Assembly (NCBI GenBank): GCA_026016245.1
Contig: CP061211.1
Span: forward strand, 270,001 to 302,000
Source of the DNA: Candidatus Pacearchaeota archaeon
GTDB taxonomy: Archaea; Nanobdellota; Nanobdellia; Pacearchaeales; UBA284
Length of the DNA: 32,000 nucleotides
Direction of reading: 5' to 3'
The position numbers were made by a program, and so were the translations under genes. The notes under the pieces are model-generated. The model did not search any database and had not been told where the DNA came from. It saw nothing but the letters and a program-made list of their open reading frames with translations. Each line of letters begins with the position of its first letter. Within the stretch, counting starts at the first letter, position 1. This document shows positions 1-32,000 of the stretch, one piece after another.

Positions 1-2
1 TT

Positions 3-383
3 TTTGAAGGAAAAGAAGGTTTAAAGACAATATTAAATGATATTGTTAAACAAGGTAAAGATATTGTTGCGTGGGGAGCAACAGATAGGATTAAAAATTA
101 TCTACCAGAATGGTTTTTAGAAAGATATGTTAAAGAAAAAGTAAAAAAAAGAATTGAAACAAGACAATTTTATGTTGAAGGTGAAAAGACTTTAGAAGGG
201 CCCGGTTATATTCTCAAAGCTGTTTCAAAAGAATTCTCAAATCCAGTAACTTTTGGGGCCTATGCTGATAGAATTATTATTTTCTTTTGGTCAGAAATTC
301 CTATTATAATACGAGTCAAAAATAAAAACATAGCAAATTCTTTTAGAAAACATTTTGAATTTTTATGGAAAAAGATTAAATAA
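3..383 (+). CDS. TrmB-family transcriptional regulator, C-terminal part (5' end cut by window edge)
   Basis: Frame 3 is open from the window edge to TAA at 381-383. The tail (FEGKEGLKTILNDI...NSFRKHFEFLWKKIK) is colinear with the C-terminal half of the complete TrmB-like ORF at 14950-15711 (FEGWNGVWNAF...ESFRNNFKLLWKIAK). Confidence 0.55.
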   Translation, partial: FEGKEGLKTILNDIVKQGKDIVAWGATDRIKNYLPEWFLERYVKEKVKKRIETRQFYVEGEKTLEGPGYILKAVSKEFSNPVTFGAYADRIIIFFWSEIPIIIRVKNKNIANSFRKHFEFLWKKIK

Positions 384-386
384 AAA

Positions 387-983
387 CTAACTTTTTTCTT
401 CTACCTTACCTTTAGGTTCTTTTTCAAAAAATATTTGAGCTTGGAATTTGTAAATTCTACATTCTGGGTTTAACCATATTTCTGTAGGCAATCCAGCTTT
501 GATACAAGTTGCTCTTAAAAATTCAAGGACATTCCATTTCTGCTCTAAAGATACTTGTGGTAAGAGCAGGCCAGAAAAATGATGTGTTTGAACAATAAGG
601 CCATCTTTTCCTATCTCAATTTTTTCTAAAATGTCCTGTCCTTTTGCTTTAATTTGTTCTGGAACTGTTAATACAGAAATCTCTATAATTATATTATCTA
701 ACTCTCCTTTCTCAAGAGGCATGAATCTTGTATCAGAAAATGCAGCAGATTTTGCAGCTTCAACAACAGCCAAAGCAAGAGATTTTATAGGATAAGGAAA
801 GCCTATACAGCCTCGAAGTTCTCTAGATGGAAATTTATTCAGTGTGACAAAAACTCCTTGATTTTTAGAAAATTCTTTTTTCTCTTCTTCAAAATCTAAT
901 TCCTGTCCAGAAAACTGAGATTCTATTGCTTTTCTCGCTAGACTTATTAATTTAAAACCTTGATCTAGAGATAACATTTTCAT
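387..983 (-). CDS. AMMECR1 domain protein
   Basis: Carries the family signatures GVFVTL...LRGCIGFP and GLLLPQV, and 198 aa is a typical archaeal AMMECR1 length. The ATG at 983 overlaps the tRNA-Glu discriminator base, so the in-frame ATG at 977 (third codon) may be the real start. Confidence 0.85.
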   Translation of the reverse strand: MKMLSLDQGFKLISLARKAIESQFSGQELDFEEEKKEFSKNQGVFVTLNKFPSRELRGCIGFPYPIKSLALAVVEAAKSAAFSDTRFMPLEKGELDNIIIEISVLTVPEQIKAKGQDILEKIEIGKDGLIVQTHHFSGLLLPQVSLEQKWNVLEFLRATCIKAGLPTEIWLNPECRIYKFQAQIFFEKEPKGKVEEKS

Positions 984-1055
984 GCCCCCACCGGGATTCG
1001 AACCCGGGTCCTAGCCTCGAAAGGGCTAAATGCTTGGCCTCTACACCATGGGGGC
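983..1055 (-). tRNA. tRNA-Glu (anticodon UUC)
   Basis: The reverse complement GCCCCCA-TG-GTGTAGAGGCCAAGCAT-T-TAGCC-CTTTCGA-GGCTA-GGAC-CCGGG-TTCGAAT-CCCGG-TGGGGGC-A folds as a cloverleaf. The 7-bp acceptor stem is perfect and the anticodon loop CT-TTC-GA gives UUC. It is GC-rich against an AT-rich background and no CCA is encoded. Confidence 0.9.
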
Positions 1056-1081
1056 TTGAAAGAAAGAGAGGAGAGAAACTT

Positions 1082-2218
1082 TTAAACTTTTTTATCTAAT
1101 AATTTAGGATAAACCTCTTTGAAATAAACATCCAAAAGCCTAGAATCAAACTGGGGTTCCATTTTTTTCATTATTTCGACAGATTCTTTTAGAGTATATT
1201 TTTCAGGTTCTCCCCTTGCTTTTCTGTAAGGCCTCTTTGATGTCAAGGCATCAGCAACATCTGCAATAAAAACTATCCTAGCCTCAAGAGGGATATTCTC
1301 TCCTTTTAATCCAAGAGGGTAACCGCTTCCATCATAATGTTCGTGATGAAGCCTTATTACATTAAGTAAAATCCTGTCTTGGGCAGGATTTGCTCCATAT
1401 TCAAGCATTAGATGATAACCTTTCTCTGAATGAGCCTTAACAGGGTTTTCTTCTGGAGTAAAAGCTTCTTCACTATCTAAAGTATCGTCCCTAATTTTTA
1501 CTTTTCCTATGTCATGCCATTGCCCTGCCAAATTCAACTTTTTAATGAATATTTTGTTTAAACCTATTACTTCGGCAATCTCACATGATCTTTTTGTTAC
1601 TCTTTTAGCATGTCCTTTAAGATATGGATGTTGACTTTCTAGATAAGTATAAGTATCTTTCCCAAATTCAAGATGTCTGTTTTTTATTAATTTCATTATC
1701 TCTATCCATGGGGCTATTTGATATGTTGCTATTTTCATTACCTCAATATCAATATTTGAAAAAGCGTCTTTTTTTTCACTTATTACTTCTAAAACTCCTA
1801 CTGGTTTTCCCCTTGTTTTAATTGGGATAACTAAAGAAGAATTGGCTTTTTCATAAGTAACTCCTCTATCTAAAAAAATAGGTTTTACTTTGCTTTTATC
1901 CCATTTTTTATGCAGATCAGGGGCATATAAAGTTTCGCCTGTCTCAACAGCTCTTCCAATAAATCCCTTGCCTGTAGAATATATTAGCTCTGCTGTTTCT
2001 TTGTCATAGTTTCTTGTAGCAATAGCACTTATTTCATCAGTATCTTCATCTAAAAGAAAAATTCCGCTTTGTTTGTAAGGAATAACTTTATCTAATTTTT
2101 TTAGAATCAAAGAACATCTGTCTGCAAAAGGCTCTTTTAAATTATTAAGTATTCTACTAATTTCCAAATCAACTTCTATAAGTTTTTCTAATCTTTTCTT
2201 GGAGATCTTTCCATTCAT
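1082..2218 (-). CDS. GAF domain / HD-GYP domain signalling protein (putative cyclic-dinucleotide phosphodiesterase)
   Basis: The C-terminal half has HDIGK, HHEHYDGSGYP and IADVADALTSKRPYRK, which are the HD and GYP signatures. The N-terminal ~165 aa has a GAF-like pattern (GFIGRAVETGETLY...VIPIKTRGKPVGVLEV). Confidence 0.85.
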   Translation of the reverse strand: MNGKISKKRLEKLIEVDLEISRILNNLKEPFADRCSLILKKLDKVIPYKQSGIFLLDEDTDEISAIATRNYDKETAELIYSTGKGFIGRAVETGETLYAPDLHKKWDKSKVKPIFLDRGVTYEKANSSLVIPIKTRGKPVGVLEVISEKKDAFSNIDIEVMKIATYQIAPWIEIMKLIKNRHLEFGKDTYTYLESQHPYLKGHAKRVTKRSCEIAEVIGLNKIFIKKLNLAGQWHDIGKVKIRDDTLDSEEAFTPEENPVKAHSEKGYHLMLEYGANPAQDRILLNVIRLHHEHYDGSGYPLGLKGENIPLEARIVFIADVADALTSKRPYRKARGEPEKYTLKESVEIMKKMEPQFDSRLLDVYFKEVYPKLLDKKV

Positions 2219-2306
2219 TTTCCCCTCAGCTAACAGTTAAAGAAAATTGAATATATAAATTTTGTTATTTAGAAGTAAGAAAAAAATTAGGAGAAAAAAC
2301 AAAAGG

Positions 2307-2420
2307 TGGGCCCGATGGGATTTGAACCCATGACCACTGGCTCTCTTAGAGCTATTCAATCCAAGAATGGATTGCGGCCATATAAGACCAGTGCTCTAAA
2401 CCAGGCTGAGCTACGGGCCC
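2307..2420 (-). tRNA. tRNA-Ile (anticodon UAU) with a 38-nt intron at the canonical 37/38 position
   Basis: Reverse complement: GGGCCCG-TA-GCTC-AGCCTGGTTTA-GAGC-A-CTGGT-CTTATA-[intron]-A-GCCAG-TGGTC-ATGGG-TTCAAAT-CCCAT-CGGGCCC-A. The acceptor and T-arm match the usual archaeal tRNA-Ile pattern. The exons total 76 nt including the discriminator. Confidence 0.8.
2343..2380 (-). other. tRNA intron (bulge-helix-bulge-like)
   Basis: Intron sequence is TGGCCG-CAATCCA-TTCT-TGGATTG-AATAGCTC-TAAG-AG. Anticodon-loop CTTA can pair with intron TAAG as a 4-bp central helix. Three-nt bulges (TA|T and AG|A) flank it and carry both splice sites. There is also an internal 7-bp hairpin, CAATCCA/TGGATTG. Confidence 0.7.
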
Positions 2421-2447
2421 GACATTAAGAAGAATGATTTCTTGTTT

Positions 2448-3611
2448 TTAAATTTTCTTTTTCTGGAATGAGAAAGGAATAAGAAGAAAGGACCCAATAA
2501 CACCAAAAATAATAGCAAGATAAAGGTTAGGGACAAAAAACAAGAAAAGCATGAACAAGGCTAGGCTGGTATGAATGGTTATTTCGCGAACTACTATTAC
2601 TTCAGCAATATGTTTTCTTTTTGCCATGTCATAATTTATAGCATCAAAAGCTGATCCTCCTGCTGATGCTGGTCCAACTGCTCCAAAGAAAATATTTATA
2701 CCAAGAACCCCAACAAATGTTGTAATAAATAGCCTGACAAACCAGCCTAGAGAAGAAAGCATAGCTCCTATTCTTAACACAGCACCTTTATCATATTTAT
2801 CTGCTAATCTTCCAACAAAAAAAGTAGATGCTATTGCAACAACCAAACCTGCAGAAGTTAGAGTACCAACACCAACATAGCCTTTTAGTATTAAAAACAT
2901 AATTATAATCCATGCTATAAACGCACACCTAAATGAGGCCTCACTAATAAAACCTGTTAAGCTAATTCCTGCTTTCTTCATTACTTTTCCAACTTTCTTG
3001 ATGGAAAATTCCCTACGAACATAAATTTCTTTTGACATAAATAATGGTATCGTGGAAATAAAAAGCAGGATAGAAACAAATATAAAAAGAGGATTAAAAC
3101 CTAAGCTGACAAGGATAAAACCTCCAATAACAGGGCCTATCGCAGCAAGAATTAAGGAAATAATAGCATAACCACTTATCTGTTCTGCTCTAAGTTTTCT
3201 TGAACTAAACTCATAAAAATCTATATGGAAATTCATCCAAAATAAAGAGCCATGAATTCCAGAAAGTATTGGAGCTAAAAAGAATATCCAATCTAATGAA
3301 TTTGATGTTAAAAATTGTAATAAAATGAAATAACCTATCAAGAAAGGCATTGAAATAAGCATTCCATGTTTAATTCCTGTCTTAGTAGATAACTTGGCTG
3401 AGAAAAATACTGTTAAAGCAAAAGAAATAGAAACAAGAGCATAAAAAAGAAAAATATACCTTAATTCAAAATTTATTTGGAAGAGATAAATAGGAATAAA
3501 AATAGCTATTAAAGCCAAAGCAAAAGTTTTTCCAGCAATTGTAATATAAATCTCACTAAGTTCCTTGTTTAGAAGATAATGAAATATACTATGATGATGA
3601 GTGTGTGGCAT
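2448..3611 (-). CDS. MFS-type transporter (multi-pass membrane protein)
   Basis: About 11-12 hydrophobic segments are visible. The loop motif VGRLADKYDKG resembles MFS motif A (G-x-L-x-D-[RK]-x-G-[RK]). Confidence 0.7.
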   Translation of the reverse strand: MPHTHHHSIFHYLLNKELSEIYITIAGKTFALALIAIFIPIYLFQINFELRYIFLFYALVSISFALTVFFSAKLSTKTGIKHGMLISMPFLIGYFILLQFLTSNSLDWIFFLAPILSGIHGSLFWMNFHIDFYEFSSRKLRAEQISGYAIISLILAAIGPVIGGFILVSLGFNPLFIFVSILLFISTIPLFMSKEIYVRREFSIKKVGKVMKKAGISLTGFISEASFRCAFIAWIIIMFLILKGYVGVGTLTSAGLVVAIASTFFVGRLADKYDKGAVLRIGAMLSSLGWFVRLFITTFVGVLGINIFFGAVGPASAGGSAFDAINYDMAKRKHIAEVIVVREITIHTSLALFMLFLFFVPNLYLAIIFGVIGSFLLIPFSFQKKKI

Positions 3612-3677
3612 CTTAATTTCCTCTTTTTAAAAATAATAACAAGAAGATTTAATAATGTTTCTTTCTTTTTGCTTTTC

Positions 3678-4865
3678 ATGTTAATAGGAATAGTTGGAAA
3701 ACCTAATGTCGGTAAAAGTACTTTTTTCAAAGCATCTACTCTGGCAGAAGTAGCAATAGCAAGTTATCCTTTTACAACTATTAAAGCTAATGAAGGAGTT
3801 GGTTTTATAAAAGTAAAATGTCCAGAAATAGAAAAAAAATTGAAATGTAAGCCAAATCATGGTTTCTGTATCAGTGGATGGCGTTTTATACCAATAAAGC
3901 TCCTTGATGTCGCAGGACTTGTTCCAGGAGCACATGCTGGAAAAGGTTTGGGCAATAAATTCCTTGATGATTTAAGGCAGGCTGATGCCCTTATACATGT
4001 TATTGATGTAAGTGGAACAACAAATGAGGAAGGAAAACTAACAAAAGATTATGATCCAAGTAAAGATATAAAATTTCTTCAAGAAGAGATAGATAAATGG
4101 TTTTATGGAATTATTGGAGAGGACTGGAAACTTCTTGTTAGAAAAATACAAGTAACAGATGTAAAACCTTTAGAAGAGCTTGCAAGAAAATTTTCAGGCC
4201 TGAAAATCACAGAAGAGATGATTAAAGAGGCAATAAAGAACTGTGCTCTCAAAGAAGAATTTGTTTCTTGGAATGATGAGCAGCTTTTTAGTTTTGTTCA
4301 AGAGCTTAGAAAGTTAAGCAAGCCAATGATAATAGCAGCTAACAAGTGTGATATGCCACAAGCAAAGGAAAATTTAAAAAAACTTCAAGAGGAATTTCCT
4401 GAAATGATTATAGTGTCATGTTCTGCAGAAAGTGAACTTGCATTGAGAGAGGCTGCCCGTGATAGTAAAATAGATTATGTTCCAGGAAGTAATGAATTTG
4501 CAATGCATGATGATAAGTTGAGTGAGAAACAAAAAAAAGGATTAGAGTTTGTTAAAGATAAAATTTTGGAAATTTATAATTCAACTGGAGTACAGAGATG
4601 TCTTAATAAAGCTATATTTTCTCTCCTAAAATATATTGTGGTTTATCCAGTAGAAAATGAAAATCATTTCACTGATGGAAAAAATAATGTCTTGCCAGAT
4701 GCATTTCTTCTGCCTCCAAATTCTAGTGCTTTGGATCTTGCTTATGTAATCCATACCGATATAGGCAATGCTTTTATAGCAGCAATAGATGCCAGAACTC
4801 ATAAAAGATTAGCAAGGGATTATGAGTTAAAAGAGGGAGATATTATAAGAATTATGACAAAGTAA
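3678..4865 (+). CDS. Obg/YchF-related GTP-binding protein with C-terminal TGS-like domain
   Basis: P-loop is right at the N-terminus (MLIGIVGKPNVGKSTFF). Other G motifs are YPFTTI (G2), LLDVAGLV (G3) and AANKCD (G4). The C-terminus ends ...YELKEGDIIRIMTK. The track ORF starts at 3579, but the ATG at 3678 places the P-loop at the usual position and removes overlap with the divergent gene. Confidence 0.8.
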   Translation: MLIGIVGKPNVGKSTFFKASTLAEVAIASYPFTTIKANEGVGFIKVKCPEIEKKLKCKPNHGFCISGWRFIPIKLLDVAGLVPGAHAGKGLGNKFLDDLRQADALIHVIDVSGTTNEEGKLTKDYDPSKDIKFLQEEIDKWFYGIIGEDWKLLVRKIQVTDVKPLEELARKFSGLKITEEMIKEAIKNCALKEEFVSWNDEQLFSFVQELRKLSKPMIIAANKCDMPQAKENLKKLQEEFPEMIIVSCSAESELALREAARDSKIDYVPGSNEFAMHDDKLSEKQKKGLEFVKDKILEIYNSTGVQRCLNKAIFSLLKYIVVYPVENENHFTDGKNNVLPDAFLLPPNSSALDLAYVIHTDIGNAFIAAIDARTHKRLARDYELKEGDIIRIMTK

Positions 4866-4874
4866 GAACACCTC

Positions 4875-4905
4875 TTTTTGTCCCCCCTTTTTCCCAGGAC
4901 AAAAA
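4875..4905 (+). terminator. Hairpin plus T-tract after the GTPase gene
   Basis: Perfect 9-bp inverted repeat TTTTTGTCC (4875-4883) / GGACAAAAA (4897-4905) with a 13-nt loop. It starts 10 nt after the stop codon and is followed by CCTTTTTCT. Confidence 0.3.
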
Positions 4906-5022
4906 TTGCCTTTTTCTCGGCTAGCATACTTATTTATGTTCTGCTTGTATATAAATATAGTTAAGGGAAAATATAATAGACAGAATATAAGCAAAAGAAA
5001 AATAAGTTTTCTAAATTATATT

Positions 5023-5505
5023 TTAGAAAAAATCTTTTAGATTTTTTTGTCTAAGAATCTTCTGTAGAAAGTTATGAGCTCTAGTTAAGAGTTGCCTGAC
5101 ACCCTTAACTCTAATCAATTTTAGAGCTTCATCATAAGTGCACCATTTAAAATTTTCGTGCTCATGGCTTATTTTTACATTCCAGGTTTTTGTCTTAGCC
5201 AATAGGAAAACTGCTTCCTTCCTTCTTAACTGGCCTTTTAAACGATAAAACCACTGTTGAGTCTCTCGAAAATGCGGGATAAAAACCAAATCAGTTATAC
5301 CCACTTCTTCAAGAGTTTCACGAAAAGCAGTTTGTTCTTCTGTTTCTCCTGGCTCTACAAGACCTTTCACAAAACCCCAGTAAGTGGGATATTTCACAAG
5401 AAGATAGTTTGGTTGGTCTTTAGAAATATGAAATATTATGGCTCCACAACTAAGCTCGTATTTTACTTTTTGTTTTTTCATTTTTCTTTTCTTCTGTTCT
5501 GGCAT
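5023..5505 (-). CDS. Nudix hydrolase
   Basis: Nudix box GFVKGLVEPGETEEQTAFRETLEEVGI fits G-x5-E-x7-R-E-x2-E-E-x-G. The N-terminus is polybasic, and an internal Met at codon 9 is an alternative start. Confidence 0.85.
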   Translation of the reverse strand: MPEQKKRKMKKQKVKYELSCGAIIFHISKDQPNYLLVKYPTYWGFVKGLVEPGETEEQTAFRETLEEVGITDLVFIPHFRETQQWFYRLKGQLRRKEAVFLLAKTKTWNVKISHEHENFKWCTYDEALKLIRVKGVRQLLTRAHNFLQKILRQKNLKDFF

Positions 5506-5557
5506 TAAAAAACAGAAGAGAGAAGAGTTTTTAAAGTTTTAAGAGTTTAAAAAGAAT

Positions 5558-6001
5558 ATGATAAAATACAAACTCGCTACAGTAAAAGAGGCTTCTGGAA
5601 TTGCAAAGTTACTTCAAAAAAAGTATGGAAGATATTACAGACCAACAAAGTTTACACCGCAATTTGTTAAGGAAAGACTGAAAAGAAAAGAGGTATTCTA
5701 TGTGGTCACTATCGAGGACAAGAAAATTGTAGGAACTATAAGAGCAACTAAAGTAGATATTGATTTAGTAGAATTTAGACATGAAGTTTTTTCTGACTTA
5801 AAGATAGGAAAGGGACTAATAAAAAAGATGCTTTCAATCTTGAAGAAGAAACGTATGCGAAAAGTTGTTGCTAGAACCATCTCAACAGACAGACTTAACA
5901 ATAGAGTTTACAGAGGTTTGAGATTCAGGAAAGAAGGTTACTTTAAGGATCATTATAGAAAAGGAACGCACATAATCCAGTATGCAAGATTTTTAAGATA
6001 A
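5558..6001 (+). CDS. GNAT-family N-acetyltransferase (putative)
   Basis: 147 aa with a motif-A-like stretch, LKIGKGLIKKML, followed by ...RLNNRVYRGLRFRKEGY, a typical GNAT C-terminal pattern. A TATA-like TTTTTAAAG lies about 26 nt upstream of the ATG. Confidence 0.5.
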   Translation: MIKYKLATVKEASGIAKLLQKKYGRYYRPTKFTPQFVKERLKRKEVFYVVTIEDKKIVGTIRATKVDIDLVEFRHEVFSDLKIGKGLIKKMLSILKKKRMRKVVARTISTDRLNNRVYRGLRFRKEGYFKDHYRKGTHIIQYARFLR

Positions 6002-6946
6002 AAGCAGGCAATCCCCTGGTTTTTTATCAAATTTTAGTCTTATAAAGCTTGGTTCTTTTAGTTGTTTATCTTTTGTCATTTCTTGATATTTAACTTCTAC
6101 AATAAGCTCTGGTTTAATCCATGTCACTTCTTCTTTTATCTTATTTCTTTCCTCCTCACTTAGAGCTGGCTTGTCTGTTTTTAATTTCTTCAGTTTTTTC
6201 TTTATTTTTTTATTAAAACCTTGCTTAAGTGTCCCAACATAGATAATTTCTCCTTTTTCTGGAACATATGATGCCAGAATTAATGAATCAAAATGTTTTT
6301 CTTCCTCATTTTTTGTAGATCCAACAATGAGGGTATTGGTAGTATTGATATTTTGTATATTTAACCATGACCAGCTTCTTTTGCCTTGTTCATATATACT
6401 AGAAAGTTCTTTTGCTATCATACCACTTAATTCTCTCTCTTGAATTTGTTTCCATAATTCTTTGCCATTTGTTGTGTGGGAAGCTAGAGATATGAAAGGA
6501 CTATTTGTTATTATTTCTCCAAGAATTCTCTTTCTTTCCCCAAGAGATTTATTTACAAGAGTCTGATCATCCTTTTCTAGAATATCAAAAACAAATAATG
6601 TTGCTGGAACAGTTCTACTTTTTGAATTAATCGCTAGGGGATGATTTAACTGTTCTCTGTATTGTAATGAGCTATGGTTTGGCTTACCCTCCTTGTTTAA
6701 AATAGTAAGGACAGCATCAAGAACACAATCCTTGCAATTTATATTTCTAGGAATCTCAAGAAGTTCTGGATATTTGAATATTATATCTCTTCCCTTTCTA
6801 TTAACAAGCTCAATATCATTACCTTCCTTATAAATTAGAACTCTTATGCCGTCAAATTTAGGCTCAAATATGAAGCCGACAAGACTCTTACGATTAAGAA
6901 GATCTTTATCACCTAACTTTACGAGCATGACTTTATATTTTTCCAT
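5993..6946 (-). CDS. ATP-dependent DNA ligase, minimal two-domain form (adenylation + OB)
   Basis: Motif I is EPKFDGIR (lysine nucleophile), III is LFVFDIL, IV is SGMIAKE, V is LIVGSTKNEE..FDSLILASY, and VI is LKEPSFIRLKFDKKP. At 317 aa there is no room for an N-terminal DNA-binding domain. Confidence 0.8.
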   Translation of the reverse strand: MEKYKVMLVKLGDKDLLNRKSLVGFIFEPKFDGIRVLIYKEGNDIELVNRKGRDIIFKYPELLEIPRNINCKDCVLDAVLTILNKEGKPNHSSLQYREQLNHPLAINSKSRTVPATLFVFDILEKDDQTLVNKSLGERKRILGEIITNSPFISLASHTTNGKELWKQIQERELSGMIAKELSSIYEQGKRSWSWLNIQNINTTNTLIVGSTKNEEEKHFDSLILASYVPEKGEIIYVGTLKQGFNKKIKKKLKKLKTDKPALSEEERNKIKEEVTWIKPELIVEVKYQEMTKDKQLKEPSFIRLKFDKKPGDCLLLS

Positions 6947-6948
6947 TT

Positions 6949-7356
6949 CTATTTTTTAGAATTTTTTATTGAATAAAGAATATTAGATATATTTTCACAG
7001 TTTATTATTTTTGGGTTAAGTTCTTTAAGTAAATATCCAGGAGCTTTAGAGGGATCTGCTTCTTCTCCACAAGTTAAAAATTCCCATTGACAATAACATT
7101 TGTCATCTGTTCCTTTAGGATTATTGTTAGGAAAAGTATGAACTGCAACATGACTATAACCAATAACAGCAATACCTGTATAGGCCATACCATAATCTGT
7201 CCTAAATCCTTTTATAAATGGACCAGCCTTAAGTTCTGAATCAATTTCTTTTATTACATTTATAAGTAAATCCACTAATTTTTTTCTTTTACATCTTGGT
7301 TTAGAACACCAAAACTCAACAATAAGATGGTTTATTGATGGTCTCTTTTCATTCAT
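6949..7356 (-). CDS. S-adenosylmethionine decarboxylase-like (SpeH/PF02675-type pyruvoyl enzyme family) protein
   Basis: HLIVEFW, GIAVIGYSHVAVHTFPN and FLTCGEEADPSKA parallel the SpeH pattern H-L-x-x-E-F..., V-I-S-E-S-H-x-x-I-H-T-W-P-E and F-T-C-G. The usual self-cleavage dipeptide Glu-Ser is Tyr-Ser here. Confidence 0.65.
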   Translation of the reverse strand: MNEKRPSINHLIVEFWCSKPRCKRKKLVDLLINVIKEIDSELKAGPFIKGFRTDYGMAYTGIAVIGYSHVAVHTFPNNNPKGTDDKCYCQWEFLTCGEEADPSKAPGYLLKELNPKIINCENISNILYSIKNSKK

Positions 7357-7489
7357 TTTCTTCTCCTTTTTTCTTATAAAATAGGAAAATAAAATTTAAA
7401 AATCTTCTCGTGTTTGATTAAAAGTATATTATTAAAAACAACGGATAAATTGCCAAAAGATTTAAATATAAAAGGATTTTGAAAGAAAT

Positions 7490-7762
7490 ATGCCTCAAAA
7501 TTGTCCATGGTGCGGGAAAATTCTTGAAATAAAGACACTTGATTTAGGCAATACTCTAAAACAGATCTGTGGAAGGTGTGGTTTTAAAATTAAAGAATTC
7601 GAAAAGCCACAGCCACCAAAAGAAGAGCCTAAACCAGAGGTTGTAGAGGTTAAACAAGCAGAAATCCCAGTGGCAAAGCAGACGCCAGCATGGCCTTTTA
7701 TTCTTGGAGCTATAGTTCTAATAATCATAATTATAGCTCTTGTTAAGATCTTTCTAGTTTAA
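7490..7762 (+). CDS. Small zinc-ribbon protein with Pro/Glu-rich linker and C-terminal transmembrane anchor
   Basis: CPWCG...CGRCG is a four-Cys ribbon. It is followed by the linker KPQPPKEEPKPEVVE and a hydrophobic tail, WPFILGAIVLIIIIIALVKIFLV. A TATA-like GATTTAAATATA lies about 26 nt upstream. Confidence 0.5.
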   Translation: MPQNCPWCGKILEIKTLDLGNTLKQICGRCGFKIKEFEKPQPPKEEPKPEVVEVKQAEIPVAKQTPAWPFILGAIVLIIIIIALVKIFLV

Positions 7763-7781
7763 ACAGAAAGAATTCTTCTCT

Positions 7782-8132
7782 TTATTCAGCTTCTTCTTCA
7801 GGTTTTTCTTCAACGGTCTCAGCTTCAGCAGATGGAGCTTCTCCTTCTCCAATAACTTCTATCTTTCCTAATTTCCCTGTTGTAACTTGTTTCTCTCCTT
7901 GGAACTCTTTACAGAAACCATTTGTCAACTTTATTTTGTCTCCTTCTTTTACTCTGTCTATATCTTCGTTCCACAAAGACATATTTATTGTTCCAGTGTC
8001 ATCTTTGACAGTTGCTGTTGCCACACGAATAGGTCTCCCAAAACGAACAAATGTCCTAATCTCCCCTATTTCAGCAATTGTAGCCTCTTCTATGTCTGCT
8101 TTCTGACCGACTTTCAAATCCGCAATTTTCAT
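7782..8132 (-). CDS. Single OB-fold ssDNA-binding protein (SSB/RPA-like) with acidic C-terminal tail
   Basis: Shows the OB-fold pattern used by short archaeal SSB/RPA proteins (V..ATV.DDTGTINMSLWNEDI..VKEGDKIKLTNGF...G...). The tail is acidic (EAETVEEKPEEEAE). It sits next to the RFC genes. Confidence 0.6.
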   Translation of the reverse strand: MKIADLKVGQKADIEEATIAEIGEIRTFVRFGRPIRVATATVKDDTGTINMSLWNEDIDRVKEGDKIKLTNGFCKEFQGEKQVTTGKLGKIEVIGEGEAPSAEAETVEEKPEEEAE

Positions 8133-8169
8133 TTTAAATTCCTTTTTAATATTATGTAAAAATATGTTT

Positions 8170-9324
8170 TTAAAGGTTTGTAAAAGGGATATTATCTTGG
8201 AAAGCTATCTCTAGGAAAGGAAGCTCTTTATATGCTCTTTTTTTTGATGTGTGTATAATCTTAGCTAATTTTTCAGCAATTTCCTTTCTTTTTGCTTGTT
8301 TTTGTTTTACTATCCATATTTTTAATATCCTTGAAGGTGGTTTGTATGATGTAAAATCTGTTTTTGCTTCTTTTTTTGAATTAGAGATACCTTCAGTGAG
8401 CAAAGCATTTATGTAAACAAGAAAACGCCAGTGTTGCCATCTTCTTATCCTGCCTCTAAAAACATCTGCCTTGCTTAAAGCATCATAAGCCTTTGCCAGC
8501 TCTTCTCCTCGATACTCTAAAGGCAGGTTTTCATCAATCCATAAAAAAATATCATTAGTATTTATATTCTGCACATTATTAAAAGCCCTTAATGTTTTGT
8601 CTTTAGCTTTGAATATTTTTCTCAAGGCCTGGAAAATATTTTCATCTTTTTCCCTGGAACACAAGTCTAGCGCATCTTTTTTTGTTATCTCATTCTCTTT
8701 GCGTACAGAAGCCAAAATCTGCAAGTCAGTTATTGCTGCTCTGGCATCCCCTCTGGCCGTGATTGAAATAGTCTCAAAAGCATCACTGGAGATTTTTAAC
8801 TTTTCTTTTTTAGATGTTTTTTGTAAAAGAGAAACAATACTTTCTTTATCTAGAGCTTTAAGTTCAATAAACTGCGTTTTTGAACGTAGGGGCCTTAGTT
8901 TAGCTTGCCAGGCATCATTTGCCACAAGAATTATAGGATAGCAGGTTCCTATTATTAATCTCATAAGTTCGCTTAGGCCTCCCCTGTCTCTAGTTCCAGT
9001 TATCCCATCAATTTCATCCACAAGAATTATCTTTCCCTTAGAAAATAAACTTTTTTGTTGAATGGCCTGCCCAATAATTTCTTTTATTTGTTGTTTATTT
9101 CTAAAGTCAGAGGCATTTAATTCAATAATTTCATAATCAAATTCTGAAGCCAGGGCATAGGCTATAGAAGTTTTTCCACTGCCAGCAGGACCATATAACA
9201 AGACAGCTTTTCTCCTTTGTATAGGAAAATTTTTTACAAAATCAAGAATTTTCTTTCTAGCTTCGACATTTCCAACTATGTCTTTTAGTTTTCTAGGTCT
9301 ATATTTTTCAGTCCAAGGAATCAT
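8170..9324 (-). CDS. rfcL: Replication factor C large subunit
   Basis: PWTEKYRPRKLKDIVGN, Walker A LLYGPAGSGKTS, Walker B ILVDEIDG and the sensor region ARGDARAAITDLQ. The start lies 8 nt downstream of the RFC small subunit stop. Confidence 0.85.
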   Translation of the reverse strand: MIPWTEKYRPRKLKDIVGNVEARKKILDFVKNFPIQRRKAVLLYGPAGSGKTSIAYALASEFDYEIIELNASDFRNKQQIKEIIGQAIQQKSLFSKGKIILVDEIDGITGTRDRGGLSELMRLIIGTCYPIILVANDAWQAKLRPLRSKTQFIELKALDKESIVSLLQKTSKKEKLKISSDAFETISITARGDARAAITDLQILASVRKENEITKKDALDLCSREKDENIFQALRKIFKAKDKTLRAFNNVQNINTNDIFLWIDENLPLEYRGEELAKAYDALSKADVFRGRIRRWQHWRFLVYINALLTEGISNSKKEAKTDFTSYKPPSRILKIWIVKQKQAKRKEIAEKLAKIIHTSKKRAYKELPFLEIAFQDNIPFTNL

Positions 9325-9332
9325 CTTTTATT

Positions 9333-10301
9333 TTATTTTTTAGCAAGAATGAATGAAGCAAGCAAAGCCTCAAGTTGAACAAAATCATCGCTTCCCTCTA
9401 CTAATCTAAATTCTATTTCCCCACACTTCTCTACAAGTTTTAATTTTTCTTCTTCTTTAATATCTAAATTCCATATCTCTTTCTGAATTGCTTTAACTAT
9501 ATCTAATCCTCCTAGACCTTGTTTTAACATAACATCAAGAAGCCTGTTTCTGGCATCAAGGAAAGAGCCTTTTAATGCCATTTCTATGATAGTTTTTATA
9601 TCAGCTGGTTTAACCTCTGCAATAATCTCATATATTGTATTTTCATTTATGTTTTTTGATATACTTGCGCTGGCTTGAAGTATATTAATAACACGACGTA
9701 GATCGCCATTGCTCACATCATACAAGCCTTCTATAGCCTTATTATTGATCTTGAACTTCTCTTGCTTTGCGATTCTTTCAACAACTCTGGCCACATCTTT
9801 CTTGTCTAAAAGTTTGAATCTAAAAATACTGCACCTTGATTGTATAGGATCAATAATTTTACTACTGACATTACAACTGAGAATAAAACGACATGTTCCT
9901 GTAAACATTTCCATTGTTCTTCTTAATGCTTGTTGAGCTTCTTTTGTCAGAGCATCGCTTTCATCAAGAAAAATGATTTTGAAAGGCCCGCTAAAAGCCT
10001 TTGTTCTTGCAAAGCCCTTGACTTTTTGCCTTACTACATCTATTCCTCTTTCATCACTAGCATTCAACTCTAAAAAATTTTCATGCCATGCCTTACCAAA
10101 GAACTTTTTTGCTATAATTAAAGCAAGAGTTGTCTTGCCACTTCCTGCAGGACCTGAAAAAAGTAAATGTGGCATATTCTTATTCTGGACAAAGGCTCTC
10201 CCCCTCTTAACAATCTCAGAATGGCCAAGAACCTCAGAAAAGTCTTTAGGACGGTATTTCTCAGTCCAAATTACACTATCTTTAAATTCCTTAGCCTTCA
10301 T
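9333..10301 (-). CDS. rfcS: Replication factor C small subunit
   Basis: WTEKYRPKDFSEVLGH, Walker A FSGPAGSGKTT, LELNASDERGID, IIFLDESDALT, the SRC motif (PIQSRCSIFRF) and GDLRRVINILQ. The start is moved to the ATG at 10301 (MKAKEF...), which gives 322 aa and puts a TATA-like box (minus-strand ATTTATAAAA) about 25 nt upstream. The track's 5' extension to 10484 is low-complexity. Confidence 0.9.
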   Translation of the reverse strand: MKAKEFKDSVIWTEKYRPKDFSEVLGHSEIVKRGRAFVQNKNMPHLLFSGPAGSGKTTLALIIAKKFFGKAWHENFLELNASDERGIDVVRQKVKGFARTKAFSGPFKIIFLDESDALTKEAQQALRRTMEMFTGTCRFILSCNVSSKIIDPIQSRCSIFRFKLLDKKDVARVVERIAKQEKFKINNKAIEGLYDVSNGDLRRVINILQASASISKNINENTIYEIIAEVKPADIKTIIEMALKGSFLDARNRLLDVMLKQGLGGLDIVKAIQKEIWNLDIKEEEKLKLVEKCGEIEFRLVEGSDDFVQLEALLASFILAKK

Positions 10302-10380
10302 GTCTAAAAGAAAGGGGAAGTTTTTATAAATCTTATGTTCAAGAATCATTAATTCCTTAAGAGTAAGAACAAGAAAAAGG

Positions 10381-10388
10381 TTTAAATA
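10381..10388 (+). promoter_or_regulatory. TATA-like box for the 10410 gene
   Basis: TTTAAATA is centred about 26 nt upstream of the ATG at 10410. This is the spacing expected for a leaderless archaeal transcript. Confidence 0.4.
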
Positions 10389-10409
10389 TCTCCTCCTGTT
10401 TCTAATTTT

Positions 10410-11036
10410 ATGGTAAAAATTAATTTTGAATTGAGAAATCCTAGTTATTATTACATTAGTCTTACCAATTATATTGAAAATCAAATTGATAAGGTTTTAA
10501 CTAAATTAAGACAGCAGGATAAAATTAAGGGATTAGAAAAAGAAGTAGAAAAACAAAAAAAAGAGGCTGAGATTTCTTTGGACGTGGCTCTTAGAGAAGA
10601 ACGAGAAAAAAGAAAAATTCTTCAAGAAAAGTTAATAGTGGAAGCACAATTAGATAAGTATTGTAATGGTGATTCTTATATAAAAAAGATATTACCAAAA
10701 TCAAGAAAAGAGATTAAAATATTATCAGAATCTATCCCCTCAGAAAGAGAAAAGCTCCCTCGCGTTAAAATTAGTTCAAAACATCCAAGAAGTGAGGAAT
10801 ATTTAAGATTTATCAAGAAATTAGAAGGAATAAAATATATTACAGAGATTGTAGATGGAGAGGCAAGAGAAGCAAAAAAATCTAGAATTAGAAGAATAAC
10901 TGAAAAAGAAATTTTATTTATTCATGTTGATAATAATTGTCGTGGTTATCGTATTTCAGTTAAGACTACTGCTGAGAATATTAGACAGCAGCATCATATT
11001 GTAGCTTTAATAGAAGAATATTTTATTAGACCCTAG
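10410..11036 (+). CDS. Hypothetical Lys/Glu-rich coiled-coil protein
   Basis: A 208-aa ORF with a TATA-like box at the right distance. No recognisable catalytic motif. The central segment (EKEVEKQKKEAEISLDVALREEREKRKILQEKL) looks coiled-coil. Confidence 0.4.
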   Translation: MVKINFELRNPSYYYISLTNYIENQIDKVLTKLRQQDKIKGLEKEVEKQKKEAEISLDVALREEREKRKILQEKLIVEAQLDKYCNGDSYIKKILPKSRKEIKILSESIPSEREKLPRVKISSKHPRSEEYLRFIKKLEGIKYITEIVDGEAREAKKSRIRRITEKEILFIHVDNNCRGYRISVKTTAENIRQQHHIVALIEEYFIRP

Positions 11037-11892
11037 AAATAACAAATCTTGATCCTGCAAAAGCTGATATTACTGCTGTTATCAAAAGATTTCCTACTTG
11101 AGTTTTAAAAATAGGTTCAGATAATGGCTGGCCTGCTCTGTCTGCAAATTTCTGAACAGCTGCTTTTATCTCATCCTCGTTCAACGTGATTTTTGTTTCT
11201 TGTATTGTTCCTTCTCTTGTTATCTTAATAGAAAGATTAGCACCATCACATTGTATTAGAGAAACACCATCATCTTTAACAAGAGAATTTAATTTTCCTA
11301 AATCTATTCCTGTGATTGCTTCATATTTTTCTTCTGGAGGGGGAGGAGGAACAGGAGCTGGAGGTGCTAGGGCAGGAGCTTCTGGGACTTCTGGAGCTTC
11401 GGGTGTAGGAAACTGCACTGTTGGTGGTGCCATAGCCTCTTCTTCAGGAGGCCTAGCAGGAGATCTTGGTTCAGGCAGAGGATATTCTTTTTCTGGTTTT
11501 GGTGCTTTTGGCAATATAGGCAAGGGTCTCTTATAAACTGGGGCCACTTCTGTTGGGGGAGGTGTTGGTTTTGGCGCTGCTTCAACTATTTCTTCCATTT
11601 TCTCAGGCTCTACTTTTTCTTCTTCTAATGTAAGAGGTTTTAATTTTTCTCTCATTTTCCTGCCTTTCATTATGCCTAGTCTTAATTTTTTCTCAACTAC
11701 TGCAACTTCCTTTTCTGCTTTCTCCTTTTTCCCTATTTTTTTCTCTTCTATAATTTGTTTTTCTTTAGCAATAAGAAGCTGTTTCATAAAAGAGCTAAGA
11801 AATTCTCTTTCTCTAGCACTTTTTGCTTTCTCGGCAGCAGTTTCTACAGCTTTTATTTCAGATTTTATAGTTTTTGCTTTCTTTCTAGCCAT
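11026..11892 (-). CDS. Hypothetical protein: basic coiled-coil N-terminus, Pro-rich linker, and a C-terminal domain resembling the N-terminal domain of FlaI/PilB/VirB11-type secretion ATPases
   Basis: The last ~90 aa (LNSLVKDDGVSLIQCDGANLSIKITREGTIQETKITLNEDEIKAAVQKFADRAGQPLSEPIFKTQVGNLLITAVISAFAGSRFVISRV) follow the pattern found just before the Walker A core in these ATPases: (D..V.(D/E)I.(N/C)G...V......T...F..EEL...(I/V)..(L/I)A.R.G..I....P.........R..A.......G..F.IRK). The ORF stops there, so there is no ATPase core. Confidence 0.5.
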   Translation of the reverse strand: MARKKAKTIKSEIKAVETAAEKAKSAREREFLSSFMKQLLIAKEKQIIEEKKIGKKEKAEKEVAVVEKKLRLGIMKGRKMREKLKPLTLEEEKVEPEKMEEIVEAAPKPTPPPTEVAPVYKRPLPILPKAPKPEKEYPLPEPRSPARPPEEEAMAPPTVQFPTPEAPEVPEAPALAPPAPVPPPPPEEKYEAITGIDLGKLNSLVKDDGVSLIQCDGANLSIKITREGTIQETKITLNEDEIKAAVQKFADRAGQPLSEPIFKTQVGNLLITAVISAFAGSRFVISRV

Positions 11893-11905
11893 TTTAGAAA
11901 TATAA

Positions 11906-12286
11906 TTAAAAGGAAAACTCTGGTAAAGGTTTTGGTTTGTGTGTTTCTCTAGATGGTCTTGCTGGACTTGGTCTTTCTACTTTGCTTTCCCTAAGTGTTT
12001 TTTCTAAAAGAAGCAAGCCTTTTGCTATTGTCATGTTCTGCTTGACAAGATCATCTATCTTCTCTGAAAGTTCAGCAATTTCCGACGGAGCTGCTGCGGC
12101 TCCCTCTATTCTAGCTTCCTTAAAAGCCTTGCTTGCATCTTCAAATAATTTAAGCAAAGAAGAAACTTTTTTGTTCAAACTCTTAAGTTCAGTGGCTAGG
12201 TTGGTGATAGTCTTTTGTAGAGCTATAGTGTTCTCTAAAAGTAGATCTATGGCTTTAGTTGATTTTACCCCTTTTTTTGTCATCAC
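11906..12286 (-). CDS. Hypothetical coiled-coil protein with Pro-rich tail
   Basis: 126 aa, lying 13 nt upstream of the 11026-11892 gene on the same strand. It shares the short motifs SPARP and PLPE with that neighbour. Confidence 0.45.
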   Translation of the reverse strand: MMTKKGVKSTKAIDLLLENTIALQKTITNLATELKSLNKKVSSLLKLFEDASKAFKEARIEGAAAAPSEIAELSEKIDDLVKQNMTIAKGLLLLEKTLRESKVERPSPARPSRETHKPKPLPEFSF

Positions 12287-12330
12287 ATCCTAAACAAAAA
12301 GGAATTTAAAAATTTTGCTCTTAACAAAAA

Positions 12331-12338
12331 TTTATAAA
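12331..12338 (+). promoter_or_regulatory. TATA box for tRNA-Leu
   Basis: TTTATAAA is centred about 27 nt upstream of tRNA position 1 (12362). Confidence 0.5.
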
Positions 12339-12361
12339 TCTTTAACATTTTTATCTTGTAT

Positions 12362-12445
12362 GCGGGAGTGTCGGAGTGGTCAAACGAGCAGGACTTAAGA
12401 TCCTGTGGGTTAGTCCCTGCGCAGGTTCGAATCCTGTCTCCCGCA
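12362..12445 (+). tRNA. tRNA-Leu (anticodon UAA), class II with long variable arm
   Basis: GCGGGAG-TG-TCGGAGTGGTCAAACGAG-CAGGA-CTTAAGA-TCCTG-TGGGTTAGTCCCTGC-GCAGG-TTCGAAT-CCTGT-CTCCCGC-A. The acceptor stem is perfect, the anticodon loop CT-TAA-GA gives UAA, and the long variable arm is typical of Leu. Confidence 0.9.
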
Positions 12446-12454
12446 TCAGCAAGC

Positions 12455-12461
12455 TTTAAAA
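12455..12461 (+). promoter_or_regulatory. TATA-like box for SRP RNA
   Basis: TTTAAAA is centred about 26 nt upstream of the predicted SRP RNA 5' end (12484). Confidence 0.4.
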
Positions 12462-12483
12462 GTTCTTTCTGCCTCTTTTTAGT

Positions 12484-12747
12484 GGGTAGGTTAGGCTGGC
12501 ACGCTAGCCCTGTGCCGTTTGTAAATGGGCTTTATGACAAGCTGCAAGAGGAGGCGTTATATGCTTGTTGGGGAGTCCTGACTTGGACGTTGAGGTCTTG
12601 TCCTGCTTGATCTTGCCCTAGCAAACCGGGTCAGTTCCGGAAGGAGGCAGCCCTAAGTTAGAGTTAAGATGCTTGTAGGGTTGCAAGGCTGAGGAAGAGT
12701 TAGGGTAGCTTTCTAGTAAGTATAGAAGCAAATCCTCGAACCTGCCC
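12484..12747 (+). ncRNA. Signal recognition particle RNA (7S/SRP RNA)
   Basis: Contains the near-universal helix-8 motif GGGTCAGTTCCGGAAGGAGGCAGCC (compare GGUCAGGUCCGGAAGGAAGCAGCC). The 5' end reads GGGTAGGTTAGGCTGG, an Alu-domain-like start. 5' GGGTAGG pairs with 3' CCTGCCC, which is followed by TTTT. The region is much more GC-rich than its flanks. Ends are approximate, within a few nt. Confidence 0.8.
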
Positions 12748-12755
12748 TTTTAAAA

Positions 12756-13475
12756 TTATTTTAAAACTCCTCTAACATAACCAAGATTCTCTTTTTTTAA
12801 ACCAAGTGCTTCTTTTAACCCCTTATATTCAAAATTAAACATTTTTTTGATAAATTCTGGAAAAAGATCATTTGATATCCTCACTTTATATTCTGTATAA
12901 TGAGATAAATAAATATGTGCTGTTGTTTGTCCAATTGCATATTTAGAAGCAATTTCTAAACTTTTTCTTGCCTTTTCTTTTCCAAACTCTTTCAGTCTAG
13001 AATTTATGAAGGGAGTTTGAATAATTCTTTCGTGTAAATCCTTTTTAAAATTTAAATCTTTTTTATAGAATTCTTCCATGACGTTATATAATTTAATAAA
13101 ATCTGAATCTTCATATAGTTCTGAAATAAAACAAACATCAAATTCACAGCCTCCCCTTTTTATTTTTCTTAAAGTCCTTTCCATTTCTCCTTTTAATCTT
13201 CTTAATTTCTTTTCTGCTTCTTCAGAACATAAATCTTGAAATGCCACTATATTATGAACATAAATTTTATCCCATGGAATAAGCAATATTTTTTTTGCAT
13301 ACTGAAGCAGATTTATGGTTATATCTCTTATATTTTTTCTTGAATAGTATCTTGAACCAAAACTGATGCCAGCAAAACAGCTCAAGGTTTTTGGCTCATA
13401 TAAAAATTTTTTGCCAAGTCCATATGTTTCTAATATCTCTAACTTTCTAATGGGTTTTATATTTTTAATCATCAT
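12756..13475 (-). CDS. Cyclodipeptide synthase (CDPS)-like protein (putative, divergent)
   Basis: 239 aa. AGISFGSRYYSRKNIRDITINLLQYA parallels my recollection of AlbC, IGISAGNSYFSQKNTVMLLQWA. That alignment places Ser38 at the AlbC Ser37 acyl-enzyme position. It also has a basic helix (EKKLRRLKGEMERTLRKIKR), an ISEL...F...F segment, and SKYAIGQ where CDPSs have Y-x-x-x-E (Tyr179 conserved, Glu replaced by Gln183). The alignment was done by eye only. Confidence 0.5.
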   Translation of the reverse strand: MMIKNIKPIRKLEILETYGLGKKFLYEPKTLSCFAGISFGSRYYSRKNIRDITINLLQYAKKILLIPWDKIYVHNIVAFQDLCSEEAEKKLRRLKGEMERTLRKIKRGGCEFDVCFISELYEDSDFIKLYNVMEEFYKKDLNFKKDLHERIIQTPFINSRLKEFGKEKARKSLEIASKYAIGQTTAHIYLSHYTEYKVRISNDLFPEFIKKMFNFEYKGLKEALGLKKENLGYVRGVLK

Positions 13476-14860
13476 TTTAATTTTTTATATACCAAGGATA
13501 AAAATTCATCAAAAATTTTTTTATACCTTGGATGTTTTTTGATGAATTTAGAAATTCTCTTTTTATATTCTTCAGAGAAATAAAAAGTCCTTGACATCTC
13601 TCCTTGTATTTCTTTTAATTCGTTACCGCTAAAACAGGGATGGTTGAAAACTAAGTGATTTACATCATACTTTGACTTATCCTTTTCAATTAAAAATCCT
13701 TTTTCTCTTATTATTTTGTGATCCAATGTTCCTGGAAAAGGAGTATAAATTGGAAAGGAAGCTATATGAATATTATAATAAGGCAGTCTATTCATGGTTT
13801 CTTTTATCTGCTCTCTAGTTTCCTTAGGCCATCCAATAATTAAGAAAGTTTCACTAAGAATTCCTATTTCTGACGAATAGTTCAAAATTTCTTGTATTTT
13901 ATTTGAAGGACATAATTTTTTTGTTTCTTTCTTGATCCATGGGGGTTGTAGTATATTCTCTAATCCCCAACTTATCTTTACGCAACCCGCTTGCTTCATC
14001 TTTTTTAATAAACCATAACTTATGTTTCTAAACCCAGAAAGAATAGTCCAATAAATATTGAGATTTTCTTGGATTAAACTATCACACAATTCTTCTACTT
14101 TTTTAGGATTTAGAGTCATATTTAAATCTGTAAAGAAGATATAATTTATTCCAAAATTTTCTTTTAGATTTTTAAGTTGCCTTGTTATTGTCTCTGGTTT
14201 TCTATAAATGATTTTTCTACCTAAGACATTTGGGGAAGCACAAAAACTACAATTAAAAGTGCATCCCCTAGAGTATTCTAAAAAAGCTGTTTTTCTCTTT
14301 TTTGTTGGTGGATAAGACAAATAAGTAGATTTTTGTTTGAAGATCTTCTCTGTTCTAAATGGGTCTGGTAATTTATCTAAATTTTCTATCCTTTGCCTTC
14401 TTGGATTAACAACAATCCCTTCCCCTAAAAAAGCAATACCTTTTATCTTTTCATAATCTTTATTTTTTTCAATAGATGTTAATAATTCTCTGAATGTTTC
14501 TTCACCCTCCCCAAGAATAGCAAAATCAAACCCTTCTTTGATAATAGAAGGCTCTGCTGAGGGATGGTAGCCTCCAACGATAGATATTAGATTGGATTTT
14601 ATTTTTTTTAATTCTTTATTAAATTTTAGGTAAAAATCAATTCTATTTGTTGTACTTGAATATAAAATAATATTTGGATTAAAAGCAATTATTTCTTCCA
14701 TATCTTTTGTGTCTTTTGGAATGAATAAATCAACTTCATGTCCTTGACCTTGGGCTACAGCTAAAATACATTCTAGACCTAAAGGCTCATCTAAACCCCT
14801 AATTACTTCTTCAATTGTTTCTATATCCTCATGAATTTTGTAAACTCCAGCAACTTTCAT
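13472..14860 (-). CDS. B12-binding-domain radical SAM enzyme (class B-like)
   Basis: CxxxCxxC cluster motif in YSRGCTFNCSFCAS. The N-terminal ~130 aa is Rossmann-like, as in the cobalamin-binding domain of this family (...ILYSSTT...SIVGGYHPS...DFAILGEGEETF). Its TGA overlaps the downstream ATG (ATGA, 13472-13475). Confidence 0.85.
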   Translation of the reverse strand: MKVAGVYKIHEDIETIEEVIRGLDEPLGLECILAVAQGQGHEVDLFIPKDTKDMEEIIAFNPNIILYSSTTNRIDFYLKFNKELKKIKSNLISIVGGYHPSAEPSIIKEGFDFAILGEGEETFRELLTSIEKNKDYEKIKGIAFLGEGIVVNPRRQRIENLDKLPDPFRTEKIFKQKSTYLSYPPTKKRKTAFLEYSRGCTFNCSFCASPNVLGRKIIYRKPETITRQLKNLKENFGINYIFFTDLNMTLNPKKVEELCDSLIQENLNIYWTILSGFRNISYGLLKKMKQAGCVKISWGLENILQPPWIKKETKKLCPSNKIQEILNYSSEIGILSETFLIIGWPKETREQIKETMNRLPYYNIHIASFPIYTPFPGTLDHKIIREKGFLIEKDKSKYDVNHLVFNHPCFSGNELKEIQGEMSRTFYFSEEYKKRISKFIKKHPRYKKIFDEFLSLVYKKLK

Positions 14861-14900
14861 TTTATCTACTTCTTAGTGATATTTGTTTTTATTTTATTGC

Positions 14901-14916
14901 TCTCCAATATTGGAGA
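14901..14916. promoter_or_regulatory. Perfect 16-bp palindrome between divergent promoters (candidate operator)
   Basis: TCTCCAATATTGGAGA is its own reverse complement. It lies in the 89-bp gap between the rSAM start (14860, minus) and the TrmB-like start (14950, plus), flanked by A/T-rich TATA-like elements on both sides. Confidence 0.4.
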
Positions 14917-14920
14917 AAAA

Positions 14921-14928
14921 TTTAAAAA
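14921..14928 (+). promoter_or_regulatory. TATA-like box for the TrmB-like regulator
   Basis: TTTAAAAA is centred about 26 nt upstream of the ATG at 14950. Confidence 0.45.
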
Positions 14929-14949
14929 CTAGGAGAAGATTAAAGAAAT

Positions 14950-15711
14950 ATGGAAGAATTTATTAAAGCCCTAATGAAAACAGGACTAACAAAAGCTGAA
15001 TCAAAAGTTTATTTTTACTTAGTTGGTGTTTCTCAGTCAACTAGTGGAGATGTCATAAAAAATACGGGACTGCAAAGCTCAACAGTATATCATGTGGTCA
15101 ACACCTTAATAGATAAGGGGCTTGTTTCTTACACATTAAAAAATAACATAAAATACTTTCAAGTGACTGGTTTAAGTAATTTGATAAATTATTTAGATGG
15201 TCTAAAAGAAGAGATAAAAAGCTCTAAGAAAAAATTGAATAGATTATTTGCTGAAATTAAAAAATCTGAAAAAAAGGAAATTTACGAAGTAAAGGTCTTT
15301 GAAGGATGGAATGGAGTATGGAATGCATTTGAAGAATGTTTAGAAAAAACTAATAAAAAAGAACCTATTTTGATATATACCCTTAGCAAATATGTGGGGG
15401 CTGATCCAAATATGGCGAAGGCTTTAATAAATAGAATAAGAAATAAGAGATTAAAAAGAAAACTTTACGAGAAAATTATTATTAATGAATCTGAAAGAAA
15501 AACCCTTGGCAGAGACCATGAAAAATTGCCTTATACTCAAATAAAATATTTGCCTGAAAATTTATCAAATCCAGCTATAGTCCACATTTATAGTGATAGG
15601 GTTTTAATTGTGATTTCATCTAAAAAACCTATTGCAACTATGATAAAAGATAGGTTTGTTGTTGAGAGTTTTAGAAATAACTTTAAATTATTATGGAAAA
15701 TAGCTAAATAA
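14950..15711 (+). CDS. TrmB-family transcriptional regulator (winged HTH N-terminus plus C-terminal effector-like domain)
   Basis: The N-terminus LMKTGLTKAESKVYFYLVGVSQSTSGDVIKNTGLQSSTVYHVVNTLIDKGLVSY matches the TrmB HTH pattern (L..LGL...E..VY..L...G..TA.EIA...G+.R..VY..L..L..KGLV). A paralogue tail is present at 3-383. Confidence 0.75.
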   Translation: MEEFIKALMKTGLTKAESKVYFYLVGVSQSTSGDVIKNTGLQSSTVYHVVNTLIDKGLVSYTLKNNIKYFQVTGLSNLINYLDGLKEEIKSSKKKLNRLFAEIKKSEKKEIYEVKVFEGWNGVWNAFEECLEKTNKKEPILIYTLSKYVGADPNMAKALINRIRNKRLKRKLYEKIIINESERKTLGRDHEKLPYTQIKYLPENLSNPAIVHIYSDRVLIVISSKKPIATMIKDRFVVESFRNNFKLLWKIAK

Positions 15712-15787
15712 TCTAGTAAAAAGATATAAATATCAAAAACTATTTATGCATTTATAAAGTCAGAAAATAAAATGATAAGTACGATAA

Positions 15788-16333
15788 ATGGATAAAAAGC
15801 GAAGTAAGATGAATAAAAAAGCTCAATTTTTCATTATTTTTGCAGTAATTCTTGGGATAATAATTCTAAGCCTGGCAACAATATTCAATACAATAATAAA
15901 GACTGGAAGAGAAGAAACAGCTCCTAAGAAATTTGCTCTGATGTGTAAAAATTACAAAGAGGAGGTTTTCAGAGTCAGTGAACATGCAATAAACACAAGC
16001 AACAAGAGTGGGGAAGCTGGCTTGATTCTTGATTTCACTAAAGAATTTATGAGTTATGCAGAAAAAACTGATCCTAATTTTGGCCTTGTTTATGTTTATG
16101 GTAATAATAATTATGTAAATATTTTGGATGCAACAGATTATGAAATTGTTGTTGAGGATTATGATAATTGGCAGTCATTAAATGGTTATAGATTTATAGA
16201 GATTATTGGACCAGTAGATAAAATAATTTTATCAAGTGAGAAAGTTAATAAACAATATGAAATTGACAATAATGAAAAGTTTTGGTTTATAGCCTTGACA
16301 GAAAAAGATGGTGAAGAATATGTTTGTGAATAA
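15788..16333 (+). CDS. Archaeal type IV pilin-like protein (class III signal peptide), paralogue 1
   Basis: MNKKA|QFFIIFAVILGIIILSLATIF has a basic residue plus Ala at -2/-1 followed by a hydrophobic helix. The alternative start at 15809 gives a short leader. The C-terminus ...EEYVCE is shared with paralogue 3. TATA TTTATAAA lies at 15751-15758. Confidence 0.7.
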   Translation: MDKKRSKMNKKAQFFIIFAVILGIIILSLATIFNTIIKTGREETAPKKFALMCKNYKEEVFRVSEHAINTSNKSGEAGLILDFTKEFMSYAEKTDPNFGLVYVYGNNNYVNILDATDYEIVVEDYDNWQSLNGYRFIEIIGPVDKIILSSEKVNKQYEIDNNEKFWFIALTEKDGEEYVCE

Positions 16334-16841
16334 AAAAGAAAATAAGAAAGGCATTAGTATCCTTGTTTCTTATGTTCTGCTCATCACCTTAGCTATAGCT
16401 CTTGCAGCAGCCACATATACATTCTTGAGAACCTATGCAGAAAAACCACTCCCAGAAGAAGGCTGTCCTGAAGGAACTAACATAGTTATTGAAAATTATA
16501 CTTGTGAAGATGATGGAATCAATATAACAATAAAAAATCGTGGTTTGTTTAATGTTACAGGAGTTTTTATTAAAATTGGTAATGAAACAGACAGTGAATT
16601 TTTATATGATTTTTTAGAGATAAGTCCTGACTGTACAGGCAAACCAAGATGTGTTATTTGTGACAGAGATCCTTGTTTTGCCCCTAATGAAGAATTTTAT
16701 CCAGAAAGTCCTTTTAGTTATTCATCTTTTAATAAAATAACAAGAATAGTGGTTATTCCATATAGGGCAGGAGAGCCTTATGCCACTCTATGCAAGAATG
16801 CTATCGCTAGTCTAGATATCCCAGAGGGAGCATGTGAATAA
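16320..16841 (+). CDS. Archaeal type IV pilin-like protein, paralogue 2 (Cys-rich)
   Basis: MFVNKKENKKG|ISILVSYVLLITLAIALAAA. The start is taken at the ATG at 16320, whereas the track starts at 16308, and it overlaps the upstream gene. The C-terminus is ...PEGACE and there are multiple Cys residues in the globular part. Confidence 0.7.
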   Translation: MFVNKKENKKGISILVSYVLLITLAIALAAATYTFLRTYAEKPLPEEGCPEGTNIVIENYTCEDDGINITIKNRGLFNVTGVFIKIGNETDSEFLYDFLEISPDCTGKPRCVICDRDPCFAPNEEFYPESPFSYSSFNKITRIVVIPYRAGEPYATLCKNAIASLDIPEGACE

Positions 16842-16881
16842 TTTGGATAAAATATTTAAATCCAAAAATCAACTAAGTAAT

Positions 16882-17322
16882 ATGAGGAAAAAAGATAAAA
16901 AAGGAATTTCTCCAGTTGTTGCAACTGTCCTGCTTATAGTTGTCGCAATAGCACTTTTTTTGCTTATTTTTATGTGGCTTCGTGGTTTTCAAAAGGAAGC
17001 TATAACAAAAGATGGCACACCAATAGAATTAGTATGTAATGAAATCAATTTTGATATTTCTTATAATAGTGTTATAGAAACATTACAAGTAGTTAATATG
17101 GGGGATTATCCTATTCATAGAGCAGAGATTTATCGTGTGACTGAAACAAGTACAACTAAATTGGGGGATATTTCTGGAATAACTCCTGGTACAACTGGAA
17201 TAATAAGTGGAATAGCATGTATGGAACAAATAAAAGTTATTCCTGTTTTGCTTGGAATAACTAAATCTGGAGCTCAAGAAGAATATGTTTGTGAAAACCA
17301 AGCACAAACCATTTCATGTTAA
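16882..17322 (+). CDS. Archaeal type IV pilin-like protein, paralogue 3
   Basis: MRKKDKKG|ISPVVATVLLIVVAIALFLLIF is the classic archaeal pilin/archaellin-type N-terminus. The start is moved from 16834 to the ATG at 16882. The C-terminus is ...EEYVCENQAQTISC. Confidence 0.75.
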   Translation: MRKKDKKGISPVVATVLLIVVAIALFLLIFMWLRGFQKEAITKDGTPIELVCNEINFDISYNSVIETLQVVNMGDYPIHRAEIYRVTETSTTKLGDISGITPGTTGIISGIACMEQIKVIPVLLGITKSGAQEEYVCENQAQTISC

Positions 17323-17347
17323 AAAATTATACTAAAAGAGGTAAAAA

Positions 17348-17830
17348 ATGAAAAATAAAAAAGGAATTGAACCTGTGATTGCAACAGTTTTGCTTATAGT
17401 GATCACAATTGTTGTTGTGGCTTTAGTTATTGCTTTTGTAGTGCCTTTTGTACAAGAACAAATGAAGGGAGCAGAATTGTGTTATGGGGCTAGAGTTGAA
17501 ATCAAAGAAGCTTGTTTCAATTACACAGATAGTCATTTAGTAATAAGGATTGGTCGTGGAGCAGAAGATTTTGAACTTGTAGGTATTGTAGTACAAGCCT
17601 CAGTAGCAGAAGTAACCAAAACCCATATTCTGAAAGAAGATACAGATTATGGAGATGGGCTACCAAAAGTTTTAGAGGAGATCCAATATAAAATACCTTT
17701 AACTGCATTTGATATTGCAGACAATATAAATATAACTTCAGTTGCAATTTCTCCAGTAGTTAAGAGTGGAGTTACAGAAAAAACTTGTGAGATTACTTCA
17801 CAGATGACTATCAGTATATGTCCTGAGTAA
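17348..17830 (+). CDS. Archaeal type IV pilin-like protein, paralogue 4
   Basis: MKNKKG|IEPVIATVLLIVITIVVVALVIAF. A GAGGT Shine-Dalgarno-like motif lies about 8 nt upstream. The C-terminus is ...EKTCEITSQMTISICPE. Confidence 0.8.
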   Translation: MKNKKGIEPVIATVLLIVITIVVVALVIAFVVPFVQEQMKGAELCYGARVEIKEACFNYTDSHLVIRIGRGAEDFELVGIVVQASVAEVTKTHILKEDTDYGDGLPKVLEEIQYKIPLTAFDIADNINITSVAISPVVKSGVTEKTCEITSQMTISICPE

Positions 17831-17837
17831 ATAGAAA

Positions 17838-18350
17838 ATGAAAAAACAAGCAGTAGTTTGGGTTTCTACAGTTCTTTATATTTTAATTAGTCTGGCTATC
17901 CTTGGTATTGTGTTAGCAGCTGTACAGCCAAGGATTAAAGCAGCAAGAGATAAGGCAGCTATAGACCAGACAGTAAACATGTTGAATGAGCTTGATCAAA
18001 AGATAATTGAAGTGGATAGTTCAGCAGAAGGAAATGTCAGATCAATAAGCTTGCAGCTGAAAAGAGGTATTCTTATAATTGATAAGGATGAAGATGAAAT
18101 AAAATGGACTCTTGAAGACTCCTCCTATAAATATAGTGAGCCAGGAACAACAATCATCATTGGTAGAATCAAAGCTCTCACAGAAGAAGTCCCAGGAGGT
18201 TTTAATGTTACTTTAACTTTGGATTATCAAAATAATCTAAACATAACTTCTAGCTTGGTATTGCAGCCTGCTGAAATTCCATACAAAGTTTTTATGAAAA
18301 ATGAGGGTTTGTATGAAAAACTTAATCAGATTAAAATTTATTCTACTTAA
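17838..18350 (+). CDS. Archaeal type IV pilin-like protein, paralogue 5 (no Cys)
   Basis: MKKQA|VVWVSTVLYILISLAILGIVLAAV is a class-III-like signal. It is the last gene of the five-gene tandem. Confidence 0.65.
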   Translation: MKKQAVVWVSTVLYILISLAILGIVLAAVQPRIKAARDKAAIDQTVNMLNELDQKIIEVDSSAEGNVRSISLQLKRGILIIDKDEDEIKWTLEDSSYKYSEPGTTIIIGRIKALTEEVPGGFNVTLTLDYQNNLNITSSLVLQPAEIPYKVFMKNEGLYEKLNQIKIYST

Positions 18351-18358
18351 TAAGAAAA

Positions 18359-18366
18359 TTTAAATA
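18359..18366 (+). promoter_or_regulatory. TATA-like box for serS
   Basis: TTTAAATA is centred about 27 nt upstream of the ATG at 18389. Confidence 0.45.
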
Positions 18367-18388
18367 TAGTTCATTACTTTTTTTATCT

Positions 18389-19693
18389 ATGCTTGATCCA
18401 AAGTTTATTCGAGAAAACTCAAAAGAGGTAAAAGAAGCCATAAAAAACAGGCAGCTTGATCCTAAACTTGTTGATGCTTTTATTCAAAAAGATAAAAAAT
18501 ATAGAGAGCTAAAACAGAAAGTTGATAATTTAAGATATCAGCGTAATAAGATTTCTGAGGATATTAATCGGCTAAAGAAGTTAAAAAAAGAGAGTGAAGT
18601 AAGGAAAAAAATAAAGGAAGCCAAAGAAATTCCTAATAAAATCAAGAAGATAGAGGATGAAATAAGAAGATTCGAACCAAATATAAGAAATTTACTTCTT
18701 ACAATTCCTAATATGCCAGCAAAAGATGTTCCTATAGGTAAAAGTGAGAAAGATAACAAAATAATCAAAAAATATAGTAAGATACAAAAATTCAAATTTA
18801 AAGTTAAAGGCCATGAAGAACTTGCCACAAATTTTGATTTGCTTGATATTGAAAGAGCTGCAAAAGTTTCAGGAGCCCGCTTTTATTACCTGAAAAATGA
18901 GGCTGTGATTCTTGACCACGCTTTACAAAGATTTGCCCTAGATTTTATGAAAAAGAAAGGCTATCAACTTATAGAGCCTCCCTTTATGTTAAAAAAAAGA
19001 CCTTATGAAGGGGTTGCTCATCTAGAAACTTTCGGGGAAATGCTGTATAAAATTCAAGATGAAGATCTTTATTTAATAGCAACAGCAGAACATCCTCTTG
19101 CTGTTTATCACATGAATGAAGTTTTAAATAATAAAAACCTTCCAATAAAGTTTGCTGGGATTAGTCCTTGTTTTAGAAAAGAAGCAGGAAGTCATGGTAG
19201 AGATACTAAAGGAATTTTCAGAGTTCATCAATTTAACAAAGTAGAGCAATTTATATTTTGCAAGCCAGAAGAGAGCAAAAGATTACATAAAGAACTTTTG
19301 AAAAATATGGAAGAAATTTATAAGGCATTAAAAATTCCTTATAGAATTGTTGAAATGTGTACAAGTGAGTTGGGAAAATTAGCTGCAAAACAATATGATA
19401 TAGAAGCCTGGTTCCCTGCTCAACAAAATTATAGGGAGATCACTTCTTGTTCTAACTGTACAGATTATCAAGCAAGAAGATTAAATATAAGATTTTTTGA
19501 TGAAAACGGAGAGAGAAAATTTGTTCATACACTAAATGCAACAGCCATACCAACACAAAGAACAATAGCTACAATCCTAGAAAATTATCAGCAGAAAGAT
19601 GGCAGCATTAAGATTCCTAATGTTCTACAAAAATATTGTGGATTTAAAATAATAAAAGGTAAATCAAAAAAGAAAATAAAGAAAAAGAAGTGA
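18389..19693 (+). CDS. serS: Seryl-tRNA synthetase
   Basis: N-terminal coiled-coil arm (MLDPKFIRENSKEVKEAIKNR...). Class II motifs are FYYLKNEAVILDHALQRFALDF, ISPCFRKEAGSHGRDTKGIFRVHQFNKVE and HTLNATAIPTQRTIATILENYQ. The tail is polybasic. Confidence 0.95.
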   Translation: MLDPKFIRENSKEVKEAIKNRQLDPKLVDAFIQKDKKYRELKQKVDNLRYQRNKISEDINRLKKLKKESEVRKKIKEAKEIPNKIKKIEDEIRRFEPNIRNLLLTIPNMPAKDVPIGKSEKDNKIIKKYSKIQKFKFKVKGHEELATNFDLLDIERAAKVSGARFYYLKNEAVILDHALQRFALDFMKKKGYQLIEPPFMLKKRPYEGVAHLETFGEMLYKIQDEDLYLIATAEHPLAVYHMNEVLNNKNLPIKFAGISPCFRKEAGSHGRDTKGIFRVHQFNKVEQFIFCKPEESKRLHKELLKNMEEIYKALKIPYRIVEMCTSELGKLAAKQYDIEAWFPAQQNYREITSCSNCTDYQARRLNIRFFDENGERKFVHTLNATAIPTQRTIATILENYQQKDGSIKIPNVLQKYCGFKIIKGKSKKKIKKKK

Positions 19694-19695
19694 AA

Positions 19696-19702
19696 GGAGG
19701 TG
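19696..19702 (+). promoter_or_regulatory. Shine-Dalgarno-like site
   Basis: GGAGGTG lies 4 nt upstream of the ATG at 19707, and that gene starts 13 nt after the serS stop. This fits internal-operon translation initiation. Confidence 0.45.
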
Positions 19703-19706
19703 TGAA

Positions 19707-20111
19707 ATGAAAAAATCTACAGCTGAATTATGGGTGAAGATTATTGCTATTCTTGGATTTATTGGAGCAGTATTAGCAGTTATCGCTGGAATTGCTATGT
19801 TAATAGGTGGAAGCTTCTTGCCAGCTATTTTTCCTTACTTTGAACAAGAAGCATGGGGAGGAGTAATTGTTGGCGGTGTTTTAGTATTTGTTGGAATATT
19901 AATCATGGCATTCGGAGTTTTTGAGTTTATTGTGGCTCTAAATCTTTGGCAACATAAGAATTGGGCAAGAATAATAATGATGATATTTGCAGTTTTAGGA
20001 ATAATTTCTGGATTAATAGCTCTACCAGGAGGAATAGTAAGCTTAGTGATTTATGGGGGAATCTTCTATCTGCTTGTCTTGAACAAGGATATCATAAAAC
20101 TTTTCCGTTAA
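19707..20111 (+). CDS. Small integral membrane protein (about 4 TM helices), function unknown
   Basis: Four long hydrophobic, Gly-rich segments, a strong Shine-Dalgarno-like site, and T-rich tracts downstream. Confidence 0.5.
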   Translation: MKKSTAELWVKIIAILGFIGAVLAVIAGIAMLIGGSFLPAIFPYFEQEAWGGVIVGGVLVFVGILIMAFGVFEFIVALNLWQHKNWARIIMMIFAVLGIISGLIALPGGIVSLVIYGGIFYLLVLNKDIIKLFR

Positions 20112-20231
20112 ATCTTTGTTTTTTATTTTTTAATTTTTCTTTTTATTTTCCTATTTTAATTCTTTATTATTACTATTCCTAAATGACTAAAATTCGGACA
20201 TTTTAAATATCCCCATTTCTTACTATATAAA

Positions 20232-21647
20232 ATGGCAAATAAGAATCCAAGGCTAAAAGAATTTAATGATTTATGTAGGAATGTAGCACAGTATTATGCT
20301 AAGAAAGATCTTTACAAATATTTAGATCTTTCCTTAGATTTAATTGGTTTTAAAGATAAAAAAAAGCCAGAACTTCTTGAACAGCTTCTTAAGGATAAAG
20401 AGATTAAAAAAGAAGCAAAAATCTGGGGGACAGTTCATGAAGCATATGAATTAGGCTGTGATATTTTTGAAATTGAGGTAAAAGAATACAAGGAATCAAA
20501 AGAAGAAAAAGTAATAGAAAAAGAGATTCCTAAACCAAAAATTTCAGTTCCTGCTCTTGTTAAGACAAAATCCTTAATACCAGCAGTTCTAAGATCAGTA
20601 ATAAAAAAACCAAAGCCAATAATATATGCTAAAAAACCTAAGCAACCTAAACCAAAACCTATTGTTGAAAAAGTAGAGCTGAAAAAAGAATACATAAAGC
20701 CTGAGCCTATAAAAGCAGAACCAATAAAAGAAAGAAAAAAGACTAAGGTAAATCCTTGGAATATTGGCATTCCTATTGGTATTGCTGCCACATCTTGCCT
20801 TATGGCATTCTTGTATTTAAGCAGCCAGATAAAAAATATAGAAGCTAATATTTATAATAAGAAACTTGAGTGTTTAGATACAATAACTTCTCAGTTAGAT
20901 AATTTTAATATAGGCAGATCAGTATATCATGAATTAACTCATGATTCCTTAATTGAAGGAGAAAGTAAGGTTTCTTTAGCAAAACTTGTGAGTTATGATA
21001 AAGGAGATGAAAATATAAAAGAGAAACTTGAATCAATTCAGCTAAATCTTGATCCTGGAAATCCTCTTGGTGAAGATGGATATATAATAACAAGTGGATA
21101 TTTTGCTGTAAGGCACACTGGAGGTCCTGGCAGCACTAAAACAAGACTTCATAATGCTCTTGATATGGTCGCAAAAAAAGGAAAAGTAAAACATGAACTT
21201 TATCATATAGGTTGTGGGGGTAATGTAACAAGAGCAGGATATAATAGAAATTTATGGCAATATGGGAATCTAGTAGAAGTGTTAACTGATGATGGATATT
21301 ATATGAGGTTTGGCCATCTTTCAAAAATTTCAGTAAAAGTTGGGGAAAGAGTAGAGGTTGGAGAGCTTATAGGTTTTATGGGAAATACAGGAAGATGTTC
21401 AATAAGCGAGAAAACAGGAAAAAAAGCAATACATCTACATCTAGAAACTTTCTACAGAGGAAAAAGTGGTGAAAAAATATTATTCAATCCAATAAAATTT
21501 CTCAGAAAGGGTCATTTTGGGAAAGCTAAGAATGGGATTAATAAAGTGAAACAATTTATCACACAATCTTTTCCATCTCCTCCAAGCCAAGAAAAATCTT
21601 CTTATGATGCTGATTTTATCATGTTCCGAGAAATAGAATATGATTAG
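20232..21647 (+). CDS. Membrane-anchored M23 (LytM-type) metallopeptidase domain protein
   Basis: The C-terminal domain has HNALD (H-x3-D), GYYMRFGHLSKISVKVGERVEVGELIGFMGNTG and AIHLHLE (H-x-H). There is a single TM segment (WNIGIPIGIAATSCLMAFLYL). A Lys/Pro-rich linker (KPKPIIYAKKPKQPKPKP...KPEPIKAEPIKE) lies between the N-terminal soluble region and the TM. Confidence 0.8.
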   Translation: MANKNPRLKEFNDLCRNVAQYYAKKDLYKYLDLSLDLIGFKDKKKPELLEQLLKDKEIKKEAKIWGTVHEAYELGCDIFEIEVKEYKESKEEKVIEKEIPKPKISVPALVKTKSLIPAVLRSVIKKPKPIIYAKKPKQPKPKPIVEKVELKKEYIKPEPIKAEPIKERKKTKVNPWNIGIPIGIAATSCLMAFLYLSSQIKNIEANIYNKKLECLDTITSQLDNFNIGRSVYHELTHDSLIEGESKVSLAKLVSYDKGDENIKEKLESIQLNLDPGNPLGEDGYIITSGYFAVRHTGGPGSTKTRLHNALDMVAKKGKVKHELYHIGCGGNVTRAGYNRNLWQYGNLVEVLTDDGYYMRFGHLSKISVKVGERVEVGELIGFMGNTGRCSISEKTGKKAIHLHLETFYRGKSGEKILFNPIKFLRKGHFGKAKNGINKVKQFITQSFPSPPSQEKSSYDADFIMFREIEYD

Positions 21648-21691
21648 AATTCTTCAAGAAGTTTTTTAAATTAAATTATCTTATTCTTATC

Positions 21692-22381
21692 ATGACTAAA
21701 AAAATAAAGAAGAAAAAAACAAAGACAAGGAAAAAGAAATTAAAAAAAGGGGAAGAGAAAAAAGAAAAACATTTCAAGATTCTAGCTATTGGTGATTTAC
21801 ATGGAGATAGTAGACAAGCTTCAAAATTAGCAAAAAAAGCAAAAAAGCAAAAAGTTGATCTTATCATTCTTTCTGGGGATCTTACATTTGCTGAATCTAG
21901 TATTGATTATCTCGTAGGGCCTTTTGCAAAAAGAAAACTTGATGTTTTAATAATTCCTGGAAATCATGAAACTCTTGCAACAGCAAATTTTTTAGAAAAA
22001 ATTTATAGCCCTCAAGTAAAGAATATCCATGGAAAAGGTCTTAAAAAAGAAGATATAGGAATTTTTGGTGCTGGAGGCGCAAACATAGGACTTTTTCAGT
22101 TAAGTGAGAAGGAAATTTATGATACATTACAAAGAGGATTCAAAAAAGTTAAAAATGTAAAAAAGAAAATAATGATTACTCATGTTCATCCTTCAAAAAC
22201 TTTAATGGCGAAACTTTCTCACTTTGTTCCAGGATCTGAGGGAGTAAGAAAAGCCATCCTAAAATTTAAACCTGACTTGGCCATCTGTAGCCATGTTCAT
22301 GAAGCTGAAGGTATTGAAGAGAAAATTGGAAAAACAAAAGTAATAAATGTCGGAAGAAAAGGCAAGATAATTGTGGTTTAG
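21692..22381 (+). CDS. Calcineurin-like metallophosphoesterase with polybasic N-terminal extension
   Basis: ILAIGDLHGD, LSGDLT, IPGNHE, ITHVHP and ICSHVHE are the standard metallophosphoesterase metal-binding motifs. The first ~28 aa are almost all Lys (MTKKIKKKKTKTRKKKLKKGEEKKEK). Confidence 0.85.
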   Translation: MTKKIKKKKTKTRKKKLKKGEEKKEKHFKILAIGDLHGDSRQASKLAKKAKKQKVDLIILSGDLTFAESSIDYLVGPFAKRKLDVLIIPGNHETLATANFLEKIYSPQVKNIHGKGLKKEDIGIFGAGGANIGLFQLSEKEIYDTLQRGFKKVKNVKKKIMITHVHPSKTLMAKLSHFVPGSEGVRKAILKFKPDLAICSHVHEAEGIEEKIGKTKVINVGRKGKIIVV

Positions 22382-22382
22382 A

Positions 22383-22823
22383 ATGAGAAAGAAAAGAATA
22401 CCAAAACAATTAGGAATAGTAAGAGCAGTAATAGCATCTGGTCCAGTAATTCTAAAAAACAAAAAGATATTAGTTGTGTTGGATGATAAAGATCCTTTTT
22501 TAAAATTCCCTGGTGGAAGAATTCATTACAAAGAAGATTTGAAAAAAACTTGTTTGAGAAGAACCAAAGAGGAAATTGGAGTCAATATTGAGATTATTAG
22601 GCCATTAGATCCAATGCTTTTATGGAAAAAACCACACACAGGAGAAAAAATTCCTGTTGTTCTTATACATTGGCTTTCAAAACTTAAACCAAAACAGATT
22701 CCAAGAAAAGGTAAGCTTCCTCGAAAAATCTTTTGGATTGATTCTAAATATAAAGGTCATAAGTTAGCACCAAATGTTCAATATTTTCTAAAAAACCTGA
22801 AAAAAGAGAAGAAAATTAACTGA
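22383..22823 (+). CDS. Nudix hydrolase (variant Nudix box)
   Basis: FPGGRIHYKEDLKKTCLRRTKEEIGV follows G-x5-E-x7-R-x-x2-E-E-x-G, with Arg in place of the usual RE Glu. The start is taken at the ATG at 22383, one nt after the upstream TAG. The track ORF begins at a TTG at 22371. Confidence 0.65.
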   Translation: MRKKRIPKQLGIVRAVIASGPVILKNKKILVVLDDKDPFLKFPGGRIHYKEDLKKTCLRRTKEEIGVNIEIIRPLDPMLLWKKPHTGEKIPVVLIHWLSKLKPKQIPRKGKLPRKIFWIDSKYKGHKLAPNVQYFLKNLKKEKKIN

Positions 22824-24168
22824 GATATTTAACCATATAATGTCCTTCTAATTTATAACCAAGCTTTCTGTAATATTCACGAACACCTACCCCACTAATA
22901 ATAAAAATTTTCTTGTAGCTATATTCAGAAGCAATTTTTTCAGCTTCATCCATCAACCACTTTCCTAAACCGGTGTGTTGAGCTTTTCCTCTTGCTCTTT
23001 TACCAATTTTAAGAGCAGGGCCATAAACATGAAGCTCTCTAACAAGCAATATTTCTGATTTATCGGGAATTCTCAATCTAATGAGGCCAAAAATAATATC
23101 ATCTTTATTTATTATTTCAATAAAAAGTTCTTTTCCTTTAGACGCCTTATATTCTATCTTATTTAATTTAAGATCTTTTTTAATTTCTTTTTTCTTAAGT
23201 AAAGCAAAACCTATTTCTCTACATCTAATACAATTACATTTCAAACCTAGAACTTCCATTTTGTCATGGATAACTTTTCTAAGATCAATTCTTATTGTTC
23301 CTGCAACAAGAAAATCAGGAGGAATTTCTCTCATCACTCTCATAATTCTACAATATCTTGGAACAATTTGTTTGAATTCTATAATTAATTTGATTAATTG
23401 TTCTTTTGTGTAAGGTTTATATTTTCCTCTCTCATATAATCTTTCAAGCTCTGCTCCTTTGATAACTTGTGTTGGATAAATTTTTAATTGGTCAGGTTTA
23501 AAATCAGAATTTAAGAATAATTCTCTAAACATTCTGATATCTTTTTTAAAATTACTTCCAGGCAAACCAGGCATTATATGATAACCAATTTTAAAGCCAG
23601 CATTTTTCAGTCTGCGAGTTGCCTCAATTACATCTCTAACTGTATGGCCTCTGCAAACTTTCTTATAGATTTTATCATCTGGAGCCTGAACACCAAGCTC
23701 AACTCTTGTACAGCCAAATTCTAACATTTTCTCTATATCTTTTTTAGAACAAAAATCTGGCCTTGTTTCTATGCACAAAGCAACGCACCTATGCTCTGCT
23801 TTCTCATTAAGCTTTTTTGCTTGCTCTAGTGTTTTACTTATTTTGCCATTAAAAGCATCATAACATGCTTTGATGAAATTATATTGGTAGTTTTTAGGAT
23901 AAGCAGGAAATGTTCCACCCATTATAATAAGTTCAATCTTGTCAGTAGGATGTTTCATTGCTTGAAATGCTTTTAATCTAGCAAGAGTCTGTTTGTGAGG
24001 ATCATAATTTAACAACATAGCGCACATAATTGCTGGACTTTTGGGGGTATAAGATTGAGGAACAGCCAGAGTAGGACAGTAAAGACAGGTTCCGTGAGGG
24101 CATTTTCTAGGTTTAATAACTACTGCTAATGGTGTTACTCCAGATATTGTTTTTGTTGGTTTTCTCAC
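22816..24168 (-). CDS. elp3: Elp3-like radical SAM / GNAT protein (tRNA wobble-uridine cm5U synthase homologue)
   Basis: SGVTPLAVVIKPRKCPHGTCLYCP is the Elp3-type Cys cluster. It is followed by a TIM-barrel radical-SAM body and a C-terminal GNAT region (AQHTGLGKWLMDEAEKIA...ISGVGVREYYRKLGY). The start appears to be GTG. Confidence 0.85.
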   Translation of the reverse strand: MRKPTKTISGVTPLAVVIKPRKCPHGTCLYCPTLAVPQSYTPKSPAIMCAMLLNYDPHKQTLARLKAFQAMKHPTDKIELIIMGGTFPAYPKNYQYNFIKACYDAFNGKISKTLEQAKKLNEKAEHRCVALCIETRPDFCSKKDIEKMLEFGCTRVELGVQAPDDKIYKKVCRGHTVRDVIEATRRLKNAGFKIGYHIMPGLPGSNFKKDIRMFRELFLNSDFKPDQLKIYPTQVIKGAELERLYERGKYKPYTKEQLIKLIIEFKQIVPRYCRIMRVMREIPPDFLVAGTIRIDLRKVIHDKMEVLGLKCNCIRCREIGFALLKKKEIKKDLKLNKIEYKASKGKELFIEIINKDDIIFGLIRLRIPDKSEILLVRELHVYGPALKIGKRARGKAQHTGLGKWLMDEAEKIASEYSYKKIFIISGVGVREYYRKLGYKLEGHYMVKYLS

Positions 24169-24210
24169 AATAAGGGAAGAAATTTAAATCTTAAAAAGCT
24201 TCTTGATTAT

Positions 24211-24837
24211 ATGAAACAAAATCAGGAAAAAGTTTGGGATGCAATAGCAGAACAATGGTATCATTTTAGACAGAGACCTTTTAGAGATATTACTGCTGAG
24301 ATTGACAAAATAACTAGTGAATTCAAGCCTGGCAAGATTCTTGATATTGGATGTGGTAATTGTCGTCACTTATTGCCTTTTTTTAAAAGAGGTTTTGATT
24401 GTTATGGAATTGATTTTAGTAGTGAGATGTTGAAATATGCAAAGGAATTTTCTAAAAAATATGATTTTAAAGTCAAATTAAAGAAGGCAAAAGCAGAAAA
24501 ACTGCCTTTCAAGAACAAGAGTTTTAATTATGTTTTAAGCGTAGCTGTATTACATCATTTAAAAAAGAAAGAACAAGAGAAAGCTATTAAAGAAATATAT
24601 CGAATTCTAAAGCCAGGAGGAATAGCCCTTGTGTCTGTATGGAATAAATATCCTCTTCTGTCTTTATTTGTCAAAGAAAAATATGAAAAATGGACTGTTA
24701 AAGGTAAAACATACTACAGATACTTCTACATGTTTACTTCTTGGGAACTGAAAAAGTTATTAAAGAAAAATGGTTTTGAAATATCAAAGAGTAAGGTTGG
24801 GAAGAATATCATCTTAATCGTAAGAAAAATTTTATAA
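24211..24837 (+). CDS. Class I SAM-dependent methyltransferase, Trm9-like pattern
   Basis: Motif I is ILDIGCGNCRHL. Further motifs are YGIDFS..ML, FNYVLSVAVLHHL...EQEKAIKEIYRILKPGGIALVSVW. The SxAVxHH and VW elements recall Trm9/ALKBH8-type methyltransferases. Assignment to that subfamily is tentative. Confidence 0.6.
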   Translation: MKQNQEKVWDAIAEQWYHFRQRPFRDITAEIDKITSEFKPGKILDIGCGNCRHLLPFFKRGFDCYGIDFSSEMLKYAKEFSKKYDFKVKLKKAKAEKLPFKNKSFNYVLSVAVLHHLKKKEQEKAIKEIYRILKPGGIALVSVWNKYPLLSLFVKEKYEKWTVKGKTYYRYFYMFTSWELKKLLKKNGFEISKSKVGKNIILIVRKIL

Positions 24838-24838
24838 G
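24831..24838 (+). promoter_or_regulatory. TATA box for alaS
   Basis: TTTATAAG is centred about 26 nt upstream of the ATG at 24860 and overlaps the methyltransferase stop codon. Confidence 0.45.
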
Positions 24839-24859
24839 TAATATTATTTATTATTATCT

Positions 24860-26989
24860 ATGAAATCAGCAGAGCTCAAGAAGAGATATATAGAATTTTT
24901 CAAAAAGAAAGGACATAAAGAAATTCCTAATGCTAGTCTTATTCCAGAACATGATCCAAGTGTGTTATTCACGACAGCTGGAATGCATCCTCTAGTTCCT
25001 TTCCTTCTTGGACAGAAACATCCACAAGGCAAAAGGTTAGTTAATGCTCAAAAATGTTTAAGAACACAAGATATAGATGAAGTAGGCAATCCAATGCATC
25101 TCTCTTTTTTCGAAATGTTAGGAAACTGGTCATTAGGAGATTATTGGAAAAAGGAAGCAACTGAATACAGTTATGAATTTTTAACAAAAATTCTGAAGAT
25201 TGATCCAGAAAAATTATATATCACATGTTTTGCTGGAGATAAGGATGTTCCTAGAGATGAAGAGACAGCAAAAATCTGGCAATCTTTAGGCATTCCAAGA
25301 GAAAGAATTTACTTTTTGAGCAAGGAAGAAAATTGGTGGGGGCCTGTAGGAGAAACTGGGCCTTGCGGACCTGATACAGAGATGTTTGTTGATACAGGAA
25401 AAAAATCCTGTAGTAAGAATTGCCGTCCAGGATGTCCTTGTGGTAAATATTTTGAAATCTGGAATGATGTTTTTATGCAATACAACAAGACAAAAGTAAA
25501 AGCAATTCTCATCGATGCAATTCATTGTTTGTTTGACGAAAATAGAAAGATAAATAAAGAATTATTAGATTCGTTGATAACTTACGATATGTCTTTAATA
25601 ATTGTTACTAATGCTAATCTCGAAGACAAGAAAAACAAACCTCTTACAGAATTAATAAATAAATTTAAAGAGAAAATAGAAATTTTTACTTGTTTTAATA
25701 ATCCAAGTAAAAAAGATTCCAAATATTTTGAAATGTTATTAAAAGAATATAATCTAAAACCAGACGAAGTTATTTATTTTGATCATTCAACAGACAATAT
25801 AAACTCTGCTAGAAAAATAGGTATTAACTCAAAATTATACAAATCTCCTAAACAAATCAAAAAATTCATAGAAGAAAACCTATATTATTACCAATCACTA
25901 AAACAAAAAAATGTTGATACAGGGATGGGGGTTGAAAGAACAGTTACAATACTTCAGGGGGAAAAATCTGTTTATGAAATTAAAATACTAAAGCCAATAA
26001 TGGATAAAATTAAAGAACTAGCTAAGATAAAAGAGCCAGATGAAAAACAACTAAGAAGTATGAGGATAATTACTGACCATATCAGAGCCTCTGTATTTAT
26101 ACTTGGAGATGAAAATTCTGTTGTTCCTAGCAATGTTGATCAAGGTTATATTTTAAGGAGATTTATCAGAAGAGCTATGAGATATGGAAGGCTTCTAGGA
26201 ATGCAAAATTTTATTCAAGAAATAGCAAAAATTGTTATAAAAATTAACAAAGATTATCCTCTAAAGAAAAAGGAAAAATTTATTTTATCTGAATTAAAAA
26301 AAGATGAGGAAAAATTCAGAAAAACTCTTGAAAAAGGCCTTAATAAATTTAATAGGATGGCGGTAGATAAGAAAATCTCAGGTAAAGAAGCCTTTCTTTT
26401 GTTCCAGTCTTATGGTTTTCCAATAGAAATGACAAAGGAACTAGCAGAAGAAAAAAATATTGAGATTGATGAAAAAGGATTTTATCTTGAATATAAAAAA
26501 CATCAAGAAATATCAAGAGTTGGTGCTGAAAAGAAATTCAAAGGTGGTTTATCAGATGCAAGTTATGAAACAACAAAACTTCATACAGCTGCTCATCTTC
26601 TATTATATGCATTAAGAAAAGCTTTAAATCCAGATATTGTGCAAAAAGGTTCTAATATCACCCCAGAAAGAATAAGGTTTGATTTTAATTTTGACAGAAA
26701 ATTAACAGATGATGAAATAAAGAAAGTAGAGAAAATAGTTAATGATAAAATCAAGCAAGAAATTGAAGTTGTGAGAAAAGAGATGCCTGTTACAGAGGCA
26801 AAAAAAATAGCAAAATCACCTTTTGAATATAAAAGCAAGATTGTTTCTGTTTATATTATTGATGATTGCATTGAAATTTGTATGGGGCCTCATGTTAAAA
26901 ATACAAAAGAGTTAGGAAAGTTTAAAATAACAAAACAAGAGGCTGTTGCGGGCGGAGTTAGAAGAATTAGGGCTGTTTTAGAATCTTAA
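24860..26989 (+). CDS. alaS: Alanyl-tRNA synthetase, bacterial-type core, short form without a C-Ala domain, carrying an internal HAD-like insertion
   Basis: The N-terminus (MKSAELKKRYIEFFKKKGHKEIPNASLIPEHDPSVLFTTAGM...FFEMLGNWSLGDYWK...GPCGPDTEMF...FEIWNDVFMQYN...VDTGMGVER) matches the bacterial AlaRS pattern. Editing-domain motifs HTAAHLL (HxxxH) and CMGPH (CxxxH) are present. Confidence 0.9.
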   Translation: MKSAELKKRYIEFFKKKGHKEIPNASLIPEHDPSVLFTTAGMHPLVPFLLGQKHPQGKRLVNAQKCLRTQDIDEVGNPMHLSFFEMLGNWSLGDYWKKEATEYSYEFLTKILKIDPEKLYITCFAGDKDVPRDEETAKIWQSLGIPRERIYFLSKEENWWGPVGETGPCGPDTEMFVDTGKKSCSKNCRPGCPCGKYFEIWNDVFMQYNKTKVKAILIDAIHCLFDENRKINKELLDSLITYDMSLIIVTNANLEDKKNKPLTELINKFKEKIEIFTCFNNPSKKDSKYFEMLLKEYNLKPDEVIYFDHSTDNINSARKIGINSKLYKSPKQIKKFIEENLYYYQSLKQKNVDTGMGVERTVTILQGEKSVYEIKILKPIMDKIKELAKIKEPDEKQLRSMRIITDHIRASVFILGDENSVVPSNVDQGYILRRFIRRAMRYGRLLGMQNFIQEIAKIVIKINKDYPLKKKEKFILSELKKDEEKFRKTLEKGLNKFNRMAVDKKISGKEAFLLFQSYGFPIEMTKELAEEKNIEIDEKGFYLEYKKHQEISRVGAEKKFKGGLSDASYETTKLHTAAHLLLYALRKALNPDIVQKGSNITPERIRFDFNFDRKLTDDEIKKVEKIVNDKIKQEIEVVRKEMPVTEAKKIAKSPFEYKSKIVSVYIIDDCIEICMGPHVKNTKELGKFKITKQEAVAGGVRRIRAVLES
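25496..25894 (+). other. In-frame HAD-superfamily-like domain inserted in AlaRS (about residues 213-345)
   Basis: KAILIDAIHCLFD is motif-I-like (Asp nucleophile, D+2 position is Ile, as in D-x-Y-G-T-L dehalogenase-type variants). LIIVTNA matches motif II, PSKKDSKYFEMLLKEYNLKPDEVIYFDHSTDNINSARKIGI matches motifs III/IV, partly degenerate. It replaces the short loop that bacterial AlaRS has between FMQ(F/Y)N and the L-P-x-K-x-(V/I)-DTGMG segment. Confidence 0.6.
26966..26984. repeat. Direct repeat copy 1 (ATTAGGGCTGTTTTAGAAT) at the live alaS 3' end
   Basis: A 19/19 identity with 27985-28003. It extends to 23 nt with one mismatch (AAG[A/G]ATTAGGG...). Confidence 0.85.
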
Positions 26990-27874
26990 TCTCTCTTTTT
27001 TTAACATAGATATCAAAAATCTGACAAATGATCCCAAATTGCCAGTTCTGTGCATTTTTTGTAAAACTTGATAATACTTGAACTTTCTTTTTTTTGGAAT
27101 ATTTATCATAGGATAGTGACTCTTATGCATTATAAAATTCATTAATAATCTCCCAACTCTGCCATTACCATCAACAAAGGGATGTATTCTTTCAAATTCT
27201 GTATGAAAATAAGAAGCTAAAACTAGCGGATGCAGTTTCTTTTTATTTGTACCATACCATCTTAATAATTTTGCCATTTCTCTAGGAACATCTTGCGGTT
27301 TAGGTGGGATTGATCTTCCAACAAATACCTGAATAGTTCTATATCTGCCTATTTGAGAAATCAAATCTTGTCTTAGCGCATTTATAATAACCAGCTTATG
27401 AATCTCTAAAATAAATTCTTTTGTCAGGTCTTTTTTATAATTTAAGATATAGTCAAATGCTTTTTTATGATTTATTGTTTCATTAATCTCCCTCAAGGAT
27501 TTTGATTTTGGAACAATGCCTTCAAATAGCAAATAAGATGTTTCTGATAAAGTTAGGGTATTTCCTTCTATACCTGTTGAGTCATAAGTAAATAAAGAAC
27601 AAAATGCCTCATATCTATTTTCATAATTTTCCTTGGGTTCTTTAGAAAAATCCCTTTTTATTTTTTCTAAAAATTCGGTTTCTTCTTTTGTCAAGATTAC
27701 ACTAAAAACATTCAACTTTTTATCTGCATCCTTTTCTTTTCTTTTAAGCTCTTCTCTTGTCAGATTAACCCCGAGATATATTCTTTCTTTTTTTACTCGC
27801 TTTCCTTCTCTTATTGCCTTAGCCCTATAATAATATTTTTTTTTGTTTTTTTCTTGAATTTCTGTATGAACCAT
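26978..27874 (-). CDS. Fic domain protein (putative AMP-transferase) with an internal inhibitory-helix motif
   Basis: The canonical Fic motif HPFVDGNGRVGR (HPFx[D/E]GNGRxxR) is present. An upstream STGIEG fits the autoinhibitory [S/T]xxxE[G/N] motif. Its last codons and stop overlap the alaS 3' end by 12 nt. Confidence 0.9.
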   Translation of the reverse strand: MVHTEIQEKNKKKYYYRAKAIREGKRVKKERIYLGVNLTREELKRKEKDADKKLNVFSVILTKEETEFLEKIKRDFSKEPKENYENRYEAFCSLFTYDSTGIEGNTLTLSETSYLLFEGIVPKSKSLREINETINHKKAFDYILNYKKDLTKEFILEIHKLVIINALRQDLISQIGRYRTIQVFVGRSIPPKPQDVPREMAKLLRWYGTNKKKLHPLVLASYFHTEFERIHPFVDGNGRVGRLLMNFIMHKSHYPMINIPKKRKFKYYQVLQKMHRTGNLGSFVRFLISMLKKERLRF

Positions 27875-27984
27875 GATATAATTATGACTACATTATTTAT
27901 AAATTTTTCTATTATGTAGTCATATAAATTATGACTACTTTGTTGGATTTTATCCTATTTTTGTAGCCATAACGTATAAAAAGG
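26985..27984. mobile_element. About 1-kb single-gene (Fic) insertion cassette bounded by the 19-bp direct repeats
   Basis: This is the segment between the two repeat copies, and it carries only the Fic gene and its promoter/operator. No recombinase lies within it, so mobility is inferred from the duplication alone. Confidence 0.45.
27883..27924. promoter_or_regulatory. 11-bp inverted repeat enclosing the Fic TATA box (candidate operator)
   Basis: TATGACTACAT (27883-27893) and ATGTAGTCATA (27914-27924) are perfect reverse complements. They flank the palindromic TTTATAAA (27896-27903), which is centred about 25 nt upstream of the Fic ATG (27874). A third, direct copy AATTATGACTAC is at 27927-27938 (compare 27880-27891). 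Confidence 0.5.
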
Positions 27985-28005
27985 ATTAGGGCTGTTTTAG
28001 AATAA
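27982..28005 (+). pseudogene. Relic alaS 3' end (…RIRAVLE-stop)
   Basis: AGG ATT AGG GCT GTT TTA GAA TAA reads RIRAVLE*, the same peptide as the live alaS end (RRIRAVLES*). Its stop codon directly abuts the leuS stop codon (28006-28008). Confidence 0.55.
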
Positions 28006-31000
28006 TTACTCAATATAAATTGCTGGTTTTCCTGGTTTAGCTTTCTTTGCTTTCTTTTTTGGATCATAAGTTATTTTGTTAGATGTTTGAAAATCAACTT
28101 TACAATTAAATTCCTTTTCAAGTTCTTTTGGATTATAAACCTTAAGCTCTTTAGGGATAACATAAACATATATTCCTTTGGGTCTTGTTCCTAATATTTT
28201 AACAATCTGTCTTATATCTTGCTTTAACTTTTCTTGGATTTCTTCTTCTTTCTCAAATGCAAGATTAATCTTTTTTTCATTGTATTTTGGCCATGATTCA
28301 AGTGAAATGAATGTCTTATTCCATTGATGCCATAATTCTTCTGTTATGTGTGGACAGAAAGGATGAAGCATTTTCAAAAAAGCTTCTGCTGTTTTTTTAT
28401 CAATTTCTGTGAAATAATCAAATAATTTTCTGATTTTTATCACAGCAAGATTATATCTAAATTCCTTTATATCCTGAGTTACTTCTTTTATTGTCTTGTT
28501 TAATTTGCTTTCTAATCTAGGATCTGATTTTCCAAATTTAAGTTTTGTGAAATAGCCCATAACTCTATTAATAAAACGCAAACTTCCTTCAACACCTTTA
28601 TCACCCCATTTAAGGTCTTTATCAGGGCTAGCCATTGAAACTAAAAATAATCTGGCAGTATCAATTCCATATTTTTTACTGACTTCTTCTGGCAAAACAA
28701 CATTCCCATATGATTTAGACATTTTTCTGCCATCAGGGCCATGTAATACACCCTGATTAAACAGTTTTAGAGTAGGTTCATCAATATTGAGCAAACCTAA
28801 ATCTCGCAAAAATTTAGTATAGAATCTGAAATAAATAAGATGGCCTGTAGCATGTTCTTTTCCACCAATATATTGATCAATTGGCATCCAATATTTTACT
28901 TTTTTCTTATCGAAGATTTTATTTTTGTTTTTAGGATCACAATATCTCAAGAAATACCAAGAAGAATTAACAAATGTATCCATAGTATCTGTCTCTCTTT
29001 TTGCATCTTTTTTACATTTAGGACATTTGACTTTAATCCAGGTTTTTACAGTTTCAAGAGGATTTCCTTTTCCAAATTTAACTTTTTCAGGAAGTTTTAT
29101 TGGTAAATCTTTTTCAGGAACAGGAACAATACCACATTTATCACAATAAATTATAGGAATAGGGGTGCCCCAATATCTCTGCCTGCTTATAAGCCAATCT
29201 TTTAATTTATATTGAATTGTATGTTTGCCTTTGTTTTTTTGTTGTAAGGATTTTGAAATTTCAATGATTGCTTTTTCACTTGTCATCTTGTTAAATTTTC
29301 CAGAATTAACAAGAATACCATAATCAACATAAGCTTGCTTCATTGTTTTCTCACTTAACTTCTTATCTTTTTTTGGCTGTATGACAACTCTAATAGGAAT
29401 TTTGTATTTCTTGGCAAATTCAAAATCTCTCTGATCATGAGCAGGAACAGCCATTACCATTCCTGATCCATACTCTGCAAGAACAAAATTTCCTACATAA
29501 ACAGGAACTTTTTCATTATTAATTGGGTTTATTGCATATTTTCCTATAAAAACCCCTTCCTTGTCCATCTTATCAATATCTTCTTGCTTAATTCCTCTTA
29601 ACTTGCTAACAAAACTCATGACTTCTTTCTCTTGTTTTGTTCCTTTCACTAATTCTGGAAGTTCTGGATGCTGAGCAGATATAACCATGAAAGTCACACC
29701 AAAAATAGTATCTGCTCTTGTTGTGAATATTGGCCATTTTTTTCTTGAAATTACTTCTTTTAATAATTCTGGAAATTCTTGTGTTCCCATATGTTTCTCA
29801 AGAAAATGTCCTTTGTCTTTTAATGTAGTTGGGGGGACATCTAATTTCTCAGAAATTATCCTTACACTTTTTCTTATAGATTCATTTTCATTATTTGAAA
29901 CAAAGATAATAATTTCTCCAATATTCTCTTTAATTTTATTGTCAATTTTAAATCTCAACAAATCTTCAAAGGGCGTTTTTTCCTTTGCATAAGCAATTGC
30001 AGGAGCAATCAAGATTAATTTCTTTATCCTTTTCTTTGTTTCTCCTAACCACCTAATCAAAAAACCTCCTCCCCCGCTATGTCCAATTAAAACACTATTT
30101 TCATTAATATTCAAATTTTTAAATTCTTTCTTCCAATCATTATATTTTGGATTCCAGTTATTAGGCATTAATGGAGCTTCTGTTTTAATTCCTTTTTTTT
30201 CAAGTTGTTTCTTAATCCAAGGAATCCAATGTCTTTCATTTTGCGGAGGTTCTCCTCTAGCTAACTTTTCTTTATCTTTTTTATTTACTCCATGAACAAC
30301 CACGCAGTTAATATCCTTATCCTCAATCTCAAAATCAATATCAACACCATGACTCTTGCCTATCCAATATTTTTGCATTAACTTAATATCTTCTGGCCAA
30401 TCCTTTAGTTTGTCAATTTTATCATAAAGCTCTGAAGCATATTTTGTAATTTTGAAAAACCACTGCTCTAATTGCTTTATCTCAACTTCTGTATCTTCAT
30501 GACGCCAACATTTTCCATTAATAACTTGCTCGTTTGCCAGAACAGTTTTACATCTTGGACAGTAATTAACAGGAGCTTTCTTTCTGTAAGCTATTCCCTT
30601 CTTAAACATCTGCAAGAAAATCCATTGATCCCACTTGTAATAACTAAGATCATGAGTCATAACTAAGCGAGACCAATCATAACTTATGCCAAGACCTTTC
30701 TGTTGTTTGATAAAGTTGGAAATTGCTCTATCTGTATATTTTTTAGGATGAATTTTTTCTTTGATAGCTGCATTTTCTGCTGGTAATCCTAAAGAATCAT
30801 AGCCCATTGGATAAAGAACATTATAGCCTTGCATTCTCATAAATCTAGCATAAATATCCCCAATAGTATAATTAAAAGCATGACCCATATGCAAGCCATA
30901 AGCAGAAGGATATGGAAACATCTCTAATACATAGAATTTCTTCTTTCCCTTCTTCTCACTAACAACAAAGATTTTTTTCTTTTCCCACTCTTGCTGCCAC

Positions 31001-31035
31001 TTTTTTTCGATGGCTTGGAAGTTAAATCTTGCCAT
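28006..31035 (-). CDS. leuS: Leucyl-tRNA synthetase, bacterial-type, carrying an internal alpha/beta serine-hydrolase-like insertion
   Basis: HMGH is present (PYPSAYGLHMGHAFNY). GLPAENAA, the WIGKSHGVDIDF...FTTRADTIFG entry into CP1, AVPAHDQRDFEFA, RDWLISRQRYWGTPIP and a KMSKS loop (RKMSKSYGN) are colinear with bacterial LeuRS such as the E. coli enzyme. Confidence 0.92.
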   Translation of the reverse strand: MARFNFQAIEKKWQQEWEKKKIFVVSEKKGKKKFYVLEMFPYPSAYGLHMGHAFNYTIGDIYARFMRMQGYNVLYPMGYDSLGLPAENAAIKEKIHPKKYTDRAISNFIKQQKGLGISYDWSRLVMTHDLSYYKWDQWIFLQMFKKGIAYRKKAPVNYCPRCKTVLANEQVINGKCWRHEDTEVEIKQLEQWFFKITKYASELYDKIDKLKDWPEDIKLMQKYWIGKSHGVDIDFEIEDKDINCVVVHGVNKKDKEKLARGEPPQNERHWIPWIKKQLEKKGIKTEAPLMPNNWNPKYNDWKKEFKNLNINENSVLIGHSGGGGFLIRWLGETKKRIKKLILIAPAIAYAKEKTPFEDLLRFKIDNKIKENIGEIIIFVSNNENESIRKSVRIISEKLDVPPTTLKDKGHFLEKHMGTQEFPELLKEVISRKKWPIFTTRADTIFGVTFMVISAQHPELPELVKGTKQEKEVMSFVSKLRGIKQEDIDKMDKEGVFIGKYAINPINNEKVPVYVGNFVLAEYGSGMVMAVPAHDQRDFEFAKKYKIPIRVVIQPKKDKKLSEKTMKQAYVDYGILVNSGKFNKMTSEKAIIEISKSLQQKNKGKHTIQYKLKDWLISRQRYWGTPIPIIYCDKCGIVPVPEKDLPIKLPEKVKFGKGNPLETVKTWIKVKCPKCKKDAKRETDTMDTFVNSSWYFLRYCDPKNKNKIFDKKKVKYWMPIDQYIGGKEHATGHLIYFRFYTKFLRDLGLLNIDEPTLKLFNQGVLHGPDGRKMSKSYGNVVLPEEVSKKYGIDTARLFLVSMASPDKDLKWGDKGVEGSLRFINRVMGYFTKLKFGKSDPRLESKLNKTIKEVTQDIKEFRYNLAVIKIRKLFDYFTEIDKKTAEAFLKMLHPFCPHITEELWHQWNKTFISLESWPKYNEKKINLAFEKEEEIQEKLKQDIRQIVKILGTRPKGIYVYVIPKELKVYNPKELEKEFNCKVDFQTSNKITYDPKKKAKKAKPGKPAIYIE
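29740..30312 (-). other. In-frame YdeN/RBBP9-type (PF06821-like) serine hydrolase domain inserted in LeuRS (about residues 242-432)
   Basis: VVVHG...HWIPWIKKQLEKKGI...PLMPN..NPKYNDW...SVLIGHSGGGGFLIRWL...IKKLILIAP...IIIFVSNNENES...KDKGHFLEKHMG.QEFPELL parallels the YdeN family layout, with a GHSxG nucleophile elbow and a GHF histidine. It sits between FEIEDKD and WPIFTTRADT, where E. coli LeuRS has only a short hairpin loop. Confidence 0.65.
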
Positions 31036-31056
31036 ATGGAACTAAAGAATAAGATA

Positions 31057-31064
31057 TTTTTAAA
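31057..31064 (-). promoter_or_regulatory. TATA-like box for leuS
   Basis: Minus-strand TTTAAAAA is centred about 25 nt upstream of the leuS ATG (31035). Confidence 0.4.
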
Positions 31065-31092
31065 TCTTAAGAAAAATTAAGAATATTAAAAA

Positions 31093-32000
31093 TCAGGAAG
31101 TCACATATAAATTTGAATTTTTATCAATCAAGCTAGCTCCCATACCTTTTCCAAACCAATAAGAATTTTGTGATTGCATACTGAATAATAAGTCAAATAA
31201 ACCTATCTCTCTTTGGTATTCCTTTATATTTACCTTTATTTCTAATTGTTCTTCAATATAATTTATTGCCTCTTCTTTTGTTCCTAACTGATCAACTAAA
31301 CCAAGATCTTTAGCTTCCTTGCCTAGATAAAACATTCCGTCAGCTAATTCTCTAACTTGTTCTTCTGTCATTCCCCTATTTTGAGCAACTTCTTTTACAA
31401 AGTCTTCATAAATAATATCAAGTTTTTTCAGGATCATTTCCCTCTCTTCATCTGTAAGTTCTCTGAAAGGGCTCATGACATCTTTATGTTCTCCAGAAGT
31501 AAGTTTTTCATAAGTTACATTATATCTTTCAAGCATGCCAGAAATTTCTAAATATGAAGCTATGACTCCTATTGAGCCTGTGAAACTTAGAGGATGTGCT
31601 ATTATATGGTCACAAGCACTTGCAACCCAATATGCTCCTGAAGTTCCTTGTTCTCTTATTAATGCTATGGTCAATTTTTCTTGTCTTGCTTTTTTTATTG
31701 CTTCTGCTATTTCACTTGAAGCAACAGCTGAACCGCCAGGACTGTTGATTTCAAAAATTATTGCCTTGATTTTTGAATCTTTTGTTGCATCTTCAATATA
31801 GGAAACAATCTCATCTGAACTTGCTGCCCTCTGAAGCATAAAATTAAAGCCTCCTGTTGTTGTGATTGTACCTTCTACAGGAATTAAAGCAACATTTTTT
31901 CCAAAATCTCCTTTACCAGCAAAAAGAACAACTATTACAACAAGAGCAATAACAGCGATAATAATTCCTATAACAATATTTCTTCCTTTTCCTCTGCCTC
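31093..32000 (-). CDS. sppA: Signal peptide peptidase SppA (S49 family, 36K type), 5' end beyond window
   Basis: INSPGGSAVASSEIAEAI, EQGTSGAYWVASACDHI (Ser nucleophile region) and FTGSIGVI are present. The frame stays open upstream of the track's Met (31839) to the window edge. That upstream part encodes a TM helix (NIVIGIIIAVIALVVIVVLFAG) and the VALIPVEGTI strand, so the real start is outside the window. Confidence 0.85.
   Translation of the reverse strand, partial: GRGKGRNIVIGIIIAVIALVVIVVLFAGKGDFGKNVALIPVEGTITTTGGFNFMLQRAASSDEIVSYIEDATKDSKIKAIIFEINSPGGSAVASSEIAEAIKKARQEKLTIALIREQGTSGAYWVASACDHIIAHPLSFTGSIGVIASYLEISGMLERYNVTYEKLTSGEHKDVMSPFRELTDEEREMILKKLDIIYEDFVKEVAQNRGMTEEQVRELADGMFYLGKEAKDLGLVDQLGTKEEAINYIEEQLEIKVNIKEYQREIGLFDLLFSMQSQNSYWFGKGMGASLIDKNSNLYVTS

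Follow-up and report, generated by a model that had tools for sequence, protein, structure and literature searches.

RESULTS

Two coupled genes diverge from a TrmB-family regulator

The window (the whole stretch of 32,000 nucleotides that was analysed) comes from a 710-kb contig of a Pacearchaeota archaeon. On its minus strand lie an ORF of 239 aa that resembles cyclodipeptide synthases (CDPSs; 12756..13475) and an ORF of 462 aa, assigned by ORF call and Pfam to the class B (cobalamin-binding) radical SAM (rSAM) enzymes (13472..14860). Minus-strand bases 13472-13475 read ATGA, so that the stop codon of the rSAM gene and the start codon of the 239-aa ORF share bases, an arrangement indicating that the two genes are translationally coupled. 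A divergent promoter spacer of 89 bp (14861..14949), defined from the sequence and from alignment with the corresponding spacers of two related loci (L010 and L013), separates the pair from the gene for a 253-aa TrmB-family regulator on the plus strand (14950..15711), which exceeds the Pfam TrmB cut-off. The spacer contains the perfect 16-bp palindrome TCTCCAATATTGGAGA (14901..14916). An earlier note on this DNA had described this layout, and its coordinates for both ORFs, the overlap and the spacer, its divergent regulator and its palindrome all match the sequence.

The 239-aa protein is a CDPS homologue

The earlier note had recognized a CDPS N-terminal signature by eye and proposed checking it against profiles and structures. 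The signature is real: Pfam CDPS (PF16715) matches the 239-aa protein with an E value of 4.6e-5 (23.7 bits; curated cut-off, 27) and TIGR04539 with 2e-8 (34.1 bits; curated cut-off, 45), and PF16715 is listed for the protein in the precomputed Pfam annotation of the sequence collection. A word search of 5.8 billion clusters found one near-identical sequence, and a full-database HMMER search found 26 relatives. Pfam CDPS is matched by 26 of the 28 aligned family sequences, and the family profile matches 23 solved CDPS sequences in the PDB, the best at 1e-35. Similarity that is below threshold for the single sequence is thus strong for the family. The AlphaFold (AF2) model of the protein was very confident (pLDDT 95.2, pTM 0.90), and in a Foldseek search against the PDB its top 43 matches were all CDPSs (E down to 7e-10, TM about 0.6-0.84), with tyrosyl-tRNA synthetase (TyrRS) next at a TM of only about 0.5. 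We conclude from the profiles that the 239-aa protein is a true CDPS homologue lying just under the curated Pfam and TIGRFAM cut-offs, and from the model that it is predicted to adopt the CDPS fold specifically, beyond a generic Rossmann fold.

The nearest CDPSs include members of the XYP type such as a putative CDPS of Porphyromonas gingivalis (9gun) and the Fluoribacter dumoffii CDPS (5ocd); AlbC (3oqv) served as the reference. With CDPSs the protein shares the fold (TM 0.7-0.8), about equal length, a Gly-x-Ser nucleophile loop, the Tyr178 equivalent and the basic helix alpha4, and its Tyr178 and Tyr202 positions are 22 residues apart, a spacing characteristic of 9gun. Unlike CDPSs, it carries Gln in place of Glu182 and Ser-Asn in place of Tyr202-Pro203, scores below the family cut-offs and comes from a DPANN archaeon.

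Residues of the first half-reaction are kept and later ones are replaced

In CDPSs, Tyr178 anchors the amino group of the aminoacyl moiety. Its equivalent here is Tyr179, as the earlier note had placed it, a residue that does not vary when the protein is aligned with solved CDPSs. Gly36-Ile37-Ser38 aligns with Gly35-Ile36-Ser37 of AlbC and with the GIS/PIS of the solved CDPSs 9gun, 5ocd and 6ztu, which agrees with the proposal that Ser38 is the acyl-enzyme serine. The closest relative, P0122, has Cys at the nucleophile position; AlbC S37C is active via a thioester (PMC3105412). The predicted helix 84-107 carries 10 Lys/Arg residues, and in the AlbC alignment 6 of the 9 basic positions of the tRNA helix (alpha4) are still basic. 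These alignments indicate that the residues for the first CDPS half-reaction (Gly36, Ser38, Tyr179 and the basic helix) are kept.

Gln183 stands at the AlbC Glu182 position, where the earlier note had also read Gln. Of the 26 aligned relatives, 21 have Glu there, and Gln is confined to the four-member clade of the window protein. The note had further claimed that two other conserved Tyr residues are Phe; instead, the alignment gave Ser201 for Tyr202, opposite the Tyr of the Tyr-Pro motif in 9gun and 5ocd, and Ser41 for Asn40. Tyr at the Tyr202 position occurs in only 3 of 26 relatives, and many family members without it have Glu182, so this branch may be able to do without Tyr202. Glu182 is the proposed general base in dipeptidyl-enzyme (peptide-bond) formation, and AlbC E182Q is inactive, making no cyclodipeptide while retaining some acyl-enzyme formation (PMC3105412). 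Tyr202 is described as strictly conserved among active CDPSs and as the proton relay that cyclisation requires (PMC5935735). Because Gln183 and Ser201 are invariant across the four-member clade, canonical CDPS chemistry is doubtful. The note's suggestion of a divergent and possibly mechanistically different CDPS was right, and the case is stronger than stated, since Glu182 and Tyr202 are both replaced.

AlbC Tyr178/Glu182 superimpose on Tyr151/Gln155, the amino-group-binding pair of Methanocaldococcus jannaschii TyrRS, which the Tyr179/Gln183 pair of the window protein matches (PMC3105412). The likeness to class Ic TyrRS stops there: the structural TM is only about 0.5, and the 239-aa protein has no anticodon-binding domain.

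The partner is a class B radical SAM enzyme

Both features that the earlier note had seen in the 462-aa protein, the CxxxCxxC cluster and the N-terminal cobalamin-domain-like region, belong to domains that exceed their Pfam cut-offs: Radical_SAM (PF04055) with 70 bits (cut-off, 29.5) and B12-binding (PF02310), at residues 25-127, with 60.4 bits (cut-off, 32.1). The cluster motif is C200-x3-C204-x2-C207 (RGCTFNCSFCAS), and CxxxCxxC is invariant in 22 homologues. On these domain matches we conclude that the protein is a class B (cobalamin-binding) rSAM enzyme. It shares the N-terminal B12-binding domain and CxxxCxxC core with the methylases TokK and CysS and with BchE and HpnJ, but its similarity to them is distant. 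The PDB relatives are weak (AprD4; TokK, 1e-9; CysS, 9e-7), all NCBIfam equivalog matches are far below their cut-offs (the best, BchE, has 149.7 bits versus 481), and the resemblance to the lipid-acting B12 rSAMs HpnJ, HpnR and TIGR04072 is likewise weak and far below curated cut-offs. Because the enzyme matches no characterised subfamily, methylation is a prior expectation, not a result. Within the window, no gene for the uptake or export of B12 was seen; such small-genome archaea presumably import cobalamin.

The module recurs in other DPANN archaea

Other DPANN archaeal contigs carry the module too. A CDPS gene accompanies an orthologous rSAM gene (44-60% identical) in four lineages, in which the CDPSs are only 25-47% identical to one another and the gene order is flipped in some. 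The ATGA overlap is also present in L010, and the L013 genes overlap. TrmB orthologues, 50% identical, diverge from the module in three lineages (the window, L010 and L013), and TrmB-like genes also adjoin more distant CDPS relatives. Co-occurrence in relatives, which the earlier note had proposed to examine, thus holds for the two genes together with their regulator and the palindrome. The CDPS orthologues are full length and intact at 25-47% identity, with 32 invariant columns that include Gln183 and Ser201. In the L013-type module, the same rSAM and TrmB accompany a CDPS with the canonical Glu at the Glu182 position; hence, the rSAM partnership predates, or is independent of, the change to Gln.

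In other Pacearchaeota, the rSAM orthogroup is coupled to a UbiE/PmtA-like methyltransferase and an AsnC regulator, and no CDPS gene lies within 6 kb of these rSAM orthologues. The methyltransferase resembles the phospholipid N-methyltransferase PmtA weakly, far below curated cut-offs. Since these rSAM orthologues are paired with a SAM methyltransferase and not with a CDPS, the rSAM substrate need not be a CDPS product, and the product of the window's module is uncertain.

A conserved palindrome is the predicted operator

TrmB and TrmBL1 of Thermococcales act on the palindromic TGM motif. The regulator at this locus resembles them in having a winged helix and a palindromic candidate site beside a TATA-like box, but it is far shorter (253 aa), its C-terminal domain is not a sugar-binding match, and the operator sequence differs. 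Pfam TrmB (PF01978) matches residues 8-69 with 45.6 bits (cut-off, 25.6), and after this N-terminal winged helix the protein continues with a long helix and ends in a C-terminal domain of ~130 aa without a family match. The NCBIfam equivalog models for TrmBL1 and TrmB cover no more than residues 2-121 and 2-148, with 47 and 28 bits versus cut-offs of 650 and 600. The sugar-binding domain at the C terminus of TrmB/TrmBL1 is not matched, residues 150-253 have no Pfam match, and an AF2 single-sequence model of this part was unusable (pLDDT below 50).

The length of the palindrome alone is not beyond chance: the AT-rich window contains 2 perfect palindromes of at least 16 bp versus 1.45 expected. 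For any particular 89-bp stretch, the probability that it contains one is ~0.005, and there is no second exact copy of TCTCCAATATTGGAGA in the window. Its significance comes from conservation in orthologous spacers, where the counterparts are TCTCCAACATTGGAGA (L010:5912-5927) and TTTCCATTAATGGAGA (L013:951-966). GAGAGCA trails the palindrome in the operon direction in all three loci. Just upstream of the palindrome, in the same direction, is the A/T tract TTTTTAAATTTTT (14916..14928, minus strand), which aligns with TTTATAAAA in L010 and TTTATAA in L013, each upstream of its own palindrome. We infer that this tract is a TATA-box-like element of the operon promoter. The candidate operator pattern TCCA-N4-TGGAGAGCA follows the TATA-like box and is kept in the three lineages, and we predict that the palindrome at 14901-14916 is the operator of the TrmB-like regulator.

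DISCUSSION

We lean, by a little, toward reading the locus as a small operon of DPANN archaea for regulated biosynthesis, built from a CDPS-like protein, an rSAM enzyme and a TrmB-family regulator. The CDPS-like protein would bind an aminoacyl-tRNA, its probable substrate, through the basic helix alpha4, hold the aminoacyl group in a pocket of Gly36, Tyr179 and Gln183, and transfer it to Ser38 as an acyl-enzyme. The acyl group would then be built into a small aminoacyl-derived product, probably a cyclodipeptide, which the coupled cobalamin-dependent rSAM enzyme would modify at an unactivated carbon, presumably by methylation. The most likely product would be a radical-modified, probably C-methylated, small molecule derived from aminoacyl-tRNA. 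The TrmB-family protein would bind the palindrome just downstream of the operon's TATA-like box and may repress the operon, and probably also the gene that encodes it, until ligand binding to its C-terminal domain lifted repression.

CDPSs are the textbook example of charged tRNAs being channelled into the making of natural products, and DPANN archaea, with genomes of roughly megabase scale or smaller, are thought to be almost without secondary metabolism. The CDPS examples that we found in the literature are bacterial, with a few eukaryotic ones; a DPANN module would extend the family to organisms with such genomes. As in known CDPS gene clusters, a CDPS-family gene lies directly beside one potential tailoring enzyme, together with a local regulator. 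The tailoring enzymes known from those clusters are cyclodipeptide oxidases, P450s, 2-oxoglutarate oxygenases, class-I methyltransferases and prenyltransferases, whereas the neighbour here is a cobalamin-type rSAM enzyme. The only mention that we found of an rSAM gene near a CDPS gene is an abbreviation in a figure legend on uncharacterised example clusters in a 2014 review (PMC4159871). Two family-wide CDPS surveys from 2018 mention neither radical SAM nor archaea. The earlier note had held the pairing to be undescribed in such archaea, and in the literature searched we found no description of a CDPS paired with a B12 rSAM enzyme or of a DPANN CDPS; the combination is one for which we found no studied example. 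The module would bring a new class of tailoring chemistry to the CDPS family. It would also be a natural test of the roles proposed for Glu182 and Tyr202, since selection has accompanied the replacement of both throughout a clade. With three genes and one 16-bp operator it is a compact, testable system, and it could reveal how small molecules are made or sensed by such symbionts where they meet their hosts.

Could the CDPS-like protein carry out the first half-reaction only, as an aminoacyl carrier or transferase that forms no diketopiperazine? The tethered amino acid might be shown to the rSAM enzyme or passed to an acceptor that is not an amino acid. We find this unlikely. The kept residues (Gly36, Ser38 or the Cys of P0122, Tyr179 and the basic helix) are precisely the ones that acyl-enzyme formation uses, the lost ones are those for peptide-bond formation (Glu182) and cyclisation (Tyr202) (PMC3105412; PMC5935735), AlbC E182Q still forms some acyl-enzyme, and the Tyr...Gln pair recreates the amino-group-binding pair of TyrRS (PMC3105412). 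Tight translational coupling with the rSAM gene also suggests a complex. On the other hand, the canonical Glu of L013-type modules, with the same rSAM and TrmB, and the many members that keep Glu182 without Tyr202 speak against it, and a CDPS fold acting as a carrier is without biochemical precedent. In a specific form that we regard as rather improbable, the Gln183/Ser201 clade would have given up cyclodipeptides and would now be a covalent carrier fed by aminoacyl-tRNA, presenting an amino acid as a Ser/Cys ester for C-H functionalisation by the rSAM enzyme. If this form were true, ultra-small symbiotic archaea would have a hitherto unknown route, independent of NRPSs, that leads from the translation pool to a signal molecule or a non-proteinogenic amino acid and is switched by a TrmB-type sensor of its own.

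That one rSAM orthogroup has interchangeable partners, a CDPS or a class-I methyltransferase, could mean that tRNA, rRNA, an isoprenoid lipid or a similar cellular target is the substrate of the rSAM enzyme. The unit would then serve to modify macromolecules or lipids instead of making a natural product, with the CDPS-like protein, or elsewhere the methyltransferase, adding a second decoration or delivering the substrate. The CDPS fold does bind tRNA, and the rSAM enzyme and the methyltransferase have their sub-threshold likenesses to HpnJ, HpnR and TIGR04072 and to PmtA, respectively; these likenesses, however, all fall far below curated cut-offs. A dedicated ligand-type regulator, TrmB or AsnC/Lrp, accompanies each version, as is typical of small-molecule pathways, the distribution is patchy, unlike that of housekeeping modification, and the nucleophile and pocket residues of the CDPS-like protein are conserved. 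We consider such a system improbable. Lower still is the probability that we assign to a decaying or catalytically dead CDPS-like remnant whose adjacency to the rSAM gene involves no joint function, an idea that could draw on the two missing catalytic residues, the single sequence's score under the family cut-offs and the lone near-identical sequence among the clusters searched. Full-length orthologues persist at 25-47% identity with their 32 invariant columns, the fold model is very confident, the rSAM pairing is kept in four lineages despite changes in gene order, and the operator is conserved, which together indicate selection.

Layout of the module

In the window, which comes from a 710-kb contig of a Candidatus Pacearchaeota MAG and has a GC content of ~0.28-0.38, a 239-aa ORF resembling cyclodipeptide synthases (CDPSs; 12756-13475, minus strand) is joined by an ATGA overlap to a 462-aa ORF for a B12-binding radical SAM (rSAM) protein (13472-14860, minus strand). 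A 253-aa TrmB-like ORF (14950-15711, plus strand) lies 89 bp from the rSAM ORF on the opposite strand, and this spacer contains a perfect palindrome, TCTCCAATATTGGAGA (14901-14916). ORF sizes, overlap, spacer and palindrome are as an earlier note, made from the sequence alone, had described them, with matching coordinates.

Two RNA genes, tRNA-Leu(UAA) (12361-12447) and archaeal SRP RNA (12484-12747; 106.6 bits), face the CDPS-like gene convergently; 8 bp separate the end of the SRP RNA from the stop codon of that gene. At 11026-11892 (minus strand), a 288-aa ORF matches no family and includes a long stretch rich in Pro, Ala and Glu; this ORF and the RNA genes account for the local rise in GC to 0.37-0.38 at 11-13 kb. 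Perhaps the SerRS, AlaRS, LeuRS and tRNA-Leu genes near the module are dedicated to it? Nothing supported this idea: the genes resemble housekeeping genes, and the neighbouring genes are not the same from locus to locus.

The 239-aa protein has a CDPS fold

On its own, the 239-aa protein scores just under the cut-offs of Pfam CDPS (23.7 bits, E 4.6e-5; cut-off 27) and TIGR04539 (34.1 bits, E 2e-8; cut-off 45), and its best PDB sequence match is the reference enzyme AlbC (E 0.012). When 5.8 billion clusters were searched by word index, the protein matched nothing but itself, and word-indexed searching with an 8-sequence profile found three proteins only. A full HMMER scan of 1.84 billion representatives recovered 26 relatives (E down to 6e-14), one 47% identical and the others 21-30%. 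We aligned 27 metagenomic relatives with the protein of the related locus L002 (alignment A1), and 26 of these 28 sequences match Pfam CDPS individually. The family profile matches 23 solved CDPS sequences, best of all 9gun, a putative CDPS of Porphyromonas gingivalis (1.3e-35). An AlphaFold2 model built from a 27-sequence alignment reached pLDDT 95.2 and pTM 0.90; in a Foldseek search of the PDB, CDPSs take all of the first 43 places (best E 7e-10, TM up to ~0.8), with tyrosyl-tRNA synthetases next (TM ~0.5). Together these results establish CDPS homology and a CDPS fold, so that the likeness first noticed by eye, sub-threshold for the single sequence, stands in both profile and structure comparisons. 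By fold and descent the protein belongs to the CDPS family, nearest the XYP-type enzymes. Because it fell short of the curated score cut-offs and departs from the family at two catalytic residues, we use the term CDPS-like for it, not CDPS.

The branch represented by A1 varies at the position of AlbC Tyr202: 8 of 26 sequences have Asp there (the 'EIDP' type), 8 have Ser and just 3 have Tyr. Most members thus lack a supposedly strictly conserved residue, yet 26/28 match Pfam CDPS. The branch could represent a third subfamily of CDPSs, as yet uncharacterised.

The active site retains first-step residues

Residues were mapped through alignments with AlbC, with the family, and directly with the solved CDPSs 9gun, 5ocd and 6ztu. 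Gly36 (AlbC Gly35), Ser38 (Ser37, the acyl-enzyme nucleophile) and Tyr179 (Tyr178) are kept; Ser41 (Asn40), Gln183 (Glu182) and Ser201-Asn202 (Tyr202-His/Pro203) are changed. The alignments uphold the earlier placing of Ser38 and Tyr179 at their AlbC sites and of Gln at the Glu182 site, but the claim that two further Tyr positions are Phe was not confirmed, the Tyr202 equivalent being Ser201. A predicted helix (residues 84-107) carries ten Lys/Arg, and 6 of the 9 basic positions of the tRNA-binding helix alpha4 of AlbC are still basic. The closest relative has Cys at the nucleophile position; AlbC S37C is active via a thioester (PMC3105412).

AlbC E182Q makes no cyclodipeptide and still forms some acyl-enzyme, and AlbC Tyr178/Glu182 superimpose on Tyr151/Gln155 of TyrRS (PMC3105412). 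Glu182 has been proposed to act as base in making the first peptide bond, and Tyr202 is described as strictly conserved in active CDPSs and as relaying the proton in cyclisation (PMC5935735). Read against this mutagenesis, the residue map indicates that the window protein retains the requirements for aminoacyl-tRNA binding and acyl-enzyme formation, with both later-step residues missing. These changes do not look like decay, since Gln183 and Ser201 are both invariant in a four-member clade (the window protein, its homologues P0122 and P0124, and the L002 protein) whose monophyly has 77% bootstrap support.

The regulator and its predicted operator

The 253-aa protein scores above the Pfam TrmB winged-helix cut-off and is 50% identical over its full length to the TrmB proteins of the related loci L010 and L013, as these are to each other. 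Its single-sequence AF2 model (pLDDT 57, C-terminal half <50) was not used. Palindromes of at least 16 bp are not significantly enriched in this AT-rich window (2 versus 1.45 expected); the only other one, the 18-bp perfect palindrome ATTTTCAGGCCTGAAAAT (4190-4207), lies inside an Obg-like GTPase ORF (3579-4865). Hence it is conservation across loci, not length, that makes the spacer palindrome credible as an operator. Similar elements occur in L010 (TCTCCAACATTGGAGA, 5912-5927) and L013 (TTTCCATTAATGGAGA, 951-966), with the shared motif TCCA-N4-TGGAGAGCA, and at all three loci a TATA-like A/T tract, the operator-like element and GAGAGCA follow one another toward the biosynthetic genes. TrmB-type regulators are known to repress by blocking polymerase recruitment. 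The position of the predicted operator just downstream of a TATA-like box suggests that the TrmB-like protein would repress in the same way. A sigma-70 promoter scan gave nothing above shuffles; the sigma-70 model is irrelevant for an archaeon.

Conservation of the module and partners of the rSAM enzyme

By its sequence the 462-aa protein is a class B enzyme: it has the cluster motif C200-x3-C204-x2-C207 and exceeds two Pfam cut-offs, B12-binding with 60.4 bits and Radical_SAM with 70 bits. It belongs to no characterised subfamily.

A search with the 4-sequence clade alignment yielded one genome locus and two metagenome loci, and related contigs were examined through short flanks; two of the loci compared carry a taxonomic label, Pacearchaeota and Woesearchaeota. 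The closest rSAM homologue (59-60% identical) adjoins a 251-aa CDPS in JGI/Logan contigs and in a Candidatus Woesearchaeota MAG, in the order CDPS then rSAM. In L010, a 570-kb metagenome contig, a TrmB-like gene is divergent from a CDPS-like gene (47% identical) followed by rSAM (48%), again with an ATGA overlap. L013/L014 have the window's own layout, TrmB divergent from rSAM then CDPS; their CDPS is only ~25% identical to the window's and keeps the canonical Glu. The gene pair thus recurs in relatives, and the palindrome has counterparts in L010 and L013, as the earlier note had proposed to check. Among rSAMs the window's enzyme most resembles the Woesearchaeota type, but the window's CDPS-like protein is closest to that of L010; these discordant similarities and the flipped gene order suggest that the parts of the module have been shuffled.

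More distant family members lie next to TrmB-like genes without rSAM (L012, L017) or adjoin an unrelated radical SAM gene (L018/19). At L020:538-2408 the distant relative P0126 has a resolvase gene on one side and an AlaE-family (alanine exporter) gene on the other, a context that hints at mobility and at export of a small product.

In the rSAM tree, 13 sequences form one group, split from the outgroups at 100% bootstrap. In it are the CDPS-coupled enzymes together with a clade, also supported at 100%, containing methyltransferase-coupled enzymes. In the latter orthologues (41-48% identical; L005:5360-7428, L007:5363-7419, L016:1858-3914) the translationally coupled partner is a UbiE/PmtA-like class-I methyltransferase, and the divergent regulator upstream is of the AsnC/Lrp type instead of TrmB. 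In the gene context of the loci checked (P0006, P0008 and P0011), no CDPS occurs within 6 kb of these rSAMs. We therefore conclude that CDPS and methyltransferase are alternative partners of one rSAM lineage.

Could a CDPS be hidden among unannotated neighbours? L005:7847-8449, beside a methyltransferase-coupled rSAM, belongs to no Pfam or NCBIfam family and gave an hhalign probability of 0.1% as a CDPS, as did L002:6736-7764 beside the Woesearchaeota rSAM; both were rejected. The latter is a conserved 342-345-aa ORF (also L009:8222-9259) directly 3' of the Woesearchaeota-type rSAM, with no Pfam/NCBIfam match, and a TyrRS/TrpRS-type gene and a ThrRS gene lie ~3 kb beyond it.

Proposed function and alternatives

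We lean, with slightly better than even confidence, to an operon repressed by the TrmB-like protein, in which the CDPS-fold enzyme would move an amino acid from aminoacyl-tRNA onto Ser38 and make a small product, most likely a cyclodipeptide. Modification of an unactivated carbon of this product by the class B rSAM, most probably methylation, would follow. The exchange of partners in the rSAM lineage does not fit the simple picture of an rSAM tailoring a CDPS product. The main rival, to which we assign a clearly smaller chance, is that the Gln/Ser clade halts at the acyl-enzyme, the stage to which the retained residues would carry it, and serves the rSAM as a covalent carrier or as a transferase of single aminoacyl groups.

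We think it rather improbable that the system modifies a macromolecule or lipid, a reading for which far-sub-threshold resemblances and the partner swap are the sole hints. That the CDPS-like gene is a dead remnant is contradicted by its conservation and seems very unlikely.

Has a module of this kind been described? A 2014 review found no archaeal CDPS; its sole mention of a radical SAM gene is an abbreviation in the legend to a figure showing example, uncharacterised clusters (PMC4159871). Two 2018 family-wide CDPS surveys mention neither archaea nor radical SAM. Our literature search for CDPSs with radical SAM, B12, archaea or DPANN gave no description of such a system, and no paper linking CDPSs to DPANN or to cobalamin radical SAM enzymes, in agreement with the earlier view that this pairing in an archaeon is undescribed. 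Compact, conserved and open to experiment, this set of three genes in reduced-genome archaea is directly relevant to the functions proposed for Glu182 and Tyr202.

Other features of the window

Downstream of the TrmB-like gene, five tandem small ORFs (15788-18350, plus strand; 160-181 aa) each have an N-terminal hydrophobic segment; two carry a pilin-type KKGI(S/E)PV(V/I)ATVLL motif, and one has a weak archaeal Pilin_N match (24.3 bits). They are not conserved beside TrmB in L010. A 114-nt Rfam tRNA match (2307-2420, minus strand; 59.6 bits), absent from ARAGORN output, probably represents an archaeal tRNA with an intron. Another radical SAM protein (22816-24168, minus strand), with Radical_SAM_C and GNAT domains in an Elp3-like architecture, is unrelated to the module. 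In the 1009-aa LeuRS (28006-31035, minus strand), residues 266-425, inserted ahead of the editing domain, match the Ser_hydrolase family (42.5 bits), and residues 233-324 of the 709-aa AlaRS (24860-26989, plus strand) weakly match HAD_2; both are possible cases of inserted hydrolase domains.

What the first reader, a model, noticed from the sequence alone, without database searches (positions are those of the whole stretch)
25496..25894. AlaRS carries an in-frame HAD-like domain inside its aminoacylation domain
About 133 aa are inserted between ...EIWNDVFMQYNKTK and SLKQKNVDTGMGVER. Bacterial AlaRS has only about a dozen residues there (E. coli reads [28 protein letters not shown] as I recall it). 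The order of elements is HAD-like: hhhD at the start (ILIDAIHCLFD), IVTNA, a conserved Lys region (PSKKDSKYF), and EVIYFDHSTDNINSARKIGI. The D+2 Asp is Ile and the motif IV Asp is His, so it could be a dehalogenase-like variant or a catalytically dead scaffold. With the LeuRS insert, this makes two neighbouring synthetases that each host a different hydrolase-fold domain, which seems unlikely to be coincidence.
Basis: partly seen in the sequence, partly recalled or inferred. Interest (0 to 1): 0.7.

Follow-up and report, generated by a model that had tools for sequence, protein, structure and literature searches.

The report
HAD-fold domain nested inside AlaRS
A tiny-genome archaeon's alanyl-tRNA synthetase has a complete small phosphatase-like (HAD-fold) domain built into a loop of its catalytic core, and the same module occurs free-standing or nested in other translation proteins of DPANN archaea and CPR bacteria, which I could not find described anywhere.

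Summary
The ORF at 24860-26989 is a 709-aa short, bacterial-type AlaRS. It carries about 131 extra residues (aa 213-343) at the tip of the beta-hairpin just before the DTGMGVER region. Syntenic relatives (84-86% identical) have 3 residues there, and solved AlaRS structures have 6-7.

The insert is a capless HAD-fold domain. It passes the Pfam HAD_2 gathering score, its AF2 model has pLDDT 93, and its best Foldseek hits are the sEH N-terminal phosphatase, YihX and MDP-1. It belongs to a family of about 127-aa "mini-HAD" proteins that are mostly free-standing in CPR bacteria and DPANN archaea. Copies are also nested in LeuRS, an Ile/Val-type aaRS and an Asp/Lys/Asn-type aaRS, or fused to uL22.

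The active site is non-canonical but strictly conserved. The nucleophile Asp, the Lys and an acid-His pair are each present in 35 of 35 AlaRS inserts. Asp+2 is never Asp, and the second motif IV Asp is His.

At least 35 AlaRS genes carry the insert at the same site, including one from a CPR bacterium. Its history is decoupled from that of the AlaRS body.

My best reading is an independently folding, still-functional accessory module in a permissive loop. Its substrate is unknown. The neighbouring LeuRS insert varies independently of it.

The parts
24860..26989 (+). AlaRS gene, 709 aa: short bacterial-type AlaRS without a C-Ala domain, hosting the insert
   Evidence: ORF. PF01411 E 2.6e-125. 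PRK01584 equivalog 815.7 bits vs cut-off 529. The archaeal model TIGR03683 scores 234 bits vs cut-off 745. Identical to an NCBI Pacearchaeota MAG protein on a 710,724-bp contig.
24860..25495 (+). N-terminal part of the aminoacylation domain (aa 1-212). It ends in the outgoing strand of a long beta-hairpin (strand 197-212) that carries N202/V204, equivalent to E. coli N212/V214.
   Evidence: Pfam stretch 5-212. AF2 secondary structure. Alignment to 3HXU.
25496..25888 (+). Nested capless mini-HAD domain (aa 213-343), replacing a 3-residue turn
   Evidence: HAD_2 30.2 bits. TIGR01509 30.7 bits and TIGR02247 41.6 bits. AF2 pLDDT 93.2 with a five-stranded Rossmannoid core plus flap. Foldseek hits to sEH-N, YihX, MDP-1 and 2pr7. 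DNA junctions.
25505..25531 (+). HAD motif I variant ILIDAIHCL (aa 216-224): nucleophile D219 (25514-25516), Asp+2 = I221, +4 = C223
   Evidence: Asp 35/35 in AlaRS inserts and 161/162 in free-standing copies. Asp+2 is M/I/V and never Asp. The +4 position is Cys in 31/35 AlaRS inserts.
25598..25615 (+). HAD motif II IIVTNA (aa 247-252), T250
   Evidence: Thr in 181/201 family members. Subtype B AlaRS inserts have Val here (15/35).
25703..25729 (+). HAD motif III PSKKDSKYF (aa 282-290), K284
   Evidence: Lys in 201/201 family members. It aligns to the motif III Lys region of YihX and TM1254.
25772..25810 (+). HAD motif IV variant IYFDHSTDNINSA (aa 305-317): D308-H309
   Evidence: It aligns to YihX 'FFDD' and TM1254 'FED'. 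The first position is always acidic (E 151, D 50). The second is His in 187/201 family members and 35/35 AlaRS inserts.
25889..26989 (+). Rest of AlaRS: return strand of the hairpin (Y344...D353, equivalent to E. coli D235), the DTGMGVER region, the tRNA-recognition helices, and the editing domain with HxxxH (HTAAH, aa 575-579) and CxxxH (CMGPH, aa 674-678)
   Evidence: Invariant columns in A1. tRNA_SAD PF07973 E 5.5e-14. Alignment to 3HXU/1RIQ.
29752..30324 (-). Context, not part of the AlaRS feature: Ser_hydrolase (alpha/beta hydrolase) domain nested in the neighbouring LeuRS (gene 28006..31035, aa ~238-428)
   Evidence: PF06821 E 8.7e-11. Absent from the 81-86% identical LeuRS of L001/L003. 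Present in about 85 of the 120 best LeuRS relatives.

Best explanation
Shown. A ~131-aa capless (C0) HAD-fold domain is nested at the tip of a two-stranded beta-ribbon of the AlaRS catalytic core. The site lies 8-9 residues beyond the active-site residues N202/V204 and D353, just before the DTGMGVER region (class II motif 3 from my knowledge of AlaRS). The domain belongs to a family of ~127-aa proteins that are mostly free-standing in CPR bacteria and DPANN archaea. Copies are also nested at other positions in LeuRS, an Ile/Val-type class I aaRS and an Asp/Lys/Asn-type class II aaRS, or fused to uL22. All AlaRS-borne copies form one clade, so the capture was ancient and probably single. However, the two insert subtypes are scattered over the AlaRS body tree, and the window's AlaRS body sits among insert-free relatives. 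The insert therefore behaves as a cassette that is gained, swapped or lost independently of the body.

Inferred. Exchange happens by recombination within the two very conserved flanking motifs (EIWNDVFMQYNK and KQKNVDTGMGVER). The domain folds and works as an independent accessory module in a permissive loop, and alanylation does not need it. It is not a dead scaffold, because the Asp nucleophile, the motif III Lys and an acid-His pair are invariant. It is also not a canonical Mg2+ phosphomonoesterase. The Asp+2 general acid/base is always hydrophobic, and the second motif IV Asp is replaced by His. My committed guess is a specialised phosphoryl- or acyl-transfer site. It would act on substrates with good leaving groups or on macromolecular substrates, as other capless HADs do. 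The likely substrate is connected with tRNA, nucleic-acid ends or nucleotides. The domain is tethered to translation proteins for co-expression or proximity in these gene-poor genomes.
For: Fold and family. Free-standing family and other hosts: 374 hits, the best being 123-135-aa proteins covering the whole insert; 135 hits in CPR and DPANN; LeuRS P0143/P0178, class I P0208/P0154, class II P0231, uL22 fusion P0123. Active-site conservation. Position in the hairpin. Dispensability for AlaRS: three syntenic relatives at 84-86% identity lack the insert, and the flanks are unchanged. Another AlaRS (P0024) carries an unrelated 43-aa insert at the same turn. Recurrence: 13 proteins and 20 of 22 GTDB-species loci. 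Single clade of AlaRS inserts. Decoupling from the body: same-subtype pairs show body identity 0.62 and insert identity 0.56, while different-subtype pairs show body 0.61 and insert 0.39. For example, L014_A/L021_B have body 0.70 and insert 0.43. Parallel behaviour of the LeuRS Ser_hydrolase insert: body about 0.8 vs insert 0.50, and a free-standing 51%-identical homologue next to LeuRS in L001. Role of Asp+2 as the general acid/base of HAD phosphatases: PMC4081830.
Against: No activity, ligand or metal has been tested. I could not read model coordinates or PAE, so the distance and orientation of D219 relative to the AlaRS active site and the tRNA path are unknown. A cis role therefore cannot be excluded. 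AlaRS-borne copies have their own invariant signature (Cys at +4, Asp-His, Asn at +5 of motif IV) that differs from free-standing copies, which could mean adaptation to AlaRS. Trees are NJ without bootstrap, and the sampling is biased towards relatives of the query. Ancient A/B polymorphism with many precise losses could mimic cassette exchange. Gene neighbourhoods of 9 free-standing copies share no conserved operon.
Confidence: 0.55

Rival explanations
1. Cis-acting AlaRS accessory. The HAD domain works on an AlaRS substrate or product, analogous to the ProRS INS editing domain nested between motifs 2 and 3. Candidates include mis-activated aminoacyl-adenylate, PPi, Ap4A, mischarged tRNA-Ala or a damaged tRNA 3' end.
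For: The topological position is the same as the INS domain of bacterial ProRS, which also has free-standing homologues acting in trans (PMC3973320). The AlaRS-borne clade is old, under constraint similar to the body (0.56 vs 0.62 identity), and has its own invariant residues. Most other hosts are tRNA- or rRNA-binding proteins. Capless HADs typically take macromolecular substrates (my knowledge of the superfamily).
Against: The insert is dispensable in 84-86% identical syntenic relatives. The same family is mostly free-standing and sits at unrelated positions in other aaRS. AlaRS keeps an intact editing domain with HxxxH and CxxxH. HAD Asp chemistry is not known to hydrolyse aminoacyl esters. 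The geometry is untested.
Confidence: 0.2
2. Catalytically inert HAD-fold scaffold used for binding: oligomerisation, tRNA contact, partner recruitment, or a phospho-Asp/ligand sensor.
For: The Asp+2 general acid/base and the second motif IV Asp are lost family-wide. The motif II Thr is lost in subtype B (15/35). These short AlaRS lack the C-Ala domain.
Against: Asp, Lys, acid-His and Asn are invariant across 35 inserts that are otherwise only 33-65% identical, and they are the lowest-entropy columns. That pattern is what a working site gives. Insert-free relatives equally lack C-Ala, so the insert does not compensate for it.
Confidence: 0.15
3. Selfish or neutral in-frame cassette (intein-like in ecology, but non-splicing). 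It persists because it sits between two ultra-conserved motifs of an essential gene and spreads by gene conversion.
For: Patchy presence or absence among close relatives, and insert history decoupled from body history. The insertion site is flanked by the most conserved AlaRS motifs.
Against: There are no intein residues and the fold is HAD, not Hint. There is no endonuclease, no target-site duplication and no junction RNA structure. GC3 equals that of the host gene. The active site is strictly conserved and there is a large free-standing family.
Confidence: 0.07
4. Artefact: misassembly, chimera, or an archaeal bulge-helix-bulge intron removed from the mRNA.
For: None beyond the a priori possibility in a MAG.
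Against: The same in-frame insert at the same codon position occurs in 35 independent assemblies from NCBI, JGI, ENA and Logan. The junctions do not pair beyond shuffled controls (z = 0.0). The coding sequence is under protein-level constraint.
Confidence: 0.01

Closest known systems
INS editing domain of bacterial ProRS (YbaK/ProXp superfamily)
   Same: A hydrolase domain nested in the class II catalytic core between motifs 2 and 3. It is present in some lineages and absent in others, with free-standing single-domain homologues (PMC3973320).
   Different: INS has a YbaK fold, is aaRS-specific and is a proven aa-tRNA deacylase. Here the fold is HAD, the function is unknown, and the same domain also sits in unrelated hosts and positions.
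HAD-IA phosphatases: YihX (glucose-1-phosphatase) and the N-terminal phosphatase domain of soluble epoxide hydrolase
   Same: These are the nearest relatives by profile (TIGR02247, TIGR01509, PRK09456) and by structure (Foldseek E 1.8e-6 to 2e-5). The order of motifs I-IV is the same.
   Different: There is no C1 cap: only about 30 residues separate the nucleophile and motif II. Asp+2 is hydrophobic, and motif IV DD becomes [DE]H.
Capless (C0) HADs: MDP-1, HisB-N, KDO8P phosphatase, and the 137-aa C. glutamicum protein 2pr7
   Same: Minimal Rossmannoid core with a flap and no cap. TM-score normalised to the target is 0.56-0.68.
   Different: Sequence identity is only 10-16%. The characterised members among them (MDP-1, HisB-N, KDO8P phosphatase) have the canonical DxDxT motif (my knowledge; not checked here). 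None is nested in another protein.
Other insertion or appended domains of aaRS (bacterial AspRS GAD insertion, LeuRS CP1 and leucine-specific domain, eukaryotic GST/WHEP/EMAPII additions)
   Same: The general principle that aaRS tolerate and recruit extra domains in surface loops.
   Different: Those are lineage-fixed and mostly aaRS-specific. This one is a generic small enzyme fold with presence/absence polymorphism at 84-86% identity and cassette-like exchange, in prokaryotes with minimal genomes.
Inteins
   Same: Nested in frame at highly conserved sites of essential proteins, with patchy distribution.
   Different: No Hint fold, no Cys/Ser...His-Asn-Cys/Ser/Thr junction residues and no endonuclease. 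The insert is presumably retained in the mature protein.

Membership tests
HAD superfamily | Rossmannoid alpha/beta core with the nucleophile at the end of strand 1, followed by squiggle and flap | tested here: met
   AF2 pLDDT 93.2: b1 3-7, a short hairpin at 9-19, then five parallel b/a units. Foldseek prob 1.00 to many HAD structures.
HAD superfamily | Pfam HAD_2 (PF13419) gathering score | tested here: met
   30.2 bits for the insert alone and 26.5 bits for the whole protein, vs GA 23.8. Only profile positions 85-175 of 178 are matched.
HAD superfamily | Motif I nucleophile Asp (first D of DxDx[TV]) | tested here: met
   D219. Asp in 35/35 AlaRS inserts and 199/201 family members.
HAD phosphatases | Asp+2 general acid/base (second D of DxDx[TV]) | tested here: not met
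   I221. The position is V/I/W/M/A/Y across the family and never Asp. Role of Asp+2 per PMC4081830.
HAD superfamily | Motif II Thr/Ser | tested here: met
   T250. Thr in 181/201 family members, but Val in 15 of 35 AlaRS inserts (subtype B).
HAD superfamily | Motif III Lys | tested here: met
   K284. Lys in 201/201. The stretch aligns to the motif III region of YihX and TM1254.
HAD superfamily | Motif IV pair of acidic Mg2+ ligands (DD, ED or GDxxxD) | tested here: not met
   D308-H309. The first position is always acidic. The second is His in 187/201, aligned to the second Asp of YihX 'FFDD' and TM1254 'FED'.
HAD subfamily IA (TIGR01509) | C1 alpha-helical cap inserted between motif I and motif II | tested here: not met
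   Only 30 residues separate D219 and T250. The model shows one short helix and no bundle. Profile hits start after the cap. TIGR01509 scores 30.7 vs cut-off 29.4 for the insert alone but 27.3 for the whole protein.
HAD phosphatases | Mg2+-dependent phosphomonoesterase activity | not testable with these tools
   Needs enzyme assays.
Alanyl-tRNA synthetase (short type, PRK01584) | Equivalog score cut-off, and conserved catalytic residues equivalent to E. coli N212, V214 and D235 | tested here: met
   815.7 bits vs cut-off 529. N202, V204 and D353 are invariant in A1 and align to 3HXU.
Archaeal-type AlaRS (TIGR03683) | Equivalog score cut-off | tested here: not met
   234.2 bits vs cut-off 744.7.
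Intein | Hint fold, N-terminal Cys/Ser, and C-terminal His-Asn followed by Cys/Ser/Thr | tested here: not met
   The insert starts VKAIL and ends ...NLYY. The junction residues are not conserved as intein residues. The fold is HAD.
ProRS INS / YbaK editing domains | YbaK-fold domain (Pfam tRNA_edit) | tested here: not met
   No such Pfam or NCBIfam hit. The fold is HAD.

The most novel reading that the evidence does not exclude
The mini-HAD is a previously unrecognised translation-linked enzyme of CPR and DPANN organisms. When nested in AlaRS and other aaRS it would act in cis on a tRNA- or adenylate-related substrate, for example tRNA 3'-end healing or clearance of activated by-products. It would spread between divergent synthetase alleles as a recombination cassette. 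That would be a prokaryotic, polymorphic counterpart of eukaryotic aaRS domain accretion and a new kind of synthetase quality-control or repair module.
Probability: 0.15. Interest if true: 0.85.

Novelty: new variant of a known kind. Interest (0 to 1): 0.62.

Why it matters
Domain accretion in aminoacyl-tRNA synthetases is usually presented as a eukaryotic trend. Here, organisms with some of the smallest genomes nest whole small enzymes inside the catalytic cores of essential synthetases, and do so polymorphically. The nested domains include HAD here, and Ser-hydrolase, NUDIX, Ham1, GNAT and His-phosphatase in relatives. This gives a natural presence/absence series at 84-86% identity for asking three questions. 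What does a nested domain do to a synthetase? How are permissive loops exploited? Do CPR and DPANN organisms use fusion to essential genes to secure expression of house-keeping enzymes? It also defines an uncharacterised, widespread HAD variant (Asp...Thr...Lys...[D/E]-His, with no Asp+2) whose chemistry is unknown. Finally, it shows the AlaRS::HAD gene on both sides of the archaea-bacteria divide.

Tried and rejected
1. Misassembly: rejected, because the same insert is present in 35 independent assemblies.
2. Intein: rejected, because there are no junction residues and the fold is HAD.
3. Archaeal BHB intron: the two junctions do not pair beyond shuffled controls (dimer MFE -5.9 vs -5.9 +/- 1.8, z = 0).
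4. Transposon-like insertion: no target-site duplication at the DNA junctions.
5. Detectable recombination tract: nucleotide identity to the insert-free L001 gene is flat (0.78-0.82) on both sides of the insert. If the insert was acquired, the breakpoints lie inside the conserved flanks and leave no trace.
6. A free-standing mini-HAD gene near AlaRS in the window or in L001-L004: none found by HMM on six-frame translations.
7. Function from gene neighbourhood: 9 free-standing copies were inspected. Neighbours include UvrB, UvrC, RecO, MutH, a Holliday-junction endonuclease, a nucleoside phosphorylase, SBDS/exosome genes, aaRS and ribosomal proteins. No operon is conserved, so this is only a weak lead towards nucleic-acid or nucleotide substrates.
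8. Coupling of the AlaRS and LeuRS inserts: rejected, because the four syntenic genomes show four different combinations of the two inserts.
11. Literature: 7 full-text searches found no description of this architecture. The library lacks many subscription journals.
Full report
**Observation.** Pfam splits the class II AlaRS core (PF01411, E 2.6e-125) at residue 212. NCBIfam scores the protein far above the cut-off of the short AlaRS equivalog PRK01584 (815.7 vs 529) and far below the archaeal AlaRS model (234 vs 745). The identical protein is in NCBI from a Candidatus Pacearchaeota MAG on a 710-kb contig, named 'HAD hydrolase-like protein'. Insert-free relatives show that the extra segment is aa 213-343 (nt 25496-25888). 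It replaces a 3-residue turn (QGE, DNA CAAGGAG), for a net gain of 128 aa. Solved AlaRS structures have 6-7 residues at this spot.

**What the insert is.**
- On its own the insert passes the Pfam HAD_2 gathering score (30.2 vs 23.8) and marginally passes TIGR01509. Its best NCBIfam hit is the sEH-N-like phosphatase model (E 1.1e-10). Only the part from motif II onward is matched.
- An AF2 model built on 59 homologues has pLDDT 93.2. It shows a five-stranded Rossmannoid core with a flap hairpin and no cap.
- The best Foldseek hits are the sEH N-terminal phosphatase (E 1.8e-6), YihX, MDP-1, HisB-N and the 137-aa protein 2pr7.
- An exhaustive HMMER search with the insert found 374 relatives. The best are 123-135-aa free-standing proteins covering the whole insert. 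A profile search found 135 more, named from CPR bacteria (Staskawicz-, Falkow-, Paceibacterota, SR1) and DPANN archaea.
- Other copies are embedded in two LeuRS (alongside GNAT + Ser_hydrolase, or NUDIX + Ham1), in an Ile/Val-type class I aaRS (alongside GNAT), and at the C-terminus of an Asp/Lys/Asn-type class II aaRS. Further copies are fused to ribosomal protein uL22, a flavin reductase and an SNF2 helicase.

**Active site.**
- In 201 aligned copies the nucleophile Asp is present in 199, the motif III Lys in 201, the motif II Thr in 181, an acidic residue at motif IV in 201, and the following His in 187. The Asp+2 position is never Asp.
- In the 35 AlaRS-borne copies, Asp, Lys, Asp-His and a following Asn are 35/35 and are the lowest-entropy columns.
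- The 'YF[DE]H' stretch aligns to 'FFDD' of YihX and 'FED' of TM1254. So the second acidic metal ligand is replaced by His.
- Asp+2 is the general acid/base of HAD phosphatases (PMC4081830).
- The site is therefore conserved but non-canonical. It looks neither like a dead scaffold nor like a standard phosphomonoesterase.

**Position in AlaRS.**
- The full-length AF2 model (pLDDT 89.1, pTM 0.72) has a long strand at 197-212. This runs straight into HAD strand 1 (215-219). The last HAD helix (330-339) returns into strand 342-357.
- N202/V204 and D353 align to E. coli N212/V214 and D235. The domain thus sits at the tip of a beta-ribbon, 8-9 residues beyond active-site residues and just before DTGMGVER.
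- This is the same topological region (between motifs 2 and 3) where bacterial ProRS carries its INS editing domain, which also has free-standing homologues (PMC3973320).
- I could not read coordinates, so the relative orientation is unknown.

**Distribution and history.**
- Thirteen of the 120 best AlaRS relatives carry the insert at the same site, but the closest ones (70-86% identical, 581-590 aa) do not.
- A pattern scan of GTDB species genomes gave 22 loci. Twenty are AlaRS with the insert: Pace-, Woese- and Nanoarchaeota MAGs, plus one Berkelbacteria contig whose neighbours are bacterial.
- In a domain tree all 35 AlaRS inserts form one superclade with two subtypes. Subtype A is found only in AlaRS. 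Subtype B also includes a few free-standing copies.
- In the body tree A and B are intermixed. The window's AlaRS is nested among insert-free sequences.
- Same-subtype pairs have body identity 0.62 and insert identity 0.56. Different-subtype pairs have body 0.61 and insert 0.39. The insert and the body therefore have different histories.
- Four syntenic genomes share the order Elp3 - methyltransferase - AlaRS - ... - LeuRS, with AlaRS 82-86% identical. Only the window has the HAD insert. Nucleotide identity is flat across the junctions, and there is no duplication.
- One gain in the window's lineage is more parsimonious than three or more precise losses. A gain would occur by recombination inside the ultra-conserved flanks. 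NJ trees and biased sampling do not settle this.

**The LeuRS neighbour.**
- The LeuRS at 28006-31035 (-) carries a ~190-aa Ser_hydrolase domain just before its editing domain.
- About 85 of its 120 best relatives have this domain, some with NUDIX as well. About 30 lack it, including the nearest ones at 81%.
- L036 has the LeuRS insert but no AlaRS insert. L003 has neither. L001 has neither, but encodes a free-standing Ser_hydrolase, 51% identical to the window's insert, right after LeuRS.
- The window and L036 LeuRS inserts are 50% identical while the LeuRS bodies are about 80% identical.
- The two inserts are thus independent instances of a lineage-wide habit, not one event.

**Explanation.**
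- The best-supported reading is a nested, independently folding accessory module of a CPR/DPANN mini-HAD family. It sits in a permissive turn of AlaRS and is maintained by selection on its own active site. It is exchanged or lost independently of the synthetase body.
- Its chemistry is inferred only: an altered phosphoryl- or acyl-transfer site without the general acid/base. Its substrate is unknown.
- Gene neighbourhoods of free-standing copies give a weak lead towards nucleic-acid or nucleotide substrates.
- The rivals are a cis-acting AlaRS accessory, an inert scaffold, a selfish cassette and an artefact.
- The artefact and intron readings are effectively excluded.

**Novelty.** Seven full-text searches found no description of a HAD domain in AlaRS or of nested enzyme domains in DPANN/CPR synthetases. 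Database pipelines have only auto-named the protein. I file it as a new variant of a known kind (aaRS with an inserted accessory domain; HAD superfamily variant).

Noticed in passing
window 28006-31035 (-), insert about 29752-30324: LeuRS (1009 aa) carries a ~190-aa Ser_hydrolase (PF06821) domain nested just before the CP1 editing domain. About 85 of the 120 best DPANN LeuRS relatives have it, some with NUDIX as well. The nearest relatives (81-86%) lack it. L001 instead encodes a free-standing homologue, 51% identical, directly downstream of its LeuRS.
   Followed up: partly
L020 (Candidatus Berkelbacteria MAG, JBAXWD010000033.1), match 3001-3381: An AlaRS with a subtype B mini-HAD insert lies on a contig whose neighbours are bacterial (an NrnA-like DHH protein and a lytic transglycosylase). 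The AlaRS::HAD gene therefore occurs in a CPR bacterium as well as in DPANN archaea.
   Followed up: partly
window 24860-26989: This DPANN AlaRS is the short bacterial-type enzyme. It fits the PRK01584 model and lacks the C-Ala domain. It scores well below the cut-off of the archaeal AlaRS model TIGR03683.
   Followed up: partly
P0143, P0178, P0208, P0231; L006 611-4144: Other CPR/DPANN synthetases are stuffed with small enzyme domains. Examples: LeuRS with GNAT + Ser_hydrolase + mini-HAD, LeuRS with NUDIX + Ham1 + mini-HAD, an Ile/Val-type aaRS with GNAT + mini-HAD, a class II D/K/N-type aaRS with a C-terminal mini-HAD, and an IleRS with a His_Phos_1 domain.
   Followed up: partly
P0123 (298 aa): A mini-HAD domain is fused N-terminally to ribosomal protein uL22 (PF00237, E 1.7e-7).
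   Followed up: no
L031 5001-5384: A free-standing subtype B mini-HAD sits between SBDS and the Rrp4-Rrp41-Rrp42 genes of an archaeal exosome gene cluster. It starts one base after the SBDS gene ends.
   Followed up: no
window 26978-27874 (-): A 298-aa ORF with a Fic motif (HPFVDGNGRVGR) lies between AlaRS and LeuRS and overlaps the AlaRS 3' end by 12 nt. This intergenic slot differs in every syntenic relative: two small ORFs plus Ser_hydrolase in L001, nothing in L003, and a 96-aa ORF in L036.
   Followed up: partly
P0024 (636 aa AlaRS): An unrelated 43-aa Lys/Glu-rich insert occupies the same hairpin turn of AlaRS. This marks the turn as a generally permissive site.
   Followed up: no
window 25496-25894: The insert is more AT-rich than the rest of the gene (GC 0.231 vs 0.317), but GC3 is the same (0.188 vs 0.203). 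The difference therefore comes from amino-acid composition, not foreign codon usage.
   Followed up: yes
L003 7425-8000 and L004 2060-2635: Two short adjacent ORFs hit UMPH-1 (pyrimidine 5'-nucleotidase, another HAD family) upstream of Elp3 in relatives of the window. They look like a split or decaying gene.
   Followed up: no

What the first reader, a model, noticed from the sequence alone, without database searches (positions are those of the whole stretch)
26966..28005. Fic gene is a discrete insertion between convergent alaS and leuS, flanked by 19-bp direct repeats and a relic alaS stop
ATTAGGGCTGTTTTAGAAT occurs at 26966-26984, inside the last codons of alaS, and again at 27985-28003. 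The identity extends to 23 nt with one mismatch. The second copy reads in frame as RIRAVLE-TAA, an alaS C-terminus whose stop directly abuts the leuS stop at 28006. The simplest reading is that alaS and leuS were once tail-to-tail. About 1 kb carrying only a Fic gene then inserted into the alaS 3' end, regenerating a functional end (…RAVLES*). That is the pattern left by site-specific integration or target duplication. The Fic stop codon is itself supplied by the repeat. No integrase or transposase is in the cassette, so the mobilisation mechanism is unknown.
Basis: seen in the sequence. Interest (0 to 1): 0.65.

Follow-up and report, generated by a model that had tools for sequence, protein, structure and literature searches.

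The report
Mobile Fic cassette at alaS end
About 1 kb of DNA carrying one Fic (protein-AMPylating, defence-type) gene was spliced into the last codons of the alanyl-tRNA synthetase gene of a small DPANN archaeon, duplicating 23 bases of that gene's end; similar recombinase-less one-gene cassettes sit against tRNA genes in related archaea, so the insertion is real and moderately unusual.

Summary
The 19-mer is exact at 26966-26984 and 27985-28003, and extends to 23 nt with one synonymous mismatch. A relative (L095/L096, AlaRS 83% identical) has the predicted empty site: alaS TAA abuts leuS TTA, and its 23 nt align to both window copies. The window-only DNA is 26985-27980 (996 nt). It holds only a FICD-like class II Fic gene with its own TATA box and palindromic boxes. 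One correction: the Fic stop codon is Fic's own (homologues end LRF-stop), so the 7-nt overlap is junction microhomology. The wider picture is new. This Fic gene (70-85% identical in more than 120 protein clusters of DPANN archaea) lies in unrelated contexts. It is strongly enriched at tRNA 3' ends (14 of 70 loci). In at least 7 other loci it forms a 1.0-1.6 kb unit bounded by locus-specific direct repeats of 14-32 nt. In some loci it travels inside 5.7-7.1 kb elements that carry a tyrosine integrase and have similar repeats. The alaS 3' end was hit again by other cargo in L093 and L040. The most likely mechanism is att-type site-specific integration by a recombinase supplied in trans. This is inferred, not shown.

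The parts
24860..26989 (+). alaS (AlaRS, 709 aa), now ending ...RAVLE-S-stop
   Evidence: Pfam tRNA-synt_2c 2.6e-125 and tRNA_SAD. Close relatives end ...RAVLE*.
26962..26984 (+). Direct repeat copy 1 (23 nt, exact core 26966-26984): the working 3' end of alaS
   Evidence: Aligns to L095 7725-7747.
26985..27980 (.). Inserted DNA (996 nt), absent from the empty site of L095/L096. Repeat-to-repeat period is 1019 nt.
   Evidence: blastn of the window against L095. GC is 27-31%, like the flanks.
26985..26989 (+). New alaS tail: the last two bases of the Ser709 codon (TCT, 26984-26986) plus stop TAA, read from the antisense of Fic's codons Leu-Arg
   Evidence: Sequence. Fic C-terminus ...KKERLRF*.
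26978..27874 (-). Fic gene (298 aa): FICD-like class II Fic with HPFVDGNGRVGR and the inhibitory motif STGIEGN. Overlaps alaS convergently by 12 nt.
   Evidence: Pfam PF02661 6e-24. PDB FICD 5e-37. Foldseek match to FICD. PADLOC PDC-S04 2e-42 and SoFic 8.5e-35.
27875..27980 (-). Fic promoter/operator region. + strand coordinates: box TATGACTACA 27883-27892, TATA box (TATTTATAAA) 27894-27903, inverted box TGTAGTCATA 27915-27924, further boxes TATGACTAC 27930-27938 and GTAGCCATAA 27963-27972.
   Evidence: The same box-TATA-box layout occurs in 57 of 67 non-redundant Fic loci, with both arms covarying.
27981..28005 (+). Direct repeat copy 2 (27981-28003) plus AA: relic alaS end reading RIRAVLE-TAA, contiguous with the leuS stop as in the empty site
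28006..31035 (-). leuS (LeuRS, 1009 aa), convergent partner of alaS
   Evidence: Pfam tRNA-synt_1, editing and anticodon domains. Synteny in L093, L095, L097 and L181.

Best explanation
Shown: in the ancestor of this DPANN archaeon, alaS and leuS were tail-to-tail with abutting stop codons. A 996-bp segment then entered the last codons of alaS. It carries one gene, a FICD-like, self-inhibited Fic AMP-transferase of the SoFic/PDC-S04 candidate-defence type, with its own TATA box flanked by palindromic boxes. After insertion, 23 bp of the alaS end stand on both sides. The left copy keeps alaS functional and adds one Ser. The right copy is a dead relic still abutting leuS.

Inferred mechanism: the cassette arrived as a small circle carrying an att core matching the conserved alaS 3' end. 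It was integrated Campbell-style by conservative site-specific (or very-short-homology) recombination. The catalyst was a recombinase not encoded on the cassette, most plausibly a tyrosine integrase of the family that accompanies Fic in larger elements.

Inferred function: Fic represses its own promoter through the paired boxes, perhaps through its 58-aa N-terminal beta3-alpha domain. It acts as a toxic AMPylating effector when activated, either as abortive-infection defence or as an addiction module. This would explain why it persists as a lone gene.
For: Insertion:
- Empty site in L095/L096 with the identical junction. Its 23 nt align to both window copies.
- Only the window's AlaRS has the extra Ser.
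- An identical second assembly exists.

Mobility of the Fic unit:
- More than 120 clusters at 70-85% identity, nearly all 298 aa, in unrelated contexts.
- DNA similarity among the loci compared runs from about 110-170 nt upstream of the ATG to the stop codon and no further.
- Flanking direct repeats: 7 of 58 non-redundant loci reach p<=0.01 against a mismatched-pair null, where 0.6 are expected.
- Repeat-to-repeat lengths are 1019-1564 nt.

att-type rather than random insertion:
- 14 of 70 loci have a tRNA 3' end facing the cassette, against 1.4% expected (binomial 7e-13).
- In L115 and L157 the repeats are tRNA-Asp and tRNA-Gln 3' ends.
- L130 is bracketed by an intact tRNA-Val and a diverged about 50-nt partial tRNA-Val with compensatory T-stem changes. 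One copy therefore came from another lineage.
- The alaS 3' end was reused by other cargo: L093 (22-nt relic KIRAILE*, 1066 nt away) and L040 (61-nt repeat, period 355).
- A tyrosine integrase family lies next to Fic in L002, L144, L120/121 and L114/116.
- L116 and L121 are 7.1- and 5.7-kb elements bounded by 21- and 19-nt repeats, in L116 at a tRNA-Gly 3' end.
- Literature: archaeal attB sites inside protein-coding genes, and immobilisation by integrase loss, are described (PMC8371274).

Fic biochemistry and regulation.
Against: - No recombinase lies in the cassette or among the 20 window ORFs tested. The rest of the genome was not available.
- No circular form or excision product was seen.
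- The cores differ from locus to locus, so one integrase with one att cannot explain all cassettes.
- No conserved terminal motif lies inside the repeats.
- The 7-nt microhomology at the Fic-side junction also fits an end-joining or template-switch event.
- In L116 and L121, Fic is not next to an att site.
- Three other occupants of the alaS-leuS junction (L097, L180, L181) and L183 show no relic.
- The N-terminal domain has no Pfam or PDB match, so its DNA binding is a guess.
Confidence: 0.55

Rival explanations
1. Illegitimate insertion with target duplication. A linear or replicating Fic fragment was captured at a staggered break, or by microhomology-mediated template switching, at the alaS end. 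The 23-nt duplication comes from repair synthesis and no site-specific recombinase is involved.
For: - 7-nt microhomology (TTAGAAT = reverse complement of Fic's own ATTCTAA) lies exactly at the left junction.
- The cassette has no recombinase and no terminal inverted repeats.
- Repeat lengths vary from 14 to 61 nt between loci.
- In a compact genome only insertions that regenerate gene ends would survive, which could mimic site preference.
Against: - The same alaS end was used independently with different cargo.
- Enrichment at tRNA 3' ends is strong.
- The L130 repeat copies have separate evolutionary histories.
- A 61-nt duplication in L040 is far longer than known repair or transposase duplications (background knowledge).
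Confidence: 0.2
2. Remnant of a larger integrated element. An integrase-bearing element of the L116/L121 type integrated at the alaS end, and later deletions removed everything except Fic, which is retained because it is addictive or useful.
For: - 5.7-7.1 kb elements with integrase, ORF X and Fic, bounded by similar repeats, exist.
- Integrase loss is a known way of fixing acquired DNA (PMC8371274).
- L124 keeps an integrase fragment near Fic.
Against: - Two deletions would be needed, each ending within about 0-20 nt of an att copy.
- The Fic stop overlaps the left repeat, and only about 10-20 nt separate the right repeat from the conserved Fic upstream region.
- At least six independent Fic-only units have almost the same size (1019-1240 nt), with no recognisable integrase or ORF X fragments.
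Confidence: 0.13
3. Recombinase-free Campbell insertion. A Fic circle excised from the alaS site of another lineage by recombination between its repeats was taken up and integrated by host homologous recombination across the about 20-bp conserved alaS end.
For: - Differences between repeat copies are synonymous or compensatory in the window (AGA/AGG), in L093 (2 of 3) and in L130, as expected if one copy evolved in another functional gene.
- The alaS end is highly conserved at the DNA level among relatives.
Against: - About 20 bp is far below the homology usually needed for RadA-type recombination (background knowledge).
- It does not explain how the first insertion arose, or how new targets were acquired.
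Confidence: 0.1
4. Chance repeat or assembly artefact. Fic is an old resident gene and the 19-mer is coincidental.
For: A 19-nt repeat somewhere in 32 kb occurs in about 5% of random sequences. A chance exact 19-mer (23-mer) match also exists in a T4-like phage contig.
Against: - Empty site with the identical junction.
- In-frame relic with a stop codon abutting leuS.
- A second independent assembly.
- Among the 7 close relatives examined, the Fic gene at this junction is unique to the window.
Confidence: 0.01

Closest known systems
Integrative elements with tyrosine integrases that target tRNA genes or the 3' ends of protein genes (archaeal pNOB8-type, non-suicidal; review PMC8371274)
   Same: The insertion regenerates the target's 3' end and leaves attL/attR-like direct repeats of about 15-60 bp. 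A displaced partial copy of the target remains. Targets are tRNA 3' ends in many Fic loci and a protein gene's end here. Related Fic genes sit inside such elements together with an integrase (L116, L121).
   Different: The window's unit is only about 1 kb, holds a single cargo gene and encodes no integrase. The cores differ between loci although the cargo is the same.
Recombinase-less elements mobilised in trans: CIMEs of streptococci and IMEX elements that hijack XerCD (background knowledge, not tested here)
   Same: att-flanked DNA without its own recombinase, which depends on an enzyme supplied by another element or by the host.
   Different: These are known from bacteria. CIMEs are deletion derivatives of ICEs, and IMEX elements use the dif site. 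Here the targets are alaS and tRNA ends in DPANN archaea, and the repeat is not dif-like (only ATT...AAT is palindromic).
Tycheposons of Prochlorococcus (10.1101/2020.12.28.424599)
   Same: A streamlined genome without classical transfer systems. Cargo elements integrate at tRNA genes and leave partial tRNAs. Repeated integrations and degenerate remnants build variable islands, and defence cargo is carried.
   Different: Tycheposons as defined carry integrase and usually replication modules, and span several kb. The Fic units carry neither.
Integron gene cassettes
   Same: Single-gene mobile units of about 1 kb with no recombinase of their own, inserted at a recurrent site. Different cargoes occupy the same site in relatives.
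   Different: There is no attC-like element, no attI/IntI platform and no cassette array. The Fic cassette brings its own promoter, and the target is the coding 3' end of an essential gene.
FICD/HYPE-type class II Fic enzymes and the SoFic / PDC-S04 single-gene defence candidates (PMC12249575)
   Same: Fic core with HPFxDGNGRxxR, an N-terminal inhibitory (S/T)xxxE(G/N) helix, and strong HMM and fold matches.
   Different: A unique 58-aa N-terminal beta3-alpha domain replaces the TPR (FICD) or wHTH (SoFic) parts. NCBIfam SoFic equivalog score is 43 against a cutoff of 550. The host is archaeal, and the target and any defence role are untested.

Membership tests
Fic/Fido AMP-transferases, class II (FICD-like) | Catalytic motif HxFx(D/E)GNGRxxR | tested here: met
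   HPFVDGNGRVGR at aa 231-242. These residues are invariant in 34 homologues. Pfam PF02661 E=6e-24.
Fic/Fido AMP-transferases, class II (FICD-like) | Intramolecular inhibitory helix motif (S/T)xxxE(G/N) N-terminal to the core | tested here: met
   S99-T-G-I-E103-G-N, invariant. It aligns with the FICD inhibitory helix.
Fic/Fido AMP-transferases, class II (FICD-like) | Fic fold | tested here: met
   Foldseek match to FICD, E=1e-10, probability 1.0. The model is only moderate (pLDDT 67.5).
Fic/Fido AMP-transferases, class II (FICD-like) | AMPylation or de-AMPylation activity on a protein target | not testable with these tools
   Biochemistry is needed.
SoFic / PDC-S04 anti-phage defence | Match to the system's HMMs | tested here: inconclusive
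   PADLOC PDC-S04 2e-42 and SoFic 8.5e-35. The NCBIfam SoFic equivalog scores only 43 bits against a cutoff of 550.
SoFic / PDC-S04 anti-phage defence | Protection against viruses | not testable with these tools
   No experimental system is available.
Site-specific integrative element (tyrosine-integrase type) | Direct repeats (attL/attR) that duplicate the 3' end of the target gene, which stays intact | tested here: met
   23-nt repeat, intact alaS and an in-frame relic.
Site-specific integrative element (tyrosine-integrase type) | Empty attB in related genomes | tested here: met
   L095/L096.
Site-specific integrative element (tyrosine-integrase type) | Same attB used repeatedly | tested here: met
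   alaS-end relics flank other cargo in L093/L094 and L040. Scores are 29 and 48 against a null maximum of 24.
Site-specific integrative element (tyrosine-integrase type) | Integrase encoded by the element | tested here: not met
   Only Fic lies in the 996 nt. There is no integrase homologue in the window. Integrases occur next to Fic at other loci only.
Site-specific integrative element (tyrosine-integrase type) | Excision or a circular intermediate | not testable with these tools
   Raw reads are needed.
DDE-type insertion sequence / transposon | Terminal inverted repeats and a transposase | tested here: not met
   No inverted repeats at the ends and no shared terminal motif among 9 bounded cassettes.
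DDE-type insertion sequence / transposon | Short target duplication of fixed length | tested here: not met
   Repeats of 14, 14, 15, 20, 23, 27 and 32 nt at Fic cassettes, and 22 and 61 nt at other alaS-end cassettes.
Integron cassette | attC recombination site at the cassette's 3' end, and an attI/IntI platform with arrays | tested here: not met
   DNA downstream of the Fic stop is not conserved between loci. No array or IntI was seen. The palindromic boxes flank the TATA box upstream instead.
Two-gene Fic toxin-antitoxin (class I Fic with separate antitoxin) | Adjacent small antitoxin gene carrying the inhibitory helix | tested here: not met
   No second ORF lies inside the cassette. The inhibitory motif is internal to Fic.

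The most novel reading that the evidence does not exclude
DPANN archaea may harbour a so far undescribed class of trans-mobilised, promoter-bearing single-gene cassettes (Fic, and other cargo such as the ORF250 and ORF101 units). These cassettes would plug into the conserved 3' ends of tRNA and aminoacyl-tRNA-synthetase genes, regenerating the gene end and leaving 14-61 nt repeats. This would be an integron-like way of shuffling defence genes in ultra-small genomes, using a recombinase encoded elsewhere or a host enzyme.
Probability: 0.3. Interest if true: 0.75.

Novelty: new variant of a known kind. Interest (0 to 1): 0.55.

Why it matters
DPANN archaea have tiny genomes and depend on hosts, and how they gain accessory and defence genes is poorly understood. 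This case is a clean, datable gene gain: empty site, filled site and relic are all in hand. The gained gene belongs to a family that has repeatedly landed at tRNA and aaRS gene ends without carrying a recombinase. If trans-mobilisation is confirmed, it would identify a minimal unit of horizontal transfer in these organisms and give a ready marker (3'-end duplications) for finding more. It also supplies a conserved operator and N-terminal-domain pair, and a FICD-like archaeal Fic, as testable material for Fic regulation.

Tried and rejected
1. The exact 19-mer (in fact 23-mer) hit in IMG/VR (L182) looked like a possible viral attP. The contig is a T4-like phage replication module (gp43, RegA, gp44/62, gp45) and the match lies inside an RHH-like ORF (..LIRAVLESY..). 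I treat it as coincidence.
2. Fic homologues in viral contigs: none found with the peptide patterns used. In the phage and plasmid databases, matches reach only about 40% identity at most and are all bacterial.
3. An integrase or transposase in the window: none, by tblastn with the L002 integrase and the Y1 transposase and by Pfam on 20 ORFs.
4. Terminal inverted repeats or a shared end motif in the cassettes: none.
5. I suspected that the N-terminal beta3-alpha domain is an AP2 / integrase-arm-type DNA-binding domain. It has no Pfam hit and no significant Foldseek hit (best E=0.5) despite a confident model (pLDDT 91.6). The idea is kept only as a guess.
6. Partial tRNAs by Rfam at E<=1: only full tRNAs were found.
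7. alaS-end relics next to the other junction occupants (L097, L180, L181, L183) and in more distant DPANN loci (L013, L014, L031, L034, L045): none above the null. The L039 match (score 28) lies inside a membrane-protein ORF and is not counted.
8. Exact look-up of the window's LeuRS, to find population variants: not on record.
9. Compositional anomaly of the cassette: none.
10. Two literature searches for Fic in DPANN or archaeal integrative elements found no prior description.


Full report
**1. The observation**

The window is AT-rich (31.5% GC). Around the finding it encodes three genes:
- alaS, 24860-26989 on the + strand, 709 aa.
- A Fic-family gene, 26978-27874 on the - strand, 298 aa.
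- leuS, 28006-31035 on the - strand, 1009 aa.

ATTAGGGCTGTTTTAGAAT is present exactly twice, at 26966-26984 and 27985-28003. With one mismatch the repeat is 23 nt, at 26962-26984 and 27981-28003. It is the longest exact direct repeat in the window. Random sequences of this size and composition reach 19 nt in 5 of 100 trials, so length alone proves little.

The position is what counts. Copy 1 is the working end of alaS (...RRIRAVLE-S-stop). Copy 2 reads in frame RIRAVLE-TAA, and its TAA (28003-28005) touches the leuS stop at 28006-28008. A separate Logan assembly (L001) has the identical 4-kb structure, which excludes an assembly artefact.

**2. The empty site**

NCBI names for the Fic and AlaRS homologues place the organism among DPANN archaea (Nanoarchaeota / Pacearchaeota). 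The five closest AlaRS proteins are 82-86% identical over the shared parts. Their contigs share the window's gene order: serS, M23 peptidase, metallophosphatase, radical-SAM, methyltransferase, alaS, then convergent leuS and an S49 peptidase.

In L095/L096 alaS and leuS abut with no base between the stops...CGAAGGATTAGGGCTGTTCTAGAATAA|TTATTCAATATAAAT... This is the arrangement preserved by the window's relic, AAGGATTAGGGCTGTTTTAGAATAA|TTACTCAATATAAAT. In blastn, L095 7725-7747 aligns to both window copies, and 26985-27980 (996 nt) has no counterpart.

All close relatives, and most of 120 AlaRS homologues, end ...(V/I)LE-stop. Only the window ends ...LES. The extra Ser and the new stop are read from the antisense of Fic's last codons. 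The single mismatch between the copies (AGA vs AGG) is synonymous, and the relic carries the L095 variant. The insertion is therefore real, derived, and young relative to the roughly 20% nucleotide divergence from L095.

**3. What was inserted**

The insert holds one ORF. The protein has these features:
- The Fic motif HPFVDGNGRVGR and the class II inhibitory motif STGIEGN, both invariant in homologues.
- Human FICD as best sequence and fold match (5e-37; Foldseek 1e-10).
- Matches to the PADLOC models PDC-S04 (2e-42) and SoFic (8.5e-35). It does not reach NCBI's SoFic equivalog cutoff.

Its first 58 residues fold confidently (pLDDT 91.6) into three beta strands and a helix with no Pfam or PDB match.

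Upstream lie a TATA box (TTTATAAATA, about 29 nt before the ATG) and the inverted boxes TATGACTACA / TGTAGTCATA on either side of it, plus two further boxes. The same layout occurs in 57 of 67 non-redundant homologous loci with 9-10 of 10 complementary positions, where the shuffled maximum is 8. At least six different arm sequences always change together. This is the signature of an operator for a dimeric binder, and the only protein that travels with it is Fic. Autoregulation is my inference.

The cassette's GC content equals that of its flanks.

**4. A correction to the finding**

Fic homologues at unrelated loci nearly all have 298 aa and most end L-R-F-stop. Several use the same ATTCTAA. 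The stop codon is therefore Fic's own. The 7 nt TTAGAAT at the right end of copy 1 are common to the alaS end and, in reverse complement, to the Fic end. This is a junction microhomology.

**5. The Fic unit is mobile**

More than 120 protein clusters at 70-85% identity exist. Their contexts are unrelated: next to an integrase and a HEPN/NTase pair, next to RFC genes, next to ribosomal protein genes, and so on. Among the loci compared, DNA similarity runs from about 110-170 nt upstream of the ATG to the stop codon and ends there. None of the 80 metagenome loci pairs Fic with alaS or leuS.

I aligned the upstream region against the downstream region of 58 non-redundant loci and compared the scores with 1,500 mismatched pairs. 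Seven loci reach p<=0.01, where 0.6 are expected. Twelve reach p<=0.026, where 1.5 are expected. The bounded units measure 1019 (window), 1023, 1039, 1053, 1142, 1148, 1231, 1240 and 1564 nt and contain only Fic. The repeats are locus-specific, at 14-32 nt.

**6. Target preference**

In 14 of about 70 distinct loci a tRNA gene has its 3' end facing the cassette within 350 nt. From the tRNA density of control DPANN loci, 1.4% is expected (binomial 7e-13).
- In L115 and L157 the repeats are the 3' ends of tRNA-Asp and tRNA-Gln.
- In L130 an 1148-nt Fic unit lies between an intact tRNA-Val and a diverged 50-nt partial tRNA-Val. Its T-stem (GGAGG/CCTCC vs GGCGG/CCGCC) and acceptor strand differ in a compensated way. 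That copy once belonged to another functional tRNA, as expected for an element-borne att site.

**7. The alaS end is a recurrent target**

I searched 81 alaS loci for a second copy of the last 32 nt within 5 kb downstream. Three distinct loci scored clearly above every control (null maximum 24):
- The window (score 41).
- L093/L094 (score 29): AATAAGAGCTATTTTAGAATAA, reading KIRAILE-stop, lies 1066 nt after the real end and encloses ORF76 and ORF250.
- L040 (score 48): a 61-nt repeat with 2 mismatches and a period of 355 nt, enclosing ORF101.

Among seven close relatives, the alaS-leuS junction holds the following:
- nothing (L095)
- Fic (window)
- the ORF250 family (L093, L183)
- ORF96 (L097)
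- ORF154 (L180)
- ORF192 (L181)

The last three, and L183, show no relic.

**8. Where a recombinase could come from**

A tyrosine integrase family lies within 1-1.5 kb of Fic in L002/L101, L144, L120/L121 and L114/L116. The four are 55-59% identical to the L002 integrase, and the L116 member gives an XerA-like hit in NCBIfam. Three of them repeat the module integrase, ORF X, Fic.
- L116 is a 7.1-kb element bounded by a 21-nt repeat at the tRNA-Gly 3' end.
- L121 is a 5.7-kb element bounded by a 19-nt repeat.

Archaeal attB sites within protein-coding genes, fixation of acquired DNA by integrase loss, and an integrase (Int-pTN3) with homology-type activity are all documented (PMC8371274). Tycheposons offer a bacterial parallel in streamlined genomes.

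**9. Weighing the mechanisms**

Four points favour att-type integration by a recombinase acting in trans:
- The same site was reused with different cargo.
- The tRNA 3'-end bias is strong.
- Repeat lengths match those of the integrase-bearing elements.
- In some loci the two repeat copies have separate histories.

Four points weigh against it:
- No recombinase lies in the cassette or in the window.
- No circle has been seen.
- The cores differ from locus to locus.
- No conserved terminal motif exists.

A repair or template-switch insertion is supported by the 7-nt microhomology. It does not explain site reuse or the 61-nt repeat.

A deletion remnant of a larger element would need two deletions ending within a few bases of the att copies, repeatedly and independently.

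I therefore put the insertion itself at above 0.95 and the trans-recombinase mechanism at about 0.5.

**10. Verdict**

It is not a new principle: integration into gene 3' ends with att duplication is classical. It is an unusual variant, a recurrent, recombinase-less, about 1-kb single-gene Fic cassette in DPANN archaea, here caught with its empty site.

Noticed in passing
window 25502-25888 (alaS, aa 215-343): AlaRS carries a 129-aa HAD-like in-frame insert (Pfam HAD_2, 8e-6). Its five closest relatives (82-86% identical, 581-583 aa) lack it. Full-length matches of 702-730 aa at only 55-61% identity suggest that more distant AlaRS carry an insert at the same place (HAD_2 is recorded for P0151 and P0152), so its distribution is patchy.
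   Followed up: partly
window 29737-30312 (leuS, aa 242-433); L093 8799-9428: LeuRS carries a 192-aa Ser_hydrolase (alpha/beta hydrolase) in-frame insert. It is absent from L095 (819 aa) and present in L097 (1013 aa). In L093 a free-standing 209-aa Ser_hydrolase gene overlaps the leuS 3' end and is 70% nucleotide-identical to the window's insert.
   Followed up: partly
window 27883-27924 and about 70 Fic loci: The inverted boxes on either side of the Fic TATA box covary. Examples are TATGACTAC/GTAGTCATA, TACGTCCAC/GTGGACGTA, TACGTCTAC/GTAGACGTA and ACGGCTAC/GTAGCCGT. Spacing is constant, and the TATA box lies about 29 nt before the ATG, so the mRNA is probably leaderless.
   Followed up: yes
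Fic aa 1-58 (window 27701-27874, - strand); P0277, P0269, P0301, P0305, P0310: The confident beta3-alpha N-terminal domain has no Pfam or PDB match and occurs in only about 166 clusters at 50% identity. Besides Fic, it heads proteins with a PEP-utilizers mobile domain, Helicase_C, or a class II aaRS core (tRNA-synt_2b).
   Followed up: partly
L116 3299-3823, L121 3172-3822, L144 1677-2261: ORF X, which lies between the integrase and Fic in the three-gene module, shows a PDIVF...A(I/L)EIETG...K pattern. By eye this resembles a PD-(D/E)xK nuclease. There is no significant Pfam hit.
   Followed up: no
L040 6702-6762 and 7057-7117: A 61-nt direct repeat (2 mismatches) covers the last 29 nt of alaS plus 32 nt beyond. 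It brackets a 101-aa ORF of unknown function in a Woesearchaeota genome.
   Followed up: partly
L121 4001-4894 and 6066-6959: One 5.7-kb integrase element carries two 297-aa ORFs. The first is a Fic homologue. The second has the same length but its homology to Fic was not checked.
   Followed up: no
window 12756-14860: A 239-aa ORF with a weak cyclodipeptide-synthase-like hit (4.6e-5, below the Pfam cutoff) lies next to a B12-binding radical-SAM enzyme. This could be a small tRNA-dependent peptide-modification pair.
   Followed up: no
L182 5741-5763 (IMG/VR UViG_3300009103_002410): A T4-like phage contig contains an exact 23-nt match (ATTAGGGCTGTTTTAGAATCTTA) to the window's alaS/Fic junction, inside an RHH-like ORF. 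I judge this a coincidence.
   Followed up: yes
L013-L092 (genome-contig scan): The short (about 580 aa) AlaRS type of this archaeon has relatives annotated as CPR bacteria, Clostridia and Spirochaetes. The Spirochaete relatives are 68-74% identical over the first about 210 residues only. This suggests a mosaic or horizontally exchanged catalytic core.
   Followed up: no

Follow-up and report, generated by a model that had tools for sequence, protein, structure and literature searches.

Proofreading by aminoacyl-tRNA synthetases (aaRSs) is well covered in textbooks, with a set of editing folds regarded as closed, and we know of no aaRS editing domain that is a Ser–His–acid alpha/beta hydrolase. 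Depending on the lineage, an editing module can lie within the synthetase or be a separate protein, as is the case for the INS domain of ProRS with YbaK/ProXp and for the editing domain of AlaRS with AlaX. Among serine hydrolases of the RBBP9/YdeN family, RBBP9 acts as a serine aminopeptidase and yields adducts with Leu/Ile (PMC8866121). Acyl-enzymes of RBBP9 have been documented with Leu/Ile, Met, Phe, Tyr and Trp. The enzyme is also described as activating valacyclovir, the valyl ester of a nucleoside analogue (Shenoy et al. 2020, as cited in PMC7730578). In microcin C immunity, aminoacyl-nucleotides that poison an aaRS are acted on by MccF, a serine peptidase, by MccE2, a GNAT, and by MccH, a nucleotide hydrolase of the HIT family, not NUDIX (PMC8323819). 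Here we describe a 32,000-nucleotide window from the genome of a tiny DPANN archaeon of Candidatus Pacearchaeota, in which a leucyl-tRNA synthetase (LeuRS) carries, at the entrance to its CP1 editing domain, a complete and apparently active RBBP9/YdeN-family serine hydrolase.

The leuS gene occupies positions 28006–31035 on the minus strand, to which all features below also belong, and is a single uninterrupted open reading frame for a bacterial-type LeuRS of 1009 residues. The full-length product scored 889.7 bits on TIGR00396 (leuS_bact; cut-off 548.4), with the match broken by the insert near profile position ~238, and is 100% identical to the NCBI protein 'leucine--tRNA ligase [Candidatus Pacearchaeota archaeon]' from a metagenome-assembled genome. 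HMGH (30880–30891), KMSKS, TTRADT (29707–29724) and HDQRD (29425–29439) are all present in its translation, that is, the class I signature together with the motifs of the CP1 editing domain (PF13603, residues 431–597; 29245–29745). Both the synthetic and the CP1 editing motifs are thus untouched by the insertion. The closest unfused relative, protein P0123 encoded at locus L091, shares 86% identity with the LeuRS core of the window, and the DNA alignment of the two loci contains one clean in-frame gap of 576 nt (29745–30320) between flanks that are both 75–93% identical. At this point the relative reads FEIDGKEWPIFTT and the window reads FEIEDKD-[hydrolase]-KKWPIFTT. The insertion falls in the tight turn of a beta-hairpin, FEI-DGKE-WPIF, which leads from the LeuRS catalytic body into CP1. 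In the full-length model (pLDDT 87.5, pTM 0.76), the hydrolase sits between the two strands of this hairpin, KSHGVDIDFEI (residues 227–237; 30325–30357) and KWPIFT (residues 433–438; 29722–29739). These data bear out the original prediction of a continuous leuS frame, of an insertion at the entry to the editing domain and of intact canonical CP1 motifs; the boundaries it gave for the insert, 29740–30312, were right within a few bases, and all the motifs that it quoted (VVVHG, HWIPWIKKQL, LIGHSGGG, GHF, SNNENE, TTRADT and AHDQRD) were found in the translation.

A precise in-frame block in a metagenome-assembled genome might suggest an artefact or a non-expressed element, such as a chimeric assembly, a pseudogene or an intervening sequence (intein or intron) that is spliced out. 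More than 100 independent assemblies share the identical junction, and because the same architecture is seen in so many independently assembled sequences, neither chance nor an assembly chimera accounts for it. The frame contains no stop codons, GC content is unchanged across the inserted block, and the catalytic residues show clear purifying selection. No Pfam match to intein, Hint or homing-endonuclease domains was obtained for the window LeuRS, and the insert, which starts DKD-INC and ends ISRKK-W, lacks the N-terminal Cys/Ser and the C-terminal His-Asn of inteins. No convincing flanking repeats or target duplications were seen around the cassette, and no imported flanks were seen in the window's own allele, in which LeuRS matches close relatives up to both junctions. 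We consider the chance that the insert is an artefact to be practically negligible; chimera, pseudogene and intein were rejected on the recurrent junction, the open frame and the missing intein features.

Residues 242–432 (29740–30312) taken alone matched the Ser_hydrolase profile PF06821 with 47.1 bits (cut-off 22, E 3.3e-12) over profile positions 11–167 of 172, and the full LeuRS protein did so with 42.5 bits; the match covers LeuRS residues 266–425 (29761–30240). The AlphaFold model of the domain (pLDDT 96.5, pTM 0.93) predicts that the insert folds as an independent alpha/beta hydrolase. With this model, Foldseek returned YdeN (1uxo) as the best hit (TM 0.80, E 7.6e-12) and RBBP9 (7oex) as the next (TM 0.78, E 2.5e-11), other folds reaching TM 0.65 or lower; the sequence matches of the insert in the PDB were also YdeN and RBBP9. 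None of the known editing folds considered (CP1, INS/YbaK, AlaX/ThrRS-N2, DTD and PheRS B3/B4) was matched by the insert, which in both sequence and fold hit only alpha/beta-hydrolase families. The YdeN/RBBP9-like assignment in the original prediction is thus supported by profile, fold and triad alike, and its counter-scenario, a lineage-specific CP1 sub-domain without hydrolase homology, is contradicted by the profile score.

The putative nucleophile, Ser320 (30076–30078), lies in a G318-H-S320-G-G322 elbow and aligns with RBBP9 Ser75; all 80 class-1 and all 31 class-2 fused inserts have Ser in this column, as do 98% of free-standing proteins. The predicted catalytic base, His410 of GHF (29806–29808), is 100% conserved in the class-1 fused, class-2 fused and free-standing groups and aligns with the GHF of RBBP9 and YdeN. 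The acid is probably Glu383 (29887–29889), the fourth residue of SNNE, whose aligned counterparts are the catalytic Asp138 in RBBP9 and, in YdeN, the second Asp of SKDD; in this column, 98% of the fused and likewise 98% of the free-standing homologues have Asp or Glu. All three codons were checked. The earlier remark that the acid region holds no Asp is literally true, but the triad is not defective on that account, since Glu fills the conserved acid position; a degenerate triad was rejected on the same alignment. After the first strand, His248-Gly249 (30289–30294), to which family resemblance assigns a likely oxyanion-hole role, is conserved in 99% (His) and 100% (Gly) of 80 fused homologues. 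Collectively, more than 100 fused homologues and over 100 free-standing ones retain the putative triad Ser320–His410–Glu383, and the insert is a complete family member, predicted to be active.

Residues 346–401 (29833–30000) form a hypervariable segment of the cassette, with a mean pairwise identity of 0.25–0.33 compared with 0.69 around the nucleophile. The start of this segment is homologous to the part of RBBP9 in which Tyr99 and Glu108, residues of the alpha-amine and side-chain pocket, lie (PMC8866121). The alpha-amine ligands of RBBP9, Ser76, Tyr99 and Glu108, are not recognisably conserved in the insert, in a loop where the alignment is unreliable. Like the RBBP9/YdeN family (PF06821; PDB 2qs9, 7oex and 1uxo), the domain has a lid-less fold (TM 0.78–0.80) of ~190 residues with the nucleophile, acid and histidine in the same order. 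It differs in having Glu as its acid (Asp or Glu across its subfamily), in an identity to solved members of only 19–24%, in being embedded in LeuRS, to which its relatives are genetically tied, and in its membership of a subfamily specific to DPANN/CPR, which has conserved aromatics of its own (W270, W273, Y298, W301 and F325).

In 111 retrieved LeuRS sequences, the hydrolase occupies the same hairpin as in the window. This form is common in the LeuRSs of Pace-, Woese- and Nanoarchaeota and occurs in those of a few CPR bacteria, the DPANN/CPR survey proposed earlier thus having turned up the same insert well beyond the window; other relatives bear the hydrolase at three further LeuRS sites, and in DPANN archaea its locations include a second CP1 loop. 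Free-standing proteins of ~190 aa are 40–59% identical to the insert over 98% of its length, and the position of their ATG is ATT (Ile) in the fused block of the window. Both fused and separate forms were found: at site A, at site B, and as genes upstream or downstream of leuS. TTRxDT and HDxxD are present in 114 of the 117 hydrolase-bearing and in all 49 hydrolase-free LeuRS relatives, and the CP1 motifs are invariant in 54 fused LeuRSs. These counts led us to reject the idea that the hydrolase replaces a decayed CP1 site. Public databases list these proteins simply as 'leucine--tRNA ligase' or as 'class I tRNA ligase family protein'.

Linkage to leuS was found at 33 of 44 species-representative archaeal loci. 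The closest free-standing relatives of the insert are P0001, P0004, P0008 and P0018, whose genes each overlap the end of the upstream gene, by 4 nt for the first three and by about 60 nt for P0018. Immediately upstream of P0001, P0008 and P0018 lies leuS, and the gene preceding P0004 is an unannotated, contig-truncated ORF in a leuS-alaS-like synteny. The insert thus has the extent of an entire gene that elsewhere stands alone, most often immediately downstream of leuS. The hydrolase is not adjacent to leuS in three genomes with an unfused leuS, and the closest relative (L091/P0123) is without it next to leuS. Most CPR homologues are also not leuS-linked, and no other conserved neighbor was found for the unlinked hydrolase genes. 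We found no virus-borne copies in IMG/VR. Fusions to other partners also occur: P0067 joins the hydrolase to GCV_T, and P0070 has a HAD-like tail.

Two near-identical LeuRS pairs have cores that are 94.5% and 94.4% identical and inserts that are only 52% and 53% identical, respectively, and syntenic loci with a DNA identity of 85–98% drop to about 50% exactly across the cassette. Core and insert distances are correlated with r = 0.12 only. On a hydrolase tree, fused and free forms are mixed, with 32 state changes compared with 79 for shuffled labels; the tree was built by neighbor-joining on 188 columns, and the exact number of events is soft. Inserts of ~52% identity in near-identical cores imply exchange of the cassette by recombination, and a single ancient, vertically inherited insertion was rejected on these inserts, the low correlation and the intermixed forms. 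These sequence comparisons indicate that the hydrolase is an accessory, exchangeable module, swapped by recombination between otherwise near-identical leuS alleles. In its patchy distribution and in being either inserted or separate, the cassette resembles ProRS INS/YbaK/ProXp and AlaRS/AlaX. Its fold and mechanism are unrelated to theirs, its host already has a complete CP1 editing site, and its deacylase role is only proposed. We know of no description of swapping between near-identical alleles, as seen for the cassette, for INS or AlaX.

Other enzyme domains are found in the synthetases of this clade. LeuRS relatives also bear NUDIX and GNAT inserts, both called catalytically intact, and one relative carries a GNAT and the hydrolase at the same hairpin; the AlaRS of the window has a HAD insert. 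Such inserts could reflect a general tolerance of insertions and not a specific function. A described counterpart is NCBIfam NF040702, 'isoleucine--tRNA ligase, N-acetyltransferase domain-containing', which likewise joins a class Ia synthetase to a domain of a small-molecule-modifying enzyme. Its domain type and insertion site differ from those of the window LeuRS, which matches NF040702 weakly (85 bits versus a cut-off of 1999) and is not a member.

Based on these findings, we propose that the module is a LeuRS-tethered hydrolase of aminoacyl bonds that acts in accessory quality control, a reading to which we assign a probability of about 45%. We propose this because the family has a single characterized chemistry, in which the carbonyl of a hydrophobic amino acid with a free alpha-amine is attacked. 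In the suggested mechanism, Ser320 would take the aminoacyl group from its ester on the 3' end of a LeuRS-bound aminoacyl-tRNA, mischarged or unwanted, or alternatively from an aminoacyl-adenylate-like compound. Water would then free the amino acid from the acyl-enzyme. The variable cassette segment may set which aminoacyl group is accepted, and the module would thereby provide, beside CP1, an extra quality-control step of variable specificity. CP1 is intact whether or not the hydrolase is present, which leaves no evident editing gap for the module to fill, and since a leuS-adjacent copy is absent in close relatives and most CPR homologues are unlinked, the enzyme can presumably work alone. 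The tight linkage to leuS together with the aminoacyl-bond chemistry of RBBP9 nonetheless favors a LeuRS-related over an unrelated role.

An unrelated role would make the module a passenger, that is, an independent housekeeping esterase or aminopeptidase that, in a streamlined genome, rides in or directly behind a highly expressed essential gene for its expression, with the CP1 loops as tolerant landing sites. The solitary CPR homologues, the close relatives whose leuS neighborhood is without the module, the unrelated NUDIX, GNAT and HAD domains in aaRS genes of the clade and the fusions in P0067 and P0070 would all fit such a passenger. Yet the 33 of 44 archaeal loci are tied to leuS in four arrangements, when chance adjacency to one given gene is well under 1%, and no further aaRS gene and no other highly expressed gene is found repeatedly next to the hydrolase. 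Moreover, the overlap of start and stop codons implies that the hydrolase is co-translated with LeuRS, and each independent placement needs two in-frame junctions, which would be hard to fix without benefit. We therefore regard a mere passenger as unlikely.

Two further roles would keep the link to LeuRS. An aminopeptidase that clips N-terminal hydrophobic residues off imported peptides could feed leucine to LeuRS in an auxotroph, for which the Leu/Ile adducts of RBBP9 (PMC8866121) offer a precedent. The triad is conserved, and a producer of a substrate fused or adjacent to its consumer is a classic pattern. Such a supply role seems quite improbable to us, as free leucine diffuses and tethering would gain little, and as it leaves unexplained the hypervariability of the cassette and its swapping between near-identical strains, the catalytically intact NUDIX and GNAT grafts on the same CP1, and the placement at the editing domain instead of a terminus. 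The patchy, swappable, hypervariable cassette also resembles resistance or defense loci, and the hydrolase could act as built-in immunity, cleaving the aminoacyl part off a toxic leucyl-nucleotide analogue at its target LeuRS while NUDIX and GNAT perform complementary detoxification. A natural leucyl-adenylate mimic of this kind, TM84 of agrocin 84, targets LeuRS (PMC8323819), and the three grafted classes (serine hydrolase, nucleotide hydrolase and GNAT) broadly parallel the microcin C immunity enzymes. This resemblance is conceptual only: neither sequence nor fold revealed homology to MccF, MccH or MccE2, which are free-standing enzymes encoded in toxin gene clusters (PMC8323819). No toxin or biosynthetic cluster was seen near the LeuRS locus. 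No such inhibitor is known from DPANN habitats, and the idea is entirely inferential, which leaves immunity a very doubtful explanation.

Extending the proposal of a tethered aminoacyl-bond hydrolase to the other grafts, we speculate that the LeuRS of DPANN, and of some CPR, might be a platform on which exchangeable cassettes of the serine hydrolase, NUDIX and GNAT types dock and act on aminoacyl-nucleotide or aminoacyl-tRNA ligands. The hydrolase would then be either the first serine-hydrolase (acyl-enzyme) proofreading module of an aaRS or target-integrated immunity against leucyl-adenylate mimics, with strain-level swapping tuning its specificity. We put this forward as a bold and rather unlikely generalization. 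A full-text literature search for LeuRSs or other aaRSs with an alpha/beta hydrolase or NUDIX domain in DPANN, its coverage excluding subscription journals, returned nothing relevant. The earlier view that no LeuRS of this architecture had been described thus stands as far as published papers were found, although the architecture is no one-off, being carried by more than 100 LeuRSs. The broader pattern of a hydrolase inside, beside or away from leuS that is exchanged as a cassette was apparently likewise not described in the literature found.

The feature lies in sequences that are already public and has apparently gone unremarked until now. An apparently active serine hydrolase that is conserved at the editing entrance of LeuRS across a whole archaeal radiation would add a directly testable new player to synthetase proofreading. 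It also represents an unusually clean natural domain insertion, in which a whole gene occurs inside, beside or away from its partner, and, as a module swapped by recombination within an essential gene, it helps to explain how enzymes with several domains arise. Should the module prove to deacylate tRNA or to break down adenylate analogues, the consequences would extend to the fidelity of translation, the amino-acid economy of ultra-small symbionts and natural resistance against antibiotics that target LeuRS.

The leuS gene of the window (28006-31035, minus strand) is a single open frame of 1009 codons, and its product is a bacterial-type LeuRS that matches TIGR00396 with 889.7 bits (cut-off, 548.4) in two pieces, with the break at profile position ~238. 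Pfam recognises the class I catalytic domain, the LeuRS editing domain (CP1; residues 431-597) and the anticodon-binding domain, and places PF06821 (Ser_hydrolase), encoded on the same minus strand, at residues 266-425 between the catalytic and editing domains. A 100%-identical protein at NCBI is annotated as 'MAG: leucine--tRNA ligase [Candidatus Pacearchaeota archaeon]'. Aligned with the locus (L091) that encodes the closest relative, P0123 (core identity, 86%), the DNA is 75-93% identical through the upstream S49 peptidase gene and the whole of leuS; the sole break is one 576-nt in-frame gap at 29745-30320. At the junction, P0123 has FEIDGKEWPIFTTRPDT versus FEIEDKD, the hydrolase and KKWPIFTTRADT in the window. 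GC content is ~27-34% across the window, with no step at the insert. The open frame and the clean gap bear out the in-frame insertion that the original prediction had read from the sequence. The insert is real, and the probability that it is an artefact is negligible.

On their own, residues 242-432 score 47.1 bits against PF06821 (cut-off, 22), and among solved structures the nearest by sequence are YdeN of Bacillus subtilis (E = 2.7e-10) and RBBP9 of human (E = 1e-5). When this segment was modelled with AlphaFold from 31 homologues (pLDDT 96.5), the top structural matches were YdeN (1uxo, TM 0.80) and RBBP9 (7oex/2qs9, TM 0.76-0.78), with all other alpha/beta hydrolases far behind. In the full-length model (pLDDT 87.5, pTM 0.76), the hydrolase sits at the tip of a hairpin formed by strands 227-237 and 433-438. 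Both the YdeN/RBBP9-like assignment and the predicted position at the entry to the editing domain are thereby upheld: the inserted domain is a PF06821 member on every criterion that could be tested, and the host enzyme is a bacterial-type LeuRS.

All 80 'class-1' inserts and all 31 of the more divergent 'class-2' inserts have Ser320 (GHSGG) and His410 (GHF), and among 125 free-standing homologues the equivalent residues are fully or almost fully conserved. HMMER alignments pair Glu383 (in SNNE) with Asp138, the catalytic acid of RBBP9 (S-T-D-D), and with the second Asp in the S-K-D-D of YdeN; 98% of the fused sequences, and likewise 98% of the free-standing ones, have Asp or Glu in this column, whereas both of the columns just before it alternate freely between Asp and Asn. 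The alignment with Asp138 and the composition of the column therefore identify the triad as Ser320-His410-Glu383. The original prediction had misread SNNENE as lacking the acid Asp; a missing acid is ruled out. As modelled, the insert is shown to be a hydrolase that folds on its own and keeps a conserved triad. The CP1 motifs TTRxDT and HDxRD, which had been described as intact, are invariant in 54 aligned fused LeuRSs, and the editing motifs are kept in 114 of 117 hydrolase-bearing and 49 of 49 hydrolase-free relatives. Because they are intact with or without the hydrolase, the latter is an addition and not a replacement.

Searching with the insert alone retrieved ~170 proteins, each ~190 aa long, from CPR/Patescibacteria as well as Pace-, Woese- and Nanoarchaeota, with 40-59% identity over 98% of the insert. 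These free-standing proteins start MNCIIIHG and end FPELLKEVL; the window counterpart starts DKD-INCVVVHG and ends FPELLKEVISRKK-WPIF, with an ATT codon at the position of the free gene's ATG. The insert is a whole gene. The closest free-standing relatives lie directly downstream of another gene and overlap its end, by 4 nt (P0001, P0004 and P0008) or about 60 nt (P0018). Upstream of P0001, P0008 and P0018, this gene is leuS; P0004 instead follows an unannotated ORF that the contig end truncates, on a contig with otherwise leuS-alaS-like synteny. The P0018 genome has a LeuRS core 82% identical to that of the window and the same gene order (S49 peptidase, then leuS). Other arrangements were also seen: P0070 (315 aa) joins the hydrolase to a C-terminal HAD-like domain, recognised by eye with no Pfam call, and P0067 (319 aa) has it behind a GCV_T fragment. 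A woesearchaeotal locus without leuS (L009, ~5306-9674) carries a second, divergent alpha/beta-hydrolase paralogue ~1 kb upstream of the hydrolase and, by eye from sequence, a putative glycyl-tRNA synthetase ORF 0.6 kb downstream.

Of the 120 best LeuRS relatives, the majority measure ~1000-1035 aa and contain PF06821, about one in four is ~820 aa long and lacks it, and a further group of 1100-1380 aa contains NUDIX as well. An exhaustive search of 1.8 billion cluster representatives returned many ~1000-1200-aa proteins with a contiguous flank-insert-flank match at 32-61% identity. With a profile built from the free-standing proteins, the domain was placed in 145 long proteins. The survey of DPANN and CPR LeuRSs that had been suggested recovered the same insert, 111 of the 145 carrying it exactly at the window's hairpin (site A); others have it in a surface loop of CP1 (site B, reference position ~360-375), beyond CP1 (~440), near ~640, or twice. 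The usual occupant of site B is a NUDIX domain whose NUDIX box is intact. The feature is much more widespread and dynamic than one odd gene.

The CP1-loop NUDIX domain (PF00293; for example, P0132 residues 567-690, P0218 375-495 and P0151 583-702) retains the box GX5EX7REUXEEXGU in most copies and occurs with or without the hairpin hydrolase. Among P0353 (residues ~306-603), P0191, P0208 and P0280, one LeuRS has a GNAT acetyltransferase and the hydrolase in tandem at site A, and several have two hydrolase copies, at the hairpin and ~640, in tandem or at the N-terminus. When one genome per species was scanned and the best 80 loci were kept, 33 of 44 archaeal-label loci were leuS-linked (20 at site A, 4 at site B, 6 directly downstream of leuS and 3 upstream), against only 3 of 36 bacterial-label loci, all fused. 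A few LeuRSs with CPR labels carry the hydrolase, those of Patescibacteria group bacterium S145_42 and Parcubacteria group bacterium M6-OD1-1 (L047 and L069, site A) and Patescibacteria FK_Sedi_B_Bin.274 (L036, CP1 loop); these LeuRSs are 38-53% identical to the archaeal core, and their bacterial origin is by label only. Within the best 80 loci, the leuS-unlinked hydrolases shared no other neighbour. No relatives were found on viral contigs.

Core and insert distances are uncoupled (r = 0.12, 75 enzymes), which argues against shared inheritance, under which they should track. Cores 94.5%, 94.4% and 80% identical (P0160/P0178, P0156/P0210 and window/P0122) carry inserts of 52%, 53% and 49.5% identity, and P0129/P0140 share 67% in the core and 87% in the insert. 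Sliding identity, ~100% up to the hairpin, falls there to 20-60% and rises again at WPIFTT. Over their syntenic 6-kb loci, P0156 and P0210 match at 85-98% DNA identity save for ~570 nt at ~50%, the stretch of the cassette. Neither of the two cores closest to that of the window is fused: in one genome the hydrolase gene follows just after leuS, and in the other no hydrolase adjoins leuS, which directly abuts alaS. Two further unfused genomes have no hydrolase near leuS. In a neighbour-joining tree of the hydrolases, fused and free forms are interleaved. The cassette is thus accessory and exchanged. Its variation is focused in LeuRS residues 346-401 (mean pairwise identity 0.25-0.33, versus 0.69 around the nucleophile). 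In the alignment, the first part of this segment matches the loop of RBBP9 that bears Tyr99 and Glu108, ligands of the substrate alpha-amine (PMC8866121).

A 23-nt direct repeat, 87% identical, is present at 29643-29665 and 29757-29779, its copies encoding the conserved C-terminal EFPELLK of the hydrolase and LeuRS ELPELVK, 38 codons downstream. The repeat could be fortuitous, or it could provide microhomology that matters for recombination. The tract exchanged between P0160 and P0178 runs past the junction about as far as this repeat.

Directly downstream of leuS lies a gene for a 298-aa Fic/DOC-domain protein (26978-27874, minus strand; PF02661, 85 bits) with a weak match to 'mobile mystery protein B'. 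At this position relatives have either the free-standing hydrolase or a leuS that abuts alaS, so what lies between leuS and alaS appears to be variable. The 709-aa AlaRS (24860-26989, plus strand) contains a HAD-type hydrolase segment (~residues 209-339; HAD_2, 26.5 bits, cut-off 23.8) that splits tRNA-synt_2c in two. The AlaRSs of close relatives (581-586 aa) lack it, making this a second synthetase in the window with an inserted enzyme domain. Elsewhere in the window are an archaeal SRP RNA (12484-12747, plus strand) with tRNA-Leu(UAA) directly upstream, the pair spanning 12361-12747, and a 114-nt tRNA match (2307-2420, minus strand) found by Rfam and not by ARAGORN, presumably intron-containing. 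The host is an archaeon.

At the 3' end of an aminoacyl-tRNA, the amino acid is ester-linked to adenosine and its alpha-amine is free. RBBP9, the only well-characterised family member, forms acyl-enzyme intermediates with the single hydrophobic amino acids Leu/Ile, Met, Phe, Tyr and Trp (PMC8866121), and is cited as hydrolysing valacyclovir, in which valine is esterified to a nucleoside analogue (Shenoy et al. 2020, cited in PMC7730578). This chemistry, set beside the aminoacyl ester, therefore favours an aminoacyl-bond hydrolase. We propose, with a probability of about 0.45 and a chemistry that we infer by analogy, that the cassette is a LeuRS-tethered enzyme that would clear some aminoacyl species outside the reach of CP1, its variable segment setting the specificity.

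Alternatively, the cassette could be immunity built into the target LeuRS against leucyl-adenylate mimics. The serine hydrolase, nucleotide hydrolase and GNAT found on these LeuRSs broadly parallel the microcin C immunity enzymes MccF, MccH and MccE2, and LeuRS has a natural poison in TM84 (PMC8323819); we consider this reading improbable. A leucine-releasing aminopeptidase is doubtful, and a passenger domain that uses leuS for its expression is unlikely, if less so than either.

In ProRS, the hydrolytic module occurs either inserted in the synthetase, as the INS domain, or free, as YbaK/ProXp. This is the closest analogue of the LeuRS-hydrolase system, in which the module is likewise inserted or free; however, fold and mechanism differ, and the LeuRS module is a putative deacylase at most. 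No known editing fold matched the insert by sequence or structural search. In line with the earlier view that no such LeuRS had been described, full-text searches outside subscription journals found no paper on a DPANN or CPR LeuRS, or other aminoacyl-tRNA synthetase, into which an alpha/beta hydrolase or NUDIX domain is inserted. The LeuRS-hydrolase system is a synthetase with an accessory hydrolytic module, and these data show a hydrolase that is tethered at the CP1 entrance and genetically coupled to LeuRS, and that is both dispensable and exchangeable.
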